Shown here: positions 1 through 64,000 of the stretch, piece by piece
How positions within the stretch are numbered: the stretch's first letter is position 1
Layout: each line of letters opens with the position of its first letter
Source of the DNA: an uncultured Phycisphaeraceae bacterium
GTDB lineage: Bacteria > Planctomycetota > Phycisphaerae > Phycisphaerales > UBA1924
Length of the DNA stretch: 64,000 nucleotides
Assembly: GCA_964391865.1 (NCBI GenBank)
Contig: CAYMNQ010000003.1
Span: 1-64,000 of the forward strand
Reading direction: 5' to 3'
Position numbers and translations under genes: made by a program
Notes under the pieces: generated by a model
What the model was told of the DNA's origin: nothing
Database searches by the model: none
What the model saw: only the letters and a program-made list of their open reading frames with translations

Positions 1-174
1 GGAAGGTCGGAAGGCGGAAGAAAAGAGGGCGGCGTGTTTGGTGTGGGCGGCACCAGGCGCGGCCCAGGGCGGCCGCGGCTGGTGGCACCCGTGGCGCGCG
101 CGAAACAGCGGCCGGTCCTCTGGTGGGGCGCGGCCGCTGGGTGGGTGTTGAGCTGGGTTGTGCGTGCGCGAAAC

Positions 175-1920
175 TCAGCGGCGACGGCGGAGAGCGCTCA
201 CGCCGACGAGCGCGAAGAGACCGGCGACGCCGGGGGTCGGGACGGCCTGCACGACGAACTGGCTGACGATAAAGGGCTCGCGCTCGGTGATGAGGTTGGG
301 GTTGGCGAGGAGTTCGGCTTCGGTGTAGGGCAGGATGCCCCAGGTGGTGACGGTGAGCGCCTGGGTGAGCGGGTTGATGTCGAACTCGGTCCAGCCGAAG
401 GTGTTGGTGGCGGTGTAGCCGCCCTGCAGCAGGGTCGCGGGGATTTCAGAACCCTGGAGGCCCAGGGGGTCGTAGCCGAGGGGCGTGATCTGGGCGTTGA
501 TGAGGTTCTGGATGTAGCCCTCTTTCTGCGCGAGGGAGAGGCTCTGATAGGTGGGGAGGGGGAGCGCGCCGGGGATGCCGAGGCCGGCGGCGATGCCGGC
601 GACGGTGGGACCGAACGGCGCGTCGAAGGCGACGGAGCCGGTGGTGATCTCGAAGGCGCCGGTCGGGATCTGCGGCTGGCCCGGGCCGTTCTGGTAGGTC
701 AGGTTGTTGACGAGCGTGCCGTGGATGTCGGCGGCGACGAAGACGACATTCTCAATGTTGTTGTCGTCGATGAACTTGAGGATCTCGGTGCGCTCGGCGG
801 CGTAGCCCTCGAAACGGTCGGAGGCGTTGAGCACGCCGAGGTTCTGGATGGGCTCGGGGACGTTGATGAACTTCCAGGTGGTGCCGTTGGCCTGGGCGCT
901 CAGGAGGTCGGCCTTGAGATCATCGATCTGGGCGCGACCCAGCATGGTGCGGCCCGGGGTGAACGAGGCGGCGAGGTAGCCGCCGACCTGCACCGGGTCG
1001 AGCGGGTTCGCGGCGGGGAGGCCCTGATCGCGGAAGGAGCGGGTATCGAGGGAGAGGATGGCGGCGTCCTGGCCGAAGGACTGCGCGCGGTAGAGCTTGG
1101 TCTTGCCGGCGGTGCGGGGATCGGCGGTGGCGCCGTAGTTCTGCGGGGTGATGGGGTTGTACTCCTGGAAGGCCTGGATGCCGTTGTTGAAGAGGGTGGT
1201 CTCGTTGATGAAGTTGCCGGGCTGCCCGCTGAAGCGCGGGTCGCTGGAGGGGTGGGCGCCGCCGGCGAAGTCGTTGGTGACCTCGTGGTCGTCGATGGTG
1301 GCGATGATCGACATGTTGGAGCGGATATCGCCGAGCGTGTTCAGGCCGAAGCGGGTGGAGTAGACCTCGTTGTGCTTGGCGCGGAATTCGACGAGGGTTT
1401 CGGCCTGACCCACGCCGGGGAGAGCGGGGGATTCGATGTCGGCGTAGATGGTGTCGCCGAGGGAGATCCAGAGGTCGAGGTCGCGCCCGACCACGTTCTT
1501 GACGGCGGGGTAGGGGGCGAGTTCGCCGCGCCAGTCGCCCGAGGCGCCGAAGCGGAAGCCGTTGTAGCCCGAAGCGGCGGCGGTGCGGAACTTACCGGCG
1601 GAGGCGGCGCCGGTGGAATCGACGGCGCGGAAGTAGTACTCGGTGTTGGGCGAGAGGCCGGCGACCGGGGCCTTCACGGGCTGCGTGACGTCGGTGACGA
1701 AGGTGGTGGAGGAGCCGAGGATCGAGCCGAAGCCCGGGTCGGTGGAGTATTCGAAGGTGAGGTTGCCGGTGAAGTTGGTGCGGGCCCAGAGCAGCGACGA
1801 GGTGCTGGTGGTCTCGCCCGACGCGACGGCGTTGGGGAGCGTCTGAGCGAGAGCGAGCGTGGAGCCCGCGAGCGTGGCGAGGCCCGCGGCGAGGGTGGTG
1901 ATGAACCGGCGGCTGTGCAT
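175..1920 (-). CDS. phoD: PhoD-family alkaline phosphatase/phosphodiesterase, Tat signal peptide, PEP-CTERM-like C-terminal tail
   Basis: 581-aa ORF. N-term SRRFITTLAAGLATLAGSTLALA (twin-arginine motif plus h-region). Body has typical PhoD/metallophosphatase composition. C-term ...AVPTPGVAGLFALVGVSALRRRR: Pro motif, hydrophobic helix, Arg cluster. AGGAGA lies 9 nt upstream of the ATG at 1920. Confidence 0.75.
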   Translation of the reverse strand: MHSRRFITTLAAGLATLAGSTLALAQTLPNAVASGETTSTSSLLWARTNFTGNLTFEYSTDPGFGSILGSSTTFVTDVTQPVKAPVAGLSPNTEYYFRAVDSTGAASAGKFRTAAASGYNGFRFGASGDWRGELAPYPAVKNVVGRDLDLWISLGDTIYADIESPALPGVGQAETLVEFRAKHNEVYSTRFGLNTLGDIRSNMSIIATIDDHEVTNDFAGGAHPSSDPRFSGQPGNFINETTLFNNGIQAFQEYNPITPQNYGATADPRTAGKTKLYRAQSFGQDAAILSLDTRSFRDQGLPAANPLDPVQVGGYLAASFTPGRTMLGRAQIDDLKADLLSAQANGTTWKFINVPEPIQNLGVLNASDRFEGYAAERTEILKFIDDNNIENVVFVAADIHGTLVNNLTYQNGPGQPQIPTGAFEITTGSVAFDAPFGPTVAGIAAGLGIPGALPLPTYQSLSLAQKEGYIQNLINAQITPLGYDPLGLQGSEIPATLLQGGYTATNTFGWTEFDINPLTQALTVTTWGILPYTEAELLANPNLITEREPFIVSQFVVQAVPTPGVAGLFALVGVSALRRRR

Positions 1921-2198
1921 GGGACGTCTCTCCTATGCCGCGGGGAGGCGGGCGGGCGCGCGGAACACCAGCGCGCCGCGGGCGATCCTTCGCGGCATCA
2001 GGAAACTCATACCTCCTGAGTGCGGCGGGAATTGTGTTGGGCGCGCGTGGATTGCGCTGGAGTCTTGTGTTGCCGGATTCACGCGGTGTTCGGGTTGACG
2101 CGCGCGTGCGAGTGCTCGATCGGGGCGGGGCGGGCGTGAGATACGATGGTGCCTGACGCGCCCCGATCGGATGCGCCGTTCAATAAGGAGTGCCCGCG

Positions 2199-3395
2199 AT
2201 GCCCGCGAATGCTGTTGTTGCTCAGTCCGGCGGACCCACCGCCGTCATCAATCAGTCGCTCGTCGGCGTGGTCGAGGGGCTGCGCGGGAACCCGAAAATC
2301 GGGAAGATCCTCGGCGGGCGGCACGGCGTGCGCGGCATCACGGGCGAGCAGTTTGTTGATCTGACGAACGTGCCGCAGGCGCAGCTTGACTTGGTGGCGA
2401 AGACGCCCTCGGCGGCGCTGGGCTCATCGCGCGACAAGCCGGACAAGGCGTACTGCGAGCGCGTGCTCGCGGCGCTGAAGAAGAACGACATCCGCTACTA
2501 CTTTTACATCGGCGGGAATGACAGCTCTGATACGTGCCGCATTGTGGCGGAGATGGCGCGCGACACGGGCTACGAGCTGCACGCGTTCCACTGCCCGAAG
2601 ACGGTTGACAATGACTTGATGATGAACGATCACACGCCGGGGTACGCGTCGGCGGCGCGGTACGTGGCGATGGCGTTCATGGGTGATCAGCTTGATAACC
2701 GCTCGCTGCCCGGGATCAAGATCAACGTGGTGATGGGGCGGCACGCGGGGTTTCTCACCGGCGCGGCAGCGCTGCTGCGCGAGCGCGAGGACGACGGGCC
2801 GCACTTGGTGTATCTGCCCGAGGTGCCGTTCAACAATGAATCGTTCGTGGCGGATGTCGAGCGGGTGTACTCGAAGCTGGGGCGCTGCCAGATCGCGGTG
2901 AGCGAGGGGATCCAGAATTCGCAGGGCGAATCGATCGGCGCGACGCTGATCTCGGGCGAGAAGGATGCGCATGGCAACGTGCAGCTCTCGGGCAGCGGCG
3001 CGCTGGGCGATGCGCTGGCGGAGTTCATCAAGAAGAAGTTGACTCCTGAGGGGGGAAAGCCGCCGCGGGTGCGCGCGGACACACTGGGCTACCCGCAGCG
3101 GTGCTGGCCCGACGCGAGCCCGGTGGACCAGGCGGAAGCGCGGGCGAGCGCGCGGTTCGCGGCGGAGACGGCGCTGAAAGGGGAGCACGCGAGCGGGTCG
3201 ATCGCGATCCAGCGCGCGAATACTGCTGGTGCGCCGTATCAGGCGAAGTATGTGCGCGTGGAGTTGAAGGAAGTGGCGGCGAAGACGCGGCACATGCCGG
3301 AGGAGTTCATCAAGGGGATGAGCGATGTGTCGCCGGCGTTTGTGGAGTGGCTGAAGCCGCTGGTGGGGGTGATGCCGGGGATTGGGAGGTTGTAG
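2199..3395 (+). CDS. pfp: pyrophosphate-dependent 6-phosphofructokinase (PPi-PFK)
   Basis: PFK family motifs GGPTAVINQS, GGNDS, PKTVDNDL. Asp in GGNDS and Lys in PKTVDND sit at the positions that distinguish PPi- from ATP-PFKs. AAGGAG lies 8 nt upstream of ATG 2199; the track ORF begins at GTG 2190. Confidence 0.8.
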   Translation: MPANAVVAQSGGPTAVINQSLVGVVEGLRGNPKIGKILGGRHGVRGITGEQFVDLTNVPQAQLDLVAKTPSAALGSSRDKPDKAYCERVLAALKKNDIRYYFYIGGNDSSDTCRIVAEMARDTGYELHAFHCPKTVDNDLMMNDHTPGYASAARYVAMAFMGDQLDNRSLPGIKINVVMGRHAGFLTGAAALLREREDDGPHLVYLPEVPFNNESFVADVERVYSKLGRCQIAVSEGIQNSQGESIGATLISGEKDAHGNVQLSGSGALGDALAEFIKKKLTPEGGKPPRVRADTLGYPQRCWPDASPVDQAEARASARFAAETALKGEHASGSIAIQRANTAGAPYQAKYVRVELKEVAAKTRHMPEEFIKGMSDVSPAFVEWLKPLVGVMPGIGRL

Positions 3396-3506
3396 GAGTT
3401 GGGCTTGGGGCTTGGGGGTTTCGTAGTGAGCACGAGCGGCGCGAATCCGAGCTCGATCGGCGATCTGCTGTTTCCTCCTCCACAGTCGGGCAGACACTGC
3501 CGCGCG

Positions 3507-4595
3507 ATGCTGCCCAACGAGAGCCGGTATCAGTGGCTTTGCAGACACGAAGACGAATCTGTTGACAGTGCTCGTCACACGTTTGCGCGCATGTTCAGTG
3601 AGCTACCCCTCCGCATTCAGAGTGACCTTCGGCCAAAGCTGATACACAAGGACTATGTGAACCACGCGGGCGCGGTATTCGAGACTGTTCTTTGGCACCG
3701 CCTCAGAACGGCCGGGTGGAATCCCAAAGTCCACGAACCACTCGGCGGATCGCAGCCCGACCTTGTGATAACGATTCCTGAAATCGGACGGGCAATAGTG
3801 GAGGCTACCGCCATTCACCCGGAGAAGGAGCGCGTCGGTTCGGAGAGACGGCTTCGAGCTCTAGAGCGAAACACACTCCGATTGTTGGCCGACTGGCCCT
3901 ATCGAGTGGAAGTGATCGAGTATGAGACCCACCACGAAAGTCCCTCGGCAAAGGACTTTGCACGTTGGCTTCGCGATTGCTCGGCTGGTCTCGTCGCCGC
4001 TTTGGGGCACCATGCACTCGAAGAGGATGAAGCTGGACCGGTATTCGAGTACGCACCACGGCAGGGATGGCGAATTCGATTGAGAATTGAGCCACACTCA
4101 TTAGCCTTGCCCTGCGAGTATCTGTTTAGCTGCGTTCATAGTGGGCCGTACCCAATCGGCACGTACGACTTGGTCAAGCGGGCGGTTGAGAGAAAGCTCA
4201 AACAGCACCACGATCAGTCGCCTCCACTGATCGTCGCCATTTCGTCTGCGGAAGAGACGTTCAAGATCAATGACTGGGCTCTTCAATGCGCGATGCTCGG
4301 TACCAGCGCAGTCCAGTATGAATCGAGAGATTTATCGAACGGACAGCCGATTCGAAATCCGAATGGAATCTGGTACGGCCCGAGCGACATCCCTTTCCGA
4401 GACAAGCCCATTGCAGTGATTTGTTTCCCATACGTTTCCGTGTGCAAGTGTGAACAGCATGAACCAACGCTTTTCGTGAATCCTTTCGCATCACCTGCGA
4501 TCGATCTTGGGAGCTGGCCGTTCCGTCTTGAAACAGTTGAGTTTCAGGGTGCGCGAGGAACAATCAGGATTCGCGAATCACGGCGATCGGGTTGA
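3507..4595 (+). CDS. hypothetical protein in a low-GC islet
   Basis: ORF 3399..4595. GC drops to roughly 55% from about 3500, so ATG 3507 is the preferred start. No recognisable family. Segment QPDLVITIPEIGRAIVEATAIHPEK is weakly PD-(D/E)xK-like. Convergent with the OMP gene, with a hairpin between them. Confidence 0.45.
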   Translation: MLPNESRYQWLCRHEDESVDSARHTFARMFSELPLRIQSDLRPKLIHKDYVNHAGAVFETVLWHRLRTAGWNPKVHEPLGGSQPDLVITIPEIGRAIVEATAIHPEKERVGSERRLRALERNTLRLLADWPYRVEVIEYETHHESPSAKDFARWLRDCSAGLVAALGHHALEEDEAGPVFEYAPRQGWRIRLRIEPHSLALPCEYLFSCVHSGPYPIGTYDLVKRAVERKLKQHHDQSPPLIVAISSAEETFKINDWALQCAMLGTSAVQYESRDLSNGQPIRNPNGIWYGPSDIPFRDKPIAVICFPYVSVCKCEQHEPTLFVNPFASPAIDLGSWPFRLETVEFQGARGTIRIRESRRSG

Positions 4596-4708
4596 TTCCG
4601 AGGAGAAGTAGGTTGGGGAGCACTGGTTTCAGAGCCAACCAGTGGCACCCGGACCCCGAACCCCGGACACCGGACGGTGCGGCATGAACACCAACCCCGC
4701 GCGCGACA

Positions 4709-4728
4709 CCGCCCGCTTTCGCGGGCGG
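4709..4728. terminator. GC hairpin (CCGCCCGC-TTTC-GCGGGCGG) between convergent genes
   Basis: Perfect 8-bp stem with 4-nt loop, read directly. Sits between the stop of the 3507..4595 ORF and the stop of the 4817..5722 minus-strand gene. No strong U-tract follows. Confidence 0.3.
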
Positions 4729-4816
4729 TGTGCGGCCGTATGAGAAACATGGAGGAAAACGCGGGTGAGCGGGCGCGTGCGGCGTGTGTTGCCGTCGCGC
4801 GGGCACGAGCGCGGGG

Positions 4817-5722
4817 TCAGAACGAGAAGACCACGCTCGCGGTGATGCGCTGGCTGAAGAGGTCGTCGTCGTTGTCGGTGATGGGGATTTCCCACGCGAA
4901 GCGCAGGCCGAGGTTCTCGATGGGGCGGATTTCGAAGCCCGCGCCGAAGCTGACCACCGGGTCGTCTTCGCCCTTGCCGAAGTTGCCGACATCGAGGCCA
5001 TGGAAGGGGAGCGGCGAGGTGCCGGCGTTGATGACGTGGTAGCCGTTGAACTCGACGACGGGGCTGAACCAGTCGCACACGCCGTAGTCGGCGTGGACGT
5101 GCCAGGAGAGTCGGTCGGAGTTGCCGAGCGGGTCTTCATCTCCCGCGGCGAGGAAGACGTTCAGCGTGGCGCCGAGGTGGAGGGCGTCGAAGCCCTTGTT
5201 GATCGAGCCCCAGAAACGGACTTCGGCGTCGTTTTGCAGGACATCGTCGTCGCCCCAGGGGAACTGGAAGCCGGCGCCGAGGGCGGCGTGGAACTGGTTC
5301 TTGTAGTCCTGAAGGAATGACCACTTGAGGCCGGCGGCGACGTCGTTCGCGCCGTCGTCGTTGACGAGGGGGGTATCGAACTGCGCGAAGCCGTCCTTGT
5401 ACGCGACGAGCTGAACGCTGGGTGTGAGCGCGAGGCGGATCTGAAGGGCTTCAACGAAGGCGTGCCCGCCGCCGATGAGGCTCTCGCCCGGGAATTGGTG
5501 ATAGAGGAACCACGCGCGGATGTCGCTGGTGACGAAGGAATCTTCGTGGAAGTAGGGGGAGGTGATGGGGTGCACGAAGCGCTGCGTGATGGAGAGGTCG
5601 GCGGCTTCGGCGATGGAGTCGCCGAAGAGGACGAACTTGGCGGCCTGGGCGTGGGCGCTGTTCGTCAGCGCGATCGCGGCGGCGAGCCCGGCGGCGGCGG
5701 TGAGGAGACGGGTCTTCTTCAT
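4817..5722 (-). CDS. outer-membrane beta-barrel protein (MetA-pathway/phenol-degradation-type transporter-like)
   Basis: Signal peptide MKKTRLLTAAAGLAAAIALTNSAHA. Alternating amphipathic beta-strand composition; C-terminal ...VVFSF ends in Phe, as OMPs typically do. Start taken at the internal Met (ATG 5722) preceding the signal peptide. Confidence 0.55.
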   Translation of the reverse strand: MKKTRLLTAAAGLAAAIALTNSAHAQAAKFVLFGDSIAEAADLSITQRFVHPITSPYFHEDSFVTSDIRAWFLYHQFPGESLIGGGHAFVEALQIRLALTPSVQLVAYKDGFAQFDTPLVNDDGANDVAAGLKWSFLQDYKNQFHAALGAGFQFPWGDDDVLQNDAEVRFWGSINKGFDALHLGATLNVFLAAGDEDPLGNSDRLSWHVHADYGVCDWFSPVVEFNGYHVINAGTSPLPFHGLDVGNFGKGEDDPVVSFGAGFEIRPIENLGLRFAWEIPITDNDDDLFSQRITASVVFSF

Positions 5723-5849
5723 GGTCGAGCCCTTTCGAGAGAGTGAATTGGTCGCCGGCGGGCATCGCCCGCGCGGCGGCTGGGATTTCCGCCCCGGTCT
5801 CAATCCCCGCAGCGACGCGGGAGGAAGAGCGGCACCACCAGCCGGAGAA

Positions 5850-5925
5850 TCGGATATTCAGACTAAGAGATACACAAATACCAATATGACGTCAACTGGG
5901 ACACTCTCAAAGTCGGGAGGGGGTG
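5850..5925. promoter_or_regulatory. AT-rich leader with TGACGTCA palindrome upstream of the protease gene
   Basis: ggatattcagactaagagatacacaaataccaatatgacgtcaactggg is locally AT-rich in a ~70% GC genome and contains the perfect 8-bp palindrome TGACGTCA. It lies in the 388-bp divergent intergenic region 5723..6110. Confidence 0.2.
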
Positions 5926-6110
5926 GTGGTCCGTGTTCCTGGAGGGGAAAAAACGTGGAAAAGGTCCAGAAACCAGCCGCTCCGGGGGCCGGATTGGGGT
6001 ACGTTTCCTGTACGGCGTGGGCGTCTGCGACCGCCCCGTCGTGCCGTGTGTCCGGCTCTGGTGATGTCGCGTGTGATGTGCTGAGCGGAGCTCGCGCGAA
6101 AGGAGCCGAG

Positions 6111-8519
6111 ATGCTGTCCATTCGTGGTGTTCGTGGTGCTGTTGGCGCGGCGATGGTGGTGGCGGTGGTGCTGGCTTCGGGAACGGCGGCGGCGATCGCG
6201 GGGGAGCGCGGCGGGCTGAGCGAGTTGAGCGCGATGGTTGAGGCGCGGGCCGGGGGCGGGTTTGTGGTCCGCGCGGGCGGGATGGCGGTCGTGCGCGAGG
6301 GAGCGCGGTTCGCCCCCGAGGCGGTGCGGGCGATCGGGTTCGCGTCGGGTGCGCGGGTGGTGACGTGGAGCGAGGGGGGCGAGGCGTGGTACGCGATCGG
6401 GGCGGATGGGGCGCTCCCGAAGACGGTGGCGCGGGCGGATTTCGGGATCAAGCTGGCGAGCGGGGCGTTCGAGCCGATGGCGGTTGGGGCGCGGGCGGAG
6501 CCGGGGGCGCATCTGCGCGCGGCGGATGATTCGGAGTTGCTGATCGTTCAGTTCGTCACTCCCGCGTTGGCGGAGTACCGGGCGGCGATGGAAGAAGCCG
6601 GTGCGAAGGTTCGCTACTACCTGCCCGAGCAAGCGCAGTTGGTGACGATGGACGCGGCGGCGCGGGCGCGGGTCGAGGCGCTGCCGTTCGTGCGCTGGGT
6701 CGGCGCGTACCACCCGTCGGACAAGCTCGAGCAACCGCTGCGCGAGGCGCTGGGCGCGGATGCTTCGTCGTTGGCGGAGCGGCAGCGGTACAGCATCCAG
6801 GTGGCGGAGCGCGGGCCTGGGATGAAGGGCGAGTTGGCGGACACGATTCTCGCGCTCGGCGGGGAAGTCAGCGCGATCTCGCCGCATAGTTTCATTCTGG
6901 AAGCGACGCTCTCGCCCGGGCAGTTGCTGCGGGTGGCGGCGATGGATGAAGCGGTGGCGATCGACCGCGTGCTGCCGGCGGTTGAGTACATGGACAACGT
7001 GCGGAACGTGGGCGGCGGGAACTATGTTGAGACCGTCGCGGGGTTCAGGGGCGAGGGCGTGCGCGCCGAGGTGATGGACGGCGGCATCTTGACGACGCAC
7101 CAGGATTTCCAGGCGCGCCCGGTGATTCTGCACGGGGCGACGGCGGGGAGCGCGAGCCACGGGACGGCGACGTACGGGATCGTGTTCGGCACGGGCACGG
7201 CGAACCCGGCGGGGCGCGGGATGCTGCCGATGGCGCAGGGGATCTTCGCCGACTACGGGTCGTACGGCGGGGACCGGTACGCGCACAACGCGTCGCTGCT
7301 GCTCCCGCCGTATCAGGCGGTGTTCCAGAGCAACTCGTGGGGGTCGTGCTGCTTCTACAGCTACACGACCGCGGCAGCGGCGATGGACGACAACATCTTT
7401 GATAACCAGATCGTGCTCGTGCAGGCGCAGGCGAATCAGGGCTCGACGAGCAGCGACACGATCGCGTTCGCGAAGAACATTGTTTCGGTGGGCGGCATCC
7501 GGCATCAGGGGACGGGGGTGCTGACGGATGACAATTGGACCAACGCGGGGAGCATCGGCCCCGCGCCGGACGGGCGCATCAAGCCCGATCTCGCGTTCTG
7601 GTACGACTCGATCTTCACGACGACGAGCAGCAGCCCGACGGCGTACACCAGCAGCTTCGGCGGGACGTCGGCGGCGACGCCCATGACCGCCGGGCACTTC
7701 GGGCTGATGTTCCAGATGTGGCACAACGGCATCTTCGGGAACACGGTTGATCCGATGGGGACGGTGTTCAGCAACCGCCCGCGCATCGCGACGAGCAAGG
7801 CGCTCATGATCAACACCGCGACTCCCTACCCGTTCGTCGGCGCGAGCGCGGACCTGACGCGCACGCACCAGGGCTGGGGCCGCGCGGATGTGAAGCGTTT
7901 GTACGACCTGCGCGAGCGGATGTTCATTGTGGATGAGTCCCGCGTGCTGGCGCCGTTTGAAACAGCGACGTACATGCTGGAAGTGCCGACGGGCGCCGCC
8001 GAGCTGCGCGCCACGCTGGTGTGGACCGACCCGGCGGGCGTCGCGAGTTCGAGCGTCCACCGCGTGAACAACCTTGACCTGAAGGTGACCGCGCCCAACG
8101 GCACGACGTTCTACTGGGGCAACAACGGGCTGCGTGACGGGAACGTTTCGACGTCGGGCGGCGTGGCGAACACGCTGGACACGGTCGAGAACGTGTGGGT
8201 CAGCGCGCCGGCGCCAGGGATGTGGACCGTCGCGGTGACGGCGGCGCTGGTGAATCAGGACGGGCGCGTGGAGACACCGGAGCTGGATGTTGATTTCGGT
8301 TTGGTGGTCAGCGGCGTGCTGCCGCCCGTGAAGACCCCGGCGTGCCCGGGCGATGCGGACGGCGACGGCGCGGTCGGGCTGGCTGATGTGGCGCTGATCG
8401 TGCAGAACTGGGAGACCATCGGGCTGCCCGGCACGCTGGGCGATCTTGATAACGATGGCGCGCGCGGGCTCGCGGATATCGCGATCGTGATCAACAACTG
8501 GGAAGCGGTGTGCCGCTGA
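6111..8519 (+). CDS. subtilisin-like serine peptidase (S8) with C-terminal dockerin-type module
   Basis: Signal peptide MLSIRGVRGAVGAAMVVAVVLASGTAAA. S8 catalytic motifs: Asp in VMDGGI, His in SHGTATYG, Ser in GGTSAATPM. C-term CPGDADGDGAVGLADVALIVQNWE...GDLDNDGARGLADIAIVINNWEAVCR is two Ca-binding dockerin-like repeats flanked by Cys. AAAGGAG lies 6 nt upstream of ATG 6111. Track ORF 5562.. extends into the divergent gene and is not used. Confidence 0.8.
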   Translation: MLSIRGVRGAVGAAMVVAVVLASGTAAAIAGERGGLSELSAMVEARAGGGFVVRAGGMAVVREGARFAPEAVRAIGFASGARVVTWSEGGEAWYAIGADGALPKTVARADFGIKLASGAFEPMAVGARAEPGAHLRAADDSELLIVQFVTPALAEYRAAMEEAGAKVRYYLPEQAQLVTMDAAARARVEALPFVRWVGAYHPSDKLEQPLREALGADASSLAERQRYSIQVAERGPGMKGELADTILALGGEVSAISPHSFILEATLSPGQLLRVAAMDEAVAIDRVLPAVEYMDNVRNVGGGNYVETVAGFRGEGVRAEVMDGGILTTHQDFQARPVILHGATAGSASHGTATYGIVFGTGTANPAGRGMLPMAQGIFADYGSYGGDRYAHNASLLLPPYQAVFQSNSWGSCCFYSYTTAAAAMDDNIFDNQIVLVQAQANQGSTSSDTIAFAKNIVSVGGIRHQGTGVLTDDNWTNAGSIGPAPDGRIKPDLAFWYDSIFTTTSSSPTAYTSSFGGTSAATPMTAGHFGLMFQMWHNGIFGNTVDPMGTVFSNRPRIATSKALMINTATPYPFVGASADLTRTHQGWGRADVKRLYDLRERMFIVDESRVLAPFETATYMLEVPTGAAELRATLVWTDPAGVASSSVHRVNNLDLKVTAPNGTTFYWGNNGLRDGNVSTSGGVANTLDTVENVWVSAPAPGMWTVAVTAALVNQDGRVETPELDVDFGLVVSGVLPPVKTPACPGDADGDGAVGLADVALIVQNWETIGLPGTLGDLDNDGARGLADIAIVINNWEAVCR

Positions 8520-8727
8520 ATTCGTTCTCTCATCAGCTAAGCAGGGAGGACTTCGCACATCGGCTCGTCACCCGCGATGAGACGCGGCATGATTATTGTG
8601 AAGTTCACGTTGTATCAGCGTGATTTCCTTTGGTGTTGATTTGGGTGAATGGCAGACTGCCTACGGCTTGTTTGCCGCTGGTGTTTTGCGTTTCTGCATT
8701 TCATCTCATTCTCTGAAAGGCGATCTG

Positions 8728-11082
8728 ATGTTCCAATCACGCTGTATCGTCTGTGTGGGTGCGGTGCTGGCGTTGGCAGGTTCTTCGCACGCCCAGAGCA
8801 CCTTCGTCAACCGGCCCGGGTCGGCCGTGGGCACCGTGAATGCCTGGCTTCGAGCAGACATCTGGACGGTCGGCGGCGGCGGAATGCCGTCGGTTCCGAC
8901 CGCCGACAGTTTCACGAACCTGTTTGATCCCGGGCTGCAGTGGGAGCTGTATTTCGGGCGGGTGCTCGGGTTACCCGGCCCACCGACCGGATACCCCGCC
9001 GCGCATCCTTCGATCGGAGCCCTGATCGCGTCCAACATCAGTGTGAACTTGATCGGCCCCGATCAGACCGGCGGGACCGACGACGGGAGCCTCACGCTCA
9101 CGGGGATCGACGGCTCGTACATGCCTACGGTCCCGGATTTCTTCTCGACGGGGCTAACTACGAGCCTGCTGGTTAGCGACTTTACGACATTGTCGCAAGG
9201 CCCCAGTTGGCTGCGTTTGGCTTCACTGAAGACCGTGGCGAGCCAGCCGGTGTATGTGGTCGGTGGTTCGAGCACCTCGACGTTGATTGTCGAAGGCGCC
9301 ATCAGTGACGGCTCCGTGAACCTGCGCGCACCTCGGATCGAAATCGACGGCGCCTCGGCATCCATGGAGATCCGCGATTCGGCGAAGGTCAGCGCGGACA
9401 ACATCCAGGTCGGCGGGCTCAACTACATCACCGGAACCGTGGCCGGGACCCTGAAGGTCTTGAACGGTTCGGAGGTGGAAACCACGAGTGCGGACGGAGC
9501 CGCGGTCGGCGTGCGGGCGGCGACGACGACATTGGTGGCTCCGTTCGAAAGCCCGGATGCGGTGTCCACGTTCTTGCTCGATTCCGGAAGCACGCTGCGC
9601 ACCGCCCAGCTGTGGGCCTACGCCACGCGCGACGGTCTGCCGGTGGTTCCCCCGCCGTCTTACTCGAATCGTTCGCAGGCCATCCTGGATTTCCGCTCCG
9701 GCTCGGTCGAAGTGTTCGGGTACAACCGCGTGGTTTCGCTCCAGGCCGAGCGGAACGGGAACGCGAGACTGCTGCTTGGCTCGGCCGCCACGAGCGCGAC
9801 GCTCGACGCGGGCGGCATCGACGCCTCGGCTATCGATGGAAGCCAGGTCGGCGTGAGGGCGTTCGGCTCGACCCTCAACCTCGAAGGCACGATTGGCGGT
9901 GGGCAACTCGTTGGCAGTTTCATGCTCAGGTGCACGCTCGACAACGCCGCGAGCTTCGCGTCGTTCACGTTCAACAACAGCGACATGATCTCCTCCTACG
10001 GCGGCGTCTACCTCCGGGCCGATTCGCCGCCCTTTGAGCCGATCTCTCTTACAGTGTTGAACACCAGCGTCATCCGCGGGCGGAGCTTCACCGTCGGCGG
10101 TGGGCGCGTCATGATCCGGGACGACAGCGAAGTCAGCATGAACTTCCTCGGCGTGGGGATGATCCTCGCGCGGTCTCCCTTCGCGCAGCAGTTCGAGCTG
10201 TTCCCGGGCCAGCAGGGCTCCGTGATCCTGAAGGACAACAGCCGGCTGCTTCTGGTGCAGGATGTCGAGGGGGCGCCCGGGTTCTTCCACGGCACGACGC
10301 CGATCGTGACGCTCGGCGAGAACGCAAGGCTCGAGGTCGATTCGACCAGCGGCGTGAACATCGGCGGGAACGTGTTCGTTCCCATCGAGCCCGGCGCGAT
10401 CCAGATCTTCCCGCCCAGCTTCAGCGGGTACACGCCAGCGCTCTACGGCTCCGGCACGGTGGTCGGGACGGTGATCGGGCCAGCCCAAGAGCGCGGCGAG
10501 GCCGAGTCCGAGCGTGGCCCCGGGCCCGCGTCCAATGTCCGCGTCATCAATAACGGCGGGCTCATCGAACCTGGGGCGCCCGTGGGGACTCTCCGCATCG
10601 AGGGAGACCTCGTTCAGAACTCCGGCTCCATCGTCATCGAGATCGGCGGCACAGGGCGCGGGATGGAGCACGACCAGATCGCCGTCACCGGCGACATCTC
10701 TCTCTACGGCGGAAACATCGAACTCAGGCTCATGGAGGGCTTCACGCTGCCGTCTTCCTTCAGTTTGGAGATTTTCACCGGCTTCTCATCCTTCTTCATC
10801 GACCAGGACGCGGTGAGCTTGATTCCGCCCGCCGGGGTTGAGATCGAGAACTTCGACCCGCTAACCGGCATGATCACCATCACGCCGCCGCCCGGTTGCC
10901 CGGGCGATGTGAATGGTGACCTTTCGGTCGGGCTGGCGGATATCGCGGTGATGATTCAGCACTGGAGCAAGACCAAGCCGCCGGTCCCGCCGTTCATGGA
11001 CGGTGACCTTACGGGGGACGGGATGGTCACGATGGAGGACGTGGCGATCGTGATCATGAACTGGGCGGCGACTTGTCGGTAG
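8728..11082 (+). CDS. large secreted beta-helix/adhesin-like repeat protein with C-terminal dockerin-type module
   Basis: Signal peptide MFQSRCIVCVGAVLALAGSSHAQ. Gly/Thr/Ser-rich beta-strand repeats (e.g. GTLRIEGDLVQNSGSIVIEIGG) resemble autotransporter-associated beta-strand repeats. C-term CPGDVNGDLSVGLADIAVMIQHW...DGDLTGDGMVTMEDVAIVIMNWAATCR. GAAAGG RBS precedes ATG 8728. Confidence 0.7.
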   Translation: MFQSRCIVCVGAVLALAGSSHAQSTFVNRPGSAVGTVNAWLRADIWTVGGGGMPSVPTADSFTNLFDPGLQWELYFGRVLGLPGPPTGYPAAHPSIGALIASNISVNLIGPDQTGGTDDGSLTLTGIDGSYMPTVPDFFSTGLTTSLLVSDFTTLSQGPSWLRLASLKTVASQPVYVVGGSSTSTLIVEGAISDGSVNLRAPRIEIDGASASMEIRDSAKVSADNIQVGGLNYITGTVAGTLKVLNGSEVETTSADGAAVGVRAATTTLVAPFESPDAVSTFLLDSGSTLRTAQLWAYATRDGLPVVPPPSYSNRSQAILDFRSGSVEVFGYNRVVSLQAERNGNARLLLGSAATSATLDAGGIDASAIDGSQVGVRAFGSTLNLEGTIGGGQLVGSFMLRCTLDNAASFASFTFNNSDMISSYGGVYLRADSPPFEPISLTVLNTSVIRGRSFTVGGGRVMIRDDSEVSMNFLGVGMILARSPFAQQFELFPGQQGSVILKDNSRLLLVQDVEGAPGFFHGTTPIVTLGENARLEVDSTSGVNIGGNVFVPIEPGAIQIFPPSFSGYTPALYGSGTVVGTVIGPAQERGEAESERGPGPASNVRVINNGGLIEPGAPVGTLRIEGDLVQNSGSIVIEIGGTGRGMEHDQIAVTGDISLYGGNIELRLMEGFTLPSSFSLEIFTGFSSFFIDQDAVSLIPPAGVEIENFDPLTGMITITPPPGCPGDVNGDLSVGLADIAVMIQHWSKTKPPVPPFMDGDLTGDGMVTMEDVAIVIMNWAATCR

Positions 11083-11197
11083 TCGCCTGTGCGGTGCGAT
11101 GATCGTGTTCGCCTATCATGCGGACAACTGAATCCGTGCTGGCCGCGCAGCGAAAGCGCTGAGCGCCGAAAGTACAGATTCGGCGGAGTGTTGCCGT

Positions 11198-11563
11198 GTG
11201 ATTGTGCTGGTGTTGTACGCCGTGCCGGTGTGGGCGCTGATCTACCTGCTGCGCCGGCGGGTGGTGGGGCTGGTTGTGTTGGGGGTGGCGACGGCGTTGG
11301 TGCCGCTGCTGATCCATGTGGAGTCGGCGGCGATCGGGCCCTGGGCGGGGATGCTGCGGATCATCGGGGCGTCGTACGCGGGGCTGATCGCGGTCGTGGG
11401 TGTGCTGCTGTGGTTGCAGCGCCGTGCGGCGCGGGGTCACGAGTGCCGGCACTGTTTGTACGACCTGACGGGGAATGTCACGGGCGTGTGCCCGGAGTGC
11501 GGGCACGTGACGCCTGATGTGACGGCGGGGGAGGTGCGCCGGGCGAAGAAGGGGAAGGCGTAA
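11198..11563 (+). CDS. small membrane protein with C-terminal zinc ribbon (short member of the C-x2-C...CPECG family)
   Basis: Two TM helices then RRAARGHECRHCLYDLTGNVTGVCPECGHV. This matches the tail motif of the three larger paralogs (48806..49525, 49527..50219, 58172..58936). GTG start; GGAG upstream. Confidence 0.5.
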   Translation: MIVLVLYAVPVWALIYLLRRRVVGLVVLGVATALVPLLIHVESAAIGPWAGMLRIIGASYAGLIAVVGVLLWLQRRAARGHECRHCLYDLTGNVTGVCPECGHVTPDVTAGEVRRAKKGKA

Positions 11564-11600
11564 GTCGGAAGGGCGGAAGGCGGAGGTCGGAAGGGGGAAG
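11553..11600. repeat. purine-rich GGAAGG-type repeat, also present at window positions 1-30
   Basis: gtcggaagggcggaaggcggaggtcggaagggggaag directly after the 11198..11563 stop. Compare ggaaggtcggaaggcggaag at 1-20. Confidence 0.3.
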
Positions 11601-11655
11601 TGGCGGGTTTCGGGGGGTCGGGGGTCGGGTTTGGCGCACCGCGCATTCGCGCATC

Positions 11656-12897
11656 GTGCACCGCGCGGCCGCTCATATACTCGCCCGCGTGCGTGATCCT
11701 TCGTTTATTTATCTCGACAACGCCGCGACGAGCTGGCCCAAGCCGGCGGTTGTGGGCGAAGAGATGGCGCGGTTTCTTGCGGAATCGGCGGGGAATCCGG
11801 GGCGCGGCGGGCACGCGCTGGCGCGCGAGGCGGCGGGGCACATCGAGCGGGCGCGGGCGGCGCTGGCGAGATTGATCGGCGCGGAGAAGCCGGAGCGCGT
11901 GGTGCTGACGCCCGGCTGCACGGACTCGGTGAATCTCGCCGTGCATGGGTGGTTGTGGAAGTGTCTGCATGAGGCACGGCGCGGAGGGGGCAAGCCTCAT
12001 GTGGTGATGTCGAGCGTGGAGCATAACGCGGTGGGGCGGTCGCTGCACGCGCATCAAGAAGACGGCGAGATCACGCTGACGATTGTGCCGTGCGATGAGC
12101 GCGGGTACGTCAGCGCGGCGGCGATGCTCGGGGCGTGCGACGAGCGGACGGTGCTGGTGTGCCTGTCGCACGCGTCGAACGCGTGCGGCACGATCCAGCC
12201 GGTGCGCGAGGTCGGCGCGGGGCTGCGGGCGCGCTCGCCCGGCGCGCTGTTGATGGTGGATGCGGCGCAGACGGCGGGGCATCTGCCGATCGATGTGCGC
12301 GCGATGGATATTGACCTGCTGACGATCGCGGGGCACAAGGGGCTGCTGGGTCCGACGGGGACGGGGGCGCTGTATGTCGGGCCGCTGGCGTTCAGCGATG
12401 AGCCGGATGGGCCGCGGCTGCACTGCACGCGCTCGGGCGGGACGGGCGCGAAAAGCCCGGGGCTTGAGATGCCGGCGGAGTTGCCGGATGCGCTGGAAGC
12501 GGGGACGAGCAACGCGGTGGGCTTCGCTGGGTTGCTCGCGGCGATGGAGCACAAACCGGCCAACGCGCACGAGAACGAGACGGCGCGCACGGCGGAGTTG
12601 CTCGAGGGCCTGCGCGCGATCCGCGGGGTGAAGATCTACGGTGTGGAGAACGCGCACGATCGGACGGCGGTGGTGATGTTCAACATCGAGGGGATGCCGC
12701 CGAGGGATGTGGGCGCGATTCTGGACGGTGAATTCACTATCGCGGTGCGGGCGGGGCTCCACTGTGCGCCGATGCTGCACAAGTCGCTGCGCACGTTCCC
12801 GGATGGCGCGGTGCGCGCGAGCCCGGGGTGGTCGACGACGCGCGAGCAGGTGGAGCGGTTGATTCGCGCGGTGGGGGAGATCGCGGGTTCGCGGTGA
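11656..12897 (+). CDS. class-V aminotransferase / cysteine desulfurase (NifS/SufS-like)
   Basis: IYLDNAATSWPKP N-terminal signature. PLP-lysine context TIAGHKGLLGP. Class-V fold throughout. GTG start at 11656; alternative GTG at 11689. Confidence 0.85.
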   Translation: MHRAAAHILARVRDPSFIYLDNAATSWPKPAVVGEEMARFLAESAGNPGRGGHALAREAAGHIERARAALARLIGAEKPERVVLTPGCTDSVNLAVHGWLWKCLHEARRGGGKPHVVMSSVEHNAVGRSLHAHQEDGEITLTIVPCDERGYVSAAAMLGACDERTVLVCLSHASNACGTIQPVREVGAGLRARSPGALLMVDAAQTAGHLPIDVRAMDIDLLTIAGHKGLLGPTGTGALYVGPLAFSDEPDGPRLHCTRSGGTGAKSPGLEMPAELPDALEAGTSNAVGFAGLLAAMEHKPANAHENETARTAELLEGLRAIRGVKIYGVENAHDRTAVVMFNIEGMPPRDVGAILDGEFTIAVRAGLHCAPMLHKSLRTFPDGAVRASPGWSTTREQVERLIRAVGEIAGSR

Positions 12898-13036
12898 GCG
12901 TGTACTCGGACGGCGCCCGCGCGGCGGAGCCTGCGGCACACAGTCAGCGGGCATGGTTGCCGTATGATGATGGCGAGTACGGGATGATCGAAGAGTGCGC
13001 CGGTGCGGCGCGTGGGCGGGACGCGGAGGGTTCAGC

Positions 13037-14671
13037 ATGGCAACGGCGATTCTGATGATCTCGCTGATCGTGGCGGGGGCGATCGTGGTGGGCGCGTGGG
13101 GTGTGCAGCAGGCGGCGTTGCGCGTGCCGGCGGGGCTGCTGGCGATCGTGGTGATCGTGGGCGGGGCGATGCTGGCGTCGGTGCGGTTTGTGCCGGACTC
13201 GAAGCTGGGGGTGATCATCAAGAACGCGCTGGGCGCGAAGCTGCCGCCCGGCAAGATCATCGCAACGGCGGGGGAGATGGGCCCGCAGGCGCGGATCCTG
13301 CCGCCCGGCTGGCACTTCGGGTACTGGCCGATTTTGTACGACGTGCAGAACGAATCGATCCTTGAGATCGGCGAGGGTGAGGTCGGCTTGCTGACAGCGA
13401 GCGGCGGTTTGCCGCTGCCGTCGGGCGATGCGTTCGCTCCGGAGTGGGCGGAGACCGAGATCGAGAAGATGCTCGACGCGGAGCATTTCCTGACGGTCGG
13501 GAAGGGGTACCGCGGCCCGCAGGCGACGGTGCTGACGCCGGGCAAGTACCGGATCAACCCGAAGTTGTTCAAGGTGGAGACGCAGAAATCGACGAACATC
13601 GAGCGGGCGTCGGTCGGCGTGGTGAAGTCGAACGTGGGGCCGATCCCGGTGTCGAAGCCGGCGGCGACGACGGCGGACATGCTGGTGGATCGGGGGCAGC
13701 GCGGGATCTGGAAGCAGCCGCTCTCGCCGCAGAAGCTGTACCTGAATACGAGCGCGTATGAAGTGACGATGATCTCGACGCGGGCGCACATCGTGGAGTA
13801 CACGGAGGCGCGCGGCGAGGGGAGCGACCGTGAGATCTCGGTGCGGTCGGCGGACGGGTTCACGTTCCCGGTGGATGTGCGCGTCGAGTTCGAGATCATG
13901 CCGGAGCACGCGCCGCTGGTGGTCGCGAGTCTGCGGGACGATCAGGACGGTCTGCGCACGGTGCTGAACTCCGCGGTCCGGGCGACGTTCCGGAACTCGG
14001 CGGAGCGGGTGAAAGCGCTCGACTATGTGCGCCAGCGCTCGCAGCAGGAGCGGCAGGCGCTCGAAGCGATCAAGACGGAGATGAACCGCTACGGCGTCAC
14101 GGTCAACGCGGTGCGCATCGGCAACATCGGGAACGAGCAGACGCTCGGGCAACTGCTGAAGACGCAGACGGACCGCGAGATCGCCGTGCAGGAGCAGCAG
14201 ACGTTCCAGGAGCAGCAGCGCGCGGCGGAGCAGAAGAAGGCGCTGAGCCGCACGCAGCAGGAATCCGAAGAGGAGAAGCGGCTGGCGACGGCGAACTATC
14301 AGGTGAGGATCGCGGAGGCGGACAAGCAGAAGAAGATCATCGAAGCCGGCGCGGAAGCGGAAGCGATCAGCATCCGCGCGACGGCGCAGGCGAAGGCGTA
14401 CAGCGAGATCGCGGCGCAGATCGGGCGCGGGAATGCGGCGTTGATGGAGCTGATGAAGATCGTGGGCGAGCGGAACATCCAGATCACGCCGCGGGTGATG
14501 GTGAACGGCTCGGCGGGGAACGGCGCGGAGCCCGGCCCGGCGGAGACGACGGCGCTGATCGGGACGATGCTGGACTCGATGATGTCGCGGGGTGAGGAGC
14601 CGGCGGCGGCACCGGTGCCGAGCGCCAAGCCGCAGGCCGAACCGGCGCGGCCCGCGCCGCGGAGCCCCTGA
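13037..14671 (+). CDS. flotillin-like SPFH/band-7 domain membrane protein
   Basis: N-terminal TM (MATAILMISLIVAGAIVVGAW). SPFH core. Long Ala/Glu/Gln/Lys-rich coiled-coil tail (EQQRAAEQKKALSRTQQESEEEKRLA...). GGAGGG RBS 6 nt before ATG 13037. Confidence 0.8.
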   Translation: MATAILMISLIVAGAIVVGAWGVQQAALRVPAGLLAIVVIVGGAMLASVRFVPDSKLGVIIKNALGAKLPPGKIIATAGEMGPQARILPPGWHFGYWPILYDVQNESILEIGEGEVGLLTASGGLPLPSGDAFAPEWAETEIEKMLDAEHFLTVGKGYRGPQATVLTPGKYRINPKLFKVETQKSTNIERASVGVVKSNVGPIPVSKPAATTADMLVDRGQRGIWKQPLSPQKLYLNTSAYEVTMISTRAHIVEYTEARGEGSDREISVRSADGFTFPVDVRVEFEIMPEHAPLVVASLRDDQDGLRTVLNSAVRATFRNSAERVKALDYVRQRSQQERQALEAIKTEMNRYGVTVNAVRIGNIGNEQTLGQLLKTQTDREIAVQEQQTFQEQQRAAEQKKALSRTQQESEEEKRLATANYQVRIAEADKQKKIIEAGAEAEAISIRATAQAKAYSEIAAQIGRGNAALMELMKIVGERNIQITPRVMVNGSAGNGAEPGPAETTALIGTMLDSMMSRGEEPAAAPVPSAKPQAEPARPAPRSP

Positions 14672-14749
14672 GCACGAAGGGTGGGATCGGGGCCGAAACG
14701 GAACATACACTGGCCGCCCCGCCGATCGCGGCGGGAAGGAGCGGAGTGC

Positions 14750-15784
14750 ATGAACGTTCTCGTCACCGGCGGCGCCGGGTACATCGGGTCTCACGCGAGC
14801 CAGCGGCTGCTGCGCGATGGTCACTCGGTCAGCGTGATCGACAACCTGTTCCGCGGGCACGAGCGCGCGATCGACCTGCTGCGCACGATGCCGGGGGTGA
14901 CGGCGGAGCGCCTCGCGTTCTTCAAGGGCGATGTGGGCGACCGGGCGCTGGTCGAGCGCGTGCTCCGCGAGCGGAAGATCGAGGCGGTGATGCACTTCGC
15001 CGCCATGGCGTACGTGGGCGAGAGCGTGAACGACCCGCTGGCGTACTTCCGCAACAACACGACGGCGACGTTGAACCTGATCGAGGCGGTCGAAGCCGCG
15101 GGCGTGAAGCGGATGGTGTTCAGTTCGACGTGCGCCAGCTACGGCGAGCCGCCGCCGGAGATGATCCCGATCGCGGAGACGTGCCCGCAGAAGCCGATCA
15201 ACCCGTACGGCGCGTCGAAGCTCTTCTGCGAGCGGATGCTGTTTGATTACGCGGCGATGAAGAAGATCAAGGGAGAGGACTTCGCGTTCGCGGCGCCGCG
15301 GTACTTCAATGTCGCCGGGTGCGATCGTTCCGGGCTTCTGGGCGAGGACCACGAGCCGGAGACGCACCTGATCCCCGTGATTCTGCAGGCGGTGCTGGGC
15401 AAGCGCGACGCGATCACGATCTTCGGCACCGACTACCCGACGCCCGACGGCACGTGCATCCGCGACTATGTGCATGTTGAGGATCTGGTAGATGCGCACG
15501 TGCACGTGATGAACGCGCTGAAGCCGGGGGACACAAGGACGTACAACCTGGGCATCGGGCGCGGCTACTCGGTGCGCGAGGTGATCGACTCGGTGAAGCG
15601 CGTGACGGGGCGGAACTTCACGGTGAAGGAGGGCGCTCGGCGGGCGGGCGACCCGCCGACGCTGTTCGCGGATGCGTCGAAGATCAAGAGGGAACTGGGG
15701 TGGGAGGCGAAGATCCGCTCGATTGATGAGATCGTGGCGACGGCGTGGAAGTGGTTTGAGAAGAACCCGGGGGGGTACAGATAG
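14750..15784 (+). CDS. galE: UDP-glucose 4-epimerase
   Basis: MNVLVTGGAGYIGSH Rossmann start; YxxxK context (YGASKLFCE); GalE-length SDR. AAGGAG lies 8 nt upstream. Confidence 0.85.
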   Translation: MNVLVTGGAGYIGSHASQRLLRDGHSVSVIDNLFRGHERAIDLLRTMPGVTAERLAFFKGDVGDRALVERVLRERKIEAVMHFAAMAYVGESVNDPLAYFRNNTTATLNLIEAVEAAGVKRMVFSSTCASYGEPPPEMIPIAETCPQKPINPYGASKLFCERMLFDYAAMKKIKGEDFAFAAPRYFNVAGCDRSGLLGEDHEPETHLIPVILQAVLGKRDAITIFGTDYPTPDGTCIRDYVHVEDLVDAHVHVMNALKPGDTRTYNLGIGRGYSVREVIDSVKRVTGRNFTVKEGARRAGDPPTLFADASKIKRELGWEAKIRSIDEIVATAWKWFEKNPGGYR

Positions 15785-15816
15785 TTTTGAGTTGAGAGTT
15801 TTGAGCTTGGAGCCGG
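15785..15816. repeat. left arm of imperfect inverted repeat flanking the four-helix-bundle gene
   Basis: TTTTGAGTTGAGAGTTTTGAGCTTGGAGCCGG. Its reverse complement begins CCGGCTCCAAGCTCAAAA and pairs with the right arm at 16238..16271. Confidence 0.5.
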
Positions 15817-15841
15817 AATTAATGGGCGGCGGGGGAGTGTC

Positions 15842-16219
15842 GTGCAGGACTATCAGAAACTCGTGGTGTGGCAGCGGGCTCACGCGCTGGCGCTTTCGAT
15901 CTACGAATTGACGCGCGAGTACCCGCCCGACGAGCGATTTGGGCTCACCTCGCAGACGCGACGCTGTGCGGTGTCGATCGCGTCAAACATCGCCGAGGGG
16001 AGCGGGAGGGCGACCGATCGCGACTTCGCGCAGTTCCTTCATATCGCGGTTGGATCGACGAACGAACTGGAGTACCAGTTGCTGCTCGCGCGTGATCTTG
16101 GGTTTATCAGCGCCTCGCACGGAGACGTGATCGCCGCTGAAACAGTCGAAGTTCGGCGGATGCTGATCGCATTGATCGGGACCGTTCGCAGGGCCAATAC
16201 GCGACAGACGGCGTCGTAG
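15842..16219 (+). CDS. four-helix-bundle protein (TIGR02436 / 23S-rRNA-IVS-type protein)
   Basis: MQDYQKLVVWQRAHALALSIYELTREYP...SQTRRCAVSIASNIAEGSGR is the hallmark sequence of this family. Lower GC than its neighbours. GGGGGAG RBS before GTG 15842. Confidence 0.8.
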   Translation: MQDYQKLVVWQRAHALALSIYELTREYPPDERFGLTSQTRRCAVSIASNIAEGSGRATDRDFAQFLHIAVGSTNELEYQLLLARDLGFISASHGDVIAAETVEVRRMLIALIGTVRRANTRQTAS

Positions 16220-16237
16220 TTGGGGCGTTGAATCTGT

Positions 16238-16271
16238 CCGGCTCCAAACTTCAAACTCAAAGCTCTCAACC
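16238..16271. repeat. right arm of the inverted repeat flanking the four-helix-bundle gene
   Basis: CCGGCTCCAAACTTCAAACTCAAAGCTCTCAACC. Its first 10 nt are exactly complementary to the left arm; the remainder is imperfect and built of CTCAAA-type units. Confidence 0.5.
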
Positions 16272-16278
16272 GCGCCGA

Positions 16279-16971
16279 TCAGAACGGAAAGATGACTCCC
16301 GCCCACACACCGATGCCATCCCGCGCCGGGTTGTCGTCGGTGCCGAAGCTGCTGGCGTTGGAGATGTGGTGCCAGCCGATGCCCAGGTCGAGGCGTGCGC
16401 CGGAGTCGCCGAGCGCCCACGTCACGCCGATGCCGGCGCGTGGCGTGAAGTCGAAGGTGGTGCCGCCGTCGGGGACGTCGTCGCTGGTGAAGAGGAGGCC
16501 GATGCCGAGGTCGGCGTAGACGGTGTACTGGCGCGTCTCGGGTTCGATGAGGAAGTGCCAGCGGAAGCCGAGGTGCGGGTTGAAGCCGCCCGCGTTTTCG
16601 CCGTCCTGGTCGAAGTACCAGCCGCGGAAGCCGAAGCGGAACTCGAAGCCATCGGTAAGGAAGTAGTCGAAGTTGACGGAGCCGGCGTAGTCGTTGGCGT
16701 CGTCGGAGAAGACGGCGCCGGCGTCGAAGCCCCACCACCAGGTGTGGCGCTCGGCGAAGACCTTGCGCGCGGCGGCTTCGGCGATGGGCTGGTCGTTCGG
16801 AGAAGCGTCGGTGGGCGTGCTGGCGCCGCCGCCGGTCGCGGGCGGGTCGCTGAGTGTCGGCGCGCTCGAGTTGAACGAGAGCGCGTCGAGCGCCTCGGCG
16901 TGGGCAGCGCCCGGCGCGAGAAGTGCAGCGAGGACGATGAGCAACGGGCGTGGATCAGCGGATGGGCGCAT
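16279..16971 (-). CDS. outer-membrane beta-barrel, PagL-like lipid A deacylase / acyloxyacyl hydrolase family
   Basis: Signal peptide MRPSADPRPLLIVLAALLAPGAAHA. Small barrel ending ...GVIFPF. HHISNASSFG resembles the His-x-Ser-Asn catalytic strand of PagL-type enzymes. Confidence 0.5.
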   Translation of the reverse strand: MRPSADPRPLLIVLAALLAPGAAHAEALDALSFNSSAPTLSDPPATGGGASTPTDASPNDQPIAEAAARKVFAERHTWWWGFDAGAVFSDDANDYAGSVNFDYFLTDGFEFRFGFRGWYFDQDGENAGGFNPHLGFRWHFLIEPETRQYTVYADLGIGLLFTSDDVPDGGTTFDFTPRAGIGVTWALGDSGARLDLGIGWHHISNASSFGTDDNPARDGIGVWAGVIFPF

Positions 16972-17091
16972 GGTTGGTGTGTTCCTCGCGGTGTCTGGGC
17001 GGCGTGGTTGGATCGGGACGGGTAGAGTGTCGGGACGATCGCGCCCCGCCGCAAGACGGCGGCGCGGGTGAGCGGGGGCGGGAGCGGCGGC

Positions 17092-17313
17092 ATGAACGAC
17101 CCCGAATCACGGCTGACGAGGCTCGAAGAGTCGCAGGCGTTCGCCGAGCGAACGGGCGAGCAGTTGTCGGAGCAACTGCGCGAACTCTTCGGCAAGATCG
17201 AGCGGTTGAACCGGCGGTTGGAATCGCTTGAAGCGCGCCTTGAGCGCTCTCAGCGTGCTGATGACGGGCCGACGGTTGATGAAGCTGGTGATGATCCGCT
17301 GGCGTTTTCGTGA
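17092..17313 (+). CDS. slyX: SlyX-like coiled-coil protein
   Basis: MNDPESRLTRLEESQAFAERTGEQLSEQLRELFGKIERLNRRLESLEARLE matches the SlyX heptad pattern. GGGAG lies 7 nt upstream. Confidence 0.55.
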   Translation: MNDPESRLTRLEESQAFAERTGEQLSEQLRELFGKIERLNRRLESLEARLERSQRADDGPTVDEAGDDPLAFS

Positions 17314-17449
17314 GCGTGCGCGTGTGAGGAGCGGTCGGGTTGCCTCGCGATCGCACCGGGCGCGTCTCAGAGCAGACGCGGCTGGTGGCACCCGATGTCC
17401 GGTCCCCGATCTCCGATCCCCGACACCCGAGCGCGTTGCGTGTCGCGCG

Positions 17450-18424
17450 TCATGCTCCGATGCGCGGGTCGGCCCAGCGGTACAACACATCAACAATAAG
17501 GTTGAACGCGATCAGGATGGTGGAGAAGACGAGCGTCACGCCCATGATGACGAAGAGGTCCTTGCTCTGCACCGCGCTGACGAAGTGCCGGCCCAGACCC
17601 GGGATGTTGAAGACGCTCTCGACAACGAACGAACCGGTCATGGCGAAGGCACTCGCGGGGCCCAGGTAGCTGAGCACGGGGAGGAAGGCGTTCTTCAGCG
17701 CGTGGTCGATGACGACGCGGCGTGAGGAAAGCCCTTTGGCGCGAGCGGTGCGGGCGTAGTCGGAACTGAGCGCTTCGATCATGCCGAGGCGCGTCAGGCG
17801 CGCGATGTAGGCGGCGAAGGGGAGGCTGAGCGTGAGCGCGGGGAGGATCAGGTCGGTCACGCCGCCCCACGAACCGACTCGCCCCCAGCCGAGCCACACC
17901 GGGAACACCAGCAGCAGCGCGGTGCCGACGACAAAGCTGGGCACCGACACACCGATGAGCGAGAGCGCGAGCGTGGCGGTGTCGGCGAGCGAGTTGGGCT
18001 TCACCGCGCCGATTGCGCCGGCGGCGATGCCCAGCAGCGTGGCGATGAGCATGGCGCAGAAGCCGAGCGTCAGCGACACGGGGAGCGTGTCGGCGATCAG
18101 CTCGTTCACCGTCCAGTCTTCGTAGCGCAGGCAGGGGCCGAGGTCGATGACGGTGGGCGGCGGGTTGCCCGCGTCGCCCTTGATCGTTTCGCGCAGCCAG
18201 GTGACACCCGTGACGCGCGCGAGGTACTGCACATAGAACGCCGACGGGCTGTCGAGGTTGTAGCGGGCTTCCATCGCCGCGAGCACCGCGTCGGGCGGTC
18301 GGCGGCCCTCGTCTTTCACCATCGCCGACCCCGGCAACGCCCACGCGAGCAGGAATGTGATCGTGTACACCGCGAGCAGGACGAGCGGTGCTTGCAGCAG
18401 TCGGCGGAAAATCAGCCCGATCAT
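17450..18424 (-). CDS. ABC transporter permease, peptide/nickel (OppB/DppB) family
   Basis: 324-aa, 6-TM protein with the family's EAA-like loop (SSDYARTARAKGLSSRRVV). Its ATG overlaps the upstream gene's TGA (ATGA). Confidence 0.85.
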   Translation of the reverse strand: MIGLIFRRLLQAPLVLLAVYTITFLLAWALPGSAMVKDEGRRPPDAVLAAMEARYNLDSPSAFYVQYLARVTGVTWLRETIKGDAGNPPPTVIDLGPCLRYEDWTVNELIADTLPVSLTLGFCAMLIATLLGIAAGAIGAVKPNSLADTATLALSLIGVSVPSFVVGTALLLVFPVWLGWGRVGSWGGVTDLILPALTLSLPFAAYIARLTRLGMIEALSSDYARTARAKGLSSRRVVIDHALKNAFLPVLSYLGPASAFAMTGSFVVESVFNIPGLGRHFVSAVQSKDLFVIMGVTLVFSTILIAFNLIVDVLYRWADPRIGA

Positions 18425-20253
18425 GAGCCACCCCCCGCACCACCGCCCGCGAACGGCGCGCGCGTTTCGGTGGGTGTGCCGTCGACTTCGATGGCCCAGA
18501 GGTATTGCACGAGGCGTGGGTGTGTCGAGAGGCCGCGGACGTTGGCGCGGTTGAAGTGAAACTCCATCATGCCGTAGAGCGGGACGAGCGGCACCTCTTC
18601 TTGCAGGAGAAGGCGCTCGGCGTCGGCGAGGAGCGAGAGGCGCTTCGCGGGGTCGGGTTCGAGTTCGGCGGCGTCGAGCATCGCGTCGTAGCGCGGCGAG
18701 TTGAATCCGCGGTCGTTGTTGCCGTCGTCGGCGCGGTTGAGGTCGAGGAAGGTGGTCGGATCGCCGTAGTCGCCGAACCAGATAGCGCGGCTGGTGAAGT
18801 AGTTGCGCTGGCGGAGGTCCTGCTTGATCGCTTTCGACTCTTTGATGTCGACGCGGGTGCGGACGCCGAGGGTGCTTTGCCACATGCGCCCGAGCGCGAG
18901 AGCGGTGTCTTTGTGGTGCCCCGGCGCGCCGGGGACGAGCATTCCCACTTCGGGGAACGGTTCGCCGCGGGAGTTCTCGGGGACGCCGTCGGCGTCGCGG
19001 TCGCTCCAGCCGGCGGCTTCGAGTTCGCGCTTGGCGCGCGCCGGGTCGTAGGGCAGGCCGCTCGGCGAGGGGTACCCCGCGATGCCGCCGGGCGGGATGA
19101 GCGTGTCGCGGGCCGGCTCGCCGCGGCGGCGGACTTTCTCCGTGAGCGCGCGGCGGTCGATCGCCAGCGCGAACGCGCGGCGGACGCGCGCGTCGGCGAA
19201 CGGGTTCTCGCGCCCGTCGGGCAGGCGCTGCGCGCAGTTGAAGTTCCAGAAGTAGGTGCCGAAGGCGGGGTACCAATGGAAGTCGGCGCGCTCGCCGGAG
19301 TTCGCCTGCTCGATGAGTTCGGGGATGTAATCGACGTTCACGTCGCCGTGCCAGTCGGCGGCGCCGGTCTTGTACGCAAGCACGCTGGTGTTCTCATCGC
19401 CGATGGGCAGCATGCGGATGCGCCTGCTGCGCGCCAGGGCCGAGCCGGTGTAGGTGGGGCTGCGCTCCAGCAGCAGCTCGCGCTTGAAGCGCCATTCCTT
19501 CAGGATGTACGGCCCGTTGGTGATGAGCGCGTTCGGCTTGGTCCAGCCGTGGTCCTGGCGCAGCGCGCCGCTCGATGGGTCGGCGCTGGTGTAGCGGTCG
19601 ATGACGGATACATGTACGGGAAGAAACGTCGCGAAGGCGCAGAGGTCGAGGAAGTAGGGGGTCGGGCGCGTGAGCGTGACGCGGAGTGTGCGGTCGTCGG
19701 GCGTTTCGATGGCGACGGCTTCGTTGAAGCGCGCCTCGGCGTCGCGCGCGATCGCTTCCGCGGCGGCGCGGGTGCGCTCGGCGGGTGGGCGGGCGGCGTA
19801 GTCGCGGAGCTGGGCGGCGCGCCAGTCGAAGAATTCCTGCGCCCCGCGGATGCGGAAGAAGAGGGCGGTGTAGTCCGCCGCCGTGTCGGGCATGAGGGCG
19901 CGGAGCCAGGCGCGCTGGAAGTCGCGCGCGACGAGTGGCTCGCCGGTGGACCAGCGGGCGCTCTCGCGCAGGTGGAACGTGTAGGTGAGCCCGTCGGCGC
20001 TCACCTCCCACCGCTCGGCGGCGGCGGGGACGATGGTGAACTCCGGGCTGTGGATGTCCCAGCGCACCAGCCCCTCGAAGAGCGCGTACGCGAGCCGGAG
20101 GTCCTGCACGAACGTCATCCGCTGCGGGTCGAGCGTCTGCACGTCCTGCACTTCGATGTAGGTGAGGTCGGCGCGCGGCGAGGGGCGATCGCTCGCCACC
20201 GCGGCGAAGAGGGCCAGCCCGAGCAGCAGCACCAGCGCAAGAAGCTTCTTCAT
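18421..20253 (-). CDS. ABC transporter substrate-binding protein, family 5 (peptide/nickel/oligosaccharide)
   Basis: Signal peptide MKKLLALVLLLGLALFAAVAS. ~600-aa SBP_bac_5-like body. Translationally coupled to the permease. Confidence 0.85.
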   Translation of the reverse strand: MKKLLALVLLLGLALFAAVASDRPSPRADLTYIEVQDVQTLDPQRMTFVQDLRLAYALFEGLVRWDIHSPEFTIVPAAAERWEVSADGLTYTFHLRESARWSTGEPLVARDFQRAWLRALMPDTAADYTALFFRIRGAQEFFDWRAAQLRDYAARPPAERTRAAAEAIARDAEARFNEAVAIETPDDRTLRVTLTRPTPYFLDLCAFATFLPVHVSVIDRYTSADPSSGALRQDHGWTKPNALITNGPYILKEWRFKRELLLERSPTYTGSALARSRRIRMLPIGDENTSVLAYKTGAADWHGDVNVDYIPELIEQANSGERADFHWYPAFGTYFWNFNCAQRLPDGRENPFADARVRRAFALAIDRRALTEKVRRRGEPARDTLIPPGGIAGYPSPSGLPYDPARAKRELEAAGWSDRDADGVPENSRGEPFPEVGMLVPGAPGHHKDTALALGRMWQSTLGVRTRVDIKESKAIKQDLRQRNYFTSRAIWFGDYGDPTTFLDLNRADDGNNDRGFNSPRYDAMLDAAELEPDPAKRLSLLADAERLLLQEEVPLVPLYGMMEFHFNRANVRGLSTHPRLVQYLWAIEVDGTPTETRAPFAGGGAGGGS

Positions 20254-20333
20254 CGACGCGCGAACGATAGCAGGGGAGGCGGTCGGCGTTCAGCAATCGG
20301 CTGTCAGCCGGAGGAATGCCCCAAGCCCGAGCT

Positions 20334-21497
20334 TCACTTCTTTGGCGCGAGATCGGCGGCGTTCTGCCCGTAGGGGGGTCTGGTGAGCAGGCCGTTGGCG
20401 CCGATGTAGGCGGCGGCGGCGTCGTCGAACCACGTGGCGTCGTTGCGCTGTGCGGCTTGCTCGAAGGACTTGCGGAGTTCCTTCGCCGTGGCCTTGTTGC
20501 CGGGGTTTGCCTGCTGGTCGGAGAGGACGATGACGTTCTCCGACACGCCGACGATCAGGGTGAGGGCGTCGAGTTCGGGCTTGGACGCGGCGCTGGTGGG
20601 GTCGAGCGTGGCGAGCCGGTCGCGCGCGTGCGCCAGCGCGAAGCCCGCGAAAACGCCCGCTGACTTGGCGAATGGGGTCGTGATCGGTGTGCCGCCGGCC
20701 TGGAGCTGGAGCATGGTCTGGTACGCGCCGTCGAGGGCCTGGTAGACCGGGGAGGCCCATTCGCCGGTACTTGTGCCCGCCGGCGGAGTGGTGCGGAGGC
20801 GCTTGAGCACGGCCGCGCCGGCGTCGCACAAACTCTGGGTGGATTTGATCCGCAGGGTCGCGTTGCCCGCCCGCTCGGCGGCGGCGGTGGCTCGGAGCGA
20901 CAGCACCAGTCCTTCGGCGACCTTCGGGTCCGCCTCGCGCTCGAGCGAGTTTTTCACGGTCATCAGCACGGTGTCGACGGCGGAGTCGCCCAGGCTGTTC
21001 GAGCCGAGCGAAACCGCACGGAGCAATTCCTGATACCCCACGGCGGCGGCGAAACGGGTCGCCGGGACCGCGCTCTTCAGGCCCTCCTGCAGCACGCGCT
21101 CGGTGGTGGCGGTGGCGATCACGCCCGCAACGCGCAGCGCCGTCGCCGCCAGCATGGGGTCTTGCCCTTTCGTCAGTTCGGTCAGGCGCGCGGTCAGGGC
21201 TTTGGCATACTCGAGCCGGAAGGGAACCGTGACGGATTCGCCCAGCACCGGATCGACGAGCGCCTTGCGGGCTTTCTGCGCCATCGCGGGGTCCGGGTCG
21301 CGGAGGCGCGCGATCTGCTGCTCGGCGAACGACGCGATGGCGGCGGCATCGGCCGGAGACAATTCACTCTTCGCGGGCAGGTCCACTGGGAGCGACTGCG
21401 CGAGCATCGGCGCCGGCATCACCACGGCGGCGGCGGCGAAGAGGGCGGGCGCGAGCGCGCGGGCCAAGGGTCCAGTCTGTCGATCAGCGCGTCCCAC
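20334..21497 (-). CDS. hypothetical secreted protein
   Basis: GTG start with GAGGAAG RBS. Signal-peptide-like N-terminus. Balanced amino-acid composition, unlike the Arg/Pro-rich antisense frames. No recognisable domain. Confidence 0.5.
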   Translation of the reverse strand: MGRADRQTGPLARALAPALFAAAAVVMPAPMLAQSLPVDLPAKSELSPADAAAIASFAEQQIARLRDPDPAMAQKARKALVDPVLGESVTVPFRLEYAKALTARLTELTKGQDPMLAATALRVAGVIATATTERVLQEGLKSAVPATRFAAAVGYQELLRAVSLGSNSLGDSAVDTVLMTVKNSLEREADPKVAEGLVLSLRATAAAERAGNATLRIKSTQSLCDAGAAVLKRLRTTPPAGTSTGEWASPVYQALDGAYQTMLQLQAGGTPITTPFAKSAGVFAGFALAHARDRLATLDPTSAASKPELDALTLIVGVSENVIVLSDQQANPGNKATAKELRKSFEQAAQRNDATWFDDAAAAYIGANGLLTRPPYGQNAADLAPKK

Positions 21498-21734
21498 AGC
21501 GGCACTTCCTCGTCACAGGGGCGGAATCATTCCCGCGCCGGGCGATCACCTCGATCGTCGGCCGGACCCCCGCCGACCCGGTGCGTCAACCCGCGGCGGG
21601 TGGAACAGTGTAGTCGAACCGGCATTCCATTCGCGTGATCGGGCGTTCGGTTCGTTCGAGTTCTGGTCCCCCCGCGCGGGGGCGACTATTCTCTACCACC
21701 CCGAGGCCCCCGCCGAGGGAGATCGAGGCGACGT

Positions 21735-22040
21735 ATGCGAATCATGCAAGGCGGCATTTTGCTGGGACGGATCGTGCTGGGCGCGGTCTGGGCGATGCTG
21801 CTTGTGGTCGCGGGCTTGGCGGTGATCCTGAACCCCGGGCTGCGTGAGATGATCGGGCCGGCGGCGCTATGGCTGGGAACCGCCGGGATCGCCGCGGGGA
21901 CGTTCGTTTTTATGTTCGTGGTGGCGGATCGTCTGTGCCCGGTGGCGAACCGCGGGCCGATCGACGCCGTTGAACTGTTGGTCGCGGGCGTGATGATCGT
22001 GGCTTTTCTCGCGGCGCTGGTCGCGTGGTTGAGCCGATGA
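21735..22040 (+). CDS. small integral membrane protein (about 3 TM), first gene of a coupled three-gene operon
   Basis: Hydrophobic 101-aa ORF. Its stop overlaps the next gene's ATG (ccgATGAag at 22037-22040). Confidence 0.4.
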   Translation: MRIMQGGILLGRIVLGAVWAMLLVVAGLAVILNPGLREMIGPAALWLGTAGIAAGTFVFMFVVADRLCPVANRGPIDAVELLVAGVMIVAFLAALVAWLSR

Positions 22041-24556
22041 AGGGGGTCATGGTGTTCAGGCAGAGGGCCTTTCGTCGATGGGGTTGGATGTGGGCGGCGA
22101 CGGCGCTGCTGATGGTCGTGCCCGGTGCGCACGCCCGGCAGGGGTCCCCGCCCGCCGAGAAGCCCGCCCCGGCGCTGGATATGAAGCGGCTGGTGGGCGA
22201 CATGCTGACGCGCATCACACTGATGCGCCTGCGCGCGGTGCCCGAGCCCTCGGTCGCCGACTACCGCATCGCGGCGAACTCGCTGCGCCTCCTCCGCCCG
22301 GTCGCGCCGAATGACCCGGAGCAACTGCGCCTTGAGATCGAAGCTTGGGAGGGGGCGGCGGAGCCGGAGCGGCTTCAAGAGGTCCTCCGCGAGTTGGTCA
22401 AGCTCGATCCCGCCGATACCGCCGCCCAACTGCGCCTGATTACGACGCGCTTTGCAAGGCTGCACCGTGTTGAGGATCGGCTGGCGTCGTACTTGCAACT
22501 GCTCGGGCCGAAGGGGCGGGCGCTTGATCCATCGATCCGCAGCCGGCTCGCGCTCGACGCCGCCCTGCTGTCGCGCGACCACGGCGACGAGACCGGCTTT
22601 ATCGAATTCCTCACGCAGGCGGCCCAGCTCGACGCGACCAACAAGGACGCCGTCGCGCTCGCGTCGAGCTATTTCATCGACCGCACCGACGACCCGCTCG
22701 AGAAAGCCAAGCTGCTCGCGGACGTGGTGGTCGCCGACCCGACGGATGTCGGCGCGCATTTCAACCTGGCGCACGGGCTGATGAACCTCGGCGCGTGGCA
22801 GGCCGCGCGGCGGTGCCTCGACCTCGCGCACACGGTGCTCTCGAAGTCGTACGGGCAATCCGATTCGCAGAAGTTCATCGACAACAGCATCGTCGAATGG
22901 AACTCGAAAGACGCGGCGGCGGGGATGAAGCCCGTCATCGACCTGCACAATGCCACACAGACAAACATCAATCTTGAACACCGCAAGGCGCAGCTCGAGT
23001 TGAAGGTCGCGCCCGAGGCCCGCCCGGACGCCGCGCTGCTGACCGTGCCCATCGAGAGCATCCGGCTTTACGGCGCCTTCGCGCTGAGCGATGAGACGAT
23101 GGTGCAGCAGTCGATCGCGCTGATCCTGACGCAATCGAAGATGATCTTGAAAGATTTCGAGCCCGGCGGCGCGCTGCCCGAGGGGTTCCCCGTTGACCGG
23201 GCCGGCGAGGTGGCGACGTCGTTCCGGCTCGAATCGATCGTCACCCGGCTGGTGGCGAACGTCGACCTCGGCGGTGCGGAAGAAACGCTCGCGCTGCTCT
23301 CCAGCCCGGACGCGCCGGTGAAGCTGAGCGACGCGGCCCTGGCGCGCTTCCGCGCGTTCCTCGATGTGCGTTGGTGCGACGCCGAGCGCGCCCTCCCGAC
23401 GCTCGAGTTCCTTGCTGACGGCGGGGACAACCTGGCGCGGCTGGCGCTCGCGATCGCCGCCGAGCAGCGCGGCGACTGGGCCGAAGCGGCAGCGCACTAC
23501 GCGACCATCAACCTGAACGAACCCCTCAGTGTGCTGGGCTCTGCCGCCCGCACGAAGGCGGAGTTGTTGGGCCGCCCCGTGCCGCCCAAGCCGGGCGTTC
23601 CCGCGATCGAGGCGTATTTCAAGGAATGGTCCCCCTGGCTCGAAGGGATGGTGGGCGATCCGTACAAGTTCATTCTGTTGCGGGCGGAACTGGCGAAGCC
23701 CACGATCGGGCTCTTCGATCGCGCCGTGATGCGCGTGACGCTGAAGAACCGATCACGCCAGCCGCTGGCGCTCGGCTCGCTGGCGACGATCAATTCGCGC
23801 CTCCTCTTTTCACCGGATCTGCGCCTGAGCGCCCGCACGTCGGTAGAGACACCGCGCCCCGAGGTGCTCGATCTCAGCCGCCGCCTGCGCCTCGGGCCGG
23901 GCGAAGAGATCAAAGCCGACTTCTGGCCCACGCGCGGCTCGATCGGCATCATCATGATGCTCTACCCGACGGACACCGCCACGGTTCGCTGGCGGTTGGT
24001 GCAGGGGTTCCAGGTCTCGGGCAAGGGCGGGTTCGATACGGGCCCGATGTGCGTCACCGCCGATTCGTCCGTGCTCCAGCGGGCCGCGATCGTTGGCTTC
24101 GCGAGTGTCGATGAACTCATCGCCGCGCTCCCCACGCTCTCGGGTCGGCGGCTGCTCGAAGCCGTCTCGCTCATGACCCAGGAGTTACGCCGGCGCGTGA
24201 AGGACGAGCCCGAGGCCGCACTGAACGAGCGGCTCGGGCGCTACGCGCAGGCCGTCGCCGCCCGCATGGAGTCCATGAGCAGCGAGGAGCGTGCCTTCAC
24301 CATTATCATGCTTTGGCACTCCGGCATCTTCGGCACCGACGCCGGTAAACTAATCGCGTTCGGCGCGCGCACTGATGAGTCGCCCTACGTGCGCCTCGCG
24401 CTCATGCACTGCGCGGTGCTGACGCCCAACGACCCGCGCCTCGAAGAAGTTATCTCCTCCGGCACGCCGGTCGAGATGGAGCTTGCGAAAGCGGTCCGAC
24501 AATCGATCATCGAGTCGGGCCCGTACCGGCACCCGCCGCCCGAGCCCGAGGAATGA
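22037..24556 (+). CDS. large exported hypothetical protein (about 839 aa)
   Basis: Signal peptide MKGVMVFRQRAFRRWGWMWAATALLMVVPGAHA. Protein-like composition with an alpha-helical, TPR-like feel. The antisense ORF 21686..23497 is Arg-rich junk. ATGA overlap to the downstream gene at 24553. Confidence 0.65.
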   Translation: MKGVMVFRQRAFRRWGWMWAATALLMVVPGAHARQGSPPAEKPAPALDMKRLVGDMLTRITLMRLRAVPEPSVADYRIAANSLRLLRPVAPNDPEQLRLEIEAWEGAAEPERLQEVLRELVKLDPADTAAQLRLITTRFARLHRVEDRLASYLQLLGPKGRALDPSIRSRLALDAALLSRDHGDETGFIEFLTQAAQLDATNKDAVALASSYFIDRTDDPLEKAKLLADVVVADPTDVGAHFNLAHGLMNLGAWQAARRCLDLAHTVLSKSYGQSDSQKFIDNSIVEWNSKDAAAGMKPVIDLHNATQTNINLEHRKAQLELKVAPEARPDAALLTVPIESIRLYGAFALSDETMVQQSIALILTQSKMILKDFEPGGALPEGFPVDRAGEVATSFRLESIVTRLVANVDLGGAEETLALLSSPDAPVKLSDAALARFRAFLDVRWCDAERALPTLEFLADGGDNLARLALAIAAEQRGDWAEAAAHYATINLNEPLSVLGSAARTKAELLGRPVPPKPGVPAIEAYFKEWSPWLEGMVGDPYKFILLRAELAKPTIGLFDRAVMRVTLKNRSRQPLALGSLATINSRLLFSPDLRLSARTSVETPRPEVLDLSRRLRLGPGEEIKADFWPTRGSIGIIMMLYPTDTATVRWRLVQGFQVSGKGGFDTGPMCVTADSSVLQRAAIVGFASVDELIAALPTLSGRRLLEAVSLMTQELRRRVKDEPEAALNERLGRYAQAVAARMESMSSEERAFTIIMLWHSGIFGTDAGKLIAFGARTDESPYVRLALMHCAVLTPNDPRLEEVISSGTPVEMELAKAVRQSIIESGPYRHPPPEPEE

Positions 24557-25482
24557 ATCGGCATCGCCGATGGATCACGTTCGCGCTCGGCGCGATCCTG
24601 CTCGCCGCCGCCGTTGTCGCGGTGGCGCGCGCCGGCGTGTCGTGGGCGGGAGTATGGTCGATGCTCCGCGCCGCGCCGGCGGGTGTGCTCGCGGTCGCGG
24701 TTGGTGCGACGTTGCTGACCGTCGTGCTCACCGCCGGCACGTTCCACCTGCTCACGAACCGCTACGGCCGGGTCGGCGCGGGAGAAATGCTCGCGCTCAT
24801 TGGTGCCGCGTGGCTGCTCAACTACCTCCCCATGTCCCCCGGCATGTTCGGGCGCCTCGCGTATCACAAGTCGGTCAACCGCATCGCGCTCGCCGACTCC
24901 GCGAAGGTGCTTCTGTGGGCGAACCTGCTCAGCCTGGTCGCCGTCGCGATGACGCTCGCGGTGGTGGTGGCGGCGTCGGTCTTCTTCGCCGGCGATCACG
25001 CCGGCTTCGCGCTCATCGGCGCGCTGCCGATCGGCGTCGCGCTGCTCGGCGCGTGGCGCGCGAGGGCCGTTCCGCCGCCGCCCGACCCGCACCTGTGGCG
25101 GACGCTCGGCGCACTCACGCTCCGGCTCCTCGAGATTCAAACCTGGGCCGCCCGCTACTGGGCGTGCTTTGTAATCATCGACCGCCCGCTCGCGTGGGGT
25201 GCGTGCCTGGCGCTGGCGGCGGCGACAACCATCGCCACCATACTCCCCATCGCCGGCAACGGGCTTGGCGTGCGCGAGTGGGCCGTCGGATTGCTCATGC
25301 CTCTGTTGCCAGTGGGCATCGCGTCGCGCGCGGGGTTGCTGGTGGGCGACGGCTTGACCGCCGATCTCGTTCACCGCGCGATCGAAGTCGTGGTCGCCGT
25401 GCCGATCGGACTCTTGGCGGCGGTATGGGTGAAGCGTCGGCTCACACAATCCCAGCGCCGAGCGTCAGACCCAGCACCATGA
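24553..25482 (+). CDS. flippase-like / lysylphosphatidylglycerol-synthase-TM-domain-like (UPF0104) membrane protein
   Basis: 8-TM topology. Conserved P-x-G-N-G-L-G-x-x-E segment (LPIAGNGLGVREWAV) typical of UPF0104. Start is ATGA-coupled to the upstream gene. Confidence 0.55.
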   Translation: MNRHRRWITFALGAILLAAAVVAVARAGVSWAGVWSMLRAAPAGVLAVAVGATLLTVVLTAGTFHLLTNRYGRVGAGEMLALIGAAWLLNYLPMSPGMFGRLAYHKSVNRIALADSAKVLLWANLLSLVAVAMTLAVVVAASVFFAGDHAGFALIGALPIGVALLGAWRARAVPPPPDPHLWRTLGALTLRLLEIQTWAARYWACFVIIDRPLAWGACLALAAATTIATILPIAGNGLGVREWAVGLLMPLLPVGIASRAGLLVGDGLTADLVHRAIEVVVAVPIGLLAAVWVKRRLTQSQRRASDPAP

Positions 25483-26242
25483 GCGCAAGCGCCACGCTCA
25501 CCCTCAGCCCCTTCAGTGTCACTTTGCGGATGAGGATCATTCCCGCGACCGAACCTGCGAACGCCGCCAACGACGCCGCAGCGATGAGCCACATCAGGCG
25601 CGGTTCGACTGGTGTGCTGCCGCCGGCGCGCGTGAAGGCGAAGCGGTCCACGCCGTAGACACCCAGGCGCGCCACATCCACTAGGCACGCGATCACCACG
25701 CCCGACGCGATAAAGCTCTCCTTGCTCAATCCCGCGCGGAGCAGGAACGCCGATCGAAGCGCCCCCTGGTGCCCGGACAAGCCGCCGAAGAACCCGCTGA
25801 CCGCCCCGCCCAGCGGAATCCAGCGCTGGTCAAACTCCAGCTTCTCGAACCGGGGCCACAGTTCGATCGCCGCGAACGCGATGATGACGAGCGCCATCAC
25901 GAGTTTGAGCGGTGTCACGGCCGCCGTGCGCCCGAGCACTGGGTACTCAAGCATCGGGCGCTCGGAGTGCGCGAGTACCGTCAGCAGCCACGCGCCGATC
26001 AGCGCCGCGATCACGGCGGGCAATCCGAACGCGAGCACAACGGCTCGATCCGACCGTCGTCCGACGAGCATCAGCTTGAACACGTTGTTCGCCAGATGAA
26101 CGATCGCGGTCGCCGCCACCGCCAGTTCCACCGGCGCGACGAGCGCAAAGACGGGCATAAGCAGCGTGCCCAGCCCGAAGCCGCAGAAGAAGGTCAGCAC
26201 GCTGACCGCGCCGGCGGCGAACGTGACGAGCAGGAAGTCCAT
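25442..26242 (-). CDS. TSUP-family (TauE/SafE, DUF81) anion exporter
   Basis: 266 aa, two 4-TM repeats with Gly-rich motifs (FFCGFGLGTLLMP; GGLSGHQGALRSAFLL). Convergent 41-nt overlap with the previous gene. Confidence 0.8.
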   Translation of the reverse strand: MDFLLVTFAAGAVSVLTFFCGFGLGTLLMPVFALVAPVELAVAATAIVHLANNVFKLMLVGRRSDRAVVLAFGLPAVIAALIGAWLLTVLAHSERPMLEYPVLGRTAAVTPLKLVMALVIIAFAAIELWPRFEKLEFDQRWIPLGGAVSGFFGGLSGHQGALRSAFLLRAGLSKESFIASGVVIACLVDVARLGVYGVDRFAFTRAGGSTPVEPRLMWLIAAASLAAFAGSVAGMILIRKVTLKGLRVSVALALMVLGLTLGAGIV

Positions 26243-26271
26243 CCGCGTAGTGTGCCGCGCGCCCGCCGAGC

Positions 26272-27567
26272 GTGCGCGACTACACTCCGCGCGTGGACCA
26301 GCCGGTAGACGTGTGCGTGATCGGGTGCGGGGCCGCCGGCCTGATGGCGGCGATCTTCGCCGCCCGCGCCGCGCGCGAAGCGGGGCGCGACACGCGCATC
26401 CTCGCGCTCGACGGCGCGCGGACTCTCGGCGCGAAAATCCTCGTTGCCGGCGGCGGGCGCTGCAACGTGACGCACCACGAGGTCACCGAAGCCGCGTACG
26501 CAGGGTCGTCACGGAATGCGATCAAGAAGGTGCTGCGCCGGTTTGATGTGCCGCGGACGGTTGAGTTTTTCGGGGAGCTCGGGGTCGAGCTGAAACGCGA
26601 GGAGACAGGGAAACTCTTCCCCGTGACCGACCGAGCGCGCACGGTGCTCGACGCCCTGTTGCGCGAATCAGAGCGAGCGGGCGCGCAGCTCGAACACCCG
26701 TGGCGGGTCGGGCGCGTGGAACGCGCCGGCGAGTTGTTCCGCGTCATCGAAGCCGCGCCGGGCGAGCGAACGATCCTCGCGCGGCGCGTGATTCTCGCCA
26801 CCGGCGGGAAGAGCCTGCCGAAAAGCGGTTCCGACGGCGCGGGGTATGACATCGCCAGATCGCTTGGACACTCGATCACCGATCGCGTGTTCCCCGCGCT
26901 CGTGCCGCTGGTGCTGCCGGGCGATCATTTTCTGCGCGGGCTGAGCGGCGTAACGCTGCCCACCACGCTCGAAGTGCGTTCCGCAACGGGCAAGCGCCTC
27001 GCGTCGTTCACGAACTCGACCCTCTTCACGCACTTCGGGCTGTCCGGGCCGGGGCCGCTGGATATCAGCCGCTACTTCACCGACGCGCGCTTGGATGACC
27101 CCGGCGCTCGGCTGGTGATGAACGCCGCCCCGACGCTGGGCGAGTCGTGCGCGGAGGCGGGTGAGTCGCTCGACCGTGCGCTGCAAGCCCTCGGTCGCGG
27201 CACGATCATCACACTGCTGCGCGAGCGGATGCCGGAGCGGCTCGCGCGAGCGCTGTGCGACGATGCGAAGGTTGATGGGGCGACGACCGGAGCGAACCTG
27301 CCGCGCGAGGCGCGCCGGACGCTTGTGCGCGCCGTCACCGAACTCGACCTTCCGGTCGCCGGCGACCGCGGCTACACGTACGCCGAAGTGACCGCCGGCG
27401 GCGTGCCGCTCGCGGAACTTCACCTCGAGCGCATGGAGTCCCGCGTGTGCCCCGGGCTGTTCCTCGCGGGCGAGCTCTGTGACGTGGACGGGCGCATCGG
27501 CGGGTTCAACTTCCAGTGGGCTTGGGCCAGTGGGTTCGTGGCGGGCTTGAGCGCGGTGAATGGTTGA
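26272..27567 (+). CDS. HI0933-family NAD(P)/FAD-dependent flavoprotein (aminoacetone-oxidase-like)
   Basis: DVCVIGCGAAGLMAAIFAA dinucleotide-binding start; GGGRCN and GG motifs of the family. GTG start; a downstream GTG is possible. Confidence 0.8.
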   Translation: MRDYTPRVDQPVDVCVIGCGAAGLMAAIFAARAAREAGRDTRILALDGARTLGAKILVAGGGRCNVTHHEVTEAAYAGSSRNAIKKVLRRFDVPRTVEFFGELGVELKREETGKLFPVTDRARTVLDALLRESERAGAQLEHPWRVGRVERAGELFRVIEAAPGERTILARRVILATGGKSLPKSGSDGAGYDIARSLGHSITDRVFPALVPLVLPGDHFLRGLSGVTLPTTLEVRSATGKRLASFTNSTLFTHFGLSGPGPLDISRYFTDARLDDPGARLVMNAAPTLGESCAEAGESLDRALQALGRGTIITLLRERMPERLARALCDDAKVDGATTGANLPREARRTLVRAVTELDLPVAGDRGYTYAEVTAGGVPLAELHLERMESRVCPGLFLAGELCDVDGRIGGFNFQWAWASGFVAGLSAVNG

Positions 27568-27688
27568 CTCCTCCGGCGAAACGTAGGGCGCCGGTCGCCG
27601 ACAGCAAAAAAGGGAACGCGCCGCCCAATGAGCCCGCGGCGCGCCCCCGAGGAGGCGGAGTTCCATCGATGACAAGCGGTCCCCGCGA

Positions 27689-27970
27689 TTACATCAGCCG
27701 TTGCAGTTGCCAGCGCGCGGATGACTGTTCCGCCGGGCGGATGACGTACTGCCGACCGTCGTCGCCCATGACTTCGAACAGCTTGCCCGGCTCTTCGCAC
27801 GAAATGAGCATCGACACGCGGGCGAATTGCCAGCCTTTGCGGTCGAGCTTGATGAGATCGCCCGACATCGGCGCGGCGTGATCACGCAGCTCCGCGTTGA
27901 ACTCGTTCCACTTCCGGCGGGCGTTCGACGCGATCCGGTTTACCCCTCTGGTCAATTCTGCGAGCATCAT
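27689..27970 (-). CDS. small hypothetical protein (93 aa)
   Basis: Strong RBS AGGGAGA 7 nt before the ATG. Mixed composition with K, E, W, Q. Divergent from aroDE. Confidence 0.45.
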   Translation of the reverse strand: MMLAELTRGVNRIASNARRKWNEFNAELRDHAAPMSGDLIKLDRKGWQFARVSMLISCEEPGKLFEVMGDDGRQYVIRPAEQSSARWQLQRLM

Positions 27971-28266
27971 GGTTGGTCTCCCTTGATGATGATGTTGAGC
28001 ACGAAAGCCGCGCCGCGAGGGGAAACGAACGGCGCGCTCGCCGGAGCCGGATTCGATTCGGCGTGACGCCCGCCGTGCCCGTTGTGCGTCCCTTCTGCTG
28101 GGCGGGGCGGCGGATCGAACCGCGACACGTGAACCATACGATTCGTTTCCGCGATTTCCAAATACCGTGCAAGCGGTTTTTTCGGGCGTTTCTGCGGCGA
28201 TGTGCGCCCTTCGGCCGCGGTTCTCATCGCCGGCGCGGATGGCGGCACGCGCCGTACACTCCGCGC

Positions 28267-29901
28267 GTGCCGACGCTCGTGTGCGTGCCCATCATGGTTG
28301 AGGATGTCCACGCCGCGCTGGCGGACGCCGCCGCCGCGCGCTCCGCCGGCGCGGACCTCGTCGAGTACCGCATCGATTCGCTCTTCCACGGCGAGGGTGA
28401 CGCGGAGGGTGATGCGGGCGCGATCCGGCTCGTGCGCGAATCGCCTCTGCCCTGCATCGTCACCTGCCGATCGTCTGCCGAGGGCGGTTCGTACGACGGC
28501 GACGACTCGGCCCGCGTGTCGCTGTACGAGAAGCTCGGCACGCTCGACCACCCGCCGCGGTACATCGATGTCGAACTCGCGACCTACACACGCTCCGCGA
28601 ATCTTCGGCAGAAGGTGAATCTCGCGGTCGATCACCCCGGCGCGGCGCGCGATCTGGCGACTTCACTGATCCTCTCGACGCACGACTTCAACGGCCGCCC
28701 CGCGAACTTGTTCAAGCAGATGAGCGCACTTCGCGATGAGCCGGCGGCGCGGGTTCACAAGATCGCCTACCGCGCCCGCTCGCTGCGCGACAACCTTGAA
28801 TTGTTCGAACTGCTCCGCGAGCGTGACCGCCCCACGATCGCCCTCGGCATGGGCGAGTTCGGCTTGATGTCGCGCGTGCTCGCGCCGAAGTTCGGCGGGC
28901 TCCTCACGTTCGCGTCACTCCGCAATTCATCAGCCACGGCGCCGGGACAACCCACCATCGCCGAGCTGCTCGGCCTGTACCGATTCAGTTCCATCACCCC
29001 GGCGACACACCTCTTCGGCGTGATCGGCTGGCCCGTGAGTCACTCGCGCTCGCCGATGGTCCACAACGCCGGGTTCGAAGCCGCCGGGCGCGACGCGGTG
29101 TATCTGCCGATGCCGATCGCAGAGGGATGGGAACCATTCAAAGCGACGGCGCTGGAGATGCTCGGCACGCCGTGGCTGGATTTCCGCGGCGCGAGCGTCA
29201 CGCTGCCGCACAAGGAGCATCTGGTGCGACTGGCGCGCGAAGACTCGTCGCGAGCGTGGACGATCGACCCCGCCGCGGCCCTCGCCGGCGCGGGGAACAC
29301 GCTGGTGGTGGACGACGTCGGCGCGTGCCGCGTGATGAACACCGATGCGGACGCGGCGGGCGAACTGCTGCGCACCGCGCTGGACGGAGTGCTCGACGGG
29401 AAAACCATCGGCATCCTCGGCGCGGGCGGTGCGGCGCGGGGTGTCGCGGCCGGGGTCCTGCTCCGCGGCGGTCGCGTCCGCCTCTTCGCGCGCAACCAGC
29501 CGCGCGCCACCGCGCTCGCTGAGGAGCTCGGGCGCGCCGTGGGCGAGCCGGCCCGCATGCTGGCTGATGCGATCGACAAGATTTTGTCACGGCCGTGTGA
29601 AGCCATCGTGAACTGCACGCCCGTCGGCATGCTCGGAGGCGGGGCGGAGGCTGAGTCGCCACTGACCGACGATCAAGTGAAATCGCTCCGCCCCGGCACG
29701 GTCATCTTCGACACCGTCTATAACCCCCCGTCTACGCCGCTCTTACGCTCGGCGGGCGTGGCCGGGCTTCCCACCATCACCGGCGTTGATATGTTCGTGA
29801 GCCAGGCGGCGGCCCAATTCGAAGCCTGGACGGCAATGAAAGCACCAATTTCGCTCTTTCGTCGTGTGTTGGCCGAAACTCTTGACAACACGGGCCCGTA
29901 A
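28267..29901 (+). CDS. aroDE: bifunctional 3-dehydroquinate dehydratase (type I) / shikimate 5-dehydrogenase
   Basis: Type I DHQase start LVCVPIMVEDV. Shikimate DH motifs GVIGWPVSHSRSPMVHNAGF, TLPHKE, GAGGAARG. GTG 28267 is proposed; the track ORF 27973.. begins upstream in the divergent promoter region. Confidence 0.75.
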   Translation: MPTLVCVPIMVEDVHAALADAAAARSAGADLVEYRIDSLFHGEGDAEGDAGAIRLVRESPLPCIVTCRSSAEGGSYDGDDSARVSLYEKLGTLDHPPRYIDVELATYTRSANLRQKVNLAVDHPGAARDLATSLILSTHDFNGRPANLFKQMSALRDEPAARVHKIAYRARSLRDNLELFELLRERDRPTIALGMGEFGLMSRVLAPKFGGLLTFASLRNSSATAPGQPTIAELLGLYRFSSITPATHLFGVIGWPVSHSRSPMVHNAGFEAAGRDAVYLPMPIAEGWEPFKATALEMLGTPWLDFRGASVTLPHKEHLVRLAREDSSRAWTIDPAAALAGAGNTLVVDDVGACRVMNTDADAAGELLRTALDGVLDGKTIGILGAGGAARGVAAGVLLRGGRVRLFARNQPRATALAEELGRAVGEPARMLADAIDKILSRPCEAIVNCTPVGMLGGGAEAESPLTDDQVKSLRPGTVIFDTVYNPPSTPLLRSAGVAGLPTITGVDMFVSQAAAQFEAWTAMKAPISLFRRVLAETLDNTGP

Positions 29902-29918
29902 GCGCATAAGGTGAATAT

Positions 29919-30278
29919 ATGGTGCGGCAACCGGTCCTCTATCCCGCCGCGTACCCGATTTTCGTCGCGATGGCGGCGGCGGATGTGTTCGTGACGTGGT
30001 TCTTTCTGAACATTGGTTCATTCAACGTCTGGGGGCACGCCTTCCACTGCGTCGAAGCCAACCCGATCGCCTGCGCGCTCAACAGAGCGCTTGGACCCGC
30101 CGGGCTGGTGATCCTGAAGTTCAGTACCGTGCTGTTTGTCCTCTGTGCCTGCGAGTACATCGGGCGTAAGCGGCATATGACGGGTAAGCGGCTTGTCGAG
30201 TGGGCGATCGCTCTCAACGCGCTCGCGGCGGTGCTTGGGGTCACCCAGATCGCCGCCGCCACTCTCGCGGCGACGTGA
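29919..30278 (+). CDS. small membrane protein co-transcribed with aroDE
   Basis: AAGGTGA RBS then ATG, 17 nt after the aroDE stop. 3 TM segments. Confidence 0.5.
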   Translation: MVRQPVLYPAAYPIFVAMAAADVFVTWFFLNIGSFNVWGHAFHCVEANPIACALNRALGPAGLVILKFSTVLFVLCACEYIGRKRHMTGKRLVEWAIALNALAAVLGVTQIAAATLAAT

Positions 30279-30382
30279 GTCGGGCCGATATCAATCGATC
30301 TTGAGTTGATGAGTTCGCACGCAGTTCGGGCAATGATCCGCCCGGTTGATGCGTTGGGCTTGTGCTCATTGGAGAACGACAG

Positions 30383-31351
30383 ATGAACAACATCGCTCGC
30401 TTTGCCGCGATCATCATGGCGTGTCTCGGCACCGGCTTCGCTTGGGGTGCGGGTCCGAGTACCGCGGAACCGAAGCCCGAGATGGCACCCGCGCCCACGG
30501 ATCCCCTCGCCGGCCCGCGCGTGCGCGAGAGTGGCACCGATCGCCCGGCCGGCGCGCCGACCCTCATCGAGCGCACCTTCGAGGGCAAGCTGAAGCGCTA
30601 CGACACCCGCATCGAAGAGGCCGCGGCGCAGCGACTCAACCTCGCGCCCACCGAGCGTGAGAGCGTCAACGCTGTTCTTGCCGCCCGCGCCGCCAAGATG
30701 GACGGCATCGTCCGTGAGAATGTCGAACTGCTGCTCAAGGGCGTCTCGGCCCGCGAGTCGGGCGATCGCAAGCTCATCCGCGAGAACCTCCTCGCCATGC
30801 GCGAGAAGTTCGGCGACCTCGCCGACCGCGGCGGGCTGCTCGACGAGCTCGCCGACGCGATCCCGACCGAACGGGCCGACGAACTCCGCGCCATGGTGCA
30901 GGAGTATTGGCGTGCCCTGATCGAGGAAGAGACCGCCAAGCAGCGGCGCGATCGCGTGAAGTTCATGGAGGACGCACCGGCGGATGGCGAGCCGGGCGAG
31001 CACGACGCGAAGGACGATCCCGCCCCGGACATGGACTCAATGCCGAGCCCGCGCGCCGGCAACCGGCAGGTGCTCACCCGCCTCGCGCTCGAAGAGTTCG
31101 GGCGCGAGATCAAGCGCAGTTACGACCGCATCGCTCAGGACGGGCAGAAGCGCCTCGACGAAGTCATCACGCAGCTCGCGCTGACGCCCGAGCAGGAAAG
31201 CCGCGTGCGGCAGATCGTGCTGCAGCACGCGCAGGAAGCAAAGCTCAACCCGAACGCGAAACAGAAATCAAAGCTCTTCTTCGACGTGCTGCGCGAGCTG
31301 ACCCCCGAGCAGCGCCGCAAGTTCATGGAGCTGGTGCGCGAGGGACGGTGA
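30383..31351 (+). CDS. periplasmic LTXXQ-motif protein (Spy/CpxP-like)
   Basis: Signal peptide MNNIARFAAIIMACLGTGFAWGA. Repeated L(T/A)PxQ/E motifs (LNLAPTERESV, LALTPEQESRV, LTPEQRRKF). GGAGAA RBS. Confidence 0.55.
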   Translation: MNNIARFAAIIMACLGTGFAWGAGPSTAEPKPEMAPAPTDPLAGPRVRESGTDRPAGAPTLIERTFEGKLKRYDTRIEEAAAQRLNLAPTERESVNAVLAARAAKMDGIVRENVELLLKGVSARESGDRKLIRENLLAMREKFGDLADRGGLLDELADAIPTERADELRAMVQEYWRALIEEETAKQRRDRVKFMEDAPADGEPGEHDAKDDPAPDMDSMPSPRAGNRQVLTRLALEEFGREIKRSYDRIAQDGQKRLDEVITQLALTPEQESRVRQIVLQHAQEAKLNPNAKQKSKLFFDVLRELTPEQRRKFMELVREGR

Positions 31352-31366
31352 GGGTGGGCGTGCGGG

Positions 31367-32278
31367 TCAGGCCGCCCCTGCGAGCACCGCATCCGCGAGT
31401 TCCCTGAAGCACCCTTCCCCGCCGCCTGATTCTAGCACCAGATCGACCCGGTTCCGCACCTCGGCGTGCGCATCCGCGGGGCACGCGCTCAGCCCCGCGA
31501 GCGCCATCGCGGGCAGATCGTTCACATCGTCGCCGAGATACACCACGCTCGCCGGTTCGATACCCAGTCGCGCGCAGAGCGCCGTGAATCGCGCGCCCTT
31601 CTCGCCCTTGCCCGCGTCAACGCATTCGACGCCCAGCATGCGCGCCCGCCCCATGATTGACTCCGCTTCGCTGGTCGCGCTGAGCCAGCCGACCTTCACG
31701 CCGCGCTCGAAGAGCATGTGGTGCCCGAGCCCGTCTTTCGTGCTGAAGACGCGCCCGCCCTTGATGGAGCCGGCGAAGTGGATCCCGCCGTCGGTCAGGA
31801 CGCCATCGACGTCGCTGATGATCGCGCGGATGTCGCGCGCGATCGGGAGACGCCAGCGCATCGCGCCGCGGACGATCGGGTGATCGCCCGGCAATCCGCG
31901 CGCGACGGCCCGCGCGAGTTCGAGTTCTTCACCACCGGTGATCCTCAGCGCTTCAATGGGCGAGTGCTGGTGCGCCGCCAAGCTCGATGCCCGCGCCGCG
32001 ACCGCCGCGCGAACGCTCGATTCCAGCACGAAGGGCCGGGCCGGGTCGGCGACGATCGCGCCGCGCATCGGCGCGTCCGCGCCGATCACACGCAGCCCGT
32101 GCCGATCAGCGAACGCGCGCGCGTCGGGTAATCCCGCGCGGATCACCACCCGCTCGCGCGGCAGGGCGCGCATCAAGCCGTGCGCCGCCCAGCCGACGAG
32201 CGGCACGCCCAGCACGCGCTCCGTTGCTATCGCCCCGGCCGACTCGGCATCGACGATCGCGTCCATTTCCATGAGCAC
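31367..32278 (-). CDS. kdsC: KdsC-like HAD phosphatase (KDO-8-P phosphatase family) with N-terminal extension of about 140 aa
   Basis: C-terminal half has IISDVDGVLTD...GDDVNDLPAM HAD motifs I-IV with KdsC-like spacing. N-terminal half resembles part of a sugar-nucleotidyltransferase. Confidence 0.65.
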   Translation of the reverse strand: MLMEMDAIVDAESAGAIATERVLGVPLVGWAAHGLMRALPRERVVIRAGLPDARAFADRHGLRVIGADAPMRGAIVADPARPFVLESSVRAAVAARASSLAAHQHSPIEALRITGGEELELARAVARGLPGDHPIVRGAMRWRLPIARDIRAIISDVDGVLTDGGIHFAGSIKGGRVFSTKDGLGHHMLFERGVKVGWLSATSEAESIMGRARMLGVECVDAGKGEKGARFTALCARLGIEPASVVYLGDDVNDLPAMALAGLSACPADAHAEVRNRVDLVLESGGGEGCFRELADAVLAGAA

Positions 32279-32366
32279 AGACTACCGCCAGCCCGAGAGC
32301 ATTATTGCGTTGCCCGCATATTGGTCAGGCCGCATGACGTCGCGCGGGCACACGGCCGACCCGGTT

Positions 32367-33482
32367 TCACTCAGACGCCGGGGCGCCGCCGCACGCTTCG
32401 CCCCAGCGCGCAATCACCTCGGCGATGTCCCCGAGCCCCACGTCACCGGAAGTGTCCAGATCCTCAGCGGTCGATGCGGGAGGAGACGCCAGCCCCCAGT
32501 TCACGATCAAACGGGCCAAGTCGCTCAGCCCCGCCGAGCCGTCGCCGTCGACATCGCCCTCGCACCCCGGACCCGGCAGCACCTTTCGCGAGAAGAAGTT
32601 CCAGATGACTTCGCTCGCCGAGAAATCGCGCGAGGTGAGACCGATGGCGGACTCCGGCAGATACTGTAAGCCGCCGGGCCAGGTGTGCCCGCCGTTCACG
32701 ACCACGATCCGGGCGAGTTCGAATCCTTGCGTGGACGCCGTGTAAGATTCGCGGAACGAGCTCGTGCCGTCCGCTTGCGGGTTGGCGAGCGGGGCGCTGC
32801 TGGGTGGGCCGTTCCCGTTCACGGCTTGCCAGTAGGTCATCGCCTCCAGCGAGCTGCTGCTCGGCTCGCCAGTCCCGGGGAAGACGCCGCCCTCGAACGC
32901 GATCAGGGGGTCCGCCGTCCCGACGATCTGCAGCACGTGAACCGGCCCGTCGGGCGTTGCCTGCTCGATGAACGCCCGCGCGAGATTGTGCGCGACCGGG
33001 GCGATGGCGGTGACTCGGTCGCGCAGCTCCGCGCCCAGAACGAACGAGAACCCCGCTCCGTTCGAGAGCCCGGTGGCGTAGACGCGCCGCGGATCGACGC
33101 CGAACTCGTGGGTCAGTCGGTCGATCGTCGCGCGCACATACGCGAGATCGTTCTCAGGGCTGCCGGTCGAGGCGCGGTAGTCGCCCCAGACGCCGTCGCC
33201 GGCGTCGAGATACGCCACCGCGAACCCGCGCGCGTCGGCCGTGGCGTTGAGCCCGGTAAGCGCGCGGAAGGATTCGGCATTGCCCGTCCCGCCGTGGAAT
33301 CCAAGAATCACGGGGCGCGGCAGAGGCCCGCCGCTCGCCGGGAGGTGCAGCAGCGCCCGGCGCATGGACCCATCGGGCATCGCGATTTGGAGTTCCTGGT
33401 CCGCTCGACCGCCGCGGCTCAGTACCAGGAAGATCGCCGCGCACATGGCACCCAGGCTGGACTGACTCCGGCGCTCTCGCAT
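32367..33482 (-). CDS. PHB-depolymerase/LpqC-family esterase with C-terminal dockerin-type module
   Basis: Signal peptide; alpha/beta-hydrolase nucleophile elbow GLSNGAG. C-term CEGDVDGDGSAGLSDLARLIVNWG...DLDTSGDVGLGDIAEVIARWGEAC. Confidence 0.7.
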   Translation of the reverse strand: MRERRSQSSLGAMCAAIFLVLSRGGRADQELQIAMPDGSMRRALLHLPASGGPLPRPVILGFHGGTGNAESFRALTGLNATADARGFAVAYLDAGDGVWGDYRASTGSPENDLAYVRATIDRLTHEFGVDPRRVYATGLSNGAGFSFVLGAELRDRVTAIAPVAHNLARAFIEQATPDGPVHVLQIVGTADPLIAFEGGVFPGTGEPSSSSLEAMTYWQAVNGNGPPSSAPLANPQADGTSSFRESYTASTQGFELARIVVVNGGHTWPGGLQYLPESAIGLTSRDFSASEVIWNFFSRKVLPGPGCEGDVDGDGSAGLSDLARLIVNWGLASPPASTAEDLDTSGDVGLGDIAEVIARWGEACGGAPASE

Positions 33483-33596
33483 GGCGTTGCCTCCGAGCCG
33501 GGCACAACGCGAACGCGCACCGCTTATTGCGATCTCACGCGATGCGGCCCAGTCCGCCCCGGGTGGCCGATCTCCCGGACCCGCTCGCCACCGGGA

Positions 33597-33851
33597 TCAA
33601 TTGAGCGATTCGATCCGCGAATACTGGTCGAGGTTGATCATCGCCAGTTCGCCGTCGGCCTTACGGAGTTCAACGCGGTCGAGCCACAGCTTGTCGCCCG
33701 CCGCGTGGGCGAACCACGACCCGGTCTTCTGCTGCCCGACGCGCAGGATCTCGCCCTCGACGCTGGCGCTTGTGCCGCCCTTTCCGAAAGGGATCTGCTG
33801 GGTGACGCGCACGCGCATGCCGGGGCGGAGTTGTTCGGTCGGAACGAGCAT
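33597..33851 (-). CDS. small hypothetical protein (84 aa)
   Basis: Internal Met start giving MLVPTEQLRPGMRVRVTQQIP...RIESLN, which is protein-like. No clear RBS. Confidence 0.35.
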   Translation of the reverse strand: MLVPTEQLRPGMRVRVTQQIPFGKGGTSASVEGEILRVGQQKTGSWFAHAAGDKLWLDRVELRKADGELAMINLDQYSRIESLN

Positions 33852-33882
33852 GCGGGCAGTGTAGCGGCGGGCGCTTGCCCGG

Positions 33883-35238
33883 TCACGCCCGCACGATGTT
33901 CGATCCGGGGACCGCGCGCATCGCGTTCCGCGTGTCGACCACCAACCTCGCATGCGCCGCGATCATCGCCCAGTCGTACGCCGAGTGGTGCGTCGAGATC
34001 ACCGCCGCGTCGTAGCCGCGCAGCATCTCGGGCGAGAGCGGCACGCTGTCCATCTTCAAGTCATGCCGGCGCATGCGGTGCGTCCGCGGCACGTGCGGGT
34101 CGTTGTAGTCCACCCGCGCGCCGAGCGCATCGAACTTCTCGATCAGTTCGAGGCTCGGGCTCTCGCGCACGTCATCGATATCCGGCTTGTACGCCAGCCC
34201 CAGGATCAGCACCCGCGCCCCGCTGATCGGCGTGCCGCGCTCGGCGAGCGCGCTCACGGTCCGCCCGACCACATAGTCCGGCATTGCATGATTGATTTCG
34301 CCCGCCAGCTCGATGAACCGCGTCGGCTGTCCGATCCGGCGCGCTTTCCACGACAGGTAGAACGGGTCGATCGGGATGCAGTGCCCGCCCAGCCCCGGGC
34401 CGGGGTCGAAGCGCTGGAAGCCGAAGGGCTTCGTGCTCGCGGCGGCGATCACCTCCCACACGTCGATCCCCATCGCGCCGAGGATCACCTTCATCTCATT
34501 GACGAGCGCGATGTTCACCGCGCGGTAGATGTTCTCCAGCAGCTTCGCCGCCTCCGCCACCTCCGCGCGCGAGCAGGGCACGATCGTCTCGAACGCCGCC
34601 GCGTACAGCGCGACCGCGGCCTGCCCGCTCGGCTCGTCCACGCCGCCGACGAGCTTGGGGATCTGGTAGGTCGAAAGGTCCTTGCGCCCGGGGTCCTCGC
34701 GCTCGGGCGAGAACGCGAGGAAGAAGTCGGTGCCGAGCGAGAGCGTGGCCCCTCTCCCCGGCCCTCTCCCCGAGGGAGAGGGTGACAGGAGCCGCGGCAA
34801 CACTTCATCGCGCGTCGTGCCGGGGTAGGTGGTTGATTCGAGCACGACGAGCTGCCCCGCGCGGAGCGTCGCGCCGACATCCTCCGCCGTGCGATGGACG
34901 TATGAAAGGTCCGGTTGCTGCGCCTGATCCAAGGGCGTGGGCACGCAGATCAGCACCGCGTCCGGCTCGCCGAGGCGGTGGAAATCGCACGTGGGCTCGA
35001 ATTCCCCGCCCGAGCCCAGCCGAGCAACGAACTCGTCGCCCAGATGCCGGATGTACGAGCGCCCGGCGCGGAGCATCTCGATCTTCGCCGGATCGACATC
35101 AAAGCCCAATACGCGGAACCCGGCGCGACGGAAGACCCCCGCCAAGGGGAGGCCGACATACCCGAGCCCGATCACGCCCACGACGGCGGAACGGTCGGCG
35201 ATCTTGCGGAGCAGACTGACAAGCGCGGCGGTGGACAT
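33883..35238 (-). CDS. UDP-N-acetyl-D-glucosamine/mannosamine 6-dehydrogenase (nucleotide-sugar dehydrogenase, WbpA/WecC-like)
   Basis: GLGYVGLP Rossmann start. Catalytic GGHCIP. UDPG/MGDP dehydrogenase three-domain layout. Contains a Pro/Gly-rich insert. Confidence 0.8.
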   Translation of the reverse strand: MSTAALVSLLRKIADRSAVVGVIGLGYVGLPLAGVFRRAGFRVLGFDVDPAKIEMLRAGRSYIRHLGDEFVARLGSGGEFEPTCDFHRLGEPDAVLICVPTPLDQAQQPDLSYVHRTAEDVGATLRAGQLVVLESTTYPGTTRDEVLPRLLSPSPSGRGPGRGATLSLGTDFFLAFSPEREDPGRKDLSTYQIPKLVGGVDEPSGQAAVALYAAAFETIVPCSRAEVAEAAKLLENIYRAVNIALVNEMKVILGAMGIDVWEVIAAASTKPFGFQRFDPGPGLGGHCIPIDPFYLSWKARRIGQPTRFIELAGEINHAMPDYVVGRTVSALAERGTPISGARVLILGLAYKPDIDDVRESPSLELIEKFDALGARVDYNDPHVPRTHRMRRHDLKMDSVPLSPEMLRGYDAAVISTHHSAYDWAMIAAHARLVVDTRNAMRAVPGSNIVRA

Positions 35239-35320
35239 GGCGCGAGCAAGGCTACCCGAGCGACATCGAACGAACGCGGCAAGCACCGATCGCGTACAAG
35301 TGTGCTGGCGCTTTGGGCCG

Positions 35321-36988
35321 ATGATGTTCGGCACGAGGACGGCCCGCCGCGGCAACGACTCCGCATCCCGCATGAGCGAAGACCCCCAACACACCCCGCC
35401 CGCCACAGCACCCGTTCTCGCCGAGCCGGTCGTGCCGGCACCGGGCGGCGATGGGCTCGCGAAGCGCGTCGGGCATTCGATGGTCTGGCAAGCGCTGAAC
35501 ACCGGGCTGGGCAAGGTGCTGAGCTTCCTGGCGCAGATCGCGCTCGGGTGGCTGCTGCTCGCCGAGGACTTCGGGGTATACGCGATCGCGGTGTCGGTCG
35601 TATCGTTTCTGGGCGTCTTTCGTTCCGGCGGCGCGCGCGACCTGATGATCCAAGGTGGCTCGAAGCGCTACGAGGAACTCGCGGGCCCGCTCTTCTGGAT
35701 GGCCATCACCGCGGATGTCGTGACCGCCGCGCTGCTCCTGGCCGCCGCGCCGATCGCCGCGTGGATCTACGGCGATCCGCAACTGATGTGGCTCATCGCG
35801 TTCAACGCCGTGTTGATCCCCTTCGGCACGCCGGGCGTGATGCTCTCGGCGAAGCTGGTGGCGGACCTGCGCTTCCGCGAATACTCGATCGTGCAACTCT
35901 GGGTCCAGATCTGCCGCTACGGATTGTCAGTGCTCTTCGCGTGGCTCGGCTTCGGCACGATGAGTTTCTTTCTGCCCCTGATCCCCATGATCATCGCGGA
36001 GTTCACGCTGGCCAGCCGCTACGTCGACGACCGACCCTGGGAGCGCCGAGCGGAACTGAACCGCTGGGGCGGGTTCCTGCGCCAGTCGCGCTGGATCATC
36101 TTCACGACATTCACCGGCGCGACTCTCACCAACGGCGAGAGCATGATGATCGGGGCTTTCGTCGCGCCCGACGTGCTGGGCGTCTTCTTTTTCGCCCGCC
36201 AGATCGTCGTCCAGACCGGCGCGATGCTCGCGTGGAACTTGCACCAGGTGCTCTTCCCCGCGCTCAGCCGAATGGACGGCGAGTGGGAGCGCCAGCGCCG
36301 AGCGATGCTCCGCGCGCTCTCCACGCTCAGCCTCGCGTCGGCTCTTTTCATGGGGGTCCAGGCGGTGACGTTCGCGCCCCTCGAGCGCCTGCTCTGGCAA
36401 GGCAAATGGAACGCGGCGGTGCTGCCCACCATCGTGTGCGCTATTCTCTACCCGATGCGCATGATGCTGTCGGTCGCCGAAGCGACCTGCTACGCGCGCA
36501 TGCGATTCCGCATGCTCGGCGCGGTGCACGTCACGCTGGCGATCGCGCTGATCGGTTCGGCGGCGACCGCCGCGAAAGTGTGGGGCGACCCGCTGAGCCT
36601 CTCCATCGTCAGCGGCGTGGTCACCGCCGCCGCGTGTCTCGCGATCAACGTCGTCGTGCTCAAGGTCTTCGAGATCCCCCGCCGCGCGACGATCGCCGCC
36701 ACCGTGCCCGCCTGGCTCGTCACCGGCGTGATATGCGTCCTCATCGTCCTTGCCGACCGGCGAATGGCGGCGATTCTCGAACCGCTCATCGCGCCCGATG
36801 GTCAGCGGTGGCGCATCGTGATTCTCGACCTGCTGCGCTGCGCCTACACCGGCGCGATGTTCTCCGCGGCGATGCTCCTCATCGCGCGGGTTCTCTTCCC
36901 GCGAGAACTCGGCGAGTTCCTCCGGGTGGTGCCGCGAGGATGGGGCGCGCGGGTTGCCCGGTGGCTGCGCGTGGAGCAGGCGGCGTAG
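35321..36988 (+). CDS. wzx: Wzx-like oligosaccharide flippase (polysaccharide biosynthesis protein family)
   Basis: 12-14 TM helices; family-like N-terminus (KRVGHSMVWQALNTGLGKVLSFLAQIALGWLL). Start is ATG 35321 or ATG 35372; divergent from the dehydrogenase gene. Confidence 0.7.
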   Translation: MMFGTRTARRGNDSASRMSEDPQHTPPATAPVLAEPVVPAPGGDGLAKRVGHSMVWQALNTGLGKVLSFLAQIALGWLLLAEDFGVYAIAVSVVSFLGVFRSGGARDLMIQGGSKRYEELAGPLFWMAITADVVTAALLLAAAPIAAWIYGDPQLMWLIAFNAVLIPFGTPGVMLSAKLVADLRFREYSIVQLWVQICRYGLSVLFAWLGFGTMSFFLPLIPMIIAEFTLASRYVDDRPWERRAELNRWGGFLRQSRWIIFTTFTGATLTNGESMMIGAFVAPDVLGVFFFARQIVVQTGAMLAWNLHQVLFPALSRMDGEWERQRRAMLRALSTLSLASALFMGVQAVTFAPLERLLWQGKWNAAVLPTIVCAILYPMRMMLSVAEATCYARMRFRMLGAVHVTLAIALIGSAATAAKVWGDPLSLSIVSGVVTAAACLAINVVVLKVFEIPRRATIAATVPAWLVTGVICVLIVLADRRMAAILEPLIAPDGQRWRIVILDLLRCAYTGAMFSAAMLLIARVLFPRELGEFLRVVPRGWGARVARWLRVEQAA

Positions 36989-36994
36989 CGCGGC

Positions 36995-37939
36995 TCAGTT
37001 CGATGAACGGCCGAGCAAGCGGTCCGACACCCCCACCAGCGTTCCGAGCCCGTCGGCGCAGCTGATCCGCGCGACCAAGAGCCGCTCGCTATCTCCGAAG
37101 GGGAGGAGCAGCAGTCGCGCGATCCCGTGCAGGATGAACCGCGCCGAGCCACCCAAGATCCACTTGAGCCAGCGGATCGCGTCGACCCGGTCGTATGTCC
37201 TGATGCGCTGTCGCGCGTTTACATACAAGAGTTTCTCGAACCATATCTGATTCACGCGCTCCGGCAGCACCCAGTGCTTCACATGGGCGTGCGGTGTGTA
37301 GAAGATGCGGTAGCCGGCACGAATCGCCCCCGACATGAACACGGATTCCTCGAGCGTGCCGAGCGAGTTGCCCTTGCGCCCCAGATCCTTGCGGAACGGG
37401 CCCACGCGGTCGAACACCTCGCGCCGAAACGAGAAGTTCGCGCCGAACAAGTGCGGACCGTCGAGCTCGCGGACTTCGTCGCCGCCGTCATGCCCCGCGA
37501 GCAGCCACTCGTACTTTTTCGGCAGCCAGTCGGGGCGCTGCACCGCCTGCCACCACAAATCCACCCGCCCGCCCACCACCCCGACCCGCTCACCGCGCGT
37601 GTCATAGATGTCCAGCAGCGCAAGAACCCAGCCCGGATCGACCAGCACATCGTCGTCGGTGAAGATCAGAATGTCGTGCGATGCTTCGCGCAGAGCGCGA
37701 TTCCTCGCCACGCTGAGCCCGGGCTCGGGCTCGACCACCACCTTCATCGGCACCGGCATCCGCGCGGCCCACTCACGCCCCACCTGTTCGGAGTTATCGC
37801 GGCACGCGTTTGCCACCAAGACGATTTCCGCGGGGCGACCCGCCGGGAATTGCAGCTTCGTGAGACCTTCGAGCGTCTGCGCTAGGATCGCCGCGCGGTT
37901 GTAGGTGCAGATCAGGATCGAAAACCCGTCGCTCGGCAT
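36995..37939 (-). CDS. family-2 glycosyltransferase (copy B of a tandem pair)
   Basis: SILICTYNR start. DxD in FTDDDV. About 75% identical to the adjacent copy. Confidence 0.8.
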   Translation of the reverse strand: MPSDGFSILICTYNRAAILAQTLEGLTKLQFPAGRPAEIVLVANACRDNSEQVGREWAARMPVPMKVVVEPEPGLSVARNRALREASHDILIFTDDDVLVDPGWVLALLDIYDTRGERVGVVGGRVDLWWQAVQRPDWLPKKYEWLLAGHDGGDEVRELDGPHLFGANFSFRREVFDRVGPFRKDLGRKGNSLGTLEESVFMSGAIRAGYRIFYTPHAHVKHWVLPERVNQIWFEKLLYVNARQRIRTYDRVDAIRWLKWILGGSARFILHGIARLLLLPFGDSERLLVARISCADGLGTLVGVSDRLLGRSSN

Positions 37940-37984
37940 ACATCCTCCACGCCGTTTCTGGCTTTGCGCCCATCGGCCCGCGCG

Positions 37985-38941
37985 TCACGCGCGATTCAAA
38001 TCCGCCATCGAACGCCCCAAGATACGCGACCAAAGCCCGCCCAGCAGCCCGCGCCCGCTATGAAACTCCACCCGATGCCGGAGGAGCGCCGCCGATTCAG
38101 CCCCGCGCCGCCGCGCCATCACTCCGATCCCGTGCCGCACGATGCGCCATAGACCCCCGGCCAGTGTTCGAGCGAACAGACGAACAGACGCTCGTTCGGG
38201 CAGCAGCACGCGCTGCCGCGAGTACTCGAAGACGAGCCTGCTCATGTACCGCTGTGTCGCGCGCTCCGGGTGCACCCAGTGCCGCACGCTCGCCCGCGGC
38301 GTGTAGAACACGCCGAACCCCGCACGGATCGCGGACTCGATGAAAACCGCCTCCTCGAACCCGCCGAGACTGCTGCCCTTCCGCCCGAGATCCGTCCGGA
38401 ACGGTCCGACGCGGCCGAAGACCTCTCGCCGAAGCGAGAAGTTCGCCCCGAACAGGTCGGGGGTCGAGAGTTCGAGAATCTGATCGCCCCGGTCATGCGA
38501 CGCAAGCAGCCACTCCAGTTCCTTCGGCAGCCACGCCGGGCGCTCGACGGCTTCCCACCAAAGATCCACGCGCCCGCCCACGATGCCCACCCGCTCACCG
38601 CGCGTGCGATAGATGTCGAGCAGTCCGTCAAGCCAGTCGGGATCGACCAGCACGTCGTCATCGGTGAACACCAGGATGTCATGCCGCGCTTCCGCAATCG
38701 CGCGATTTCGCGCCACGCTGAGCCCGGGTTCTGGCTCGCCGACCACCCTCATAGCAAACGGCATCCGCGCCGACCACTCGCGCCCCACGTCTTCGGAGCC
38801 GTCCGTGCATGCGTTGCACACCAGAATGAGTTCGGCGTCGACACCCGCCGGAACGCGAAGTCGGGTCAGCCCTTCCAAGGTCTGCGCGAGTACACGCCGC
38901 CGGTTGTACGTGCAGATCAAGATCGAGACACCCGTGGCCAT
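37985..38941 (-). CDS. family-2 glycosyltransferase (copy A of a tandem pair)
   Basis: SILICTYNR start. DxD in FTDDDV. Paralog of 36995..37939. Confidence 0.8.
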   Translation of the reverse strand: MATGVSILICTYNRRRVLAQTLEGLTRLRVPAGVDAELILVCNACTDGSEDVGREWSARMPFAMRVVGEPEPGLSVARNRAIAEARHDILVFTDDDVLVDPDWLDGLLDIYRTRGERVGIVGGRVDLWWEAVERPAWLPKELEWLLASHDRGDQILELSTPDLFGANFSLRREVFGRVGPFRTDLGRKGSSLGGFEEAVFIESAIRAGFGVFYTPRASVRHWVHPERATQRYMSRLVFEYSRQRVLLPERASVRLFARTLAGGLWRIVRHGIGVMARRRGAESAALLRHRVEFHSGRGLLGGLWSRILGRSMADLNRA

Positions 38942-38955
38942 TCAGCGCCCCCGAT

Positions 38956-39795
38956 TCACCCGGTCTGTGACGGCACTTGATGCTGAACGCCAAATTGCAC
39001 GCTCACCGGCGGCGAGTTCTTCAAGCATCGAAAACCGAACCGTGCGCCGCCGGACAAGAGGTCTTCGGACAGCTGCTCCAGATCGTACGGCGCGTGCGTT
39101 TCCACGATCATCCGTTTCACCCCCCCGATCCACCCCGCGCACGACGCGAATACCTCCGCCTCCGCTCCCTCGATATCACATTTCAGCAGGTCGATCGCCC
39201 CGCCGATCCCCGCGCGCTCGAGCACATCCGTCAGCGTAATCGCGTCCACCTCCGCGGTCGCCCCGCCGCCCCCCGAGCCCGAGTCCTTCATGCGGAACCC
39301 CCACGCTAAGTCCGACCGGTCGAGGGTCACCTTCCGGCGCGCTCCCGCAACGCACGCCTGGATCAGCGTCACGCGCTCGGGGCTCGGGCCCGCGTCCACG
39401 TTCCGTCGGCATACTTCCATGTTCGATGCGTCAGGCTCCACCCCCGCGATCCGCGCGTGCGGGAACCGCTCCTGCCACAGCCGGATCGATAGCCCCACAT
39501 TCGCCCCCAGATCGACCACCGCGCGGACGTCGCCCAGTTCGGAATCGAGCACCGGCGCGTACTCGCGTTCGCGGAACATCTCGTCCGCGACCAGGAGGTC
39601 GCTCGTCCCGAGTCGGATGAAGTAGTCCCCCTTCTGCCGCGCAAACCGCACGCGTACGATCGCACCGCGCCCCGGGAGCGGCCAGCCCCGACAGCGCAGC
39701 AATAGCCCGCTGTACAGTCCCAGTACCCAGCTCCGCGCGTCGCCGAAGCGGGCGCGGGACAATTTCAGTCGTCGGATGAACGTTGTGGGGCTCAT
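38956..39795 (-). CDS. FkbM-family methyltransferase
   Basis: DLGANVGLS SAM motif. FkbM-like C-terminal KCDIEGAEAEVF. Confidence 0.75.
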   Translation of the reverse strand: MSPTTFIRRLKLSRARFGDARSWVLGLYSGLLLRCRGWPLPGRGAIVRVRFARQKGDYFIRLGTSDLLVADEMFREREYAPVLDSELGDVRAVVDLGANVGLSIRLWQERFPHARIAGVEPDASNMEVCRRNVDAGPSPERVTLIQACVAGARRKVTLDRSDLAWGFRMKDSGSGGGGATAEVDAITLTDVLERAGIGGAIDLLKCDIEGAEAEVFASCAGWIGGVKRMIVETHAPYDLEQLSEDLLSGGARFGFRCLKNSPPVSVQFGVQHQVPSQTG

Positions 39796-39941
39796 GCGGT
39801 CGCGGTTCGGGTCGGAGTTCCTCGGCTCATTGATCGTGCAGCTACGGCGGATTGTGTCACAGTTCGGGCGTTTATGCGGCCGATGGAGTGTTGATACTAC
39901 ACTCCGCCCGTCTCGCCTCTTTTCGCTTCAAGACTCCCCGC

Positions 39942-40646
39942 ATGACCCCCCACACGAACGACAAACTCCACCTCGGCTGCGGGCTCACCGCGCCACCCAC
40001 CTGGCTGAACGTCGACGGATCGTGGGGCGCGCGTCTCGCGAAATACCCGCTCATCAAGAAGTGTCTTGCCGCTGTCGGCGTCGTGAAGAAGCACCAGGAC
40101 GAGATCTCCTGGAGCCGCGACATTGTCATCGCCGACCTCACGAAGCCGCTGCGCTTCCCCACCGGCCGGTTCACCGCGGTGTACGCCTCGCACACACTCG
40201 AACATCTCTATCTCGATCAGGCCGACGCACTGCTCCGCGAGAGCTTCAGGGTGCTTAAGCCGGGTGGCGTGGCCCGCTTCGTCGTGCCCGATGTCTTCGC
40301 CATCCTCGAGGAGTACTACGGGCGCCAGAATCTCGAGGGCATCTACTACCCCGCCGCTGACAAGTCGCGCGCCGACCGACTGAACATGCGCCTGCTCATG
40401 CACCCCTGGAACGCACCCCGCGGCAACTTCCTCTGGCGCGCCTACAACGCCGCTATGAACTTCCACGACCACAAATGGATGTACGACACCGACTCGCTCG
40501 CCGACCACATGCGCGCCGCCGGCTTCGTGAACGTCCAGCCCCGCGGCTACCTCGAGAGCGCCATCCCCGACCTCGCCGATGTCGAACGGCGCGAGCGTGT
40601 CGAAAGGGGCGTCGGCGCGGTCTGCGAAGGCGTGAAACCATCCTGA
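39942..40646 (+). CDS. class I SAM-dependent methyltransferase (copy 1 of tandem pair)
   Basis: KLHLGCGL motif I; RVLKPGGVARFVVPD motif. About 65% identical to the next gene. Confidence 0.7.
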   Translation: MTPHTNDKLHLGCGLTAPPTWLNVDGSWGARLAKYPLIKKCLAAVGVVKKHQDEISWSRDIVIADLTKPLRFPTGRFTAVYASHTLEHLYLDQADALLRESFRVLKPGGVARFVVPDVFAILEEYYGRQNLEGIYYPAADKSRADRLNMRLLMHPWNAPRGNFLWRAYNAAMNFHDHKWMYDTDSLADHMRAAGFVNVQPRGYLESAIPDLADVERRERVERGVGAVCEGVKPS

Positions 40647-40658
40647 ACCCGAGCCGCC

Positions 40659-41363
40659 GTGCCAACCCCCACCCACGACAAACTCCACCTCGGCTGCGGG
40701 CTCGTCACGCCGCCCGATTGGCTCAACGTCGACGGCTCGTGGAACGCGCGCCTCAATAAAGTCCCCGGCGTGCGCCCGCTCCTCGGCGCGCTGGGCGTCC
40801 TCGGCAAACGCGAACGCGGCACCGCCTGGAGCACGAGCGTTTACTCAGCGAATCTCAACAAGCGCCTGCCGTGGGCCGACGCGTCATTCACCGCCGTGTA
40901 CTGCTCGCACACGCTCGAGCACATGTACCTCACGAAGGGCCAGGAACTGCTCCTCGAGTGCCGGCGCGTCCTCAAACCGGGCGGCGTGGCCCGCTTCGTC
41001 GTCCCCGACCTCAAGACCATCGTGCAGGAGTACCTCGGCGGCCCGCGCCTCGATCACTGTTTCCCGGAGTCGCCGCGGAACGCGCCCCCCGCCGATCGGA
41101 TGAACGACCGGCTGCTCTACCACGAGCGCTTCCCGCTCAAGGGCAGCATCCTCTGGCGGATGTACTCCGCCGCCTTCGGCTTCCACTGGCACAAGTGGAT
41201 GTACGACTCCGACTCGCTCATCCATCACATGCGCCAGGCGGGCTTCGATGACGTGCGCGAACATCCGGTCTTCGACAGCCGCATCCCCAACATCGAAGGC
41301 ATCGAACGCCGCGAGCGCGTCGCCGACGGCGGCGGCATCGCCGTCGAGGGCGTGCGTGAGTAA
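40659..41363 (+). CDS. class I SAM-dependent methyltransferase (copy 2 of tandem pair)
   Basis: Same motifs as copy 1. GTG start 12 nt after the previous stop. Confidence 0.7.
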   Translation: MPTPTHDKLHLGCGLVTPPDWLNVDGSWNARLNKVPGVRPLLGALGVLGKRERGTAWSTSVYSANLNKRLPWADASFTAVYCSHTLEHMYLTKGQELLLECRRVLKPGGVARFVVPDLKTIVQEYLGGPRLDHCFPESPRNAPPADRMNDRLLYHERFPLKGSILWRMYSAAFGFHWHKWMYDSDSLIHHMRQAGFDDVREHPVFDSRIPNIEGIERRERVADGGGIAVEGVRE

Positions 41364-41604
41364 ACTCGACGGTTTTCACGCCGCACAAACATAACCTGAA
41401 CCGGACGATAACACGCTCCCGCGCCGTCCCCAAGTCGCAGTCGCCCGCTGATCCGGCCGATGGACCATCCGCCGCCGCGTGCGTCGGGCGGGTCCGCTAT
41501 CCTTGACGCCCCTCTTCGCCGGCGCGGTGGGCGCTCGACGACAGTTCCCCTGCGGGGCCGGGGCCGTGCCGCGTTCCTTGTCTTCCTTTTCGAGGAATCC
41601 CCTC

Positions 41605-42582
<978 letters not shown>

Positions 42583-42585
42583 GAA

Positions 42586-42619
42586 TTCACCACAGAGGAC
42601 ACAGAGAGCACAGAGGTGG
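42586..42619. repeat. inverted copy of a ~30-bp repeat (GTGCTCTCTGTGTYCTCTGTGGTGAA family)
   Basis: ttcaccacagaggacacagagagcacagaggtgg. Its reverse complement matches 43155..43188 at about 30/33 positions. Includes a GAATTC site. Confidence 0.5.
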
Positions 42620-42646
42620 TTCAGAGTTGGGAATGGGTTCAGACCG

Positions 42647-43015
42647 ATGCACGAGCAGTTGACAGAACGGATCATCGGCGCGGCGATCGAGGTGCATCGC
42701 GCGCTGGGGCCGGGCCTGCTCGAATCCGCGTACGAGGCGTGCCTCTGCCACGAACTCTCGAAGCAGGGGATTGCATTCCAACGCCAGGCCGAAATGCCGG
42801 TGGTCTACGACGGCGAGCGGATCGACTGCGGCTACCGGCTCGATCTCGTCGTCGAGGGCTCCGTTATCGAGGAATTGAAGAGCGTCGAAGAACTCTCCCC
42901 GATCCACGAAGCCCAACTGCTTACTTACCTCAGGCTCTCCGGCTTGAAGGTCGGCTTGCTCATCAACTTCAACGTCAATCTCCTCAAGGACGGCGTGAAA
43001 CGCCGGGTGATGTAG
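42647..43015 (+). CDS. GxxExxY protein (PD-(D/E)xK-superfamily, IVS-associated type)
   Basis: [37 protein letters not shown]...[19 protein letters not shown] is the family hallmark. Lower GC. Flanked by the inverted repeats above and below. Confidence 0.8.
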
Positions 43016-43154
43016 ACACTTTGCCTTTACGCCCTCGCAACGCATGGCGGCCACAACAACTACAAACTGATTCTGTTCGTCATCGCTCCCTTCCTCCCGC
43101 TGGCTTTCCGGTTCTTTGTCTCGTCTGGTTCTGACCTGAATTCAATCAGATTTC

Positions 43155-43188
43155 CAACTCCGTGCTCTCTGTGTTCTCTGTGGTGAAA
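43155..43188. repeat. direct copy of the ~30-bp repeat, forming the 5' leader/RBS of ugd
   Basis: ccaactccgtgctctctgtgttctctgtggtgaa followed by AGGTTTGAAGATG. Confidence 0.5.
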
Positions 43189-43197
43189 GGTTTGAAG

Positions 43198-44541
43198 ATG
43201 CGACTGACCATGGTGGGTACCGGCTATGTGGGTCTCGTGACCGGCGTGTGCTTCAGCAACACCGGCAACGATGTCATCTGCCTCGACACCGATAAACGCA
43301 AGATCGACATCCTCCTCGGTGGCGGATGCCCCATCTACGAGCCGGGCCTCACCGAGATGATGGAGAAGAACGTGCAGGCGGGCCGCCTGCACTTCACCAC
43401 CGACGCCGCCAGCGCCTACAAGAACGCCCAGATGATCTTCATCTGCGTCGGCACGCCCACGGGCGAGAACGGCGAGACCAACATGAGCTACGTCTGGGGC
43501 GCCGCCGACGCCATCGGGCAGGCGATCAAGGCGCTCGGCCCGAACCAGGAGCCGAAGGTCGTCGTCGTCAAGTCCACCGTCCCCGTCGGCACCACGCTCG
43601 CCGTCAAGGAGCGCATCAAGAAGATCGTCGGCGATCTCCCCTTCAGCGTCGCCGACAACCCCGAGTTCCTCAAGGAAGGCGCCGCGATCAACGACTTCAT
43701 GAAGCCCGACCGCGTGGTCTGCGGCGTGGAAGACGAGCGCACCGGCGACCTCATGCGCGAACTCTACGACCCCTTCGTCCGCCAGGGGCACCCCATCTAC
43801 ATCATGGACGTGCTCTCTGCCGAGATGGTCAAGTACGCCAGCAACAACTTCCTCGCCACCAAGATCAGCTTCATCAACGAGATGGCCGCCCTGTGCGAAG
43901 CCTACGGCGCCGACATCGGCAAGGTCCGCGAGGGCATGTGCGCCGACAAACGCATCGGCAACCAGTTCCTCTACCCCGGCCTCGGCTACGGCGGGTCTTG
44001 CTTCCCCAAAGACACGCTCGCGTGCATCATGATGGGCAACCAGAAGAAGGTCGCCACGCAGCTCTCGCAAGCCGTGCACGATGTGAACCAGCGCCAACGC
44101 AAGCTCTTCTGGAACAAAATCACCGGCCACTTCGGCGGCGAGAGTTCGCTGAAGGGCAAGACGCTCGCCTTCTGGGGCATGGCGTTCAAGCCGCACACCG
44201 ACGACATCCGCGAAGCCCCCGCCGTCGATCTCATGCTCTGGGCCAAGCAGGCCGGCGCGAAGGTCCGCGGCTTCGACCCCGTCGCCGCCGAGAACGTCGA
44301 GCGCGAAAACCCCAAAGCCTTCGAAATCTCCGACGGGCTGTACGAAACCGCCCGCGGCGCCGATGCCCTCATCATCAGCACCGACTGGGACGAGTTCAAG
44401 CAGCCCGACTTCGGCAAGCTGAAGGAACTCATGAAGTCCGCCGTCATCTTCGACGGCCGGAACCTCTACAAGCGCGACGCGATGGAGCGGGCGGGGTTCA
44501 ACTACTACTCCGTCGGGCGGGCGCCGGTGAAGGCGCGATAG
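43198..44541 (+). CDS. ugd: UDP-glucose 6-dehydrogenase
   Basis: MRLTMVGTGYVGLVTG. Catalytic GGSCFPKD. Full three-domain UGDH. Confidence 0.85.
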   Translation: MRLTMVGTGYVGLVTGVCFSNTGNDVICLDTDKRKIDILLGGGCPIYEPGLTEMMEKNVQAGRLHFTTDAASAYKNAQMIFICVGTPTGENGETNMSYVWGAADAIGQAIKALGPNQEPKVVVVKSTVPVGTTLAVKERIKKIVGDLPFSVADNPEFLKEGAAINDFMKPDRVVCGVEDERTGDLMRELYDPFVRQGHPIYIMDVLSAEMVKYASNNFLATKISFINEMAALCEAYGADIGKVREGMCADKRIGNQFLYPGLGYGGSCFPKDTLACIMMGNQKKVATQLSQAVHDVNQRQRKLFWNKITGHFGGESSLKGKTLAFWGMAFKPHTDDIREAPAVDLMLWAKQAGAKVRGFDPVAAENVERENPKAFEISDGLYETARGADALIISTDWDEFKQPDFGKLKELMKSAVIFDGRNLYKRDAMERAGFNYYSVGRAPVKAR

Positions 44542-44586
44542 TCGCGTCACGCGATTCGACCGATGCCTCGGCGAAGCGCGCCCGCG

Positions 44587-45111
44587 CTACGCGGCACTCG
44601 GCCCGGTCCGCCGCGTCGGTGGCGCCGCGCGCGAGCGGACCGCTTCGATGAATTCGTCCATCGAATCTTGCGGGGAGAACGCTCGCTTCGGCAGCACAGT
44701 CTGAATCCCGAACTGGAACTCGAGCCGGTAGACGTCGCCGAGATCGTCGACCTCCCGCACACTCCGCCAGAAGTGGACGCCCGAGCCCCACTCGTTCGAG
44801 ATATGGACGCCGTCCTCGTCAAGCCAGAGCCGGGTCGGCCCGAGCGGGACCGGCATCTGGCCTGTCCGGACAGACTCTTCCACGGCACGGCGCGCGGCGG
44901 TCTTGAGTGGAGACCTCACAAATCGATGCACGACAACCAGCACGAAGTAGACGCCCAGCATCGCCACCGCAACCCACGCCACCTGATTGGACAGGATCCA
45001 CTTCACTACGATAAACGCGGCCAAGCCGACGACGAACAGCGTGGTCCAGACTTTGGATAGCATCCTGTAGTTGTCCAGAACGCTGTTCTTGGACGCGACC
45101 ACACTGTCCAT
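44587..45111 (-). CDS. hypothetical membrane-anchored protein (2 TM plus soluble domain), lower-GC islet
   Basis: MDSVVASKNSVLDNYRMLSKVWTTLFVVGLAAFIVVKW.. with a folded-looking C-terminus (GDVYRLEFQFGIQTVLPKRAF). Local GC about 55%. Preferred over the overlapping plus-strand ORF 44563..45060. Confidence 0.45.
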   Translation of the reverse strand: MDSVVASKNSVLDNYRMLSKVWTTLFVVGLAAFIVVKWILSNQVAWVAVAMLGVYFVLVVVHRFVRSPLKTAARRAVEESVRTGQMPVPLGPTRLWLDEDGVHISNEWGSGVHFWRSVREVDDLGDVYRLEFQFGIQTVLPKRAFSPQDSMDEFIEAVRSRAAPPTRRTGPSAA

Positions 45112-45187
45112 CGCTCGCAAGTGCGCGCCGACCCAATCATCAACAGTCAGCGTGTATTCAAGAGCAGCCGTCGGAATTGCAGTGGCC

Positions 45188-45724
45188 ATGCCACAGGGTA
45201 CCCCGAGCGATCCGAGGAATTCCACGCCGCCCCCCGGCGCGGAATTGTTCACCCTCAACACCAACCCGCACGCGCCGGCAATCATCGCCCGCATCACCGC
45301 CGAACTCACGAGCGAACTCCGCGCCCTCCTGCCCTGCGCCATCATCGAACCCATCGGCGCGACAGCGATCCCCGGCTGCCTGACCAAGGGCGACATCGAC
45401 CTCCTCGCGCGCGTCGAGCCCGCCGACTTCCAAGCCGCCGCCGCTGAACTCGCGCGCCGCTTCACACCGCACCAGACCGAGAACTGGTCGGCGACATTCG
45501 CCTCGTTCGCCACCGAGCGCGACGACATCCCCGTCGGCGTGCAGCTCGTCATCATCAACTCGACCGACGACGCCGATTTCCGCGCGTTCCGCGACCAACT
45601 CCGCGCCAACCCCGAACGAGTCAACGAATACAACGCGCTCAAGCGGTCATGGCACGGGCGACCGATGGCCGAATATCGAGATGCGAAAGAGCAATTCGTC
45701 CGCCGAGTGCTCGGCGCCACATGA
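45188..45724 (+). CDS. grpB: GrpB-family protein (UPF0157 nucleotidyltransferase-fold)
   Basis: IEPIGATAIPGCLTKGDIDLLARV matches the GrpB core; about 178 aa. Confidence 0.65.
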   Translation: MPQGTPSDPRNSTPPPGAELFTLNTNPHAPAIIARITAELTSELRALLPCAIIEPIGATAIPGCLTKGDIDLLARVEPADFQAAAAELARRFTPHQTENWSATFASFATERDDIPVGVQLVIINSTDDADFRAFRDQLRANPERVNEYNALKRSWHGRPMAEYRDAKEQFVRRVLGAT

Positions 45725-45821
45725 GGCGCGAGCGCGAATCCGGGACGGCGGGCAACGAAGCACGCGGCGTTGGGCGCACCCCGCGTTCGACGACGCGCTG
45801 ACGCGCTGCCACACTCCCGCC

Positions 45822-46589
45822 ATGAACCGCGACCGCTTCTCCTTCATCGCCCACACGCACCGCGCCATCTGCAACCCGCTGAGCTTCGACAAGCTCGACG
45901 GCGTGATCGCGCGGCTCGAACTTCCCGAGAACGCCGCCGCCATCGACATCGGCTGCGGCAAGGCGGAACTCCTCATCCGCCTCGCGCACGCCTGGGGACA
46001 CCGGGGTGACCGCGGCGTCCGCGCCGTGGGCGTCGAACGCTCGCCGCTCTTCGCCGCCGATGCACAGCGCCGCGTGAACGACGCGGGCTTCGCCGAGCAC
46101 ATCGCCATCCACGAGACCGACGCGCTCGCGTGGCTCAACGCCAACCCCGCCCAGCGCTTCGACCTCGCCTGCTGCACCGGCTCGCTCCACGCCCTCGGCG
46201 GCTACGAGCCCACCCTCCGCACGCTCCTCGATCGGCTCAACCCCGCCGGCTGGCTGCTCATCGCCGAGGGTTTCTGGGCCAAGCCCCCCGCGCCCGAGTA
46301 CCTCAAGTTCCTGGGCGATGACGAATCGCAGTTCACCACCCACGCGGGCAACATCGAGCGAGCGATCGCGTTGGGCCTCACGCCCCACTTCGCCGCCACC
46401 GCGACGACCGACGAGTGGGACGACTACGAGTGGACCTACTCCTCAACCATCGAATCGCACGTCCGCGAGAACCCGGACGATCCTGATGCGAGCGAGATGC
46501 TCGCCCGCATCCGCCCCTGGCGCGAGGCGTATCTCACATGGGGCCGCGAGACGCTCGGCTTCGGCGTCTATCTCTTCCGCGCACCATGA
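45822..46589 (+). CDS. SAM-dependent methyltransferase-like protein
   Basis: AIDIGCGKAELLIRLA motif I. About 255 aa. Start at ATG 45822. Confidence 0.5.
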   Translation: MNRDRFSFIAHTHRAICNPLSFDKLDGVIARLELPENAAAIDIGCGKAELLIRLAHAWGHRGDRGVRAVGVERSPLFAADAQRRVNDAGFAEHIAIHETDALAWLNANPAQRFDLACCTGSLHALGGYEPTLRTLLDRLNPAGWLLIAEGFWAKPPAPEYLKFLGDDESQFTTHAGNIERAIALGLTPHFAATATTDEWDDYEWTYSSTIESHVRENPDDPDASEMLARIRPWREAYLTWGRETLGFGVYLFRAP

Positions 46590-46879
46590 ACCACCACAAG
46601 TCCTCAAACACAGACAATTGCCGCAGCGGAGTACGTCTGGCCCGATTCATGGCCGCGTGGATGCTCGTGCTGCTGCTCTGGTCCGCGCTCACTCCGGATC
46701 CGGAAGTTCGGCGGACGTGGTTCATCTGGGCGTCGTTCTCCGCCGCGCTGCTCGTCATCAGCACCGGCACGAGACGCCTTCCCGAGTGGGCATACTCGTG
46801 GCTTGGCATACGGATCCTGTGCGCGACCCTGGTGTTCATCTCGCTAGGAGTGCTGGTGCTCGTAAAGCAACTCTTCTGA
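46586..46879 (+). CDS. small membrane protein (97 aa), ATGA-coupled to the upstream gene
   Basis: caccATGAacc overlap at 46586-46589. 3 predicted TM segments. Confidence 0.4.
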   Translation: MNHHKSSNTDNCRSGVRLARFMAAWMLVLLLWSALTPDPEVRRTWFIWASFSAALLVISTGTRRLPEWAYSWLGIRILCATLVFISLGVLVLVKQLF

Positions 46880-46897
46880 CTCACTGTGCCGTAAGTC

Positions 46898-47557
46898 TCA
46901 CCGACAATTCGGGCATGGGCACTCGAACCCCCACGCATTGATCACCACCGCCAGATCGCCCAGCCCCACCTGACCATCGCCATCCAAATCCTGCAGCGCC
47001 CGCGGCGAGTCGTCCCCCCACGCGCCGATGATCGACGCGATATCGCCCAGCCCCACGAACCCGTCGCCGTCGAGGTCCGCCGGGCAGTCAGGGATGTACT
47101 CGACATCGAACGATGAATCGGTGAAGCGCCCGATCACCGCCAGGCCGCCGGGCAGCCCGCTCTCCCGCACCATGATCCACGTCGCGAACGGGTTGCCGAA
47201 GAAATCGATCTCGCCGTTCAGATCCGCGGTCTCGAACTCGGCGCTGAACGTGCCCTGCCCGTTCCATCCCAGCGATGAACCGATCACCGCCGTGCCGCGC
47301 GTCGCGTGGATCAGGAACACCCTCACATCCGCGGCGTCATACCCGCCGACCGTCTCAAACGTCGCCCGCACGCGCGTGTTCACCACCCGCCCCTGCGCCG
47401 TGCTGACGATCAGCGACTCCTTCGCCGGCAGCGCGGTCATCTCCTCCGGGATCGCAAAGCTCATCACCCGCGTGTACACCGGGCCCGCCGCCGCCGCCGC
47501 GCCGAGCGATGCGAACACCGCCAGCGCCGCCGCCTTCACCATTCGATGATCTCGCAT
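46898..47557 (-). CDS. small secreted protein with C-terminal dockerin-type module
   Basis: Signal peptide MMRDHRMVKAAALAVFASLGAAAAAG. GGAGGTGG RBS. C-term CPADLDGDGFVGLGDIASIIGAWG...DLDGDGQVGLGDLAVVINAWGFECPCPNCR. Confidence 0.6.
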   Translation of the reverse strand: MRDHRMVKAAALAVFASLGAAAAAGPVYTRVMSFAIPEEMTALPAKESLIVSTAQGRVVNTRVRATFETVGGYDAADVRVFLIHATRGTAVIGSSLGWNGQGTFSAEFETADLNGEIDFFGNPFATWIMVRESGLPGGLAVIGRFTDSSFDVEYIPDCPADLDGDGFVGLGDIASIIGAWGDDSPRALQDLDGDGQVGLGDLAVVINAWGFECPCPNCR

Positions 47558-47612
47558 CATCCACCTCCAGCCCACGCCGATTCAATCGAGCATCTCTCCC
47601 TATGCCGCTAAA

Positions 47613-48836
47613 TCAGGCGACGGTTTCCTCGCCGCCGTCATCGCCCTCCGCCCCCACCCCGGCTCCCGCCGTCTCGCGCGGGAACCAGCGCAGACCGCCC
47701 GCTTCGAACTCATCCAGCGCCGCGCGCACCCCCGCCGCGTCCGGCGCGGTGCGCACCCGCTCGCGCAGCGGCTTGCACGGCCCCAGCTTCTTCGCGAACC
47801 ACGCGATCCGCCGCCGGATGTGATTCATCGCGTACCGCTCGTCGCGGTATTCGAGCATCAGGGCGAAGTACCGGCGGATGATCGCGAGTTTTTCCGCGAG
47901 CGGGGGGTCGGCGGGGGAAAGTCCAAAGTCCAAAGTCACAAAGTCCAAATGCTGGCGTGACCCGGTCTGGCTCGGGCTCAACTGTCTTTCAATTGCACTT
48001 TGCTCATTTGCACTTTGGACTTTCTGAACCTCCCACCCCTGCCGGAAGATCCACGGCGCCGCCAGCGCCCCGCGCCCGATCATCACGCCGTCGCAGCCGG
48101 TGCGCTCCATCATGTCGATCACGCCGAGGGCGGTGGTCACGTCGCCGTTGCCGAGCACGGGGATCGCGCCGTCAACCGATTCGACCACGCGACGGATGCC
48201 CTCGTGGTTCACGCCGCCCGTAAACTTCTGCTCCGTCGTGCGCCCATGCACCGTGACGAGTTGAATCCCGGCGCCCGCGAGATCGCGCGCCAGCCGGGGG
48301 GCGACGAACCGCTCGTTATCCCAGCCGAGGCGCATCTTCGCGGTGACGGGCACGCGCCCGGCGCTGGCGCGCTCCGCCGCGCGGACCACCATCTCCGCGA
48401 GGTGCACCGTGGCGCACGGGTCGCACAGCAGCATCGACCCGCCGTTCTTCTTCGTCACTTTGTCGACGGGGCAGCCCATGTTGATGTCGATCACCGTCGC
48501 GCCGTGATCGACGGCCCAGCGCGCCCCCTCCGCCAGAATCTCCCCCTCCGCCCCGTACAGCTGCATGCACAAGGGCTTGTCCAGCTCGTTCGTCGCCGCC
48601 AGATCAAGCGAGTGCATCGACCCGCGCAAGAGCCCGTGCGGCGAGAGCAAATCCGTACACGCGAGGCCAAGCCCGCCCTGCTCGCGGCACACAATCCGGA
48701 ACGCCAAATCGCAATACCCCGCGATCGGCGCGAGCAACAGATTGCTCCGCAGCGTCACCGCCCCGATCGTCAGCGGCACGCCGACACGCGGATTCGCGCG
48801 AGCGCTTAAGCGGGTTGGCTGGGAGGTGTCGTGCAT
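47613..48836 (-). CDS. dus: tRNA-dihydrouridine synthase carrying an in-frame ~36-codon insertion
   Basis: Dus motifs LAPIAGYCDLAFR, DINMGCP, GRGALAAPWIF. Between PWIFRQ and the conserved C-terminal helix lies QGWEVQKVQSANEQSAIERQLSPSQTGSRQHLDFVTLDFGLS, encoded by the low-GC palindromic element at 47917..48024. Confidence 0.75.
   Translation of the reverse strand: MHDTSQPTRLSARANPRVGVPLTIGAVTLRSNLLLAPIAGYCDLAFRIVCREQGGLGLACTDLLSPHGLLRGSMHSLDLAATNELDKPLCMQLYGAEGEILAEGARWAVDHGATVIDINMGCPVDKVTKKNGGSMLLCDPCATVHLAEMVVRAAERASAGRVPVTAKMRLGWDNERFVAPRLARDLAGAGIQLVTVHGRTTEQKFTGGVNHEGIRRVVESVDGAIPVLGNGDVTTALGVIDMMERTGCDGVMIGRGALAAPWIFRQGWEVQKVQSANEQSAIERQLSPSQTGSRQHLDFVTLDFGLSPADPPLAEKLAIIRRYFALMLEYRDERYAMNHIRRRIAWFAKKLGPCKPLRERVRTAPDAAGVRAALDEFEAGGLRWFPRETAGAGVGAEGDDGGEETVA
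47917..48024. repeat. MITE-like low-GC inverted-repeat element inserted in-frame within dus
   Basis: GAAAGTCCAAAGTCCAAAGTCACAAAGTCCAAATG ... CATTGCACTTTGCTCATTTGCACTTTGGACTTTC. The outer 13 bp are perfectly complementary. About 108 bp, a multiple of 3. GC far below its surroundings. Confidence 0.5.
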
Positions 48837-49525
48837 GAAGAGGAGGGAATGGTAGCCCCGCCGCATTCCGGGCAGCGGGCGGCGCTGAGGCCGTGAAGGT
48901 CGTAGCCGCACGCGGGGCAAAGTCCGCGCTGGCGGCGGCGCAGCCGGCGAGTCGTCGGAACAACAGTGATCGCCGCGAGCCACAGCGCGGCATAGAACAG
49001 GGCATCAATCAACATCGCGGGACAGAGTGCCGACGTCGGTAGAAGAATCAGCGAGTGGTGAGGATTCGCCGATCGCTTGGTCCAGTTCGGAACGCGCAGC
49101 CCTTCACGTACTCGCGTGGCGCTATACGGCTCGTCGGGGTAGTCAGCCGTTACGGCCGAACCACGAAGGCACTTGAACGGCCAACCTGCGCGGTTCACAT
49201 GAATGAAGTGAGTGATCGTCGGGAGATTGTCACGCCACCCAGCCGTCCACCGGGGCGCGACATCGATCCTGCGCTCAAAGTAGTACGCCGGGTGTGTCAT
49301 GGCGCGATAGGGATGGAGCCCCAACGACGAGTAGCCGGTCCACTCCTGAAGTTGCCCGTGCCAATACTGTTGTTCCGGGCTTCGAAACTGCGCGCCATCG
49401 GGCGGACGCGTGGCGAACGGTCCGAATCGAAGCTGAGCGGACATCGAGATTCCCCATGCCACCGCCACCGTCGTCAACACGCCGAGCGCGAGACACACCA
49501 CCACTCGCCACACCCAGCGCCGCAT
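48806..49525 (-). CDS. membrane protein with periplasmic domain and cytoplasmic C-terminal zinc ribbon (family member P2)
   Basis: N-term MRRWVWRVVVCLALGVLTTVAVAWG (TM1). Periplasmic segment contains GWPFKC. TM2 is followed by RRLRRRQRGLCPACGYDLHGLSAARCPECGG. Start chosen by homology to the adjacent paralog. Confidence 0.55.
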   Translation of the reverse strand: MRRWVWRVVVCLALGVLTTVAVAWGISMSAQLRFGPFATRPPDGAQFRSPEQQYWHGQLQEWTGYSSLGLHPYRAMTHPAYYFERRIDVAPRWTAGWRDNLPTITHFIHVNRAGWPFKCLRGSAVTADYPDEPYSATRVREGLRVPNWTKRSANPHHSLILLPTSALCPAMLIDALFYAALWLAAITVVPTTRRLRRRQRGLCPACGYDLHGLSAARCPECGGATIPSSSCTTPPSQPA

Positions 49526-49526
49526 C

Positions 49527-50219
49527 TCAAGGCTCCGTGACAACGACCGCCGACTTAGGCTGCGCCCATGATGCAATGACCGAATCACCACACTCAGGGC
49601 AACGAGAAGAGTGGAGGCCGACCAGACAATACCCGCACCCGCCGCATTGGTTTCGCTGCTGCCTCCGCCATCGAATCAGGATGCGCGGGAATGGGATGAG
49701 TCCAGCCAAGAGAATTGCATAGAAGATCGAGCTGAGGGCCAGCCCGCGCACGATCGGTGAGTGTGGCAGTGGGAATCGAGCCGGAGTGGTGTTGGTGGCC
49801 GTTGGCGGTGTGTAACCAGTGAAGAGAACAGTGCTGCTCAAGTCGATGCGGCTCTTTCGTTCGCTCGATTGGACACATCTGAATGGCCATCCATAGGCCG
49901 TGAGTGTCAGATCAAAGTCCTCGGCGGTAAGAGCGCCTTCGGCGGTGCTCACAGCCCAATCCGCAAGTGCAACTTCGGGCCCGATGGCGACGCAGAGGCA
50001 ACTGCTCGGTGTTCTCAGCCGGTAACGATCACTGATCCAATCTCTCTCGCGAACACCGTCGATGCTGGGCTCTCGGTCGATCAGAATGACGCGGTTCACA
50101 CGCAGCGATGGCCCGACCGGTGCTGCGCCGCGCATCAGTATTGATACCCACGGCAGCGCGACCGTTGTCAGCACGCCGAGTGCCAAGCACACCGGGATTC
50201 TCTTCACCCATCGCCGCAC
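49527..50219 (-). CDS. membrane protein with periplasmic domain and C-terminal zinc ribbon (family member P3, tandem with P2)
   Basis: MRRWVKRIPVCLALGVLTTVALPW; GWPFRC; RWRRQQRNQCGGCGYCLVGLHSSRCPECGDS. Its stop lies 1 nt from the P2 start. Confidence 0.55.
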   Translation of the reverse strand: MRRWVKRIPVCLALGVLTTVALPWVSILMRGAAPVGPSLRVNRVILIDREPSIDGVRERDWISDRYRLRTPSSCLCVAIGPEVALADWAVSTAEGALTAEDFDLTLTAYGWPFRCVQSSERKSRIDLSSTVLFTGYTPPTATNTTPARFPLPHSPIVRGLALSSIFYAILLAGLIPFPRILIRWRRQQRNQCGGCGYCLVGLHSSRCPECGDSVIASWAQPKSAVVVTEP

Positions 50220-50250
50220 GCGCGACCTCCCGCGCCGAACGTCGCAGTCT

Positions 50251-50372
50251 TCCGGCTCCCAGCCTCAAGCTCCAAGCTTCAAGCTTCCGGTCTCCGGCCC
50301 CCAACTCAAAACCCCCAACCCAAAACCCGCAGCACTCAGCACTCGTTCCTCAGCACTCAGCTCCCCCGCTCC
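50251..50372. repeat. low-complexity direct-repeat tract upstream of P3
   Basis: cctcaagctccaagcttcaagcttcc; ccaactcaaaacccccaacccaaaaccc; gcagcactcagcactcgttcctcagcactcagc. Resembles the CTCAAA/CTCCAA units of the IRs at 15785 and 16238. Confidence 0.4.
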
Positions 50373-50833
50373 GCCGCCGCCTTCATCGCGTTCAAATCCC
50401 CCTCGAGCATTTTCTTCATCGCGCCCTTCATCATCAGCCCCATCAGCGGCGACATGATCTTCGCCATCAGCGTCACCGGTCGCGCCGTCGTCGTCATCAC
50501 GACGTCGGTTCCGCCGGAACCACCGGGACTACCCGCGCCGCCCGTCGGCGTGAATGTGAAGCGCGTCGCGTACTCCACGCCGCAGGATGTGCAGCCGACG
50601 GTGTACGCCCGCCCCGGCTGGAACTCGGTGAACTCCATCGTCTCCGTCGCCGTCTTGCCGAACATCACGCGGCTCTCGCGGAAGCGCGTGCCCGTGCCGA
50701 TCGGCCCGTCGGTCAGCACCTCCAGCGCGGTGATCCCCTTGATGTGCTTCGGCGCCTCGCGCACATTCGAGAAGACCTCGAACACGCGATCGACCGGCGC
50801 TTCAACGCGCACGCGGCTCTCGAACATCGCCAT
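50357..50833 (-). CDS. SRPBCC-superfamily protein (polyketide-cyclase/START-like)
   Basis: 158 aa, MAMFESRVRVEAPVDRVFEVFSN.. typical of Polyketide_cyc2-like proteins. GGAGG RBS 8 nt upstream. Confidence 0.6.
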   Translation of the reverse strand: MAMFESRVRVEAPVDRVFEVFSNVREAPKHIKGITALEVLTDGPIGTGTRFRESRVMFGKTATETMEFTEFQPGRAYTVGCTSCGVEYATRFTFTPTGGAGSPGGSGGTDVVMTTTARPVTLMAKIMSPLMGLMMKGAMKKMLEGDLNAMKAAAERGS

Positions 50834-50880
50834 GGCTTCAACCTCCGCGCCCCCAGCGTCTCCGCGGTGAATCTTCTTCC

Positions 50881-51192
50881 TCAAACCCCCGGTGTCGCGT
50901 CGAGCTGCGCCGCGAGATCGAAATCCTTCTGCGTGATCCCGCCCGCGTCGTGCGTGTTGAGCGAGAGCGTGACCTTGTTCCAGCGGATGAGGATGTCCGG
51001 GTGGTGCTGCACCTTCTCGGCGAGTTCCGCCGCGCGATTCACGAACTTCATGGCGGCGATGAAATCCTTGAACTGGTACGTCCGCTGGATCGACCCCGCC
51101 ACCTCGGCCCATTGCGGCAGAGGCTTCAACTGGTCCGCGATCTGCTCTTCCGTCAGCTTCTGCGGGGCTTTGGTGCTCGCTTTCGCCGCCAT
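50881..51192 (-). CDS. phhB: pterin-4a-carbinolamine dehydratase
   Basis: LTEEQIADQLKPLPQWAEV...YQFKDFIAAMKFVNRAAELAEKVQHHPDILIRWNKVTLSLNTHDAGGIT matches the PCD/DCoH family. Confidence 0.8.
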   Translation of the reverse strand: MAAKASTKAPQKLTEEQIADQLKPLPQWAEVAGSIQRTYQFKDFIAAMKFVNRAAELAEKVQHHPDILIRWNKVTLSLNTHDAGGITQKDFDLAAQLDATPGV

Positions 51193-51463
51193 GGTGATCG
51201 CCTCCCTCGCCGCCCAGCGGCGTGAACCACCAGCCTATCGCGCGGCGAACGCCCGTGCCGCGCTCTTGTTGACGCATTGAACCACGGAGGCACGGGGGAC
51301 GCGGAGGAGAGATTCTTCAACGCGAAGATCGCGAAGGGCGCAAAGAGATGAAGGCAAAAGAGAGGAGATGACAAGAGAACGGGATAGACCAAGAACAAAC
51401 TCGCTCTGACCCCCGACGCATTTTCCCTCTTCGCGCTCTCTGCGATCTTCGCGTTATAAATCC

Positions 51464-51495
51464 CCGTTCCGTGCTCTCCGTGTCTCTGTGGTGAA
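51464..51495. repeat. third copy of the ~30-bp GTGCTCTC..CTGTGGTGAA repeat, forming the gluQ leader
   Basis: ccgttccgtgctctccgtgtctctgtggtgaatcttgaag precedes the gluQ start, as the copy at 43155 precedes ugd. Confidence 0.45.
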
Positions 51496-51497
51496 TC

Positions 51498-52484
51498 TTG
51501 AAGACGCCCACTCCCACCACCCGCCTTGCCCCGTCGCCCACCGGCGCGCTGCACCTGGGCAACGCGCGCACGTTCCTCATCAACTGGGCGCTCGCGCGCC
51601 GGCTCGGCTGGCGCATCGTGCTGCGCATCGAAGACCTCGACGGCCCGCGCATCAAGCCCGGCGCCGCCGAGGCGTGCATCGACACGCTCCGCTGGCTCGG
51701 CATCGACTGGGATACCGGCCCCATCATCCAGTCGCACGACCTGTCGCCGTACCTCGATGCGATGCGCACACTTGCCGCCCGCGCCGCCGCGTACCCCTCC
51801 GAACTCACGCGCTCGGAGATCGAAGCCGCCGCCAGCGCCCCGCAGGAACTCGGCGCCGATCCGGGCGCGCCCGTCGGCACGGGCGAAATCCGCTTCCCGC
51901 CCGAGCTGCGCCCCGCGCTGCACCCGCGCGAGTTCGTCGACGCCGAGACGAACTGGCGCTTCGCCGTCCCCGACCGGGCGGTGGAGTTCGCCGACGACTT
52001 CGCGGGCCCGCAGCGCGGCCGCCCCATCGACACCATCGGCGACTTCGTGATCTGGACCAAGCGCGCGCAGCCGTCGTACCAGCTCGCGGTCGTGGTGGAT
52101 GATGCGCGCCAGGGCGTGACGCACATCGTCCGCGGGGACGACCTGCTCGACTCCGCCGCGCGTCAACTGCTGCTCTACGAAGCACTGAATCTCGCGCCGA
52201 TCCCGCGCTACTGCCACCTGCCGCTGGTCGTCGGCACCGACGGCCGCCGGCTCGCGAAGCGCCACGGCGACACCCGGCTTGATACCTACCGCGCCCGCGG
52301 CGTCCCCGCCGAGCGCGTCATCGGGCTGCTCGCCTACTGGAGCGGCGTGACCAACCCCGACCAACCTCCGAAGCCCATGTCCGCCGCCGAATACGCCGCC
52401 GGGTTTGAGCTGAACCGACTCCCCCGCGCGCGGGTAACCTTCACCAACAACGACGATCGCTGGCTCACGAAAACCAACTCCTGA
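51498..52484 (+). CDS. gluQ: glutamyl-Q tRNA(Asp) synthetase
   Basis: RLAPSPTGALHLGNARTFLINW (HIGH-type motif). Truncated GluRS catalytic domain only, about 328 aa. Non-ATG (TTG) start per the track. Confidence 0.8.
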   Translation: MKTPTPTTRLAPSPTGALHLGNARTFLINWALARRLGWRIVLRIEDLDGPRIKPGAAEACIDTLRWLGIDWDTGPIIQSHDLSPYLDAMRTLAARAAAYPSELTRSEIEAAASAPQELGADPGAPVGTGEIRFPPELRPALHPREFVDAETNWRFAVPDRAVEFADDFAGPQRGRPIDTIGDFVIWTKRAQPSYQLAVVVDDARQGVTHIVRGDDLLDSAARQLLLYEALNLAPIPRYCHLPLVVGTDGRRLAKRHGDTRLDTYRARGVPAERVIGLLAYWSGVTNPDQPPKPMSAAEYAAGFELNRLPRARVTFTNNDDRWLTKTNS

Positions 52485-53006
52485 GTGCATACACCCATGC
52501 TCCGCGCCATCCTTTTCTTCGTCTCCCTCTGCGTCCTCTGCGTTCAGAGTCTTGTGCTGATCGGCTGCGACACGCGCACCGCCGACGGGCGCGAGATCGT
52601 CACCGTCGCCGGCACCCAGTTCAAGCTCGACGGCGCGCTCGACCACGCCACCCGCACGAAAGGGCTGGGCGGGCGTACCGAAATCCCCGCCGACGGCGGG
52701 ATGATCTTCGTTTTCCCCATTGTCTCCGTGCTCGAGTTCGTCATGCGCGACTGCCCCGTGCCGATCGACGTCGCGTTCCTCGACGACTCCGGGCGCGTGC
52801 TCACGATCCACGAGATGACCCCCGAGGACCCGCAGCGCGCGGGCGAAAGCCCGGAAATCTACGAGCAGCGCCTCAAGCGGTACTCCAGCCGCTACCCGGC
52901 GCGCTACGCGGTCGAGCTCGCGGGCGGCACATACCGGAAACTCGGCGTGAAACCGGGCGATCTCATCGAGTTCGACCGCGAGGGTCTTAAGAAGCGGCTG
53001 AAGTGA
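52485..53006 (+). CDS. DUF192-family lipoprotein
   Basis: Lipobox LVLIGC. DUF192/COG1430-like core (GMIFVFP...PIDVAFLDDSGRVL). Confidence 0.6.
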   Translation: MHTPMLRAILFFVSLCVLCVQSLVLIGCDTRTADGREIVTVAGTQFKLDGALDHATRTKGLGGRTEIPADGGMIFVFPIVSVLEFVMRDCPVPIDVAFLDDSGRVLTIHEMTPEDPQRAGESPEIYEQRLKRYSSRYPARYAVELAGGTYRKLGVKPGDLIEFDREGLKKRLK

Positions 53007-53024
53007 TCCGATCCGAGGGGGGCC

Positions 53025-54437
53025 GTGCGACGCGCGCCCGGCGCTTCTCGGACCACACCAGTGACCCGACCCACGAAGTCGCCCGCCGGGGGCGCGCCCA
53101 TCCTGCTGATCGCGACGGGCGAGGAGCCCGAGTTGGCGCAGGCGCGCTGGTGGCGCCCCATCTCCGACCACTGGCCAGAGTACGCGCCGCTGCCGCACAT
53201 CTCGTTCGTCCCGCTGCACGACCCGCCGAGCGACGACGCGCGCCCCACGCCCACGGCGGTGCTCGTCATCACGCGCGCGACCGACGACCCCGCCGACGTA
53301 CACCGGCTGATCGACGCGCTGGGTGATGAACTGCTCCCCGTCGCCGTGCTCGCCGACGAGCCGAAGCGCTTCGCGCGCTCGGGGTCGAGCGGGCTGTTCG
53401 CGTTCAAGAAGGACGAGAACCCGGTGGTCGTCGCCGCCACGCTCGGCGCGGTGATGGCGCGGCAAGAACTGCTCCGCGCCGCCGAAGACGAAGCCCGTTT
53501 GCTCCGCCGGTTCCAGGGCGGCCTGCGCACCGAGATGGAGAAGCTGCAGGACGAATTGCAGCTCGCCGCCAGCGTGCAGCGCGAGTTCCTGCCCAAGGCG
53601 CTCCCGCCCGTGCCGAACCTTGACTTCCACGTGCTCTTCCGCCCCTGCGGCTACGTCAGCGGCGATATCTACGATGTGCTGCGCCTTGATGAGAACCACG
53701 TCGGCTTCTTCCTTGCCGACGCTGTGGGGCACGGCGTGCCGGCGGCGCTGATGACCATGGTCATCGCGCGCGGGCTCACGACGAAGGTCGTCACGCCCGA
53801 CGGTGCGACGTTGCTCGCCCCCGCCGAGGTGCTCCGCCGACTGAACGAAGAGATGGTCGACCGGCACGGCAACGGGTCGCGCTTCGCCACCGCGGTGTAC
53901 GGCGTGATCGACGTGCGCACGCGGAGAGTCACACTCGCCGGCGCGGGGCATCCGCCGCCGCTGCGGATCAGAATCTCCGACGACCCCGACGACTCCTCGC
54001 CCACGCACACGACGCGCATCGAAACCTCCGGCGGGCTGCTGGGCGTCTTCCCCGACGCGCAGTACGACGAGGTGAGCTTCACGCTCGCGCCAGACGAGAT
54101 GCTCGTCGTCCACTCCGACGGGTTCGAGACGGCGTTCCCGGTCGTCTCCGCCGATGCGCGCTCGAAGAAGCTGCCCAATCATCATTACGTGGAGCACTTC
54201 GTCCGCCTCGCGCGCGCCTGGCACCGCGACGGCATCTCGAACGCGATGAAGAAACTCGGCAGCGAGATCGACCGCCAGTCCGGCTCGCTGCACCAGGTGG
54301 ACGACCTGTCGGCGATCGCGATCGTGCCGACGAAGGACTCGGCGCTTGACCGGCTGTTCACGGGCGGCACGGAGCAGTCGCGCCCGCGGAATCAGCCCGG
54401 CCAGCGCTCGTCGCCGAACGCGCCGTCCAACTCGTGA
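53025..54437 (+). CDS. SpoIIE/PP2C-family serine phosphatase with degenerate receiver-like N-terminal domain
   Basis: C-terminal SGDIYDV, FFLADAVGHGVPAALMT, HSDGF motifs of the RsbU/SpoIIE PP2C family. N-terminal about 130 aa has a CheY-like hydrophobic pattern (ILLIATGEE...VLVITRATDD). Confidence 0.7.
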   Translation: MRRAPGASRTTPVTRPTKSPAGGAPILLIATGEEPELAQARWWRPISDHWPEYAPLPHISFVPLHDPPSDDARPTPTAVLVITRATDDPADVHRLIDALGDELLPVAVLADEPKRFARSGSSGLFAFKKDENPVVVAATLGAVMARQELLRAAEDEARLLRRFQGGLRTEMEKLQDELQLAASVQREFLPKALPPVPNLDFHVLFRPCGYVSGDIYDVLRLDENHVGFFLADAVGHGVPAALMTMVIARGLTTKVVTPDGATLLAPAEVLRRLNEEMVDRHGNGSRFATAVYGVIDVRTRRVTLAGAGHPPPLRIRISDDPDDSSPTHTTRIETSGGLLGVFPDAQYDEVSFTLAPDEMLVVHSDGFETAFPVVSADARSKKLPNHHYVEHFVRLARAWHRDGISNAMKKLGSEIDRQSGSLHQVDDLSAIAIVPTKDSALDRLFTGGTEQSRPRNQPGQRSSPNAPSNS

Positions 54438-54647
54438 CATTGGTGTGTGCGAGGGGCGCGGCTCGGCGCGGCGGATGATCGAGATCGCTGGGGCGATCGC
54501 GCCATTTGCGGCCCGGTTCTCTCCCCCCGCGGGTCCGCTATAATTCCCGGTCTTCGTCCGCTTCCTGGCGTTCCGCGGCCCGGGCCGATTGTTGTACCCC
54601 CGCCCCCCGGACCGCTCTGACGCACCCGCCGACCGGAGTTCACCGCG

Positions 54648-55526
54648 TTGACCGCCGCTTCTTCCGGCATCCACCCGTCCGCCATCATCGATCCCTCCGC
54701 GCGGATTGACCCGACCAGCACCATCGGCCCGAACGTGCGTGTCGGCGCCGATACGATCGTTGGCCCGCGCTGCGTCATCGGTGAGGGGACCATCCTGCAC
54801 CCGCGCGCCATCATCGTGAAGCACACGACGCTCGGCGCGCACAACGAGGTGCATCCCTACGCCGTGCTCGGCGGCGATCCGCAGGACCGCTCCTTCAAGC
54901 CCGACCAGCCGGGCGAATTGGTCATCGGCGACAAGAACGTCTTCCGCGAGGGCGCAACGTTCCACCGTGGCAACTGGAACGGGCCGGCGACACGCGTCGG
55001 CTCGAACGGCTACTTCATGGTGCAGTCCCACGCCGGGCACAACGCGCAGATCGGAGACAACGTGACCATGGCGAACGGCGCGTGCCTCGCCGGGCACGCG
55101 CGCCTGGGCAGCTTCTGTGTGATGTCCGCGTTTGCCGCTGTGCATCAGTTCACGCAGGTGGGTGAGGGTGTGATGTTCCAGGCGTGCGGGCGCGCCAGCA
55201 TGCACGTCCCGCCGTGGGTGATCCTCGCGGGGCTGAACACCGTCTCGGGGCTGAACGCGGTGGGGCTGCGCCGGAACCCGACGCTCGTGCCGCAGGACCG
55301 GGTGGATGTGAAGACGGTGTACCGTGCGCTGTACCGAGAGCGCGGCGCCGGTTCAATGGAAGACGCGCTCCGCGAGCTTGAAGCGCGCGAGTGGAGCCCG
55401 GCGGCGATGCGGTTCATCGCGTTCTTCCGCGAGGCGCTGAGCGAGCAGCCGCCGCGCAAGCGCGGCGTGTGCGGCGGGAACAAGCGCTTTCGCGCCATCG
55501 CGGAGGTCGACGCCGCCGAAGGGTGA
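54648..55526 (+). CDS. lpxA: acyl-ACP--UDP-N-acetylglucosamine O-acyltransferase
   Basis: Hexapeptide-repeat left-handed beta-helix (IHPSAIIDPSARIDPTSTIGPNVRVGADTIVGP...). LpxA-specific C-terminal helical domain. TTG start per the track. Confidence 0.8.
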   Translation: MTAASSGIHPSAIIDPSARIDPTSTIGPNVRVGADTIVGPRCVIGEGTILHPRAIIVKHTTLGAHNEVHPYAVLGGDPQDRSFKPDQPGELVIGDKNVFREGATFHRGNWNGPATRVGSNGYFMVQSHAGHNAQIGDNVTMANGACLAGHARLGSFCVMSAFAAVHQFTQVGEGVMFQACGRASMHVPPWVILAGLNTVSGLNAVGLRRNPTLVPQDRVDVKTVYRALYRERGAGSMEDALRELEAREWSPAAMRFIAFFREALSEQPPRKRGVCGGNKRFRAIAEVDAAEG

Positions 55527-55527
55527 T

Positions 55528-56133
55528 TCACGCCGATCCGCGCTGGCGGCGCAGCCACTGCACCACGGTTCGCGCGATGATGTCCGTCTCGATGTTGCAG
55601 CGCGAGCCCTCGCGCAGTTCGCCGAGATTGGTCTTCTCCAGCGTGGTGGGGATGAGCGCCACTTCGAACCAGTCGTCGCCCACATCGGCGATGGTGAGCG
55701 AGACGCCCGAGACGGCGACCGATCCCTTCGGGGCCATGCACTCCATCAGCTCGCGCTGCGGGCGGAAGCGGACGCGCCAGTCGGCGGGGTCGCGCTGGGC
55801 GCGGATCACGTCCGCCACACCGTCGACGTGACCCTGCACGATGTGCCCGCCCAGCAGCGTGTCGGCGCGGCAGGCGTGCTCGAGATTTACGCGCGAGCCC
55901 GCGCGGAGCGATCCGAGCGTGGTGACGGAGAGCGTCTGCGCCACCGCGTCGAAGCACCAGCAGCCCCCGGGCGTGATGGCGGCAACGGTGAGGCAGCAGC
56001 CGTCGATGCTGATGGAATCGCCGAGCGCGGGCGCATGAGTCCAGCCCGCGGGGTCGATCTCGAGGTGCGCGCCGGCGGGCGAGGGGGTGATCTTCGCGAC
56101 GCGGGCGACGGATTGGATGAGTCCGGTGAACAC
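55528..56133 (-). CDS. ribE: riboflavin synthase alpha subunit
   Basis: VFTGLIQSVARV start. Duplicated lumazine-binding halves with GDSISIDGCCLTV and GSVAVSGVSLTIA. GTG start. The longer track ORF continues into Arg-rich junk. Confidence 0.8.
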   Translation of the reverse strand: MFTGLIQSVARVAKITPSPAGAHLEIDPAGWTHAPALGDSISIDGCCLTVAAITPGGCWCFDAVAQTLSVTTLGSLRAGSRVNLEHACRADTLLGGHIVQGHVDGVADVIRAQRDPADWRVRFRPQRELMECMAPKGSVAVSGVSLTIADVGDDWFEVALIPTTLEKTNLGELREGSRCNIETDIIARTVVQWLRRQRGSA

Positions 56134-56168
56134 GCGGGTGAGCGTAGCCGAGCGCGGCGGATGGCGCG

Positions 56169-57302
56169 TCAGGCGCTGACGTAGCGGGCGTAGAGCGCGC
56201 GGGCGCGCTCGGGTTTGCTGGTGCCGGTGAAGATGGCGCGGCCGTCGGGGAAGAGGGTGAGTTCGATGGGGGTTGCTCCCGATTCGTCGGCGCGTTCGGT
56301 GGTGAAGCAGCCGCGGACGAGGAAGCGGGTGGCGGTGAAGTCGCCGTGTGGTGAGAGTCGTGCGGCGGCGGCGTTGAGGTCGAGGCGCTGGGTGGATTCG
56401 GTGATGGTGGGGGTGACCTGGACGCTCGCGCGGCCACAGAGGGCGGCGGCGGCGGAACCGTGTTTGCCTTCGAGCCAGTCGAACTGATGGAGCGCGCAGC
56501 AGGGGCAATCGGCGCGCGGGTGATCGTCGGTGAGCACGCGGCGTGATTCGAAGGGTGAGAGTGTGATGGTGAGCAGGCCGCGGGTGAGCGCGGCGGTGTG
56601 GCCGCTGAGGAGCGTGATGGCTTCGGCGGCCTGGAGTGCGCCGAGGAGCGCGGTGAGCGGCGGGAAGACGCCGGCGGTCTCGCAGGTGGGCGCGGTTCCG
56701 GGGGGCGGCGGGTCGTTGAAGAGGCAGCGCAGGCAGGTGGTCTTGCGCGGTTGGATGCGCTTGAGCATGCCCGATGTGCCGACAGCGCCGGCGTAGATGA
56801 GCGGGAGGTTGAGCGAGACGGCGGCGTCGTTGAGCAGGTAGCGCGTCTCGAAGTTGTCGGTGCAGTCGAGCAGGACAGTGGGGCGGTCGCGCGGCCCGAT
56901 GAGGCGCGCGATGGTGCGGTGGGTGCAGTCCTCGGCGCGGGGCGTGATGGTGATGGTTGAGTTGATCTGGCGCAGCCGGCGCGCGGCGGCCTCGGCTTTG
57001 GGGAGCGCTTCGCGCGCATCGGCTTCGTCGTACAAGGTCTGGCGGTGGAGGTTGGAGAGTTCGACGATGTCGCGGTCGATGAGGATGAGTTCGCCCACGC
57101 CGGCGCGGCAGAGGAGTTCGGCGGCGGGTGAGCCGAGCGCGCCGCAGCCGACGATGACGGCGCGGGAGTTGAGGAGATGGCGTTGGCCGGAGTCGCCGAG
57201 CTGGGGGAGGAGCATCTGGCGGTGATAGCGCGCGAGAGCCGCGGCGTTTGCTGAAGAATCAGCGGGCGGGGAGGCGTGTTGTTGGAGCGCGGGGGTTGGC
57301 AT
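56169..57302 (-). CDS. ThiF/MoeB-family E1-like adenylyltransferase with C-terminal extension
   Basis: VIVGCGALGSPAAELLCRAGVGELILIDRDIVELSNLHRQ. CxxC pair (CLRC...CPCC). About 100-aa C-terminal extra domain. Confidence 0.75.
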   Translation of the reverse strand: MPTPALQQHASPPADSSANAAALARYHRQMLLPQLGDSGQRHLLNSRAVIVGCGALGSPAAELLCRAGVGELILIDRDIVELSNLHRQTLYDEADAREALPKAEAAARRLRQINSTITITPRAEDCTHRTIARLIGPRDRPTVLLDCTDNFETRYLLNDAAVSLNLPLIYAGAVGTSGMLKRIQPRKTTCLRCLFNDPPPPGTAPTCETAGVFPPLTALLGALQAAEAITLLSGHTAALTRGLLTITLSPFESRRVLTDDHPRADCPCCALHQFDWLEGKHGSAAAALCGRASVQVTPTITESTQRLDLNAAAARLSPHGDFTATRFLVRGCFTTERADESGATPIELTLFPDGRAIFTGTSKPERARALYARYVSA

Positions 57303-57383
57303 GGGGGCATCGGCGCGGGAGAGTCATCGTATTCGCGTGCTGGGGTGACGGGGAGGGGTGAGGCGGTGACGCTCGCGTGATCG

Positions 57384-57413
57384 CACGACAATCCGGAGGA
57401 ACCGGATTGTCGT
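57384..57413. promoter_or_regulatory. perfect 13-bp inverted repeat (CACGACAATCCGG-AGGA-ACCGGATTGTCGTG) upstream of the thiF-ribE operon
   Basis: Read directly. Lies 82-111 nt upstream of the thiF ATG (57302) on the transcribed side. Candidate operator or RNA hairpin. Confidence 0.3.
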
Positions 57414-57482
57414 GGCACGGGGGGTGCAGGCGACCGATGCATGGGCGCGGGTTGAGTTGGCGAGTTTGGCTGAGTCCAAGAC

Positions 57483-57530
57483 CCCTCTCCCCCTCCCCCC
57501 GGATTCTCCCCCTGAGGGGGAGGGGGTGGG
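57483..57530. repeat. GC-rich palindromic element (CCCCCTCCCCCC..TCCCCCTGAGGGGGAGGGGGTGGG)
   Basis: Nested perfect complementarity: CCCCCTCCCCC pairs with GGGGGAGGGGG, and TCCCCC with GGGGGA. Followed on the plus strand by TTGTTCGTTGTT. Confidence 0.45.
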
Positions 57531-57564
57531 TTGTTCGTTGTTCCGGCGTGTTCAGTGCCATCAT

Positions 57565-57883
57565 CGTCGGAGTCTTTGCGGCGATCGTGCCGGGCGATGA
57601 AGCGGAGGAGGGCGGCGGCGGCTTTGCGGCGCGGCTCGAGCGCGGTCGCTTCGTCGAGCATCATCGTGCAGAGGTTGGCGACGGCGACGGAGAGGTGCGT
57701 GCGGGCGAGGTCGAGGGCGCGGGCGGCGTCGACGCGCGCGACGCGGGCGCGCGCTTCGGCGACGGAGGGATCGGCGAGCCAGGCGTCGAGGAGGCGGGTG
57801 GTGGTGCCGTGCTCGGCGTTGAGCTGCTCGTCGGGGATGCGCGGGCTGAGGTAGGCGGGGAAGAAGTGACAGAAGCCCGGCAT
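57565..57883 (-). pseudogene. protein-like reading frame (MPGFCHFFPAYLSPRIPDEQLNAEHGTTTRLLDAWLADPS...) with no in-frame stop before the palindromic element
   Basis: High GC3 and protein-like composition for about 105 codons starting at ATG 57883. The frame then runs straight through the GC palindrome and on into the antisense of thiF without a stop (track ORF 55145..57991). Confidence 0.25.
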
Positions 57884-58095
57884 GTCGGCGGCGGGCGTGG
57901 GGAGCGGCGGGAGGTTGCTGGGCGGCTGGCGGATTTCCGGCGCTTGGCGCGGCGCGCGATCGGATGGTTGGTTGTTCCCCGGAGCGTGCATGGGGGGATC
58001 ATGCGCCGGGGTTGATGAGGGTCAAGCGCGATGGGGGGTAGGTTCCGTTTTTTGCGGCGCAATCGTGAACATGCGCGTGAATTTTGTGTTGTGAG

Positions 58096-58210
58096 GGCGT
58101 TTGACCTTGAGCATCAGGGCATGCTCGGGCGTCCAGTTGCGGGGTGCTTGATCCTGAGCGTCGGAGCACGCTCAGGCGTCCGTGGTGCTGATTTCTGCGG
58201 GGTATTTGGT
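58096..58210. repeat. hairpin-containing repeat overlapping the 3' end of zinc-ribbon gene P4 (two tandem GAGCRT-n-AYGCTC-RGGCGTCC units)
   Basis: gagcatcagggcatgctcgggcgtcc and cctgagcgtcggagcacgctcaggcgtccgtggtgctgatttctgcggggtatttggtgg. The second unit recurs at 59086..59170. Confidence 0.45.
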
Positions 58211-58936
58211 GGTGGCGTTGTTGGCGGCGCCGCATTCTGGGCATGGGGTCGTTGGCGAGAGACCTTGGAGGTCGTAGCCGCAGGAGAGGCAGGCGTTTCG
58301 GCGGCGACGAGCGCGCGGGCGGAGCGCGGTGGGGATGAACAGGAGCGCGAACCAGAGCGTGGCGTAGAGAGCAGAGTTGATGAGGAAGGCGGGCCAGATG
58401 GGGCGGTAGGGGAGTGGGATGTACCTGGTGAGAGACGGATACTGTCCCGGAAGTTCGACCGCGAACGCACCTTTGAATTCTGGACGAGATTGCTGCAGGT
58501 ACGAGATCGTTGCAGTCTCGTCGGCGATGAGGGGCACATGACCGAAGAGAAAACTTCTCAGCGGCCACCCGATCGCGGTTTCGAAATGGTCTCTGTACCT
58601 CAACGGTCTCTTCGCCATGATCTCGCGTTCGTCCGGCGACCATATCGAGGACCACACTGGAGGACGCGACTTAGCTTGTCGTATGAACCACGCGGGATTA
58701 ATGTCCTGGCTCTGATCGAATCGGCGGGCGGACCACCACACATCGGTTCGTCCGAACTGATCGCGAAGTGATGCCTCGCAGATGTAGTCGTCGAGGCCCA
58801 GGTAGCCGAGGCGTGTGCCGCCTTGCTTGATCGGCAGCCACCAGGTGATCGCCCACGCGACGGCGATGTTGGTCAGCACACCCAGCGCGGCGCAGAGCAG
58901 CAGTCGGCGGATGAATCTGGCGCGCCCCTTCGGCAT
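58172..58936 (-). CDS. membrane protein with periplasmic domain and C-terminal zinc ribbon (family member P4)
   Basis: MPKGRARFIRRLLLCAALGVLTNIAVAWAITWW (TM1). GWPLRS; NSALYATLWFALLF (TM2). RPRARRRRNACLSCGYDLQGLSPTTPCPECGAA. Confidence 0.55.
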   Translation of the reverse strand: MPKGRARFIRRLLLCAALGVLTNIAVAWAITWWLPIKQGGTRLGYLGLDDYICEASLRDQFGRTDVWWSARRFDQSQDINPAWFIRQAKSRPPVWSSIWSPDEREIMAKRPLRYRDHFETAIGWPLRSFLFGHVPLIADETATISYLQQSRPEFKGAFAVELPGQYPSLTRYIPLPYRPIWPAFLINSALYATLWFALLFIPTALRPRARRRRNACLSCGYDLQGLSPTTPCPECGAANNATTKYPAEISTTDA

Positions 58937-59085
58937 GGTGATTGAGGATAGGTGTGGCGGCGTTGTTCGTGGCGGGGACAACGAGGGTTCGCGCGGGCTT
59001 GGGCGTTCGTTGGTGGGATCGGCGCTGGTGTTGATCTTCGGCACCGAGGTCGGTCAGAGCACCGACCTCGGTGGCACGCGGCGTG

Positions 59086-59170
59086 GCCCTGAGCGTCGGA
59101 GCATGCTCGGGCGTCCGGGGCTGCGGCTTCTCGATGCTGTCTGCGGGGTTTTGCGGGGTATTTGTGATCC
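59086..59170. repeat. direct-repeat copy upstream of P4
   Basis: cctgagcgtcggagcatgctcgggcgtccggggctgcgg...tgtctgcggggttttgcggggtatttgtga matches 58147..58210 over about 60 nt. Confidence 0.45.
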
Positions 59171-59332
59171 CTTTCGGTTCCCGAACGTGCGGGGGCTGCG
59201 GGAGTGATTGGAGTTGTTCGCGGGTGTGATTGGAATTGGCGGATCGCCTACACTCTTTCTCCCCCGCGTCCGGCGTTTTGCTGGGTGCGGGTTGAAGTTC
59301 AACCTGTTGATGTTCAAGGAGTTTTCTCGCCC

Positions 59333-60523
59333 ATGGCCGCGACTGCCCCTGCCGCTCCCGCCCCTGCTTCTTCATCCGCTCCGAAGACCTCCGGGTTGGA
59401 GGGGATCATTGCCGGGCAAACCGCCGTCGGCGCGGTGGCGCAGGACAAGCTCGTCTACCGCGGGTATGAGATTCATGATCTCGCGGATCACGCGACGTTT
59501 GAAGAGGTGGCGTTCGTGCTGCTGGTCGGGCACAAGCCGTCGGCGGCGGAGCTGAGCGCGTTCAAGCAGGAGATCGTCGGCATGCGCGAGCTGCCGGCGC
59601 TGGTGGTCGAGACGATCCAGAAGACGGCGAAGCTGCCGAACACGGTGCCGATGGACACGCTGCGGACAGCGGTGTCGGTGCTGGGGCATCTTGATGCCGA
59701 TTGCCAGAGCGTGGAGGCGGACGCGAACCTGCGGAAGGCGAAACGTCTGCTCGCGCAGATCCCGACGATCATCGGGCACATGCAGAACGTGATCGACGGC
59801 ACGCCGATCGTGAAGCCGGACGCGTCGCTCGATCACGCCGCGAACCTGATGTGGATGATGACGGGGAAGAAGCCCACGAGCGAAGCGGCGCGGGTGATTG
59901 ATGTGAGTTTGATTCTGTACGCCGAGCATGATTTCAACGCCAGCACGTTCACGGGGCGGACGATCGCGAGCACGCTGAGCGACATGCACGGGGCGGTGAC
60001 GGGGGCGATCGCGGCGCTGAAGGGGCCGCTGCACGGCGGGGCGAACGAGATGGCGATGGAGATGCTCAAGGAGATCATGAGCGACGTGGGCGAAGCCGGC
60101 ATCGGCACGAAGAAGGTCGATGACTGGATGCAGAACGCCTTCGACACGAAGCGCAAACTGATGGGCTTCGGGCACCGCGTTTATAAGAACGGCGACCACC
60201 GCGCGCCGATCCTGCACAAGCTGGGTCGCACCGTGGCGGCGAAGGACACGGGGAATCCGGGCGGGCACGCGGCGACGAAGTGGTTCGAGCTGGGCGAGCA
60301 GGTGCAGAAGATCATGCTCGACAAGAAGAACATCCACCCGAACGTGGACTTCCCGTGCGGGCTGACGTATTTCACGCTGGGCATCCCGGTGCCGCAGTAC
60401 ACGCCGATCTTCGTGGCGAGCCGGATCACCGGCTGGTGCGCGCACATCATGGAGCAGCACGCGAACAACCGGATCATCCGCCCGGTGGCGGAGTACGTGG
60501 GGCGGCCGTTCACGAAGTGGTAA
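59333..60523 (+). CDS. gltA: citrate synthase
   Basis: Citrate synthase catalytic motifs: GFGHRVYKNGDHRAP (His), ...HIMEQ.. (His), PNVDFPCG (Asp). AAGGAG upstream. Confidence 0.85.
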   Translation: MAATAPAAPAPASSSAPKTSGLEGIIAGQTAVGAVAQDKLVYRGYEIHDLADHATFEEVAFVLLVGHKPSAAELSAFKQEIVGMRELPALVVETIQKTAKLPNTVPMDTLRTAVSVLGHLDADCQSVEADANLRKAKRLLAQIPTIIGHMQNVIDGTPIVKPDASLDHAANLMWMMTGKKPTSEAARVIDVSLILYAEHDFNASTFTGRTIASTLSDMHGAVTGAIAALKGPLHGGANEMAMEMLKEIMSDVGEAGIGTKKVDDWMQNAFDTKRKLMGFGHRVYKNGDHRAPILHKLGRTVAAKDTGNPGGHAATKWFELGEQVQKIMLDKKNIHPNVDFPCGLTYFTLGIPVPQYTPIFVASRITGWCAHIMEQHANNRIIRPVAEYVGRPFTKW

Positions 60524-60539
60524 GTCACCGCTGCGCGGG

Positions 60540-60562
60540 CGGGTGAGCGCGCGTTCTGCGCG
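60540..60562. terminator. short alternating-GC hairpin between convergent gltA and the beta-helix gene
   Basis: gagcgcgcg-ttc-tgcgcgcg sits between stop codons at 60523 (+) and 60565 (-). Weak U-tract. Confidence 0.25.
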
Positions 60563-60564
60563 CG

Positions 60565-62385
60565 TCAATTGCAGCTCGAACCCCAGTGCTGGATGACGCG
60601 AGCGATATCGCCAAGGCCGATCACGCCCGAGTGGTCGAGGTCGATCCGTGCGCAGATGATTTCGTCGGTGCTGTTCCAGGTTTGGATGATCGCGGCGATA
60701 TCGGGGAGGCCGACCATCAGGTCGGTGCTGGCGTCGCCCGGGCAGGGGAAGAGGAACTCGTGCGCGCCGGCGTCGACGATGAGGGCGCCGATCGGCGCTC
60801 CGGTGTCGGGGGTCGAGGGATCGTCGGCGAAGCGCGGGCAGTTGGTGAAGTCGAGCGCGATTCCGGCGGGGAGGAACGAGTTGTCGCCGCGGTCGATGGC
60901 GGGGGAGTTGGGGGAGAGTCGGAGGTCATCGTCGATGCTGCCGGGGATGTTGTCGGGGCCGTCGGCGTCGACGAACTGAGGGTTGGCGTTGGAGTTGCCG
61001 ATGCCGGGGAACTGAGAGGCCCACCCTTCGATCAGGCAGCGGCTGGCGGTGATTGTGCCGGCGAAGAACGTGGTGCCGAACGCGTCGATTGGCTCCAGCG
61101 TGCTCTGGATGTCCCAGACGATCGAGTTGCTGATGTGAACCGGGCCGATGGTGCCGAGGAACGAGAACACTTGTGAAGGATTTCCATCATTCCATGCGGT
61201 GCAGTTGATGATTTGCGCTGGTGCCTGCGTAATAAGGGTCGCCCCGCCGCCGGTGCGACCGTTGCCGGTGAAGAGGCTGTTGGTGATGCGGAGGCCGGGG
61301 CAGAGGCTTTCGACGACGATGGCCGCCCCGCCGTCGGCCGTGCCCTCGTTGCCGACGAAGAGGCAGCGGTCGATGGTGACTGCAGCGGCGGTGGCGCGGA
61401 GCGCGCCGGCGTTCCCGCCGCTGGTGTTGCGGATGAAGCGTGATCGGCGGATGTCGGCAGTTCCGCCGCCGATGCGGATGCCCACGCCGTTGGTGGCGAT
61501 CTGGCACTGCATGGAGAAGAGACAGTCCTCGACGGTGAGGTGGCTGGTGAAATCCAGATCGCCGATGTAGTTGATGCCGGAGGCGATGCCCATGCCGTTG
61601 ATCCCGCCGGTTTGGATGTCGGCTTCGACAAAGGTGCATCGGCGGACGGTGGTGTTCGACCCGGCGCGGGAGCTGATGTTTGCCCCGGTGCCGGCGCGGT
61701 TGCCGACGAAGGAGCAGTCCTCGATGAGGGGCGCGGCGTTGAGGGCTGAGATGCCCGCGCCCTCGAGCATTTTGAACTGTCCGTTGTCGCGGAAGTGACA
61801 GGCTCGGATGGTCGGCGCGCCGGCGAGAATGAGCACGCCGCCGCCGGTGCCGCTGCCGGGGTTGTCGAAAGAGAATTCGCCGCCCGTGCCGCGCTCGATG
61901 GTGAAGCCGTCGAGGAGGGTGGTTGTGCCGGCGTTGTTGAAGCGGACGACGTGGTCGCTGTTGTCGTCCAGTGTCGCGAAGACGTGCGATAGATCGTCGC
62001 TGTTCAGGTCGGCGGTGAGGATGGTGGGATGAGCCGCGGGATTGCGATGGTCCGCGCTGGTTTCCGTGCCGACGAACCCGCCGAGGAGCGCGACGCCGCT
62101 GGGGATGACGAGGGAGATGGTGGTCGGGCCGTTGGGTGGCGCGGGGGCGTAGGTGCCCTGCGCGACCCAGAGTTCATCGCCCGGTTGCGCGAGGACGAGG
62201 GCGCTCTGGACGGCGAGGCGGCCCTGGAAGGCGTTGGGCCAGGAGGTGCCGTCGTTCGCGCCCGTGGTGAGTTCGGCGTTGACGAAGATGACGGCCGCAT
62301 CGGCGGGCGGCGTCAGCGCTGCGATCGCGCCGACGAATGCGACGGAGCCAAAGAGCATGCGAGCGTTTCGATTGAAGTGCTTCAT
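60565..62385 (-). CDS. right-handed parallel beta-helix repeat protein (pectate-lyase-fold, secreted) with C-terminal dockerin-type module
   Basis: Signal peptide MKHFNRNARMLFGSVAFVGAIAALTPPADA. Repeated NxxGxxxGG/beta-helix rungs (IRIGGGTADIRRSRFIRNTS...). C-term CPGDASTDLMVGLPDIAAIIQTWN...IDLDHSGVIGLGDIARVIQHWGSSCN. The ATG overlaps the upstream paralog's stop within TCATGA. Confidence 0.7.
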   Translation of the reverse strand: MKHFNRNARMLFGSVAFVGAIAALTPPADAAVIFVNAELTTGANDGTSWPNAFQGRLAVQSALVLAQPGDELWVAQGTYAPAPPNGPTTISLVIPSGVALLGGFVGTETSADHRNPAAHPTILTADLNSDDLSHVFATLDDNSDHVVRFNNAGTTTLLDGFTIERGTGGEFSFDNPGSGTGGGVLILAGAPTIRACHFRDNGQFKMLEGAGISALNAAPLIEDCSFVGNRAGTGANISSRAGSNTTVRRCTFVEADIQTGGINGMGIASGINYIGDLDFTSHLTVEDCLFSMQCQIATNGVGIRIGGGTADIRRSRFIRNTSGGNAGALRATAAAVTIDRCLFVGNEGTADGGAAIVVESLCPGLRITNSLFTGNGRTGGGATLITQAPAQIINCTAWNDGNPSQVFSFLGTIGPVHISNSIVWDIQSTLEPIDAFGTTFFAGTITASRCLIEGWASQFPGIGNSNANPQFVDADGPDNIPGSIDDDLRLSPNSPAIDRGDNSFLPAGIALDFTNCPRFADDPSTPDTGAPIGALIVDAGAHEFLFPCPGDASTDLMVGLPDIAAIIQTWNSTDEIICARIDLDHSGVIGLGDIARVIQHWGSSCN

Positions 62386-64000
62386 GAGCAGCTTTCTCCC
62401 CAGTGCTGGATGACGAGGGCGATATCGCCGAGGCCGATGACGCCCGAGTGATCGAGGTCGATGCGCGTGCAGATGGTTTCGTCGGTGCTGTTCCAGGTTT
62501 GGATGATCGCGGCGATATCGGGGAGGCCGACCATCAGGTCGGTGCTGGCGTCGCCCGGGCAGGGGAAGAGGAACTCGTGCGCGCCGGCGTCGACGATGAG
62601 GGCGCCGATCGGCGCTCCGGTGTCGGGGGTCGAGGGATCGTCGGCGAAGCGCGGGCAGTTGGCGAAGTCGAGCGCGATGCCGGCGGGGAGGAACGAGTTG
62701 TCGCCGCGGTCGATGGCGGGAGAACCAGCGGAGAGTCGGAGGTCATCGTCGATGGTGCCGGGGATGTTGTCGGGGCCGTCGGCGTCGGCGAAGAGGGGGT
62801 TCGCGTTGATGGTGCCGTTGCCGGGGAATTGGCCGGTCCAGGTTTGGATGAGCGAACGGTTGACGGTGAAAGCGGCCGAGCCGAGTCGGAGCAGGTCGGC
62901 GAACTGTGGTGTGTTGCCGAGATTGCCGCGGAAGATGCAGTTGTGGATGTTCGCGGTGGTGTTGTTGCCGCTAGCGATGAGCGCGGCGTGGAACATGTTG
63001 GCTCCGCCGTTGTTGGCGATGGTGCAGTTGGTCATGGTGAACGAAGCGCCTTGCGAGAAGATGGTGGAGAATCCCAGACGGTCATTGCCGGAGAAGACGG
63101 AGTTGGTGATGGTGATGGCCGAGGCACCGAGGGTGTAGATGGCGGCACCGCCGTCGCCGGCGCCTTCGCATCCGACGAAGAGGCAGTGGTCGACGGTGGT
63201 GACGGAGAGCGATCCCGGCGTGTCGAAGGAACCGGCGCTGATCCCGCCGCCGCTGCCGGCGTGAGTGCAGTTGATGAATCGGCATCGGCGGATGGTCGCT
63301 TCGCCGCTCTCGACTTTGATGCCGAGGCCGTCGCCGGCGATGAAGAAGGTGGACGGGAAGGAGAAGTCGCAGTCCTCGATGAGGATGGTGGAGGGCGGGC
63401 TGATGAAACTGCCGATCCCGACGCCGGAGGCGATGCCGAGCCCGGCGCCGAAGTTCGTTTCAAGAGTGGCATCGGTGAAAGAGCAGCCGCGGACGACGGA
63501 GTTCGAGCCGTGGTTGTTGAGATTCGCGCCGACGGCGGCGCGGTTGCGTGTGAAGTGGCAGTGTTCGACGGTGGTGTTGCCGGCGGCGATGTGGAGCCCG
63601 CCGCCGAAACTCTCGGCGGAGTTTTCGCGGATGAGGCAGTTGCGGATGGTGGGCGCGCCAGCAAGGACGATGATCCCGCCGCCGGCACCGATGTCGGGTT
63701 TGACGGCGGGCAGGGCGCGGGAGAGTGCGAAGCCGCGCTCGATGGTGAAGCCGTCGATGACGGTGCCCGCCCCGCCGATGGTGGTGACGATGTGGAAGAC
63801 GTTGTCATTCATGGGCGGGTCGATGGGGGTGTCGTCGTTGTTGAGGTCGCCGGTGAGGATGGTGGGGTTGGCGCTGTGGTTGCGTTGATCGGCGGCGGTC
63901 TCGATGCCGAGAAACCCGCCGAGGAGCGCGACGCCGTTGGGGACGTTGAAGGTGCTGAGCGGCGGAGCGCCGGGCGCTCCGGGGGCGTAGGTGCCTTGAG
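62382..64000 (-). CDS. paralogous beta-helix dockerin protein, 5'-truncated by the window edge
   Basis: C-terminal 200 aa nearly identical to 60565..62385 (..CPGDASTDLMVGLPDIAAIIQTWNSTDETICTRIDLDHSGVIGLGDIALVIQHWGESCS). Homology to the paralog continues upstream of the track's first Met (63812) to position 64000. Confidence 0.7.
   Translation of the reverse strand, partial: QGTYAPGAPGAPPLSTFNVPNGVALLGGFLGIETAADQRNHSANPTILTGDLNNDDTPIDPPMNDNVFHIVTTIGGAGTVIDGFTIERGFALSRALPAVKPDIGAGGGIIVLAGAPTIRNCLIRENSAESFGGGLHIAAGNTTVEHCHFTRNRAAVGANLNNHGSNSVVRGCSFTDATLETNFGAGLGIASGVGIGSFISPPSTILIEDCDFSFPSTFFIAGDGLGIKVESGEATIRRCRFINCTHAGSGGGISAGSFDTPGSLSVTTVDHCLFVGCEGAGDGGAAIYTLGASAITITNSVFSGNDRLGFSTIFSQGASFTMTNCTIANNGGANMFHAALIASGNNTTANIHNCIFRGNLGNTPQFADLLRLGSAAFTVNRSLIQTWTGQFPGNGTINANPLFADADGPDNIPGTIDDDLRLSAGSPAIDRGDNSFLPAGIALDFANCPRFADDPSTPDTGAPIGALIVDAGAHEFLFPCPGDASTDLMVGLPDIAAIIQTWNSTDETICTRIDLDHSGVIGLGDIALVIQHWGESCS

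Follow-up and report, generated by a model that had tools for sequence, protein, structure and literature searches.

Cysteine-bracketed dockerin modules at the C-termini of six exported proteins belong to a Phycisphaerae-wide family of terminal tags

Introduction

Why do six secreted proteins with unrelated functions, encoded within a single stretch of a bacterial genome, all end in the same short calcium-binding module? The question arises from the window, by which we mean the whole 64,000-nucleotide stretch of DNA analyzed here, taken from an uncultured member of the Phycisphaeraceae. Phycisphaerae are abundant polymer degraders of water, soil and sediment. According to the original prediction, the modules are of dockerin type and imply a mechanism by which the six proteins are docked at the cell surface, with a receptor that is not encoded in the window.

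Results

Six tagged proteins in one window

We built a hidden Markov model (HMM) from the six modules and ran it over every stop-to-stop piece in the six reading frames of the window, where it recovered the six modules at E-values of 1e-27 to 3e-33. No seventh copy was detected in this search, in which the next best piece scored E ~1, and therefore the window holds exactly six copies, far above chance. All six open reading frames (ORFs) originally named as secreted proteins ending in the calcium-binding repeat module were confirmed. The modules are 58-65 amino acids long, and each stands at the very end of its own signal-peptide protein. The tag is carried by 6 of approximately 46 genes, with a single flavor throughout, and signal-peptide-like N-termini were found in all six proteins by direct reading, in one case by way of a full-length database copy.

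The first two tagged genes lie on the forward strand. An S8 serine peptidase of 802 amino acids (6111..8519; Peptidase_S8 E 1.1e-13) has the signal peptide MLSIRGVRGAVGAAMVVAVVLASGTAAAIA, a weak P-domain match and a C-terminal module at 8343..8516 (CPGDADGDGAVGLADVALIVQNWETIGLPGTLGDLDNDGARGLADIAIVINNWEAVCR). Its database copy, P0287, is 802 amino acids long and 100% identical, confirming the gene start at 6111. Downstream is a secreted repeat protein of 785 amino acids (8725..11082), with the signal peptide MFQSRCIVCVGAVLALAGSSHAQS, a module at 10897..11079 (CPGDVNGDLSVGLADIAVMIQHWSKTKPPVPPFMDGDLTGDGMVTMEDVAIVIMNWAATCR), weak similarity to EprS, an autotransporter passenger, and a database copy, P0029.

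The remaining four are on the reverse strand. A PHB-depolymerase-type esterase (phb) of 371 amino acids with a signal peptide (32367..33482; Esterase_PHB E 1e-6) scores 117 bits against NF050058, under the cutoff of 150, has exact copies on Logan metagenome contigs, and ends in a module at 32370..32564 (CEGDVDGDGSAGLSDLARLIVNWGLASPPASTAEDLDTSGDVGLGDIAEVIARWGEACGGAPASE). A small secreted protein (sm) of ~215-225 amino acids (46898..47575), depending on whether it starts at 47557 or 47575, has a module at 46901..47086 (CPADLDGDGFVGLGDIASIIGAWGDDSPRALQDLDGDGQVGLGDLAVVINAWGFECPCPNCR) and a homolog, P0056. The right-handed beta-helix protein pl1, of 606 amino acids (60565..62385; Beta_helix E 6.7e-13), has a signal peptide, a weak choice-of-anchor Q match (choice_anch_Q, 19.2 bits), a module at 60568..60744 (CPGDASTDLMVGLPDIAAIIQTWNSTDEIICARIDLDHSGVIGLGDIARVIQHWGSSCN) and a 100% identical database copy, P0025, which lies with P0029 and P0287 on one contig of 511,094 bp. 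Its beta-helix paralog pl2 (62382..64000; Beta_helix E 2.7e-18), with a module at 62385..62561 (CPGDASTDLMVGLPDIAAIIQTWNSTDETICTRIDLDHSGVIGLGDIALVIQHWGESCS), is open as far as position 63998, its N-terminus being cut by the window end. The full-length protein is P0167 (614 amino acids), residues 77-614 of which are identical to the window ORF; it starts MPTITRPHHPRFARAILALAAALGTSAPSPAE and has a signal peptide. A PhoD-like gene lies at the window edge, and the window also contains a polysaccharide-biosynthesis cluster.

Module anatomy

Each module consists of two F-hand calcium-binding repeats (DxDxDGxVGLxDIAxxIxxW) placed between a cysteine at position -2 and a cysteine near the stop codon. 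In the alignment of the six modules the invariant columns are C1, D4, D8, G12, L13, D15, A17, W23, D34, L35, G39, D45, A47, V49, I50, W53 and C57. The calcium-ligand positions 1, 3, 5 and 12 are occupied by D, D/N/S/T, D/S and D in 12 of 12 repeats, and the repeats are identical to one another at 8-16 of 21 positions. On both helices, the helix-face positions 9, 10, 13, 14, 17 and 20 are near-identical across the six proteins.

The module tails read AVCR, ATCR, EACGGAPASE, CPCPNCR, SSCN and ESCS, with 1-8 residues after the last cysteine and no glycine directly before it; phb has 8 further residues beyond its last cysteine, and CPCPNCR is the terminus of sm. In 104 related modules (described below) the two bracketing cysteines occur together in 94, both are missing in 4 and one alone is present in 6 (Fisher p = 2e-4). 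The N-terminal cysteine aligns with W(-2), the residue that acts in the clasp of CipA's type II dockerin. The ends of the module are probably tied by a disulfide that runs from Cys(-2) to the cysteine 4-5 residues past the last helix. A third cysteine is present in the linker of pl1 and pl2; these two proteins have an odd number of cysteines, and we count this against an explanation that invokes a disulfide and docking.

A dockerin fold

The assignment of the modules as dockerin-type holds. The Pfam family Dockerin_1 (PF00404), proposed as the confirming search, scores 30.0 bits with the 785-amino-acid protein, above the gathering threshold of 22.9 bits, and 20.8 bits, just under it, with both the S8 peptidase and sm; the other three of the six modules gave no Dockerin_1 match at E < 0.1, and the three nulls are counted against docking. 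Across the wider family, Dockerin_1 matches 24 of 58 representatives at E <= 1e-3, the best at 1.7e-12. A profile of the six modules searched against the Protein Data Bank (PDB) identified the type II dockerins 4wi0_B and 2b59_B together with 2y3n_B of B. cellulosolvens, at E-values of 6e-5 to 9e-5. An AlphaFold model of module 1 (pLDDT 91) has helices at residues 18-26 and 48-56, and every one of the best 17 Foldseek matches of this model in the PDB is the dockerin of a cohesin complex, headed by 2y3n_B (probability 1.00, TM 0.71/0.75, rmsd 1.6 A). On the predicted structure, the window module is a genuine dockerin-fold domain.

A lineage-wide C-terminal tag

An initial profile search of a set of 5.8 billion proteins returned 15 short matches, with E-values that are harsh for a 58-amino-acid query. 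The six-module alignment, enlarged by closer relatives, yielded 68 related loci, almost all of which come from metagenome-assembled genomes (MAGs) of Phycisphaerae/Phycisphaerales. These loci contain 104 near-full modules, 95 of them no more than 4 residues from the stop codon, and in 84 of these 95 the last cysteine lies within 0-2 residues of the end; 2-5 tagged genes occur together in 24 of the 68 loci. The tag comes in flavors (VGL..W, FG..C, GC, WGPC and NCDG) that switch between lineages on orthologous passengers. The module is therefore a Phycisphaerae-wide C-terminal tag and is not specific to the window. Cysteine-bracketed C-terminal dockerins form a superfamily that extends across the Phycisphaerae, in which the module is one member and the NCBIfam 'GC-type' a sister branch. 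A lineage-wide sorting tag with a known sortase-like partner had been named in advance as the outcome that would speak against docking; a lineage-wide C-terminal tag is what we find, with neither a known sortase-like partner nor a sorting signal of the transmembrane (TM)-helix or basic-tail kind.

The passengers that carry the tag are very diverse and include beta-helix, Ig, FG-GAP, PKD, LamG, PD40, CBM96, RCC1, CHRD and reprolysin domains. Orthologs of the S8 peptidase, at 46-58% identity, bear at least five different dockerin flavors or no dockerin, and the cultured Phycisphaerae bacterium RAS1 has an orthologous S8 peptidase, P0297, with a dockerin-like tail. Homologs of the pl1 passenger end in window-type, FG..C-type or GC-type dockerins in Phycisphaerae, and in others a type IX secretion system (T9SS) sorting domain (PF18962) or a hydrophobic-basic tail takes the dockerin's place, so that the module sits in what can be described as an 'anchor slot'. 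Passenger domains of the 'choice-of-anchor' kind, a term defined in bioRxiv 10.1101/2023.03.06.531300, are also present within the tag family.

Search for a receptor

As had been anticipated, no cohesin is seen in the window: a search with Cohesin (PF00963) gave no match in 46 ORFs, consisting of the six tagged proteins and 40 others. A phmmer search of the six-frame window and loci with C. thermocellum CipA cohesin 2, a query that matches 1ohz_A/1anu_A at E 4e-90, had a best E-value of 1.6, although a single-sequence search of this kind is insensitive and its null is weak negative evidence. All-versus-all BLAST of 1,415 ORF pieces from the 68 loci and the window revealed no family of non-tagged neighbors present in more than 5 loci; the few non-tagged families that did recur were discarded as Arg-rich antisense artifacts of tagged genes. 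These nulls, from the 46 ORFs, the neighbors at the 68 loci and the phmmer search, are counted against docking, as is the occupation of cohesin-contact positions 10-11 of the module by G-L/x, compared with the S-T pair of type I dockerins.

Discussion

Docking and its alternatives

We consider the best explanation of the six modules to be calcium-dependent, non-covalent docking of exported proteins to a common envelope receptor, and we regard it as fairly probable. In this view the module, which forms the very end of Sec-exported proteins with unrelated functions, would fold after export in an oxidative and calcium-dependent manner and would then bind non-covalently to a common receptor in the cell envelope; a gene outside the window would code for this receptor, which could be a cohesin or something functionally equivalent. 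Peptidases, esterases and beta-helix proteins would then stay attached to the cell and be presented on its surface where they might otherwise diffuse away, in an arrangement resembling the proposed 'planctosome'. That the six proteins share one docking mechanism, with the receptor encoded elsewhere, is a reasonable hypothesis. The near-absolute C-terminal placement of the module is stricter than docking needs and would fit a sorting signal too, and it is counted against docking.

The receptor itself may not be a conventional one. Andrei et al. 2019 (PMC6461901) give 25-42 dockerins and 0-1 cohesins for MAGs of the Nemodlikiaceae (Phycisphaerae CL500-3), for which a 'planctosome' with a cohesin-bearing anchoring protein is proposed, and their counts include zero dbCAN cohesins in most Phycisphaerae MAGs with dozens of dockerins, so that a classical cohesin partner is not assured. 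A cohesin scaffoldin is present in Limihaloglobus, another member of the Phycisphaerae (PMC11557425). Taken together, dozens of tags against 0-1 cohesins, the switching of flavors between lineages and the single flavor within the window suggest one co-evolving, unrecognized receptor family per lineage. It is possible, if somewhat doubtful, that the cysteine-clasped C-terminal dockerins label the cargo of a system for exoprotein display found throughout the Phycisphaerae, with a receptor other than a classical cohesin.

Alternatively, there may be no dedicated protein receptor, and the module may bind envelope or substrate polysaccharide in a Ca2+-dependent manner or merely stabilize exoproteins in calcium-rich water. 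The dockerin to cohesin imbalance (25-42 to 0-1) and the lack of a cohesin match in the window or related loci are in keeping with this, and the polysaccharide-biosynthesis cluster means that surface glycans are made. We nevertheless consider it unlikely, given that the structural neighbors of the module are all cohesin-bound dockerins, that a helix face near-identical in six proteins is typical of a single specific partner, and that flavor switching on orthologous passengers looks like co-evolution with a lineage-specific partner.

The module could also be a C-terminal secretion or sorting domain like the T9SS C-terminal domain (CTD), recognized in the periplasm by an outer-membrane export or attachment machinery and perhaps then cleaved or covalently processed at its terminal cysteine, with no reversible docking. 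Both the proximity to the stop codon (95 of 104 modules) and that of the last cysteine to the end (84 of 95) are consistent with such a role, the module is present on passengers whose homologs have T9SS sorting domains or hydrophobic-basic tails in its place, it is found on 'choice-of-anchor' passengers, its sister family was named 'domain-anchored protein' by NCBI, and cohesins are nearly absent where Phycisphaerae MAGs have dozens of dockerins. However, domains of this fold are known for protein-protein docking, the tag sequences lack a TM helix, a basic tail and any conserved cleavage motif, the tagged genes have no recurrent neighbor that could encode such machinery, and our literature search returned no precedent for a dockerin as a secretion signal, all of which makes sorting improbable. 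The TM-type signals (PEP-CTERM, LPXTG and similar) were rejected outright, as the six tails are without a hydrophobic stretch or basic cluster; the proteins in which true PEP-CTERM tails did occur, P0016 among them, were all distant and multi-repeat.

Finally, that the modules are ordinary calmodulin-like EF-hand calcium sensors, or that a GC-rich genome has produced the same low-complexity Asp/Gly sequence repeatedly by chance, is scarcely credible: a weak EF-hand_1 match in one protein only (E 0.049) and calmodulin-type entries low down in the PDB profile list are outweighed by six copies at E <= 1e-27 against ~1 for the next window piece, by TM values of 0.54-0.71 to dockerins against ~0.23 to calmodulin-type EF-hands, and by the tagged proteins being exported rather than cytoplasmic.

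The tag HMM together with the cultured relative Phycisphaerae bacterium RAS1 provides a concrete handle for finding the receptor. The tag is lineage-wide, strictly terminal, probably disulfide-stapled and interchangeable with T9SS and TM anchors on homologous passengers, and it offers protein-assembly engineering a compact, oxidation-stabilized dockerin. The advance is incremental, as NCBIfam already contains the domain class and the puzzle of Phycisphaerae dockerins without cohesins was published in 2019 (PMC6461901).

Comparison with known systems

The module class is already catalogued, in that NCBIfam NF041540, 'GC-type dockerin domain-anchored protein', models a sister branch. Members of NF041540 and the window modules share a cysteine 2-3 residues before the first calcium loop, two F-hand repeats and a cysteine at or beside the C-terminus. 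Both are extreme C-terminal domains of signal-peptide proteins, the named GC-type proteins having the same cysteine bracket, and both are found in the Phycisphaerae/Planctomycetota lineage. Passenger families are also shared: NCBI applies the GC-type name to P0176 (41% identity to the pl1 passenger) and to P0249 (31% identity). The NF041540 model aligns end to end with window modules (profile positions 1-67), but with a cutoff of 29 bits it scores only 14.5 and, for sm, 16.7 bits with two of the six and does not match the others, nor does it match ten close relatives of the window type, whereas sister variants from related loci reach 20-34 bits. The helices differ, VGLxDIAxxIxxW-G/x-x-x-C in the window compared with VNGDDYDxFxxxFExGC in NF041540, and the terminal Gly-Cys that we read as the meaning of 'GC-type' from the name and from P0176 and P0249 is absent from the window tails. 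A literature search for 'GC-type dockerin' found no paper.

Like clostridial dockerins (PF00404), the window module is a duplicated 22-residue F-hand with calcium ligands at positions 1, 3, 5 and 12, and it is modeled with two antiparallel helices. Its best matches in sequence and fold are type II dockerins (CipA XDoc 2b59/3kcp; A. cellulolyticus ScaA 4wi0) and 2y3n of B. cellulosolvens, and like type II dockerins it is hydrophobic at position 10 and has an aromatic residue and a glycine after each helix. Clasp positions, at -1 to -3 and in the C-terminal tail, tie the termini in clostridial dockerins (PMC3821032) and probably in the window modules, where a disulfide would be a covalent version of the stacking or salt bridge of the clostridial 'intramolecular clasp'; neither disulfide nor cysteine is mentioned in PMC3821032. 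Unlike clostridial systems, the window has no X-module, cohesin or scaffoldin, its host is a diderm planctomycete, and window-type passengers are peptidases, esterases and adhesin-like proteins rather than cellulases.

The T9SS CTD (PF18962), PEP-CTERM and LPXTG resemble the window module in filling the same slot on homologous passengers, lineage-wide and many times per genome. The window module differs from them in its dockerin fold, in lacking both a beta-sandwich CTD and a TM helix or basic tail, and in having no known processing enzyme.

In our literature search nothing apart from the planctosome paper (PMC6461901) dealt with these modules in Planctomycetota. Its model was drawn from freshwater MAGs by means of dbCAN and Pfam calls and names a cohesin-bearing anchor, none of which is visible in the window; a cysteine bracket and a strict C-terminal position are not mentioned in the sections of that paper drawn on here. 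The proposed system is in the same bacterial class, with non-cellulolytic enzymes, peptidases included, that carry dozens of dockerins in each genome, with cohesins rare or absent, and with the involvement of proprotein-convertase P-domains, to which the S8 peptidase of the window has a weak match.

Terminal modules of six secreted proteins

Each of six translated ORFs in the window, whose G+C content is ~66%, ends in a module of 58-65 aa that reads C-P-G-D-x-D-G-D-x-x-V-G-L-x-D-I-A-x-x-I-x-x-W, then a linker of 8-13 residues, then D-L-D-x-D/S-G-x-V-G-L-x-D-I-A-x-V-I-x-x-W-x-x-x-C. From the translated ORFs and a profile HMM, the modules belong to an S8 peptidase (8343-8516, + strand), a 785-aa protein (10897-11079, +), a PHB-type esterase (32370-32564, -), a small protein (46901-47086, -) and the beta-helix paralogs pl1 (60568-60744, -) and pl2 (62385-62561, -). 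When the six-module HMM was searched against all stop-to-stop pieces in the six reading frames of the whole window, the six were recovered at E-values of 3e-33 to 2e-27 and the runner-up piece at about 1, indicating that the module is real, exists in exactly six copies and is always terminal. The passengers, the protein parts preceding the module, are mutually unrelated in domain searches: Peptidase_S8 with a weak P-domain, a sequence whose sole and weak resemblance is to autotransporter passengers (785-aa protein), a PHB-depolymerase-type esterase, a small passenger with no recognisable domain, and right-handed beta-helices in pl1 and pl2, with a 'choice-of-anchor Q' match below threshold. 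Obvious signal peptides are present on five of the six proteins within the window; pl2 is truncated by the window end, and the N-terminus of its full-length database copy, P0167, is also signal-peptide-like.

Because of the high G+C content, long spurious and antisense ORFs are abundant, such as 5907-8558 (-, 883 aa) and 51153-55205 (-, 1350 aa), and the S8 ORF stays open for 183 codons 5' of its real start at 6111 (5562-6110, +), overlapping a divergent OMP gene. The tandem paralogs pl1 and pl2 share only about 40-50% identity across the beta-helix, yet over the last 420 nt at their - strand 3' ends (60565-60985 versus 62382-62802) identity rises to 93%, with one run of 120 bases free of mismatches, which suggests that gene conversion has recently acted on the C-terminal region and dockerin module.

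The module has a dockerin fold

Every one of the 12 repeats has D, D/N/S/T, D/S and D, respectively, at Ca-ligand positions 1, 3, 5 and 12 of its F-hand loop, and the residues G, L, A, I and W at positions 9, 10, 14, 17 and 20 are almost invariant. A PDB profile search with the six modules ranked dockerins first (type II 4wi0_B and 2b59_B, and 2y3n_B; E 6e-5 to 9e-5), with EF-hand proteins only at lower ranks. Given a 21-sequence alignment, AlphaFold2 models the S8 module with two helices and a mean pLDDT of 91. Each of the 17 PDB entries that Foldseek ranks highest for this model is a dockerin whose structure was determined in complex with a cohesin, the first being 2y3n_B (probability 1.00, TM 0.71/0.75, rmsd 1.6 A, 30% identity). 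A calmodulin-type fold fits poorly, with a TM of about 0.23 to the same model. By fold and anatomy, it is nearly certain that the module is structurally a dockerin. The nearest group is type II / B. cellulosolvens, with which it shares a hydrophobic residue at position 10 and, following each helix, an aromatic residue and a Gly. Against Pfam Dockerin_1 (gathering score 22.9), the 785-aa protein scored above the threshold (30.0 bits), the S8 and small proteins fell just under (20.8 bits each), and the esterase, pl1 and pl2 modules gave no match. The original prediction, that dockerin-type modules end at least six unrelated secreted proteins, holds in number and position, and its interpretation is supported to the extent that sequence analysis allows.

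Counted from the conserved G0 ahead of the first Ca loop, the N-terminal Cys is residue -2, and in a profile alignment it coincides with W(-2) of the CipA type II dockerin. Dockerin residues -1 to -3 and C-terminal tail residues form an 'intramolecular clasp' important for Ca-induced folding, thermal stability and cohesin binding; the kinds given are aromatic, hydrophobic and electrostatic, and disulfides are unmentioned (Slutzki et al., PMC3821032). The two bracket Cys probably pair as a disulfide version of this clasp, as would befit a protein that a diderm exports to its periplasm or beyond the cell. Their joint presence or absence lends this indirect support: among 104 modules from related loci, 94 have both, four have neither and six have one only (Fisher p = 2e-4, a test that ignores relatedness). 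The pl1 and pl2 modules carry a third Cys in the linker.

Distribution and exchange of terminal modules

A 511,094-bp NCBI contig carries exact copies of window proteins, as do Logan metagenome contigs, and the names borne by homologs assign the window to Phycisphaerales. When 1.84 billion cluster representatives were searched exhaustively with HMMER and the module profile, 10,708 proteins matched at E <= 1e-3, of which 293 reached E <= 1e-10; among the best 150 of the 10,708, 70 have a Cys-bracketed module ending no more than four residues from the C-terminus. Scanning one genome per GTDB species gave 68 confirmed related loci, nearly all from Phycisphaerae or Phycisphaerales MAGs, with a few labelled Isosphaeraceae or Planctomycetota and one Limnohabitans. 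The module HMM finds 104 near-full-length modules in these loci. A stop codon follows within four residues in 95 of them, 84 of which have their last Cys 0-2 residues before the protein end. Two to five tagged genes lie within 8 kb at 24 of the 68 loci. The passengers of 58 representatives span a very wide range of domains (Beta_helix, Ig, FG-GAP, PKD, Laminin_G_3, PD40, CBM96, RCC1, CHRD, reprolysin), and Dockerin_1 is detected in 24.

Some database proteins are organized otherwise. The distant relatives P0016, P0019-P0021, P0023, P0040, P0053 and P0054 have internal, tandem dockerin-like repeats (GDGFVGIDDLNxVLxNWN) and, behind them, a tail of PEP-CTERM type (VPEP, hydrophobic helix, RRR), the repeats being part of the anchored protein itself and not a terminal tag. 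P0017, P0031, P0035, P0045, P0062, P0066, P0078 and P0102, of 900-2,770 aa with 3-16 internal dockerin-like repeats, are a separate multi-dockerin family; most have a C-terminal ...TPWSLR...LGLWE(D/E)... in common, which P0017 and P0031 lack.

Phycisphaerae homologs of the pl1 passenger end in dockerins of window-type (VGL..W helices), FG..C-type or GC-type, and other homologs in a T9SS sorting domain (PF18962) or a hydrophobic-basic tail. The four closest S8 orthologs (71-100% identical) have the window flavour of dockerin, and those at 46-58% identity have at least five flavours or no dockerin. Among S8 orthologs, P0291-P0298 and P0300, which include one from the cultured Phycisphaerae bacterium RAS1, carry a flavour whose first Ca loop contains a Cys (GDMNCDG) and whose linker contains another (P-x-C), so that one peptidase scaffold would bear modules with different disulfide patterns. 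The exchange of tails on both passengers argues that the module occupies an 'anchor slot' of surface proteins, a logic that the NCBI 'choice-of-anchor' domains follow (term explained in bioRxiv 10.1101/2023.03.06.531300).

Flavour varies between lineages, whereas the six window copies are of a single flavour and have the same conserved helix face. We moderately favor a model in which the exported tagged proteins would dock, non-covalently and Ca-dependently, onto a single common envelope receptor. One main alternative is that the module is a true sorting or secretion signal, as its very strictly terminal position and the scarcity of cohesins would suggest, but it has a dockerin fold and lacks any sorting-signal anatomy. 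The other is that it acts without a receptor, in glycan binding or stabilisation.

Search for a receptor

As originally predicted, no cohesin is detectable in the window, either in the six tagged proteins or in 40 other ORFs. A single-sequence search with CipA cohesin 2 against six-frame translations of the window and loci was also negative, and no non-tagged gene family recurs beside tagged genes across the 68 loci. A secreted 328-aa protein (4817-5803, -), whose sequence ends ...VVFSF and weakly matches an OMP beta-barrel, is transcribed divergently from the tagged S8/785-aa gene pair; it is not cohesin-like, and in the other loci it was not seen to recur beside tagged genes.

The remaining genes are housekeeping enzymes and a polysaccharide-biosynthesis cluster (about 34900-44550) encoding a Wzx-type flippase, two GT2 glycosyltransferases, an FkbM methyltransferase, two class I methyltransferases, an NAD-dependent epimerase/dehydratase and a UDP-glucose/GDP-mannose dehydrogenase, a possible source of surface glycan. 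Four small paralogs (11198-11563, +; 48806-49591, -; 49527-50219, -; 58172-59044, -) have an N-terminal and another hydrophobic segment and a C-terminal zinc-ribbon-like CxxCGYDLxG...CPECG; with only weak DZR/DUF7129 matches in Pfam, they look like a lineage-specific expanded family.

Relation to known dockerin systems

NCBIfam already has a model, NF041540, under the name 'GC-type dockerin domain-anchored protein'. It can be aligned over the full length of the modules of the 785-aa and small proteins, at 14.5-16.7 bits, under its cutoff of 29. None of ten close window-type relatives matched it, and sister variants from related loci score 20-34 bits. NCBI gives this name to the pl1-passenger homologs P0176 (41% identity) and P0249 (31%), whose tails read C-A-A-D-V-N-S-D-G-F-V-N-G-D-D-Y-D-A-F...E-A-G-C-stop; Cys bracket and duplicated F-hand are as in the window modules, whereas the helices differ. 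By score pattern and shared bracket, the window modules are a divergent branch of a catalogued superfamily. In the literature, the phrase 'GC-type dockerin' was found in no paper. Andrei et al. (2019, PMC6461901) describe cohesin and dockerin modules unlinked to cellulose degradation in Nemodlikiaceae (Phycisphaerae) and propose a peptidase-displaying 'planctosome'. For the more complete MAGs, their CAZy table counts 25-42 dockerins against 0-1 cohesins. Limihaloglobus, also of the Phycisphaerae, has a scaffoldin with two cohesins (PMC11557425). Relative to the sources consulted, the probable disulfide clasp, the strictly terminal position and the flavour swaps on orthologous passengers are mildly new, and the module adds a divergent subfamily to an already known class of dockerins.

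Follow-up and report, generated by a model that had tools for sequence, protein, structure and literature searches.

The segment at 15783-16271 of the window (the whole stretch of 64,000 nucleotides, or 64 kb, analysed here) is probably one copy of a widespread, hitherto unnamed small cassette, in which a gene of the PF05635 family lies between inverted arrays of about five heptamers each. Arms and gene together measure 489 bp. The original prediction described a gene of the rRNA intervening sequence (IVS) family, placed between galE and a PagL-like gene and enclosed by long inverted repeats. It was right about the family and the context, and both arm sequences that it quoted are present where it placed them. 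That the arms pair also holds; what it overlooked is that each arm is built of five tandem heptamers.

The gene and its two arms

The gene (15842..16219, plus strand) encodes a four-helix-bundle (4HB) protein of 125 aa, a homolog of XCC0516 in the '23S rRNA intervening sequence protein' family (PF05635/TIGR02436). The protein scores 129.5 bits with the PF05635 profile (cut-off 33.8), covering profile positions 1-105 of 106, and 125 bits with TIGR02436 (cut-off 24). Its residues 3-118 match PDB entry 2GSC, which is XCC0516 (E 4.9e-21), and it also matches 2RLD. Both entries contain five chains, and XCC0516 from Xanthomonas is the solved pentameric member of the family. The start codon is GTG, in place of which a 92%-identical ortholog has ATG, and a Shine-Dalgarno-like GGAG (15834-15837) stands 4 nt before it, in the spacer that follows the left arm (15818..15841, plus strand). 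In principle, the protein could be Avd, the accessory protein of a possibly degenerate diversity-generating retroelement (DGR), a reading that we consider extremely improbable. The fold family is indeed shared, and there are weak matches to the bAvd-like profile PF22296 (20.8 bits) and to NF033474 DivGenRetAVD (21.4 bits). However, these scores are far under the respective cut-offs of 40 and 80 bits, the flanking repeats are heptamer arrays rather than a TR/VR pair, and no reverse transcriptase is found among the called neighbours. The DGR reading was rejected on the sub-cut-off scores and on the last of these points.

The neighbours of the gene are galE (GalE-type epimerase) on one side and a gene for a PagL-family protein on the other, and the two are convergent. 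Among the genes called nearby (Band_7, epimerase, PagL, SlyX, ABC transporter) there is no transposase, though an enzyme acting in trans might be encoded elsewhere. The cassette itself contains no nuclease, recombinase or transposase, its only product being the 125-aa 4HB protein. PADLOC found no defence-system match to this protein, and Rfam found no known RNA family over the window. As to transcription, the distance from the left arm to the start codon leaves too little space for a promoter. A weak sigma-70-like promoter match, TTGAGA-18-GATAGT, is found at 15756..15785 (plus strand), in the 3' end of galE just before the left arm; it is a consensus match only, seen once vs 0.2 times expected in shuffles. 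Alternatively, the cassette would be transcribed by read-through from galE. As originally noticed, the GC content is lower than in the surroundings: 59.3% in the cassette and 46-49% in the arms, against 66.9% in the 64-kb window.

The left arm (15783..15817, plus strand) reads AGTTTTG/AGTTGAG/AGTTTTG/AGCTTGG/AGCCGGA, and its opening AG is formed by the last two bases of the galE TAG stop codon. The right arm, its inverted-repeat partner (16237..16271, plus strand), consists of five inverted heptamers with the reverse complement GGTTGAG/AGCTTTG/AGTTTGA/AGTTTGG/AGCCGGA, and stops 8 nt short of the stop codon of the PagL-like gene, which runs towards it. Lag 7 gives the best self-identity in both arms, 16/28 in the right one and 19/29 in the left one (best among lags 4-10); the left-arm value is equalled in just 0.13% of the 35-nt windows that make up the 64 kb. 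Under a strict array criterion of 80%, both arms are too degenerate to pass. An inverted-repeat search aligned 15784-15817 with 16237-16270 (34 nt each, 76% complementary, 419 nt between). The calculated arm-arm duplex has an energy of -40.8 kcal/mol vs -16.3 +/- 3.4 for shuffles (z -7.1, with 0/1000 shuffles as good), and pairing of this quality is found in 0.1% of random 34-nt pairs from the window. The MFE and centroid structures of 15780-16275 agree in pairing the arms with each other; the stability of the whole 496-nt fold is unexceptional when compared with shuffles (z -1.65). The stretch of perfect complementarity, originally assigned to the outer 10 nt, is instead located at the ORF-proximal arm ends, where it covers 10-12 nt (TTGGAGCCGGA / TCCGGCTCCAA). 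No target duplication is visible at the ends of the cassette at 15783-16271.

Comparison with the ortholog (locus L004) gives a dN/dS of 0.17 for the 4HB gene. Despite a dS of ~0.28, 32/33 positions of the left arm and 32/35 of the right arm are identical. Overall, 64 of 68 arm positions (94%) are identical vs 28 of 48 in the spacers (58%). The start-side spacer retains 13/24 positions, including the G-rich Shine-Dalgarno part, and the one that separates the ORF from the right arm (16220..16236, plus strand) 11/17. In this lineage, gene and arms alike are kept by purifying selection. The inverted flanks are nearly unchanged in a relative and, as described below, they recur family-wide. On the other hand, none of the three to four arm differences between the window and the ortholog is a compensatory change, and arm mismatches on the sense strand show no excess of G:U over A:C (41 vs 49), so that these comparisons do not support selection acting on an RNA helix itself. 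The arms of Nostocales cassettes, judged by eye, vary by unit and not by compensated pairs. Conservation of the arms could be explained by a sequence-level constraint on their units. This copy appears to be an old insertion, common to a relative at dS ~0.28, and it may no longer move.

There is hardly any likelihood that the arms are a chance low-complexity inverted repeat, or a bidirectional terminator between galE and the PagL-like gene. The simple, AT-richer sequence of the arms and the convergence of the two genes speak for such an origin, but the strength of the duplex relative to shuffles and to genomic pairs, the conservation of the arms far above that of the spacers and the presence of the same layout in dozens of unrelated loci all argue against it. 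The terminator reading was rejected, as no terminator-like site was found at the locus and the stem encloses 419 nt.

Layout across the family and arrays without a gene

The family sample consisted of 85 PF05635-family genes from many phyla; related loci were searched with a 12-sequence alignment, and 80 loci were scanned for rRNA. The flank duplex reaches z < -3 in 46% of the 85 genes, and its mean energy is -68.6 kcal/mol for matched flanks vs -50.8 for mismatched ones. Tandem arrays in these loci have a period of 7 in 134 cases, compared with 6, 59, 27 and 6 cases for periods of 5, 6, 8 and 9, respectively. Consistently, the autocorrelation of the flanks peaks at lag 7 (0.40/0.38; controls 0.26) and at lag 14. 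More than half of the strict arrays (68/129) lie no more than 150 nt from an end of a 4HB gene, positions that account for 5.8% of the sequence (p ~1e-48). Upstream of the gene, the units on the sense strand follow the consensus AGYnnnY (A1 in 84/94, G2 in 85/94, Y7 in 79/94), with an information content of 4.07 vs 2.89 +/- 0.17 for shuffled units. The arms of a cassette are mirror images even in their irregularities: 67 of 112 unit deviations are common to the mirrored position, and the number of arm-arm mismatches is 104 in register vs ~178 after a slide by one unit. The G-rich arm is upstream of the gene in 36/43 loci. Arm sequences vary between cassettes, even inside one locus. XCC0516 itself has a 4-unit GGGAATC array at its gene start. 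These data show that the layout of a gene between inverted arrays is family-wide and has a fixed polarity.

Separately, the 4HB genes were co-oriented with their neighbours in 83% and 74%. Since a same-strand fraction of ~70% is typical of bacterial gene pairs, these values are only modestly higher.

Heptamer arrays also exist without a 4HB gene. At 50247..50351 (minus strand, which is their sense strand), three consecutive G-rich heptamer arrays with no partner arm are located between two co-directional genes. Two of the three end in GCCGGA, a motif shared with the cassette arms, and there are 3 matches vs 0.13 expected. A gene-less inverted pair of AAAGTCC-type heptamers is present at 47917..48024 (plus strand); its arms (47917-47951 / 47990-48024) have the length of the cassette arms, 35 nt, and are 80% complementary around a 38-nt loop. 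Solo arrays are also present in other family loci, and distant arrays share units with the cassette arms of their own locus. The search for other arm copies and for a 23S IVS thus revealed the same repeat family at two more places in the window and no LSU rRNA. Indeed, Rfam gave no LSU rRNA match in any of the 80 related loci either, which contradicts the idea that the family is normally encoded inside 23S rRNA. A metagenome scan with the arm consensus TTTGAGYTKGGRGCCGGA produced 120 hits, none of them within 300 nt of a 4HB gene. These hits are apparently due to chance: their flanks are without heptamer arrays, and the pattern is too short for the size of the collection.

It is rather unlikely, although conceivable, that the arms are independent arrays of the STRR/TAACTGA/GGGAATC kind, serving as mRNA or DNA sites for a regulator of the neighbouring genes, with their complementarity a by-product of opposite orientation. 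This view is consistent with the arrays of the same units that stand alone before other genes of the window, and with the solo arrays of other loci. It is likewise consistent with the conserved AG core, the absence of compensatory evolution and the TAACTGA arrays lying immediately upstream of start codons (MacGregor 2015). However, independent arrays are not expected to mirror each other's unit deviations position by position. Nor would they be expected to arrive jointly with the gene at an array-free site, or to coincide exactly with the limits of similarity between cassettes in different contexts, as is seen in the Nostocales.

Mobility and a possible mechanism

The Nostocales plasmids provide direct comparisons of filled and empty sites. 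The cassette of T. variabilis plasmid C is missing from seven plasmids that are 97.3-97.7% identical, for one of which, pCC7120beta, the empty site was aligned at base level. The insert is ~428 bp long, and GTAAT is found on both of its flanks in plasmid C, as a target duplication of 5 bp would leave it. Two further contexts contain this cassette, each with empty-site relatives; a target duplication is clear in the first of the three filled/empty comparisons and not in cases 2 and 3. The empty site is array-free, arms and gene being absent together, and the similarity between cassettes in different contexts is bounded exactly by the arrays. These cassettes are inserted in spacers of 2-13 nt inside operons. 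Moreover, gene-less elements of ~170 nt in different plasmids have arms 92-96% identical to the cassette arms. The homologous cassettes, arms and gene together, are thus seen to enter array-free intergenic sites as single units. For the copy studied here, no empty galE/PagL site was found among relatives. In L086-L090, whose PagL-like orthologs are 62-69% identical, SlyX is retained on one flank, and galE and a 4HB gene are both missing from the other; with synteny broken in this way, a clean filled/empty comparison is not available for this copy. Mobility is consequently demonstrated for the family and presumptive for this copy.

A possible though doubtful alternative to the RNA-based reading is that the arms act at the DNA level only, as TIRs of a MITE-like non-autonomous element moved in trans by a host or element enzyme; the 4HB gene would then be a passenger or a helper that binds the arms, and no role would fall to the RNA stem. 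The filled/empty polymorphism with the GTAAT duplication in the cleanest case, the gene-less elements with near-identical arms in different plasmids, the position-specific mirror images and the absence of both G:U bias and compensatory change are all in agreement with it. However, symmetric TIR recognition predicts neither the upstream position of the G-rich arm nor the conservation of AG on one strand. In addition, a single transposase could not recognise all arms, because they differ between cassettes, even within one locus. Finally, true IVS members are demonstrably RNA-processed, and the arms here are still conserved long after insertion.

In the favoured, RNA-based reading, the following sequence of events is proposed. 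The cassette would be transcribed with galE or just after it, and in the transcript its two arms would form a stem of ~35 bp. By analogy with rRNA IVSs, this stem would be cut by a double-strand-specific RNase, presumably RNase III, and the 4HB message would be released from the galE transcript. The protein, a putative pentamer, could read arrays of five heptamers: those of its own cassette and, at other places in the genome, the solo or gene-less ones. A precedent is offered by Avd, a homologous pentamer that acts on an RNA stem-loop.

More tentatively, PF05635 pentamers might be the long-missing partner of the bacterial heptamer repeats, with one protomer per AGYnnnY unit, and the protein and its arrays might together represent a new class of selfish mobile elements with no recognisable transposase. 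Such a class would have seeded the 23S rRNA IVSs, the STRR/TAACTGA/GGGAATC arrays and the gene-less heptamer hairpins, the latter between operon genes of Cyanobacteria, Xanthomonas, Planctomycetota, Bacteroidota and other phyla. By analogy with Avd, its movement could pass through RNA and rely on a reverse transcriptase of the host, although the 5-bp duplication fits a DNA cut equally. The results bring together in one physical unit, a gene between inverted five-heptamer arrays, three puzzles that have been separate for decades: the purpose of the IVS ORF, the role of the 'four helix bundle protein' family, and the origin and binder of the heptamer arrays. The protein family in question is very large and is a relative of the DGR protein Avd, and the arrays are those of cyanobacteria, Xanthomonas, Beggiatoaceae and Bacteroidetes. 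Such an element would define a mobile element without a known recombinase. The movement of the cassettes is visible in sequenced plasmids, which makes questions of function open to direct testing, and annotation would gain a simple rule to spot cassettes and their gene-less derivatives. In the open-access literature, no report was found that ties PF05635 genes to heptamer arrays in general. The sole mention of heptamers with a PF05635 ORF is a local observation in the Coxiella IVS.

Comparison with known systems

Heptamer repeats as such are not new. Those of cyanobacteria, the STRR repeats, were reportedly described by Mazel in 1990. According to two later studies, TAACTGA repeats occur in Beggiatoaceae, Cyanobacteria and Bacteroidetes (MacGregor 2015), and GGGAATC and GGGGAYT repeats in Xanthomonas and Nostoc, respectively (Rehm 2015). 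Xanthomonas has 70-75 convergent array pairs, typically with 4 units per arm and loops of tens of nt (21-67 nt among the pairs examined). Like the arms described here, the known repeats have a period of 7 nt, are intergenic, contain 2-6 or more units, abut stop or start codons, and are either solo or in convergent inverted pairs. Moreover, rotation of the reverse complement of TAACTGA gives AGTTATC, which is exactly the unit found beside the 4HB genes in two family loci (L007 and L011). In the searched text of MacGregor (2015) and Rehm (2015), the arrays are treated as free-standing, their partners are unnamed and the 4HB/IVS protein family is not mentioned. In contrast, here they serve as the paired arms of a cassette whose polarity relative to the gene is fixed.

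MITEs and REP/BIME elements resemble the cassettes in being small, intergenic and present in many copies with inverted-repeat ends, and in having gene-less forms that share their ends with the gene-bearing form. They differ in that the cassettes have no associated transposase or RAYT-type gene, their ends are heptamer arrays that change from cassette to cassette, and the orientation of the G-rich arm is fixed. The DGR accessory protein Avd is a homologous pentameric barrel of four-helix bundles, whose five protomers together bind an RNA stem-loop with flipped-out bases in the crevices between protomers. It is thus a precedent for a pentamer that reads a five-fold repeated nucleic-acid target, although the cassette, unlike a DGR, has no reverse transcriptase and no template/variable repeats.

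A close anatomical parallel is with the 23S IVSs of Coxiella burnetii and Leptospira, in which an ORF of the same protein family also lies in the loop of a ~28-35 bp stem. IVSs are recognised by a site in helix 9, 25 or 45 of 23S rRNA, where they replace the terminal loop, by complementary ends and by excision through RNase III. The Coxiella IVS (428-444 nt, vs 489 for the cassette) has a 28-bp stem cut by RNase III and 3-4 GACAGAT heptamers, variable in number between strains, directly before its ORF, S23p; as in the cassette, its GC content is below that of the host. Its authors hold this ORF to be decaying and probably unexpressed, whereas the ORF here is under purifying selection. Excision by RNase III is experimentally established for rRNA IVSs and is predicted for the cassette, which lies behind a protein gene, directly after its stop codon, and not in rRNA. 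The IVS-like anatomy that was originally proposed is nevertheless borne out in its size (~430-490 nt), its terminal repeats of ~28-35 bp, the PF05635 ORF in the loop and the heptamers before it. Together with its location in an mRNA context, this anatomy identifies the segment as an IVS-type cassette outside rRNA.

The four-helix-bundle gene and its heptamer arms

The four-helix-bundle (4HB) ORF at 15842-16219 (+) encodes a 125-aa protein that matches the whole PF05635 '23S_rRNA_IVP' profile (E 7e-38, 129.5 bits, cut-off 33.8) and scores 125 bits against TIGR02436 'four helix bundle protein' (cut-off 24). Among proteins of known structure it is closest to XCC0516 of Xanthomonas campestris (PDB 2GSC, E 4.9e-21, five chains), for which the Coxiella paper gives a homopentameric assembly of four-helix bundles. 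The gene lies between a GalE-type epimerase gene upstream (TAG stop at 15782-15784) and a convergent PagL-family gene downstream (stop at 16279-16281). On the same contig in three public assemblies the gene order is Band_7, epimerase, 4HB, PagL, SlyX and ABC transporter, and neither a reverse transcriptase nor a transposase is found there. The cassette itself codes for no catalytic protein.

The original prediction, that an inverted repeat frames this gene, is confirmed with two corrections, one concerning the arm ends and the other the family, which is not mainly associated with rRNA. Both flanking sequences lie where they were placed, and a repeat search delimits arms of 34 nt, 76% complementary and 419 nt apart. 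Their duplex energy is -40.8 kcal/mol, compared with -16.3 +/- 3.4 for shuffles (z -7.1), and only 0.1% of random 34-mer pairs 300-600 nt apart in the window pair as well. The arms pair with each other in both the MFE and the centroid folds of 15780-16275, giving the proposed stem around the ORF; the complete fold is not unusually stable (z -1.65). The cassette, at 59.3% GC (arms 46-49%), is lower in GC than the window (66.9%). The perfect complementarity of 10-12 nt, thought to be at the outer ends of the arms, is in fact at their ORF-adjacent ends.

The heptamer make-up of the arms was missed in the original prediction. With the register set by the final AG of the galE TAG stop, the left arm (15783-15817) splits into AGTTTTG, AGTTGAG, AGTTTTG, AGCTTGG and AGCCGGA; for the right arm (16237-16271), read as its reverse complement, the units are GGTTGAG, AGCTTTG, AGTTTGA, AGTTTGG and AGCCGGA. 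The best self-match lag is 7 for both arms (19/29 left, 16/28 right). Of all 35-nt windows across the 64 kb, only 0.13% do as well as the left arm, and these cluster in just seven places, all at or beside gene ends; two of the seven are 47917-48024 and 50247-50351, described below.

An ortholog locus (L004) carries the cassette in the same galE/PagL position, encoding a protein 92% identical to that of the window, so the flanks are retained in a relative. With dS at about 0.28, the 4HB gene has a dN/dS of 0.17 (galE 0.06, PagL 0.18), and the arms are identical at 64/68 positions versus 28/48 for the three short spacers, so both the gene and its arms are maintained. The arm changes are few and none is compensatory. 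The left arm starts at the upstream stop codon and the start codon follows 24 nt beyond the arm, with GGAG in that gap; transcription would therefore come from galE read-through or from a weak promoter-like site at 15756-15785. Whichever the source, both arms should share one RNA. Across the family, 64/77 4HB genes are co-directional with the upstream neighbour, whose stop lies a median of 66 nt before the 4HB start.

Several other heptamer arrays are present in the window. A G-rich array (GCTTGGG units) at 3383-3421, straight after a stop codon, and a C-rich array (CCCGGAC units) at 4639-4682, about 1.2 kb downstream and just before the next start codon, flank a 389-aa ORF with no Pfam match. 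The pair has the G-upstream/C-downstream polarity of the 4HB cassette, without complementarity between its two arrays. Beyond the stop codon of a 121-aa ORF there are intergenic GGTCGGA/AGGCGGA-type units (11555-11608), and TCCCCGA-type units lie between slyX and an ABC permease gene (17389-17440), their reverse complement, GGGGATC, resembling the G-rich repeats of Xanthomonas and Nostoc. At 47917-48024 there is a gene-less inverted pair of AAAGTCC-type arrays (arms 35 nt, 80% complementary) whose 38-nt loop itself folds into a small hairpin. On the minus strand at 50247-50351, which is the sense strand for the genes on either side (one with a Polyketide_cyc2 domain, the other of 230 aa), three G-rich arrays follow one another (GCTGAGT-type, GTTTTGG/GTTGGGG-type and AGCTTGA-type) without an inverted partner; two of them close with GCCGGA, as the cassette arms do. 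This 230-aa ORF (49527-50219, -), which was scanned and has no Pfam match, and the 261-aa ORF at 48806-49591 (-) are tandem paralogues; each product has a hydrophobic segment at the N-terminus and a zinc-ribbon-like motif, CPxCGY...RCPECG, at the C-terminus.

Layout of the family

Eighty loci with relatives at 38-56% identity were sampled from species-representative genomes of Acidobacteriota, Planctomycetota, Bacteroidota, Chloroflexota, Pseudomonadota, Cyanobacteria, Saccharibacteria and other phyla. An LSU rRNA match was found in 0/80 of them, contrary to the view that the family is normally encoded inside 23S rRNA. For each gene, the duplex energy of its two 130-nt flanks, upstream with downstream, was compared with shuffles, and z was below -3 for 46% of 85 4HB genes (mean pairing -68.6 kcal/mol for matched versus -50.8 for mismatched flanks). 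Local alignment traced this pairing to arms of approximately 7-nt tandem units, such as GGCAATG (L020, arms 32/32 identical), AGTTCAC (L012, 31/31), GAGTATT, TCAGCTA, TAGTGGT and CAGTTTA, with 8- or 9-nt units in a few arms. Among tandem periods in the fetched loci, 7 is by far the most frequent, and 68/129 strict period-7 arrays fall within 150 nt of a 4HB gene end, a space making up 5.8% of the sequence (p ~1e-48). Mean flank autocorrelation peaks at lags 7 and 14 (0.40 and 0.37 upstream), while control DNA has only the lag-3 coding signal.

When the units are rotated to one register, A occupies position 1 in 84/94 and G position 2 in 85/94; position 3 is mostly T and position 7 a pyrimidine, and the units contain 4.07 bits of information versus 2.89 +/- 0.17 in shuffled units. 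In 67/112 cases a deviation from the consensus in one arm has its counterpart at the mirrored position of the other, and sliding one arm by one unit raises the mismatches from 104 to about 178. The arms are therefore true mirror images, beyond two arrays of the same unit. The layout is polar: read on the coding strand, G exceeds C in the upstream arm of 36 loci, and in 7 this arm is C-rich (p 9e-6). Four loci (L008, L046, L070 and L079) have two PF05635 genes within 2-3 kb; in the last three, where the arrays are clear, the units differ between the two genes. Gene-less arrays are closer to the cassette unit of their own locus than to those of other loci (mean distance 2.03 versus 2.96, p 5e-7). 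tRNA genes (L011 2807-2892, L019 3512-3759) are located within about 100-300 nt of the cassettes of their loci, and a group II intron domain (L066 3637-3736) about 2 kb from the cassette there.

Mobility of homologous cassettes in Nostocales plasmids

In plasmid C of Trichormus variabilis ATCC 29413, a 4HB gene flanked by five-unit TCAGAAT-type arrays lies within a trb operon. About 428 bp are missing at this position in seven plasmids whose flanking sequence is 97.3-97.7% identical; these are from Nostoc PCC 7120 (beta plasmid), Tolypothrix PCC 7601 and PCC 7712, N. linckia, N. carneum, Aulosira laxa and Microchaete diplosiphon. At base level, resolved for pCC7120beta among the seven, the empty site is AAAAAGTAATTAACAAATAATTATG, where 13 nt without arrays separate two ORFs; in the filled site, the insert is flanked by GTAAT on either side. 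N. punctiforme pNPUN02 and A. laxa plasmid2 carry the same cassette (82% nucleotide identity) in other contexts, and similarity among the three starts and stops exactly at the arrays. The latter two loci each have relatives with an uninterrupted 2-3-nt spacer; target duplication is not clear in these older comparisons. At the empty site of the third case, the spacer holds a short AACTGAA-type duplication whose copy number differs between filled and empty plasmids (L097 805-830 versus L095 1915-1940), a hint that heptamer slippage blurs insertion junctions.

Three further Nostoc plasmids contain, in three contexts, elements of about 170 nt (L218 301-470, L219 301-470 and L220 301-477) whose arms match those of the T. 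variabilis cassette at 92-96% identity and enclose, in place of the gene, about 100 nt of conserved non-coding sequence with strong structure. These may be known small dispersed repeats of Nostoc. Together with the plasmid comparisons, they show that arms and content move as a unit, the arms being the shared module. In plasmid alpha of Nostoc PCC 7120 (L091 1995-2400), a 4HB gene has only a downstream array (CTCTGCC units), and the near end of an upstream transposase gene is about 550 nt before the 4HB start; the upstream arm may thus have been lost by rearrangement.

Possible mechanism and ties to described systems

The proposed 'mobile IVS-like module' is thus supported at the family level, with homologous plasmid cassettes present or absent. 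Since it lacks the defining location in 23S rRNA, the element should not be filed as a 23S IVS; the most fitting name is an IVS-type 4HB cassette bearing inverted heptamer arms. It is moderately likely that a stem of about 35 bp would form in the transcript and be cut by RNase III, as in rRNA IVSs. Arm mismatches have no G:U bias (41 versus 49); given this and the lack of compensatory changes, pairing itself may not be the selected property. The 4HB pentamer is a putative binder of the five-heptamer arrays, as suggested by the match of five units to five protomers, by the AG conserved every 7 nt, and by cryo-EM of the homologous Avd pentamer, in which all five protomers hold an RNA stem-loop. 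The main value of these observations is that one testable system now joins the intervening sequences of rRNA, the large PF05635 family and the orphan heptamer repeats found in many phyla.

By tblastn against plasmids, the window protein has matches mostly in heterocystous cyanobacteria, the classic home of STRR heptamers. No general link between PF05635 genes and heptamer arrays was found in the open-access literature, and the IVS protein family is not mentioned in the searched text of two papers on such repeats (Rehm et al.; MacGregor). Rehm et al. describe 186 GGGAATC arrays in X. campestris, mostly of four units, with 70 convergent pairs; in the rows examined, the pairs have loops of 21-67 nt and are located between operon genes. 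Row 15 is a four-unit array 6 nt after bccP that overlaps the annotated start of XCC0516, the same protein that was solved as 2GSC. The TAACTGA repeats that MacGregor reports from Beggiatoaceae, Cyanobacteria and Bacteroidetes become, when reverse-complemented and rotated, AGTTATC, which is the unit that borders the 4HB genes in L007 and L011. Finally, the 23S IVS of Coxiella burnetii (428-444 nt) has a 28-bp terminal stem cut by RNase III and three to four tandem GACAGAT heptamers, varying in number by strain, just before the S23p ORF; like the window cassette, it combines an inverted terminal stem with heptamers ahead of an ORF of this family.

Follow-up and report, generated by a model that had tools for sequence, protein, structure and literature searches.

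In the 64,000-nucleotide stretch of DNA analysed here (the window), what is a single short gene of the GxxExxY family doing between uxs and ugd, bracketed by a long inverted repeat, and why should a third copy of that repeat stand in front of gluQ? An earlier note on this DNA had left two answers side by side, either a mobile cassette bounded by inverted repeats and carrying its own conserved leader, or a repeated regulatory element of 5' untranslated regions that the cassette had used as an insertion target. The answer that I will argue for, with moderate confidence, is a selfish cassette of the intervening-sequence type, in other words an imperfect palindrome of heptads with a nuclease gene in its loop. 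The parts of the locus are these:

42586..43187, + strand: whole cassette, from the 5' arm through the GxxExxY gene and a 3' untranslated stretch to the 3' arm, filling the uxs-ugd intercistronic spacer
42586..42619, no strand assigned: 5' purine-rich arm TTCACCACAGAGGACACAGAGAGCACAGAGGTGG, which reads TTCAC, then three CACAGAG heptads with GA and AG between them, then GTGG
42647..43015, + strand: gene of the GxxExxY protein, 122 amino acids, matching the profiles TIGR04256 and PF13366
43154..43187, no strand assigned: 3' pyrimidine-rich arm CCAACTCCGTGCTCTCTGTGTTCTCTGTGGTGAA, the complement of the 5' arm

The upstream neighbour of the cassette is a UDP-xylose-synthase-like SDR (41479-42582) and the downstream neighbour is UDP-glucose 6-dehydrogenase (ugd, 43198-44541), with the 5' arm starting 3 nt past the uxs stop codon and the 3' arm ending 10 nt short of the ugd ATG. 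The two arms, 34 nt each with 534 nt between them, are complementary at 31 of 34 positions (91%), where the earlier note had counted about 30 of 33; the three CACAGAG units of the 5' arm occupy 42591-42615 with 2-nt spacers, and the 26-nt consensus proposed in the earlier note is present in both arms with 0 mismatches, a match that none of 100 dinucleotide-preserving shuffles produced. The dodecamer CTCTGTGGTGAA, the terminal part of the repeat, has three sites in the window against 0.13 expected, and when 42575-43200 is folded as RNA the outer stem closes in the minimum-free-energy (MFE) and centroid structures alike (-247 kcal/mol, z -4.6). As had been claimed, the GxxExxY gene is the sole convincing gene between the arms. 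The segment had also been called lower in GC, which is true of the arms and untranslated parts (0.51-0.55) and untrue of the gene, whose 0.62-0.64 compares with 0.62-0.69 in the flanks. At the gathering threshold no rRNA or other Rfam family was found in the window, and the cassette is located between two protein genes, not in helix 25 or 45 of 23S rRNA.

The protein encoded in the loop scores 160.7 bits against TIGR04256 (cut-off 35) and 155.7 bits against PF13366 (PDDEXK_3; cut-off 22, E 8e-46), and in the family alignment G23, E26 and Y29 as well as the catalytic residues D66, E76 and K78 are invariant. Its AlphaFold model has a pLDDT of 91, and the best Foldseek matches of that model, weak ones (E 2.5e-3, TM about 0.5), are Cas4 SSO0001, lambda exonuclease and LHK-Exo; the protein is thus predicted to be a minimal PD-(D/E)xK nuclease fold. 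A search of the PDB by sequence found no relative, a PHROG search gave no match, and the PADLOC models matched neither this protein nor the four-helix-bundle protein described below, a result on which a defence-system reading of the cassette was dropped. Compared with its orthologues the gene has a dN/dS of 0.10-0.21 and is under purifying selection. The family is also a large one, with 25,123 cluster representatives at E <= 1e-3 (clusters at 50% identity), and the one survey found to mention it gave its function as unknown and recorded multiple transfers between bacterial divisions and archaea (PMC3424549).

The cassette has company in the window, which holds two hairpins with CAC(A/G)GAG units and three with other unit types. 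Besides the uxs-ugd cassette these are:

15784..16270, + strand: second hairpin with a gene; its arms, 15784-15817 and 16237-16270, consist of TTTTGAG-type heptads and are 76% complementary
15842-16219, inside the hairpin 15784..16270: gene of a four-helix-bundle / 23S rRNA intervening-sequence protein (TIGR02436, 125 bits; PF05635, E 7e-38)
47917..48024, - strand: heptad hairpin in dusB, arms 47917-47951 and 47990-48024, 80% complementary, CAAAGTC and CAAAGTG units
51281..51306, no strand assigned: 5' arm ACCACGGAGGCACGGGGGACGCGGAG of a gene-less outer hairpin, directly after the stop codon 51278-51280 of the gene 50108-51280
51319..51455, no strand assigned: inner hairpin, enclosed by the outer one, with CGCGAAG-type heptads in its arms 51319-51347 and 51427-51455
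51464..51495, no strand assigned: 3' arm of the outer hairpin, the "third copy", ending 2 nt before the gluQ TTG at 51498

The dusB hairpin (RNA MFE -53.7 kcal/mol, z -5.4) is in frame and, according to an orthologue alignment, occupies the linker that joins the TIM barrel of the protein to its C-terminal domain. As a separate observation, the four-helix-bundle protein of the window also distantly matches Avd, a protein of diversity-generating retroelements. The copy of the repeat noticed in front of gluQ is certainly there, with a site at 51484-51495 directly 5' of the TTG start, and it differs from the right arm of the cassette by a 1-nt deletion and a few substitutions. In the MFE fold of 51276-51500 (-101.6 kcal/mol) positions 51281-51306 pair with 51464-51492 in a slipped register, the local alignment score of these outer arms being equalled by 6 of 1000 shuffles, and since this pairing closes around the CGCGAAG hairpin, the gluQ spacer is a hairpin nested in a hairpin. 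The inner arms are 86% complementary around a 79-nt loop (RNA MFE -53.5 kcal/mol, z -4.6), and the spacer as a whole is filled from stop codon to start codon, as is the spacer between uxs and ugd.

This arrangement bears directly on the proposal of a conserved leader, according to which the repeat is a regulatory element of the 5' untranslated regions of ugd and gluQ where the cassette simply happened to insert. The 3' arms do end where such a leader would be expected to end, 10 nt and 2 nt before the two start codons, but each supposed leader makes up only the 3' side of a symmetric hairpin, the 5' side standing at the upstream stop codon, and comparable hairpins adjoin unrelated genes in many phyla and are also found between convergent genes and inside ORFs. 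Furthermore, two relatives (L126 and L218) have their ugd behind spacers without the repeat, and no Rfam family corresponds to it in the searches reported here. Nor did the idea that the right arm supplies the ribosome-binding context of ugd hold up, as in relatives a Shine-Dalgarno-like GGAG follows the arm, outside it, and precedes the ATG. I consider a shared leader very improbable, and return to the palindromic cassette as the reading to be confronted with the same junction in other genomes.

In the closest relatives (L001-L003, 94% and 90% protein identity) the order uxs, arm, GxxExxY, arm, ugd is the same as in the window, both arms are nearly unchanged, and the internal untranslated spacers have diverged, with insertions and deletions. 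Compared with L001 each arm has one difference in 34 positions (2 of 68 in total), against 19-30% at the synonymous sites of the three genes. The arms are thus strongly conserved among close relatives, and the cassette is common to members of a Phycisphaerales sub-clade. With the identity of ugd to that of the window determined by BLASTP, the more distant junctions are as follows:

L125, ugd 82%: arms and a GxxExxY gene, 71% identical to the window's
L124, ugd 84%: the same arms with a 93-nt loop, gene absent
L215, ugd 84%: degenerate hairpin at uxs-ugd
L219, ugd 82%: other low-complexity repeats at uxs-ugd
L126 and L218, ugd 82%: no hairpin and no gene at uxs-ugd

The comparison of related strains that the earlier note had suggested therefore finds the junction empty, occupied by a hairpin only, or occupied by a hairpin with the gene, and since L124 has the hairpin without the gene and L126 and L218 have neither, hairpin and gene are separable. 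In this altered form, with a hairpin in place of a regulatory leader, the notion of the repeat as an insertion target survives. The hairpin-bearing junctions form one clade in a neighbour-joining tree of Ugd, with the two empty ones (L126 and L218) outside, which fits a single insertion. No target-site duplication is visible at the junctions of the window, L124 or L125, the empty sites of L126 and L218 being too diverged to place the insertion.

Separability invites another explanation, in which the hairpins are independent of the gene, being either host hairpins of the REP kind (RNA stabilisers, terminators or insulators) or MITEs, and GxxExxY behaves like a homing endonuclease that enters their vacant loops. 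PD-(D/E)xK homing endonucleases are known, for example I-Ssp6803I, and the vacant hairpin of L124 at an orthologous junction, with no hairpin in L126 or L218, is what one would expect to see. The L124 loop contains no remnant of the cassette (it scores no better than shuffles and gives no signal at the protein level), and the nested hairpins demonstrate a preference for loops as insertion sites. GxxExxY proteins about 70% identical occur in different phyla, the L125 protein (71%) being no closer to that of the window than proteins from other phyla are, and this can be set beside the multiple transfers already on record (PMC3424549). However, in the Ugd tree the gene-bearing junctions (the window and L125) fall on either side of the gene-less ones, so that an ancestral hairpin with its gene, followed by losses, is about as parsimonious; furthermore, the context of a self-splicing intron or intein is absent, and cleavage by GxxExxY is putative. 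Homing into pre-existing loops, although favoured by the three states of the junction, seems to me quite unlikely, and the converse question is whether such genes are found between such arms elsewhere.

Eighty metagenomic loci encoding GxxExxY relatives 58-69% identical to the query were sampled for this, 73 of them as cassettes in a strict test. When the 300 nt on one side of the gene were compared with the 300 nt on the other, the best inverted repeat had a median score of 45, compared with 20 when the sides were taken from mismatched loci, a control that is inflated because the arms of different loci resemble each other. The strict test required two or more C-R-C-N-R-A-G units with 1-3 nt between them on the 5' side and their complement on the 3' side, and it detected both arms in 42 of the 73 cassettes and at least one arm in 62; both arms appeared in none of 48 control windows. 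As a rule 5-30 nt separate these arms from the start codon and the stop codon. The first half of the earlier note, a cassette bounded by inverted repeats, is accordingly upheld by like arms at sampled GxxExxY genes from many environments and by the same arms at the same uxs-ugd site in L001-L003.

The sampled arms also reveal how the palindrome evolves. The unit varies by element (CACAGAG, CACGGAG, CGCAGAG, CACGAAG, CGCAAAG, CGCCGAG and others), and in most elements one unit recurs through the heptads of both arms. Among the outermost 13 base pairs of the arms 6 covary, with 36 double-change cells against 15 +/- 3.8 in shuffled data (0 of 500), a figure that is somewhat generous because the choice of arm pairs favours complementarity. 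G-U mismatch pairs are equally frequent on the sense and the opposite strand (54 and 54 in 49 cassettes), so that the arms could be under selection at the level of DNA just as well as of RNA. By crude ORF calls, the GxxExxY gene is co-oriented with the upstream gene in 40 of 50 cases and with the downstream gene in 39 of 55. Four-helix-bundle genes are found in a similar setting on plasmids of cyanobacteria, Azospirillum and Riemerella, where purine-rich periodic arms and their complements, built of lineage-specific units, flank 6 of 8. Scanning viral contigs with a single four-helix-bundle protein yielded no confirmed relative, and a jackhmmer search of all fetched loci found no four-helix-bundle gene besides that of the window.

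How far does the hairpin itself extend beyond these genes? The earlier note had proposed a wider search for its motif, and a scan of one genome per prokaryotic species with the pattern TTCACCACAGAG-N(1-3)-CACRGAG finds the repeat type at no fewer than 120 loci in many phyla. The matches listed include Acidobacteriota, Planctomycetota, Chloroflexota, Bacteroidota and several classes of Pseudomonadota, along with Thermodesulfobacteriota, Cyanobacteria, Chlamydiae, Verrucomicrobiota, Gemmatimonadota, a Clostridia MAG and one archaeal MAG, that of a Methanotrichaceae archaeon. The common build is an outer end TTCACC, three or four CACAGAG-like units (C-R-C-N-R-A-G, with 1-3 nt spacers), a loop and the complement; the loci also have in common what the search pattern did not ask for, namely a third heptad, a continuation rich in A and in most cases an inverted partner at a distance of 10-250 nt. 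Most loci among the matches listed are 60-270 nt hairpins with no gene, and the 59 clean hairpins among them, all gene-less, have a median total length of 100 nt. These clean hairpins lie in 25 co-directional, 12 convergent and 4 divergent spacers (again by crude ORF calls), mostly no more than a few tens of bases from the end of an ORF. A GxxExxY gene stands within 8 kb of 4 of the 120 matches listed, and between the arms in L102 only. Hairpins of unlike unit type are often nested, and one contig (L085) carries three copies, two of which share their loop as well as their arm sequence. Other candidates for loop cargo in CACAGAG pairs (L017, L031 and L085) were set aside, since on inspection they look like ordinary host genes between two separate hairpins; L031 carries three motif copies, and the arm match of L017 scores only 25. 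An Rfam search by E-value with nine hairpin loci returned only sub-threshold resemblances to miRNA precursors, which are generic long hairpins, and, with the window searched at the gathering threshold, the class of heptad hairpins is absent from Rfam.

A pool of this breadth could also be described in terms of DNA transposition, with the arms as terminal inverted repeats for a transposase (GxxExxY itself or one encoded elsewhere), the gene-less hairpins as MITEs, and the RNA structure as incidental. Hairpins of different phyla keep the outer end TTCACC...GGTGAA, copies without a gene are commoner than copies with one, the loop sequence is common to copies in one genome (L085), elements are nested in each other, and the arms lack a G-U strand asymmetry, all of which would suit a transposon. 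However, no junction inspected displays a visible target-site duplication; the inner arm units change freely yet stay complementary, unlike terminal repeats bound by a protein; the four-helix-bundle cassettes have the same build without a nuclease; and the 122-aa nuclease core, the only ORF of the cassette, matches no transposase family in profile searches and in its model has no separate DNA-binding domain. In addition, hairpins in divergent spacers are few (4 of 41) and the gene is co-oriented with its neighbours, which together argue for a constraint linked to transcription. I judge a DNA transposon unlikely. An integron cassette with its attC site was likewise judged unlikely, as the complementary arms are on both sides of the gene, not in one 3' recombination site.

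The intervening-sequence type of selfish cassette, by comparison, comes with an experimental precedent. The 23S intervening sequence of Coxiella burnetii, 428 nt long, forms a stem whose loop holds an S23p (four-helix-bundle) ORF, preceded just upstream by two or three tandem heptamers (GACAGAT) in strain-variable number, and experiments showed that RNase III cleaves this stem at the first of the heptamers (PMC4990558). The cassette between uxs and ugd has the same parts in the same order, and from this we infer a comparable life cycle: it would be transcribed as part of the host operon, its arms would pair in the transcript into a stem of about 26-34 bp with the insert looped out, and RNase III, by analogy with the 23S rRNA intervening sequences, would cut that stem, parting the uxs and ugd messages and releasing the cassette RNA. 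Such a separation of messages would make the insertion tolerable or harmless in spacers and would explain its preference for sites downstream of genes. The gene-less hairpins would then be non-autonomous or decayed copies, and if a protein mobilises the element or makes it home, the nuclease that it encodes is the natural candidate, although this last step is conjecture.

A wider claim can be put forward tentatively, and I think it on balance doubtful at present, that GxxExxY nucleases and heptad hairpins together are an unrecognised, cross-phylum class of mobile element, in which the nuclease recognises the hairpin (as a DNA cruciform or an RNA stem) and drives insertion into and excision from loops, the gene-less hairpins are vacant sites or non-autonomous offspring, and the 23S rRNA intervening sequences are the members that reside in rRNA. 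On that view an insert that loops out of the transcript and is processed might persist unnoticed within operons, or within genes when it keeps their reading frame. Neither the protein families nor the rRNA intervening sequences are new. The literature searched on GxxExxY, PF13366, TIGR04256 and the motif contains no description of such hairpins outside rRNA, and in that literature and Rfam I found neither the heptad-hairpin architecture outside rRNA, nor its link to GxxExxY, nor the cross-phylum pool of gene-less copies, nor the nesting and the in-frame residence in dusB. If the intervening-sequence reading of the cassette is right, the 23S rRNA intervening sequences, long a puzzle, make up a small part of a much larger population of hairpin cassettes living in the operon spacers of many bacterial phyla, and a concrete, testable function can be proposed for GxxExxY and for the four-helix-bundle / S23p proteins, both of them large families that have lacked one. 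It would also predict RNase III-dependent uncoupling of neighbouring cistrons, and it would define a large class of repeats with no Rfam entry that probably gives rise to spurious ORFs and lengthens real proteins, such as DusB, in metagenome-assembled genomes.

It remains to place the cassette among known systems. REP/BIME elements and MITEs (Correia, ERIC, RUP and BOX) are likewise short intergenic or intercistronic palindromes, often near stop codons, multicopy and sometimes nested; however, those families are lineage-specific, whereas the heptad motif spans Acidobacteriota to Bacteroidota and an archaeal MAG, its arms are heptad arrays whose sequence drifts in concert, and a subset of its hairpins carries a gene in the loop. 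The REP also has a GTAG-type 5' tetranucleotide, of which none is seen in the heptad hairpin with its outer end TTCACC, and no RAYT or parent IS is known for it. The Rickettsia palindromic elements (RPE), which Ogata et al. in 2000 reportedly described as inserted in frame in protein genes, resemble the dusB hairpin in being palindromic repeats translated in frame, here within an interdomain linker of a conserved protein, and differ from it in repeat family, host phylum and unit structure. IS1397 is an IS element that targets REP loops and I-Ssp6803I is a homing endonuclease, and in common with such systems the cassette has a nuclease gene in a specific repeated site and a presence/absence polymorphism at an orthologous position; unlike them it comes without an intron, intein or transposase, and its nuclease activity is a prediction.

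The closest characterised system is the RNase III-excised 23S rRNA intervening sequence of Coxiella, Leptospira, Salmonella and others. The two differ in location, the cassette lying in an mRNA intercistronic spacer and not in helix 25 or 45 of 23S rRNA; in the loop gene, which is a PD-(D/E)xK nuclease of the GxxExxY family and not S23p; in the state of that gene, which is under purifying selection where the Coxiella ORF is decaying; and in RNase III processing, which is established for the intervening sequence and predicted for the cassette. What they share is the long inverted-repeat stem, the tandem heptamers in the 5' arm and a loop ORF of about 120 amino acids, together with a sporadic distribution, apparent horizontal movement and a host gene product that is independent of the insert, and the S23p family that occupies the loop of the 23S intervening sequences is present in this very window, in a separate cassette of its own at 15784-16270.

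The window contains further heptad hairpins, in which inverted-repeat arms of tandem 7-nt units surround a loop, and also repeats and paralogues of other kinds, as follows.

15842-16219: four-helix-bundle (23S rRNA intervening-sequence protein) gene, inside hairpin 15784-16270, with its own TTTTGAG-type heptad arms
39852-41363 and 60565-63812: neighbouring paralogous gene pairs
47613-48866 (minus strand): dusB, with an internal, in-frame heptad hairpin at 47917-48024
58099-58185 and 59081-59120: G+C-rich palindromic repeat of ~40 nt, three copies, around minus-strand ORFs

The hairpin at 15784-16270 appears, from its sequence context, to sit between two convergent genes, and the protein that it encodes also has a distant match to Avd of diversity-generating retroelements. 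Separately, a four-helix-bundle gene on the Pseudanabaena galeata plasmid pPg_01 is flanked by cas6 and cas4 and by long CTAAAAG/CCAAAAG heptad arrays (~15 units upstream and ~10 downstream). As for the GxxExxY family, its best-scoring relatives in the representative protein library (P0361-P0373) span 260-295 aa and match over two separate stretches; they are either tandem GxxExxY domains or two adjacent cassettes joined by read-through.

The spacer between the gene at 50108-51280 and gluQ is wholly occupied by nested hairpins (51281-51495), with CACGGAG/CACAGAG-type outer arms and CGCGAAG-type inner arms; gluQ starts at a TTG codon (51498), ahead of which no Shine-Dalgarno sequence is visible. 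At a comparison locus from another genome (L029), CACAGAG arms bound a ~202-nt loop that appears to contain a further palindromic repeat, translating as ...IPAFAGMT... and ...SFRRKPESS..., and if this content is truly palindromic, an unrelated repeat family would be nested within the heptad hairpin. In a relative, the uxs-ugd junction (L219, 1403-1500) consists of GGCCGGGGG repeats and, after them, three TGAGGTC units that have no complementary arm; it may be a decayed hairpin half or a different repeat.

The G+C-rich palindrome (consensus GCxTGAxCCTGAGCGTCGGAGCAyGCTCrGGCGTCC) differs from the heptad type and is possibly a REP-like family of the source genome. The paralogous pairs, which correspond to repeat families D2, D6, D10 and D11, are of two sorts. 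In one, ORFs of ~700 nt spaced 717 nt apart are 72-80% identical; in the other, a pair of long ORFs on the minus strand share a 300-nt stretch at 94% identity with 1817-nt spacing.

Within dusB, the hairpin falls after the TIM barrel (..PWIFRQGWE) and before the C-terminal helical domain, and the protein annotated in the source record (P0241, 417 aa) continues across it. Among 13 Phycisphaerales orthologues compared, this linker is ~8 aa in two and roughly 15-50 aa longer in most of the others, where periodic low-complexity peptides are frequent (e.g., KAQIANGQVTNGQIANGQIAN; KVQSANEQSA...LDFVTLDFGLS). These peptides resemble translated hairpin arms, much as in the Rickettsia palindromic elements.
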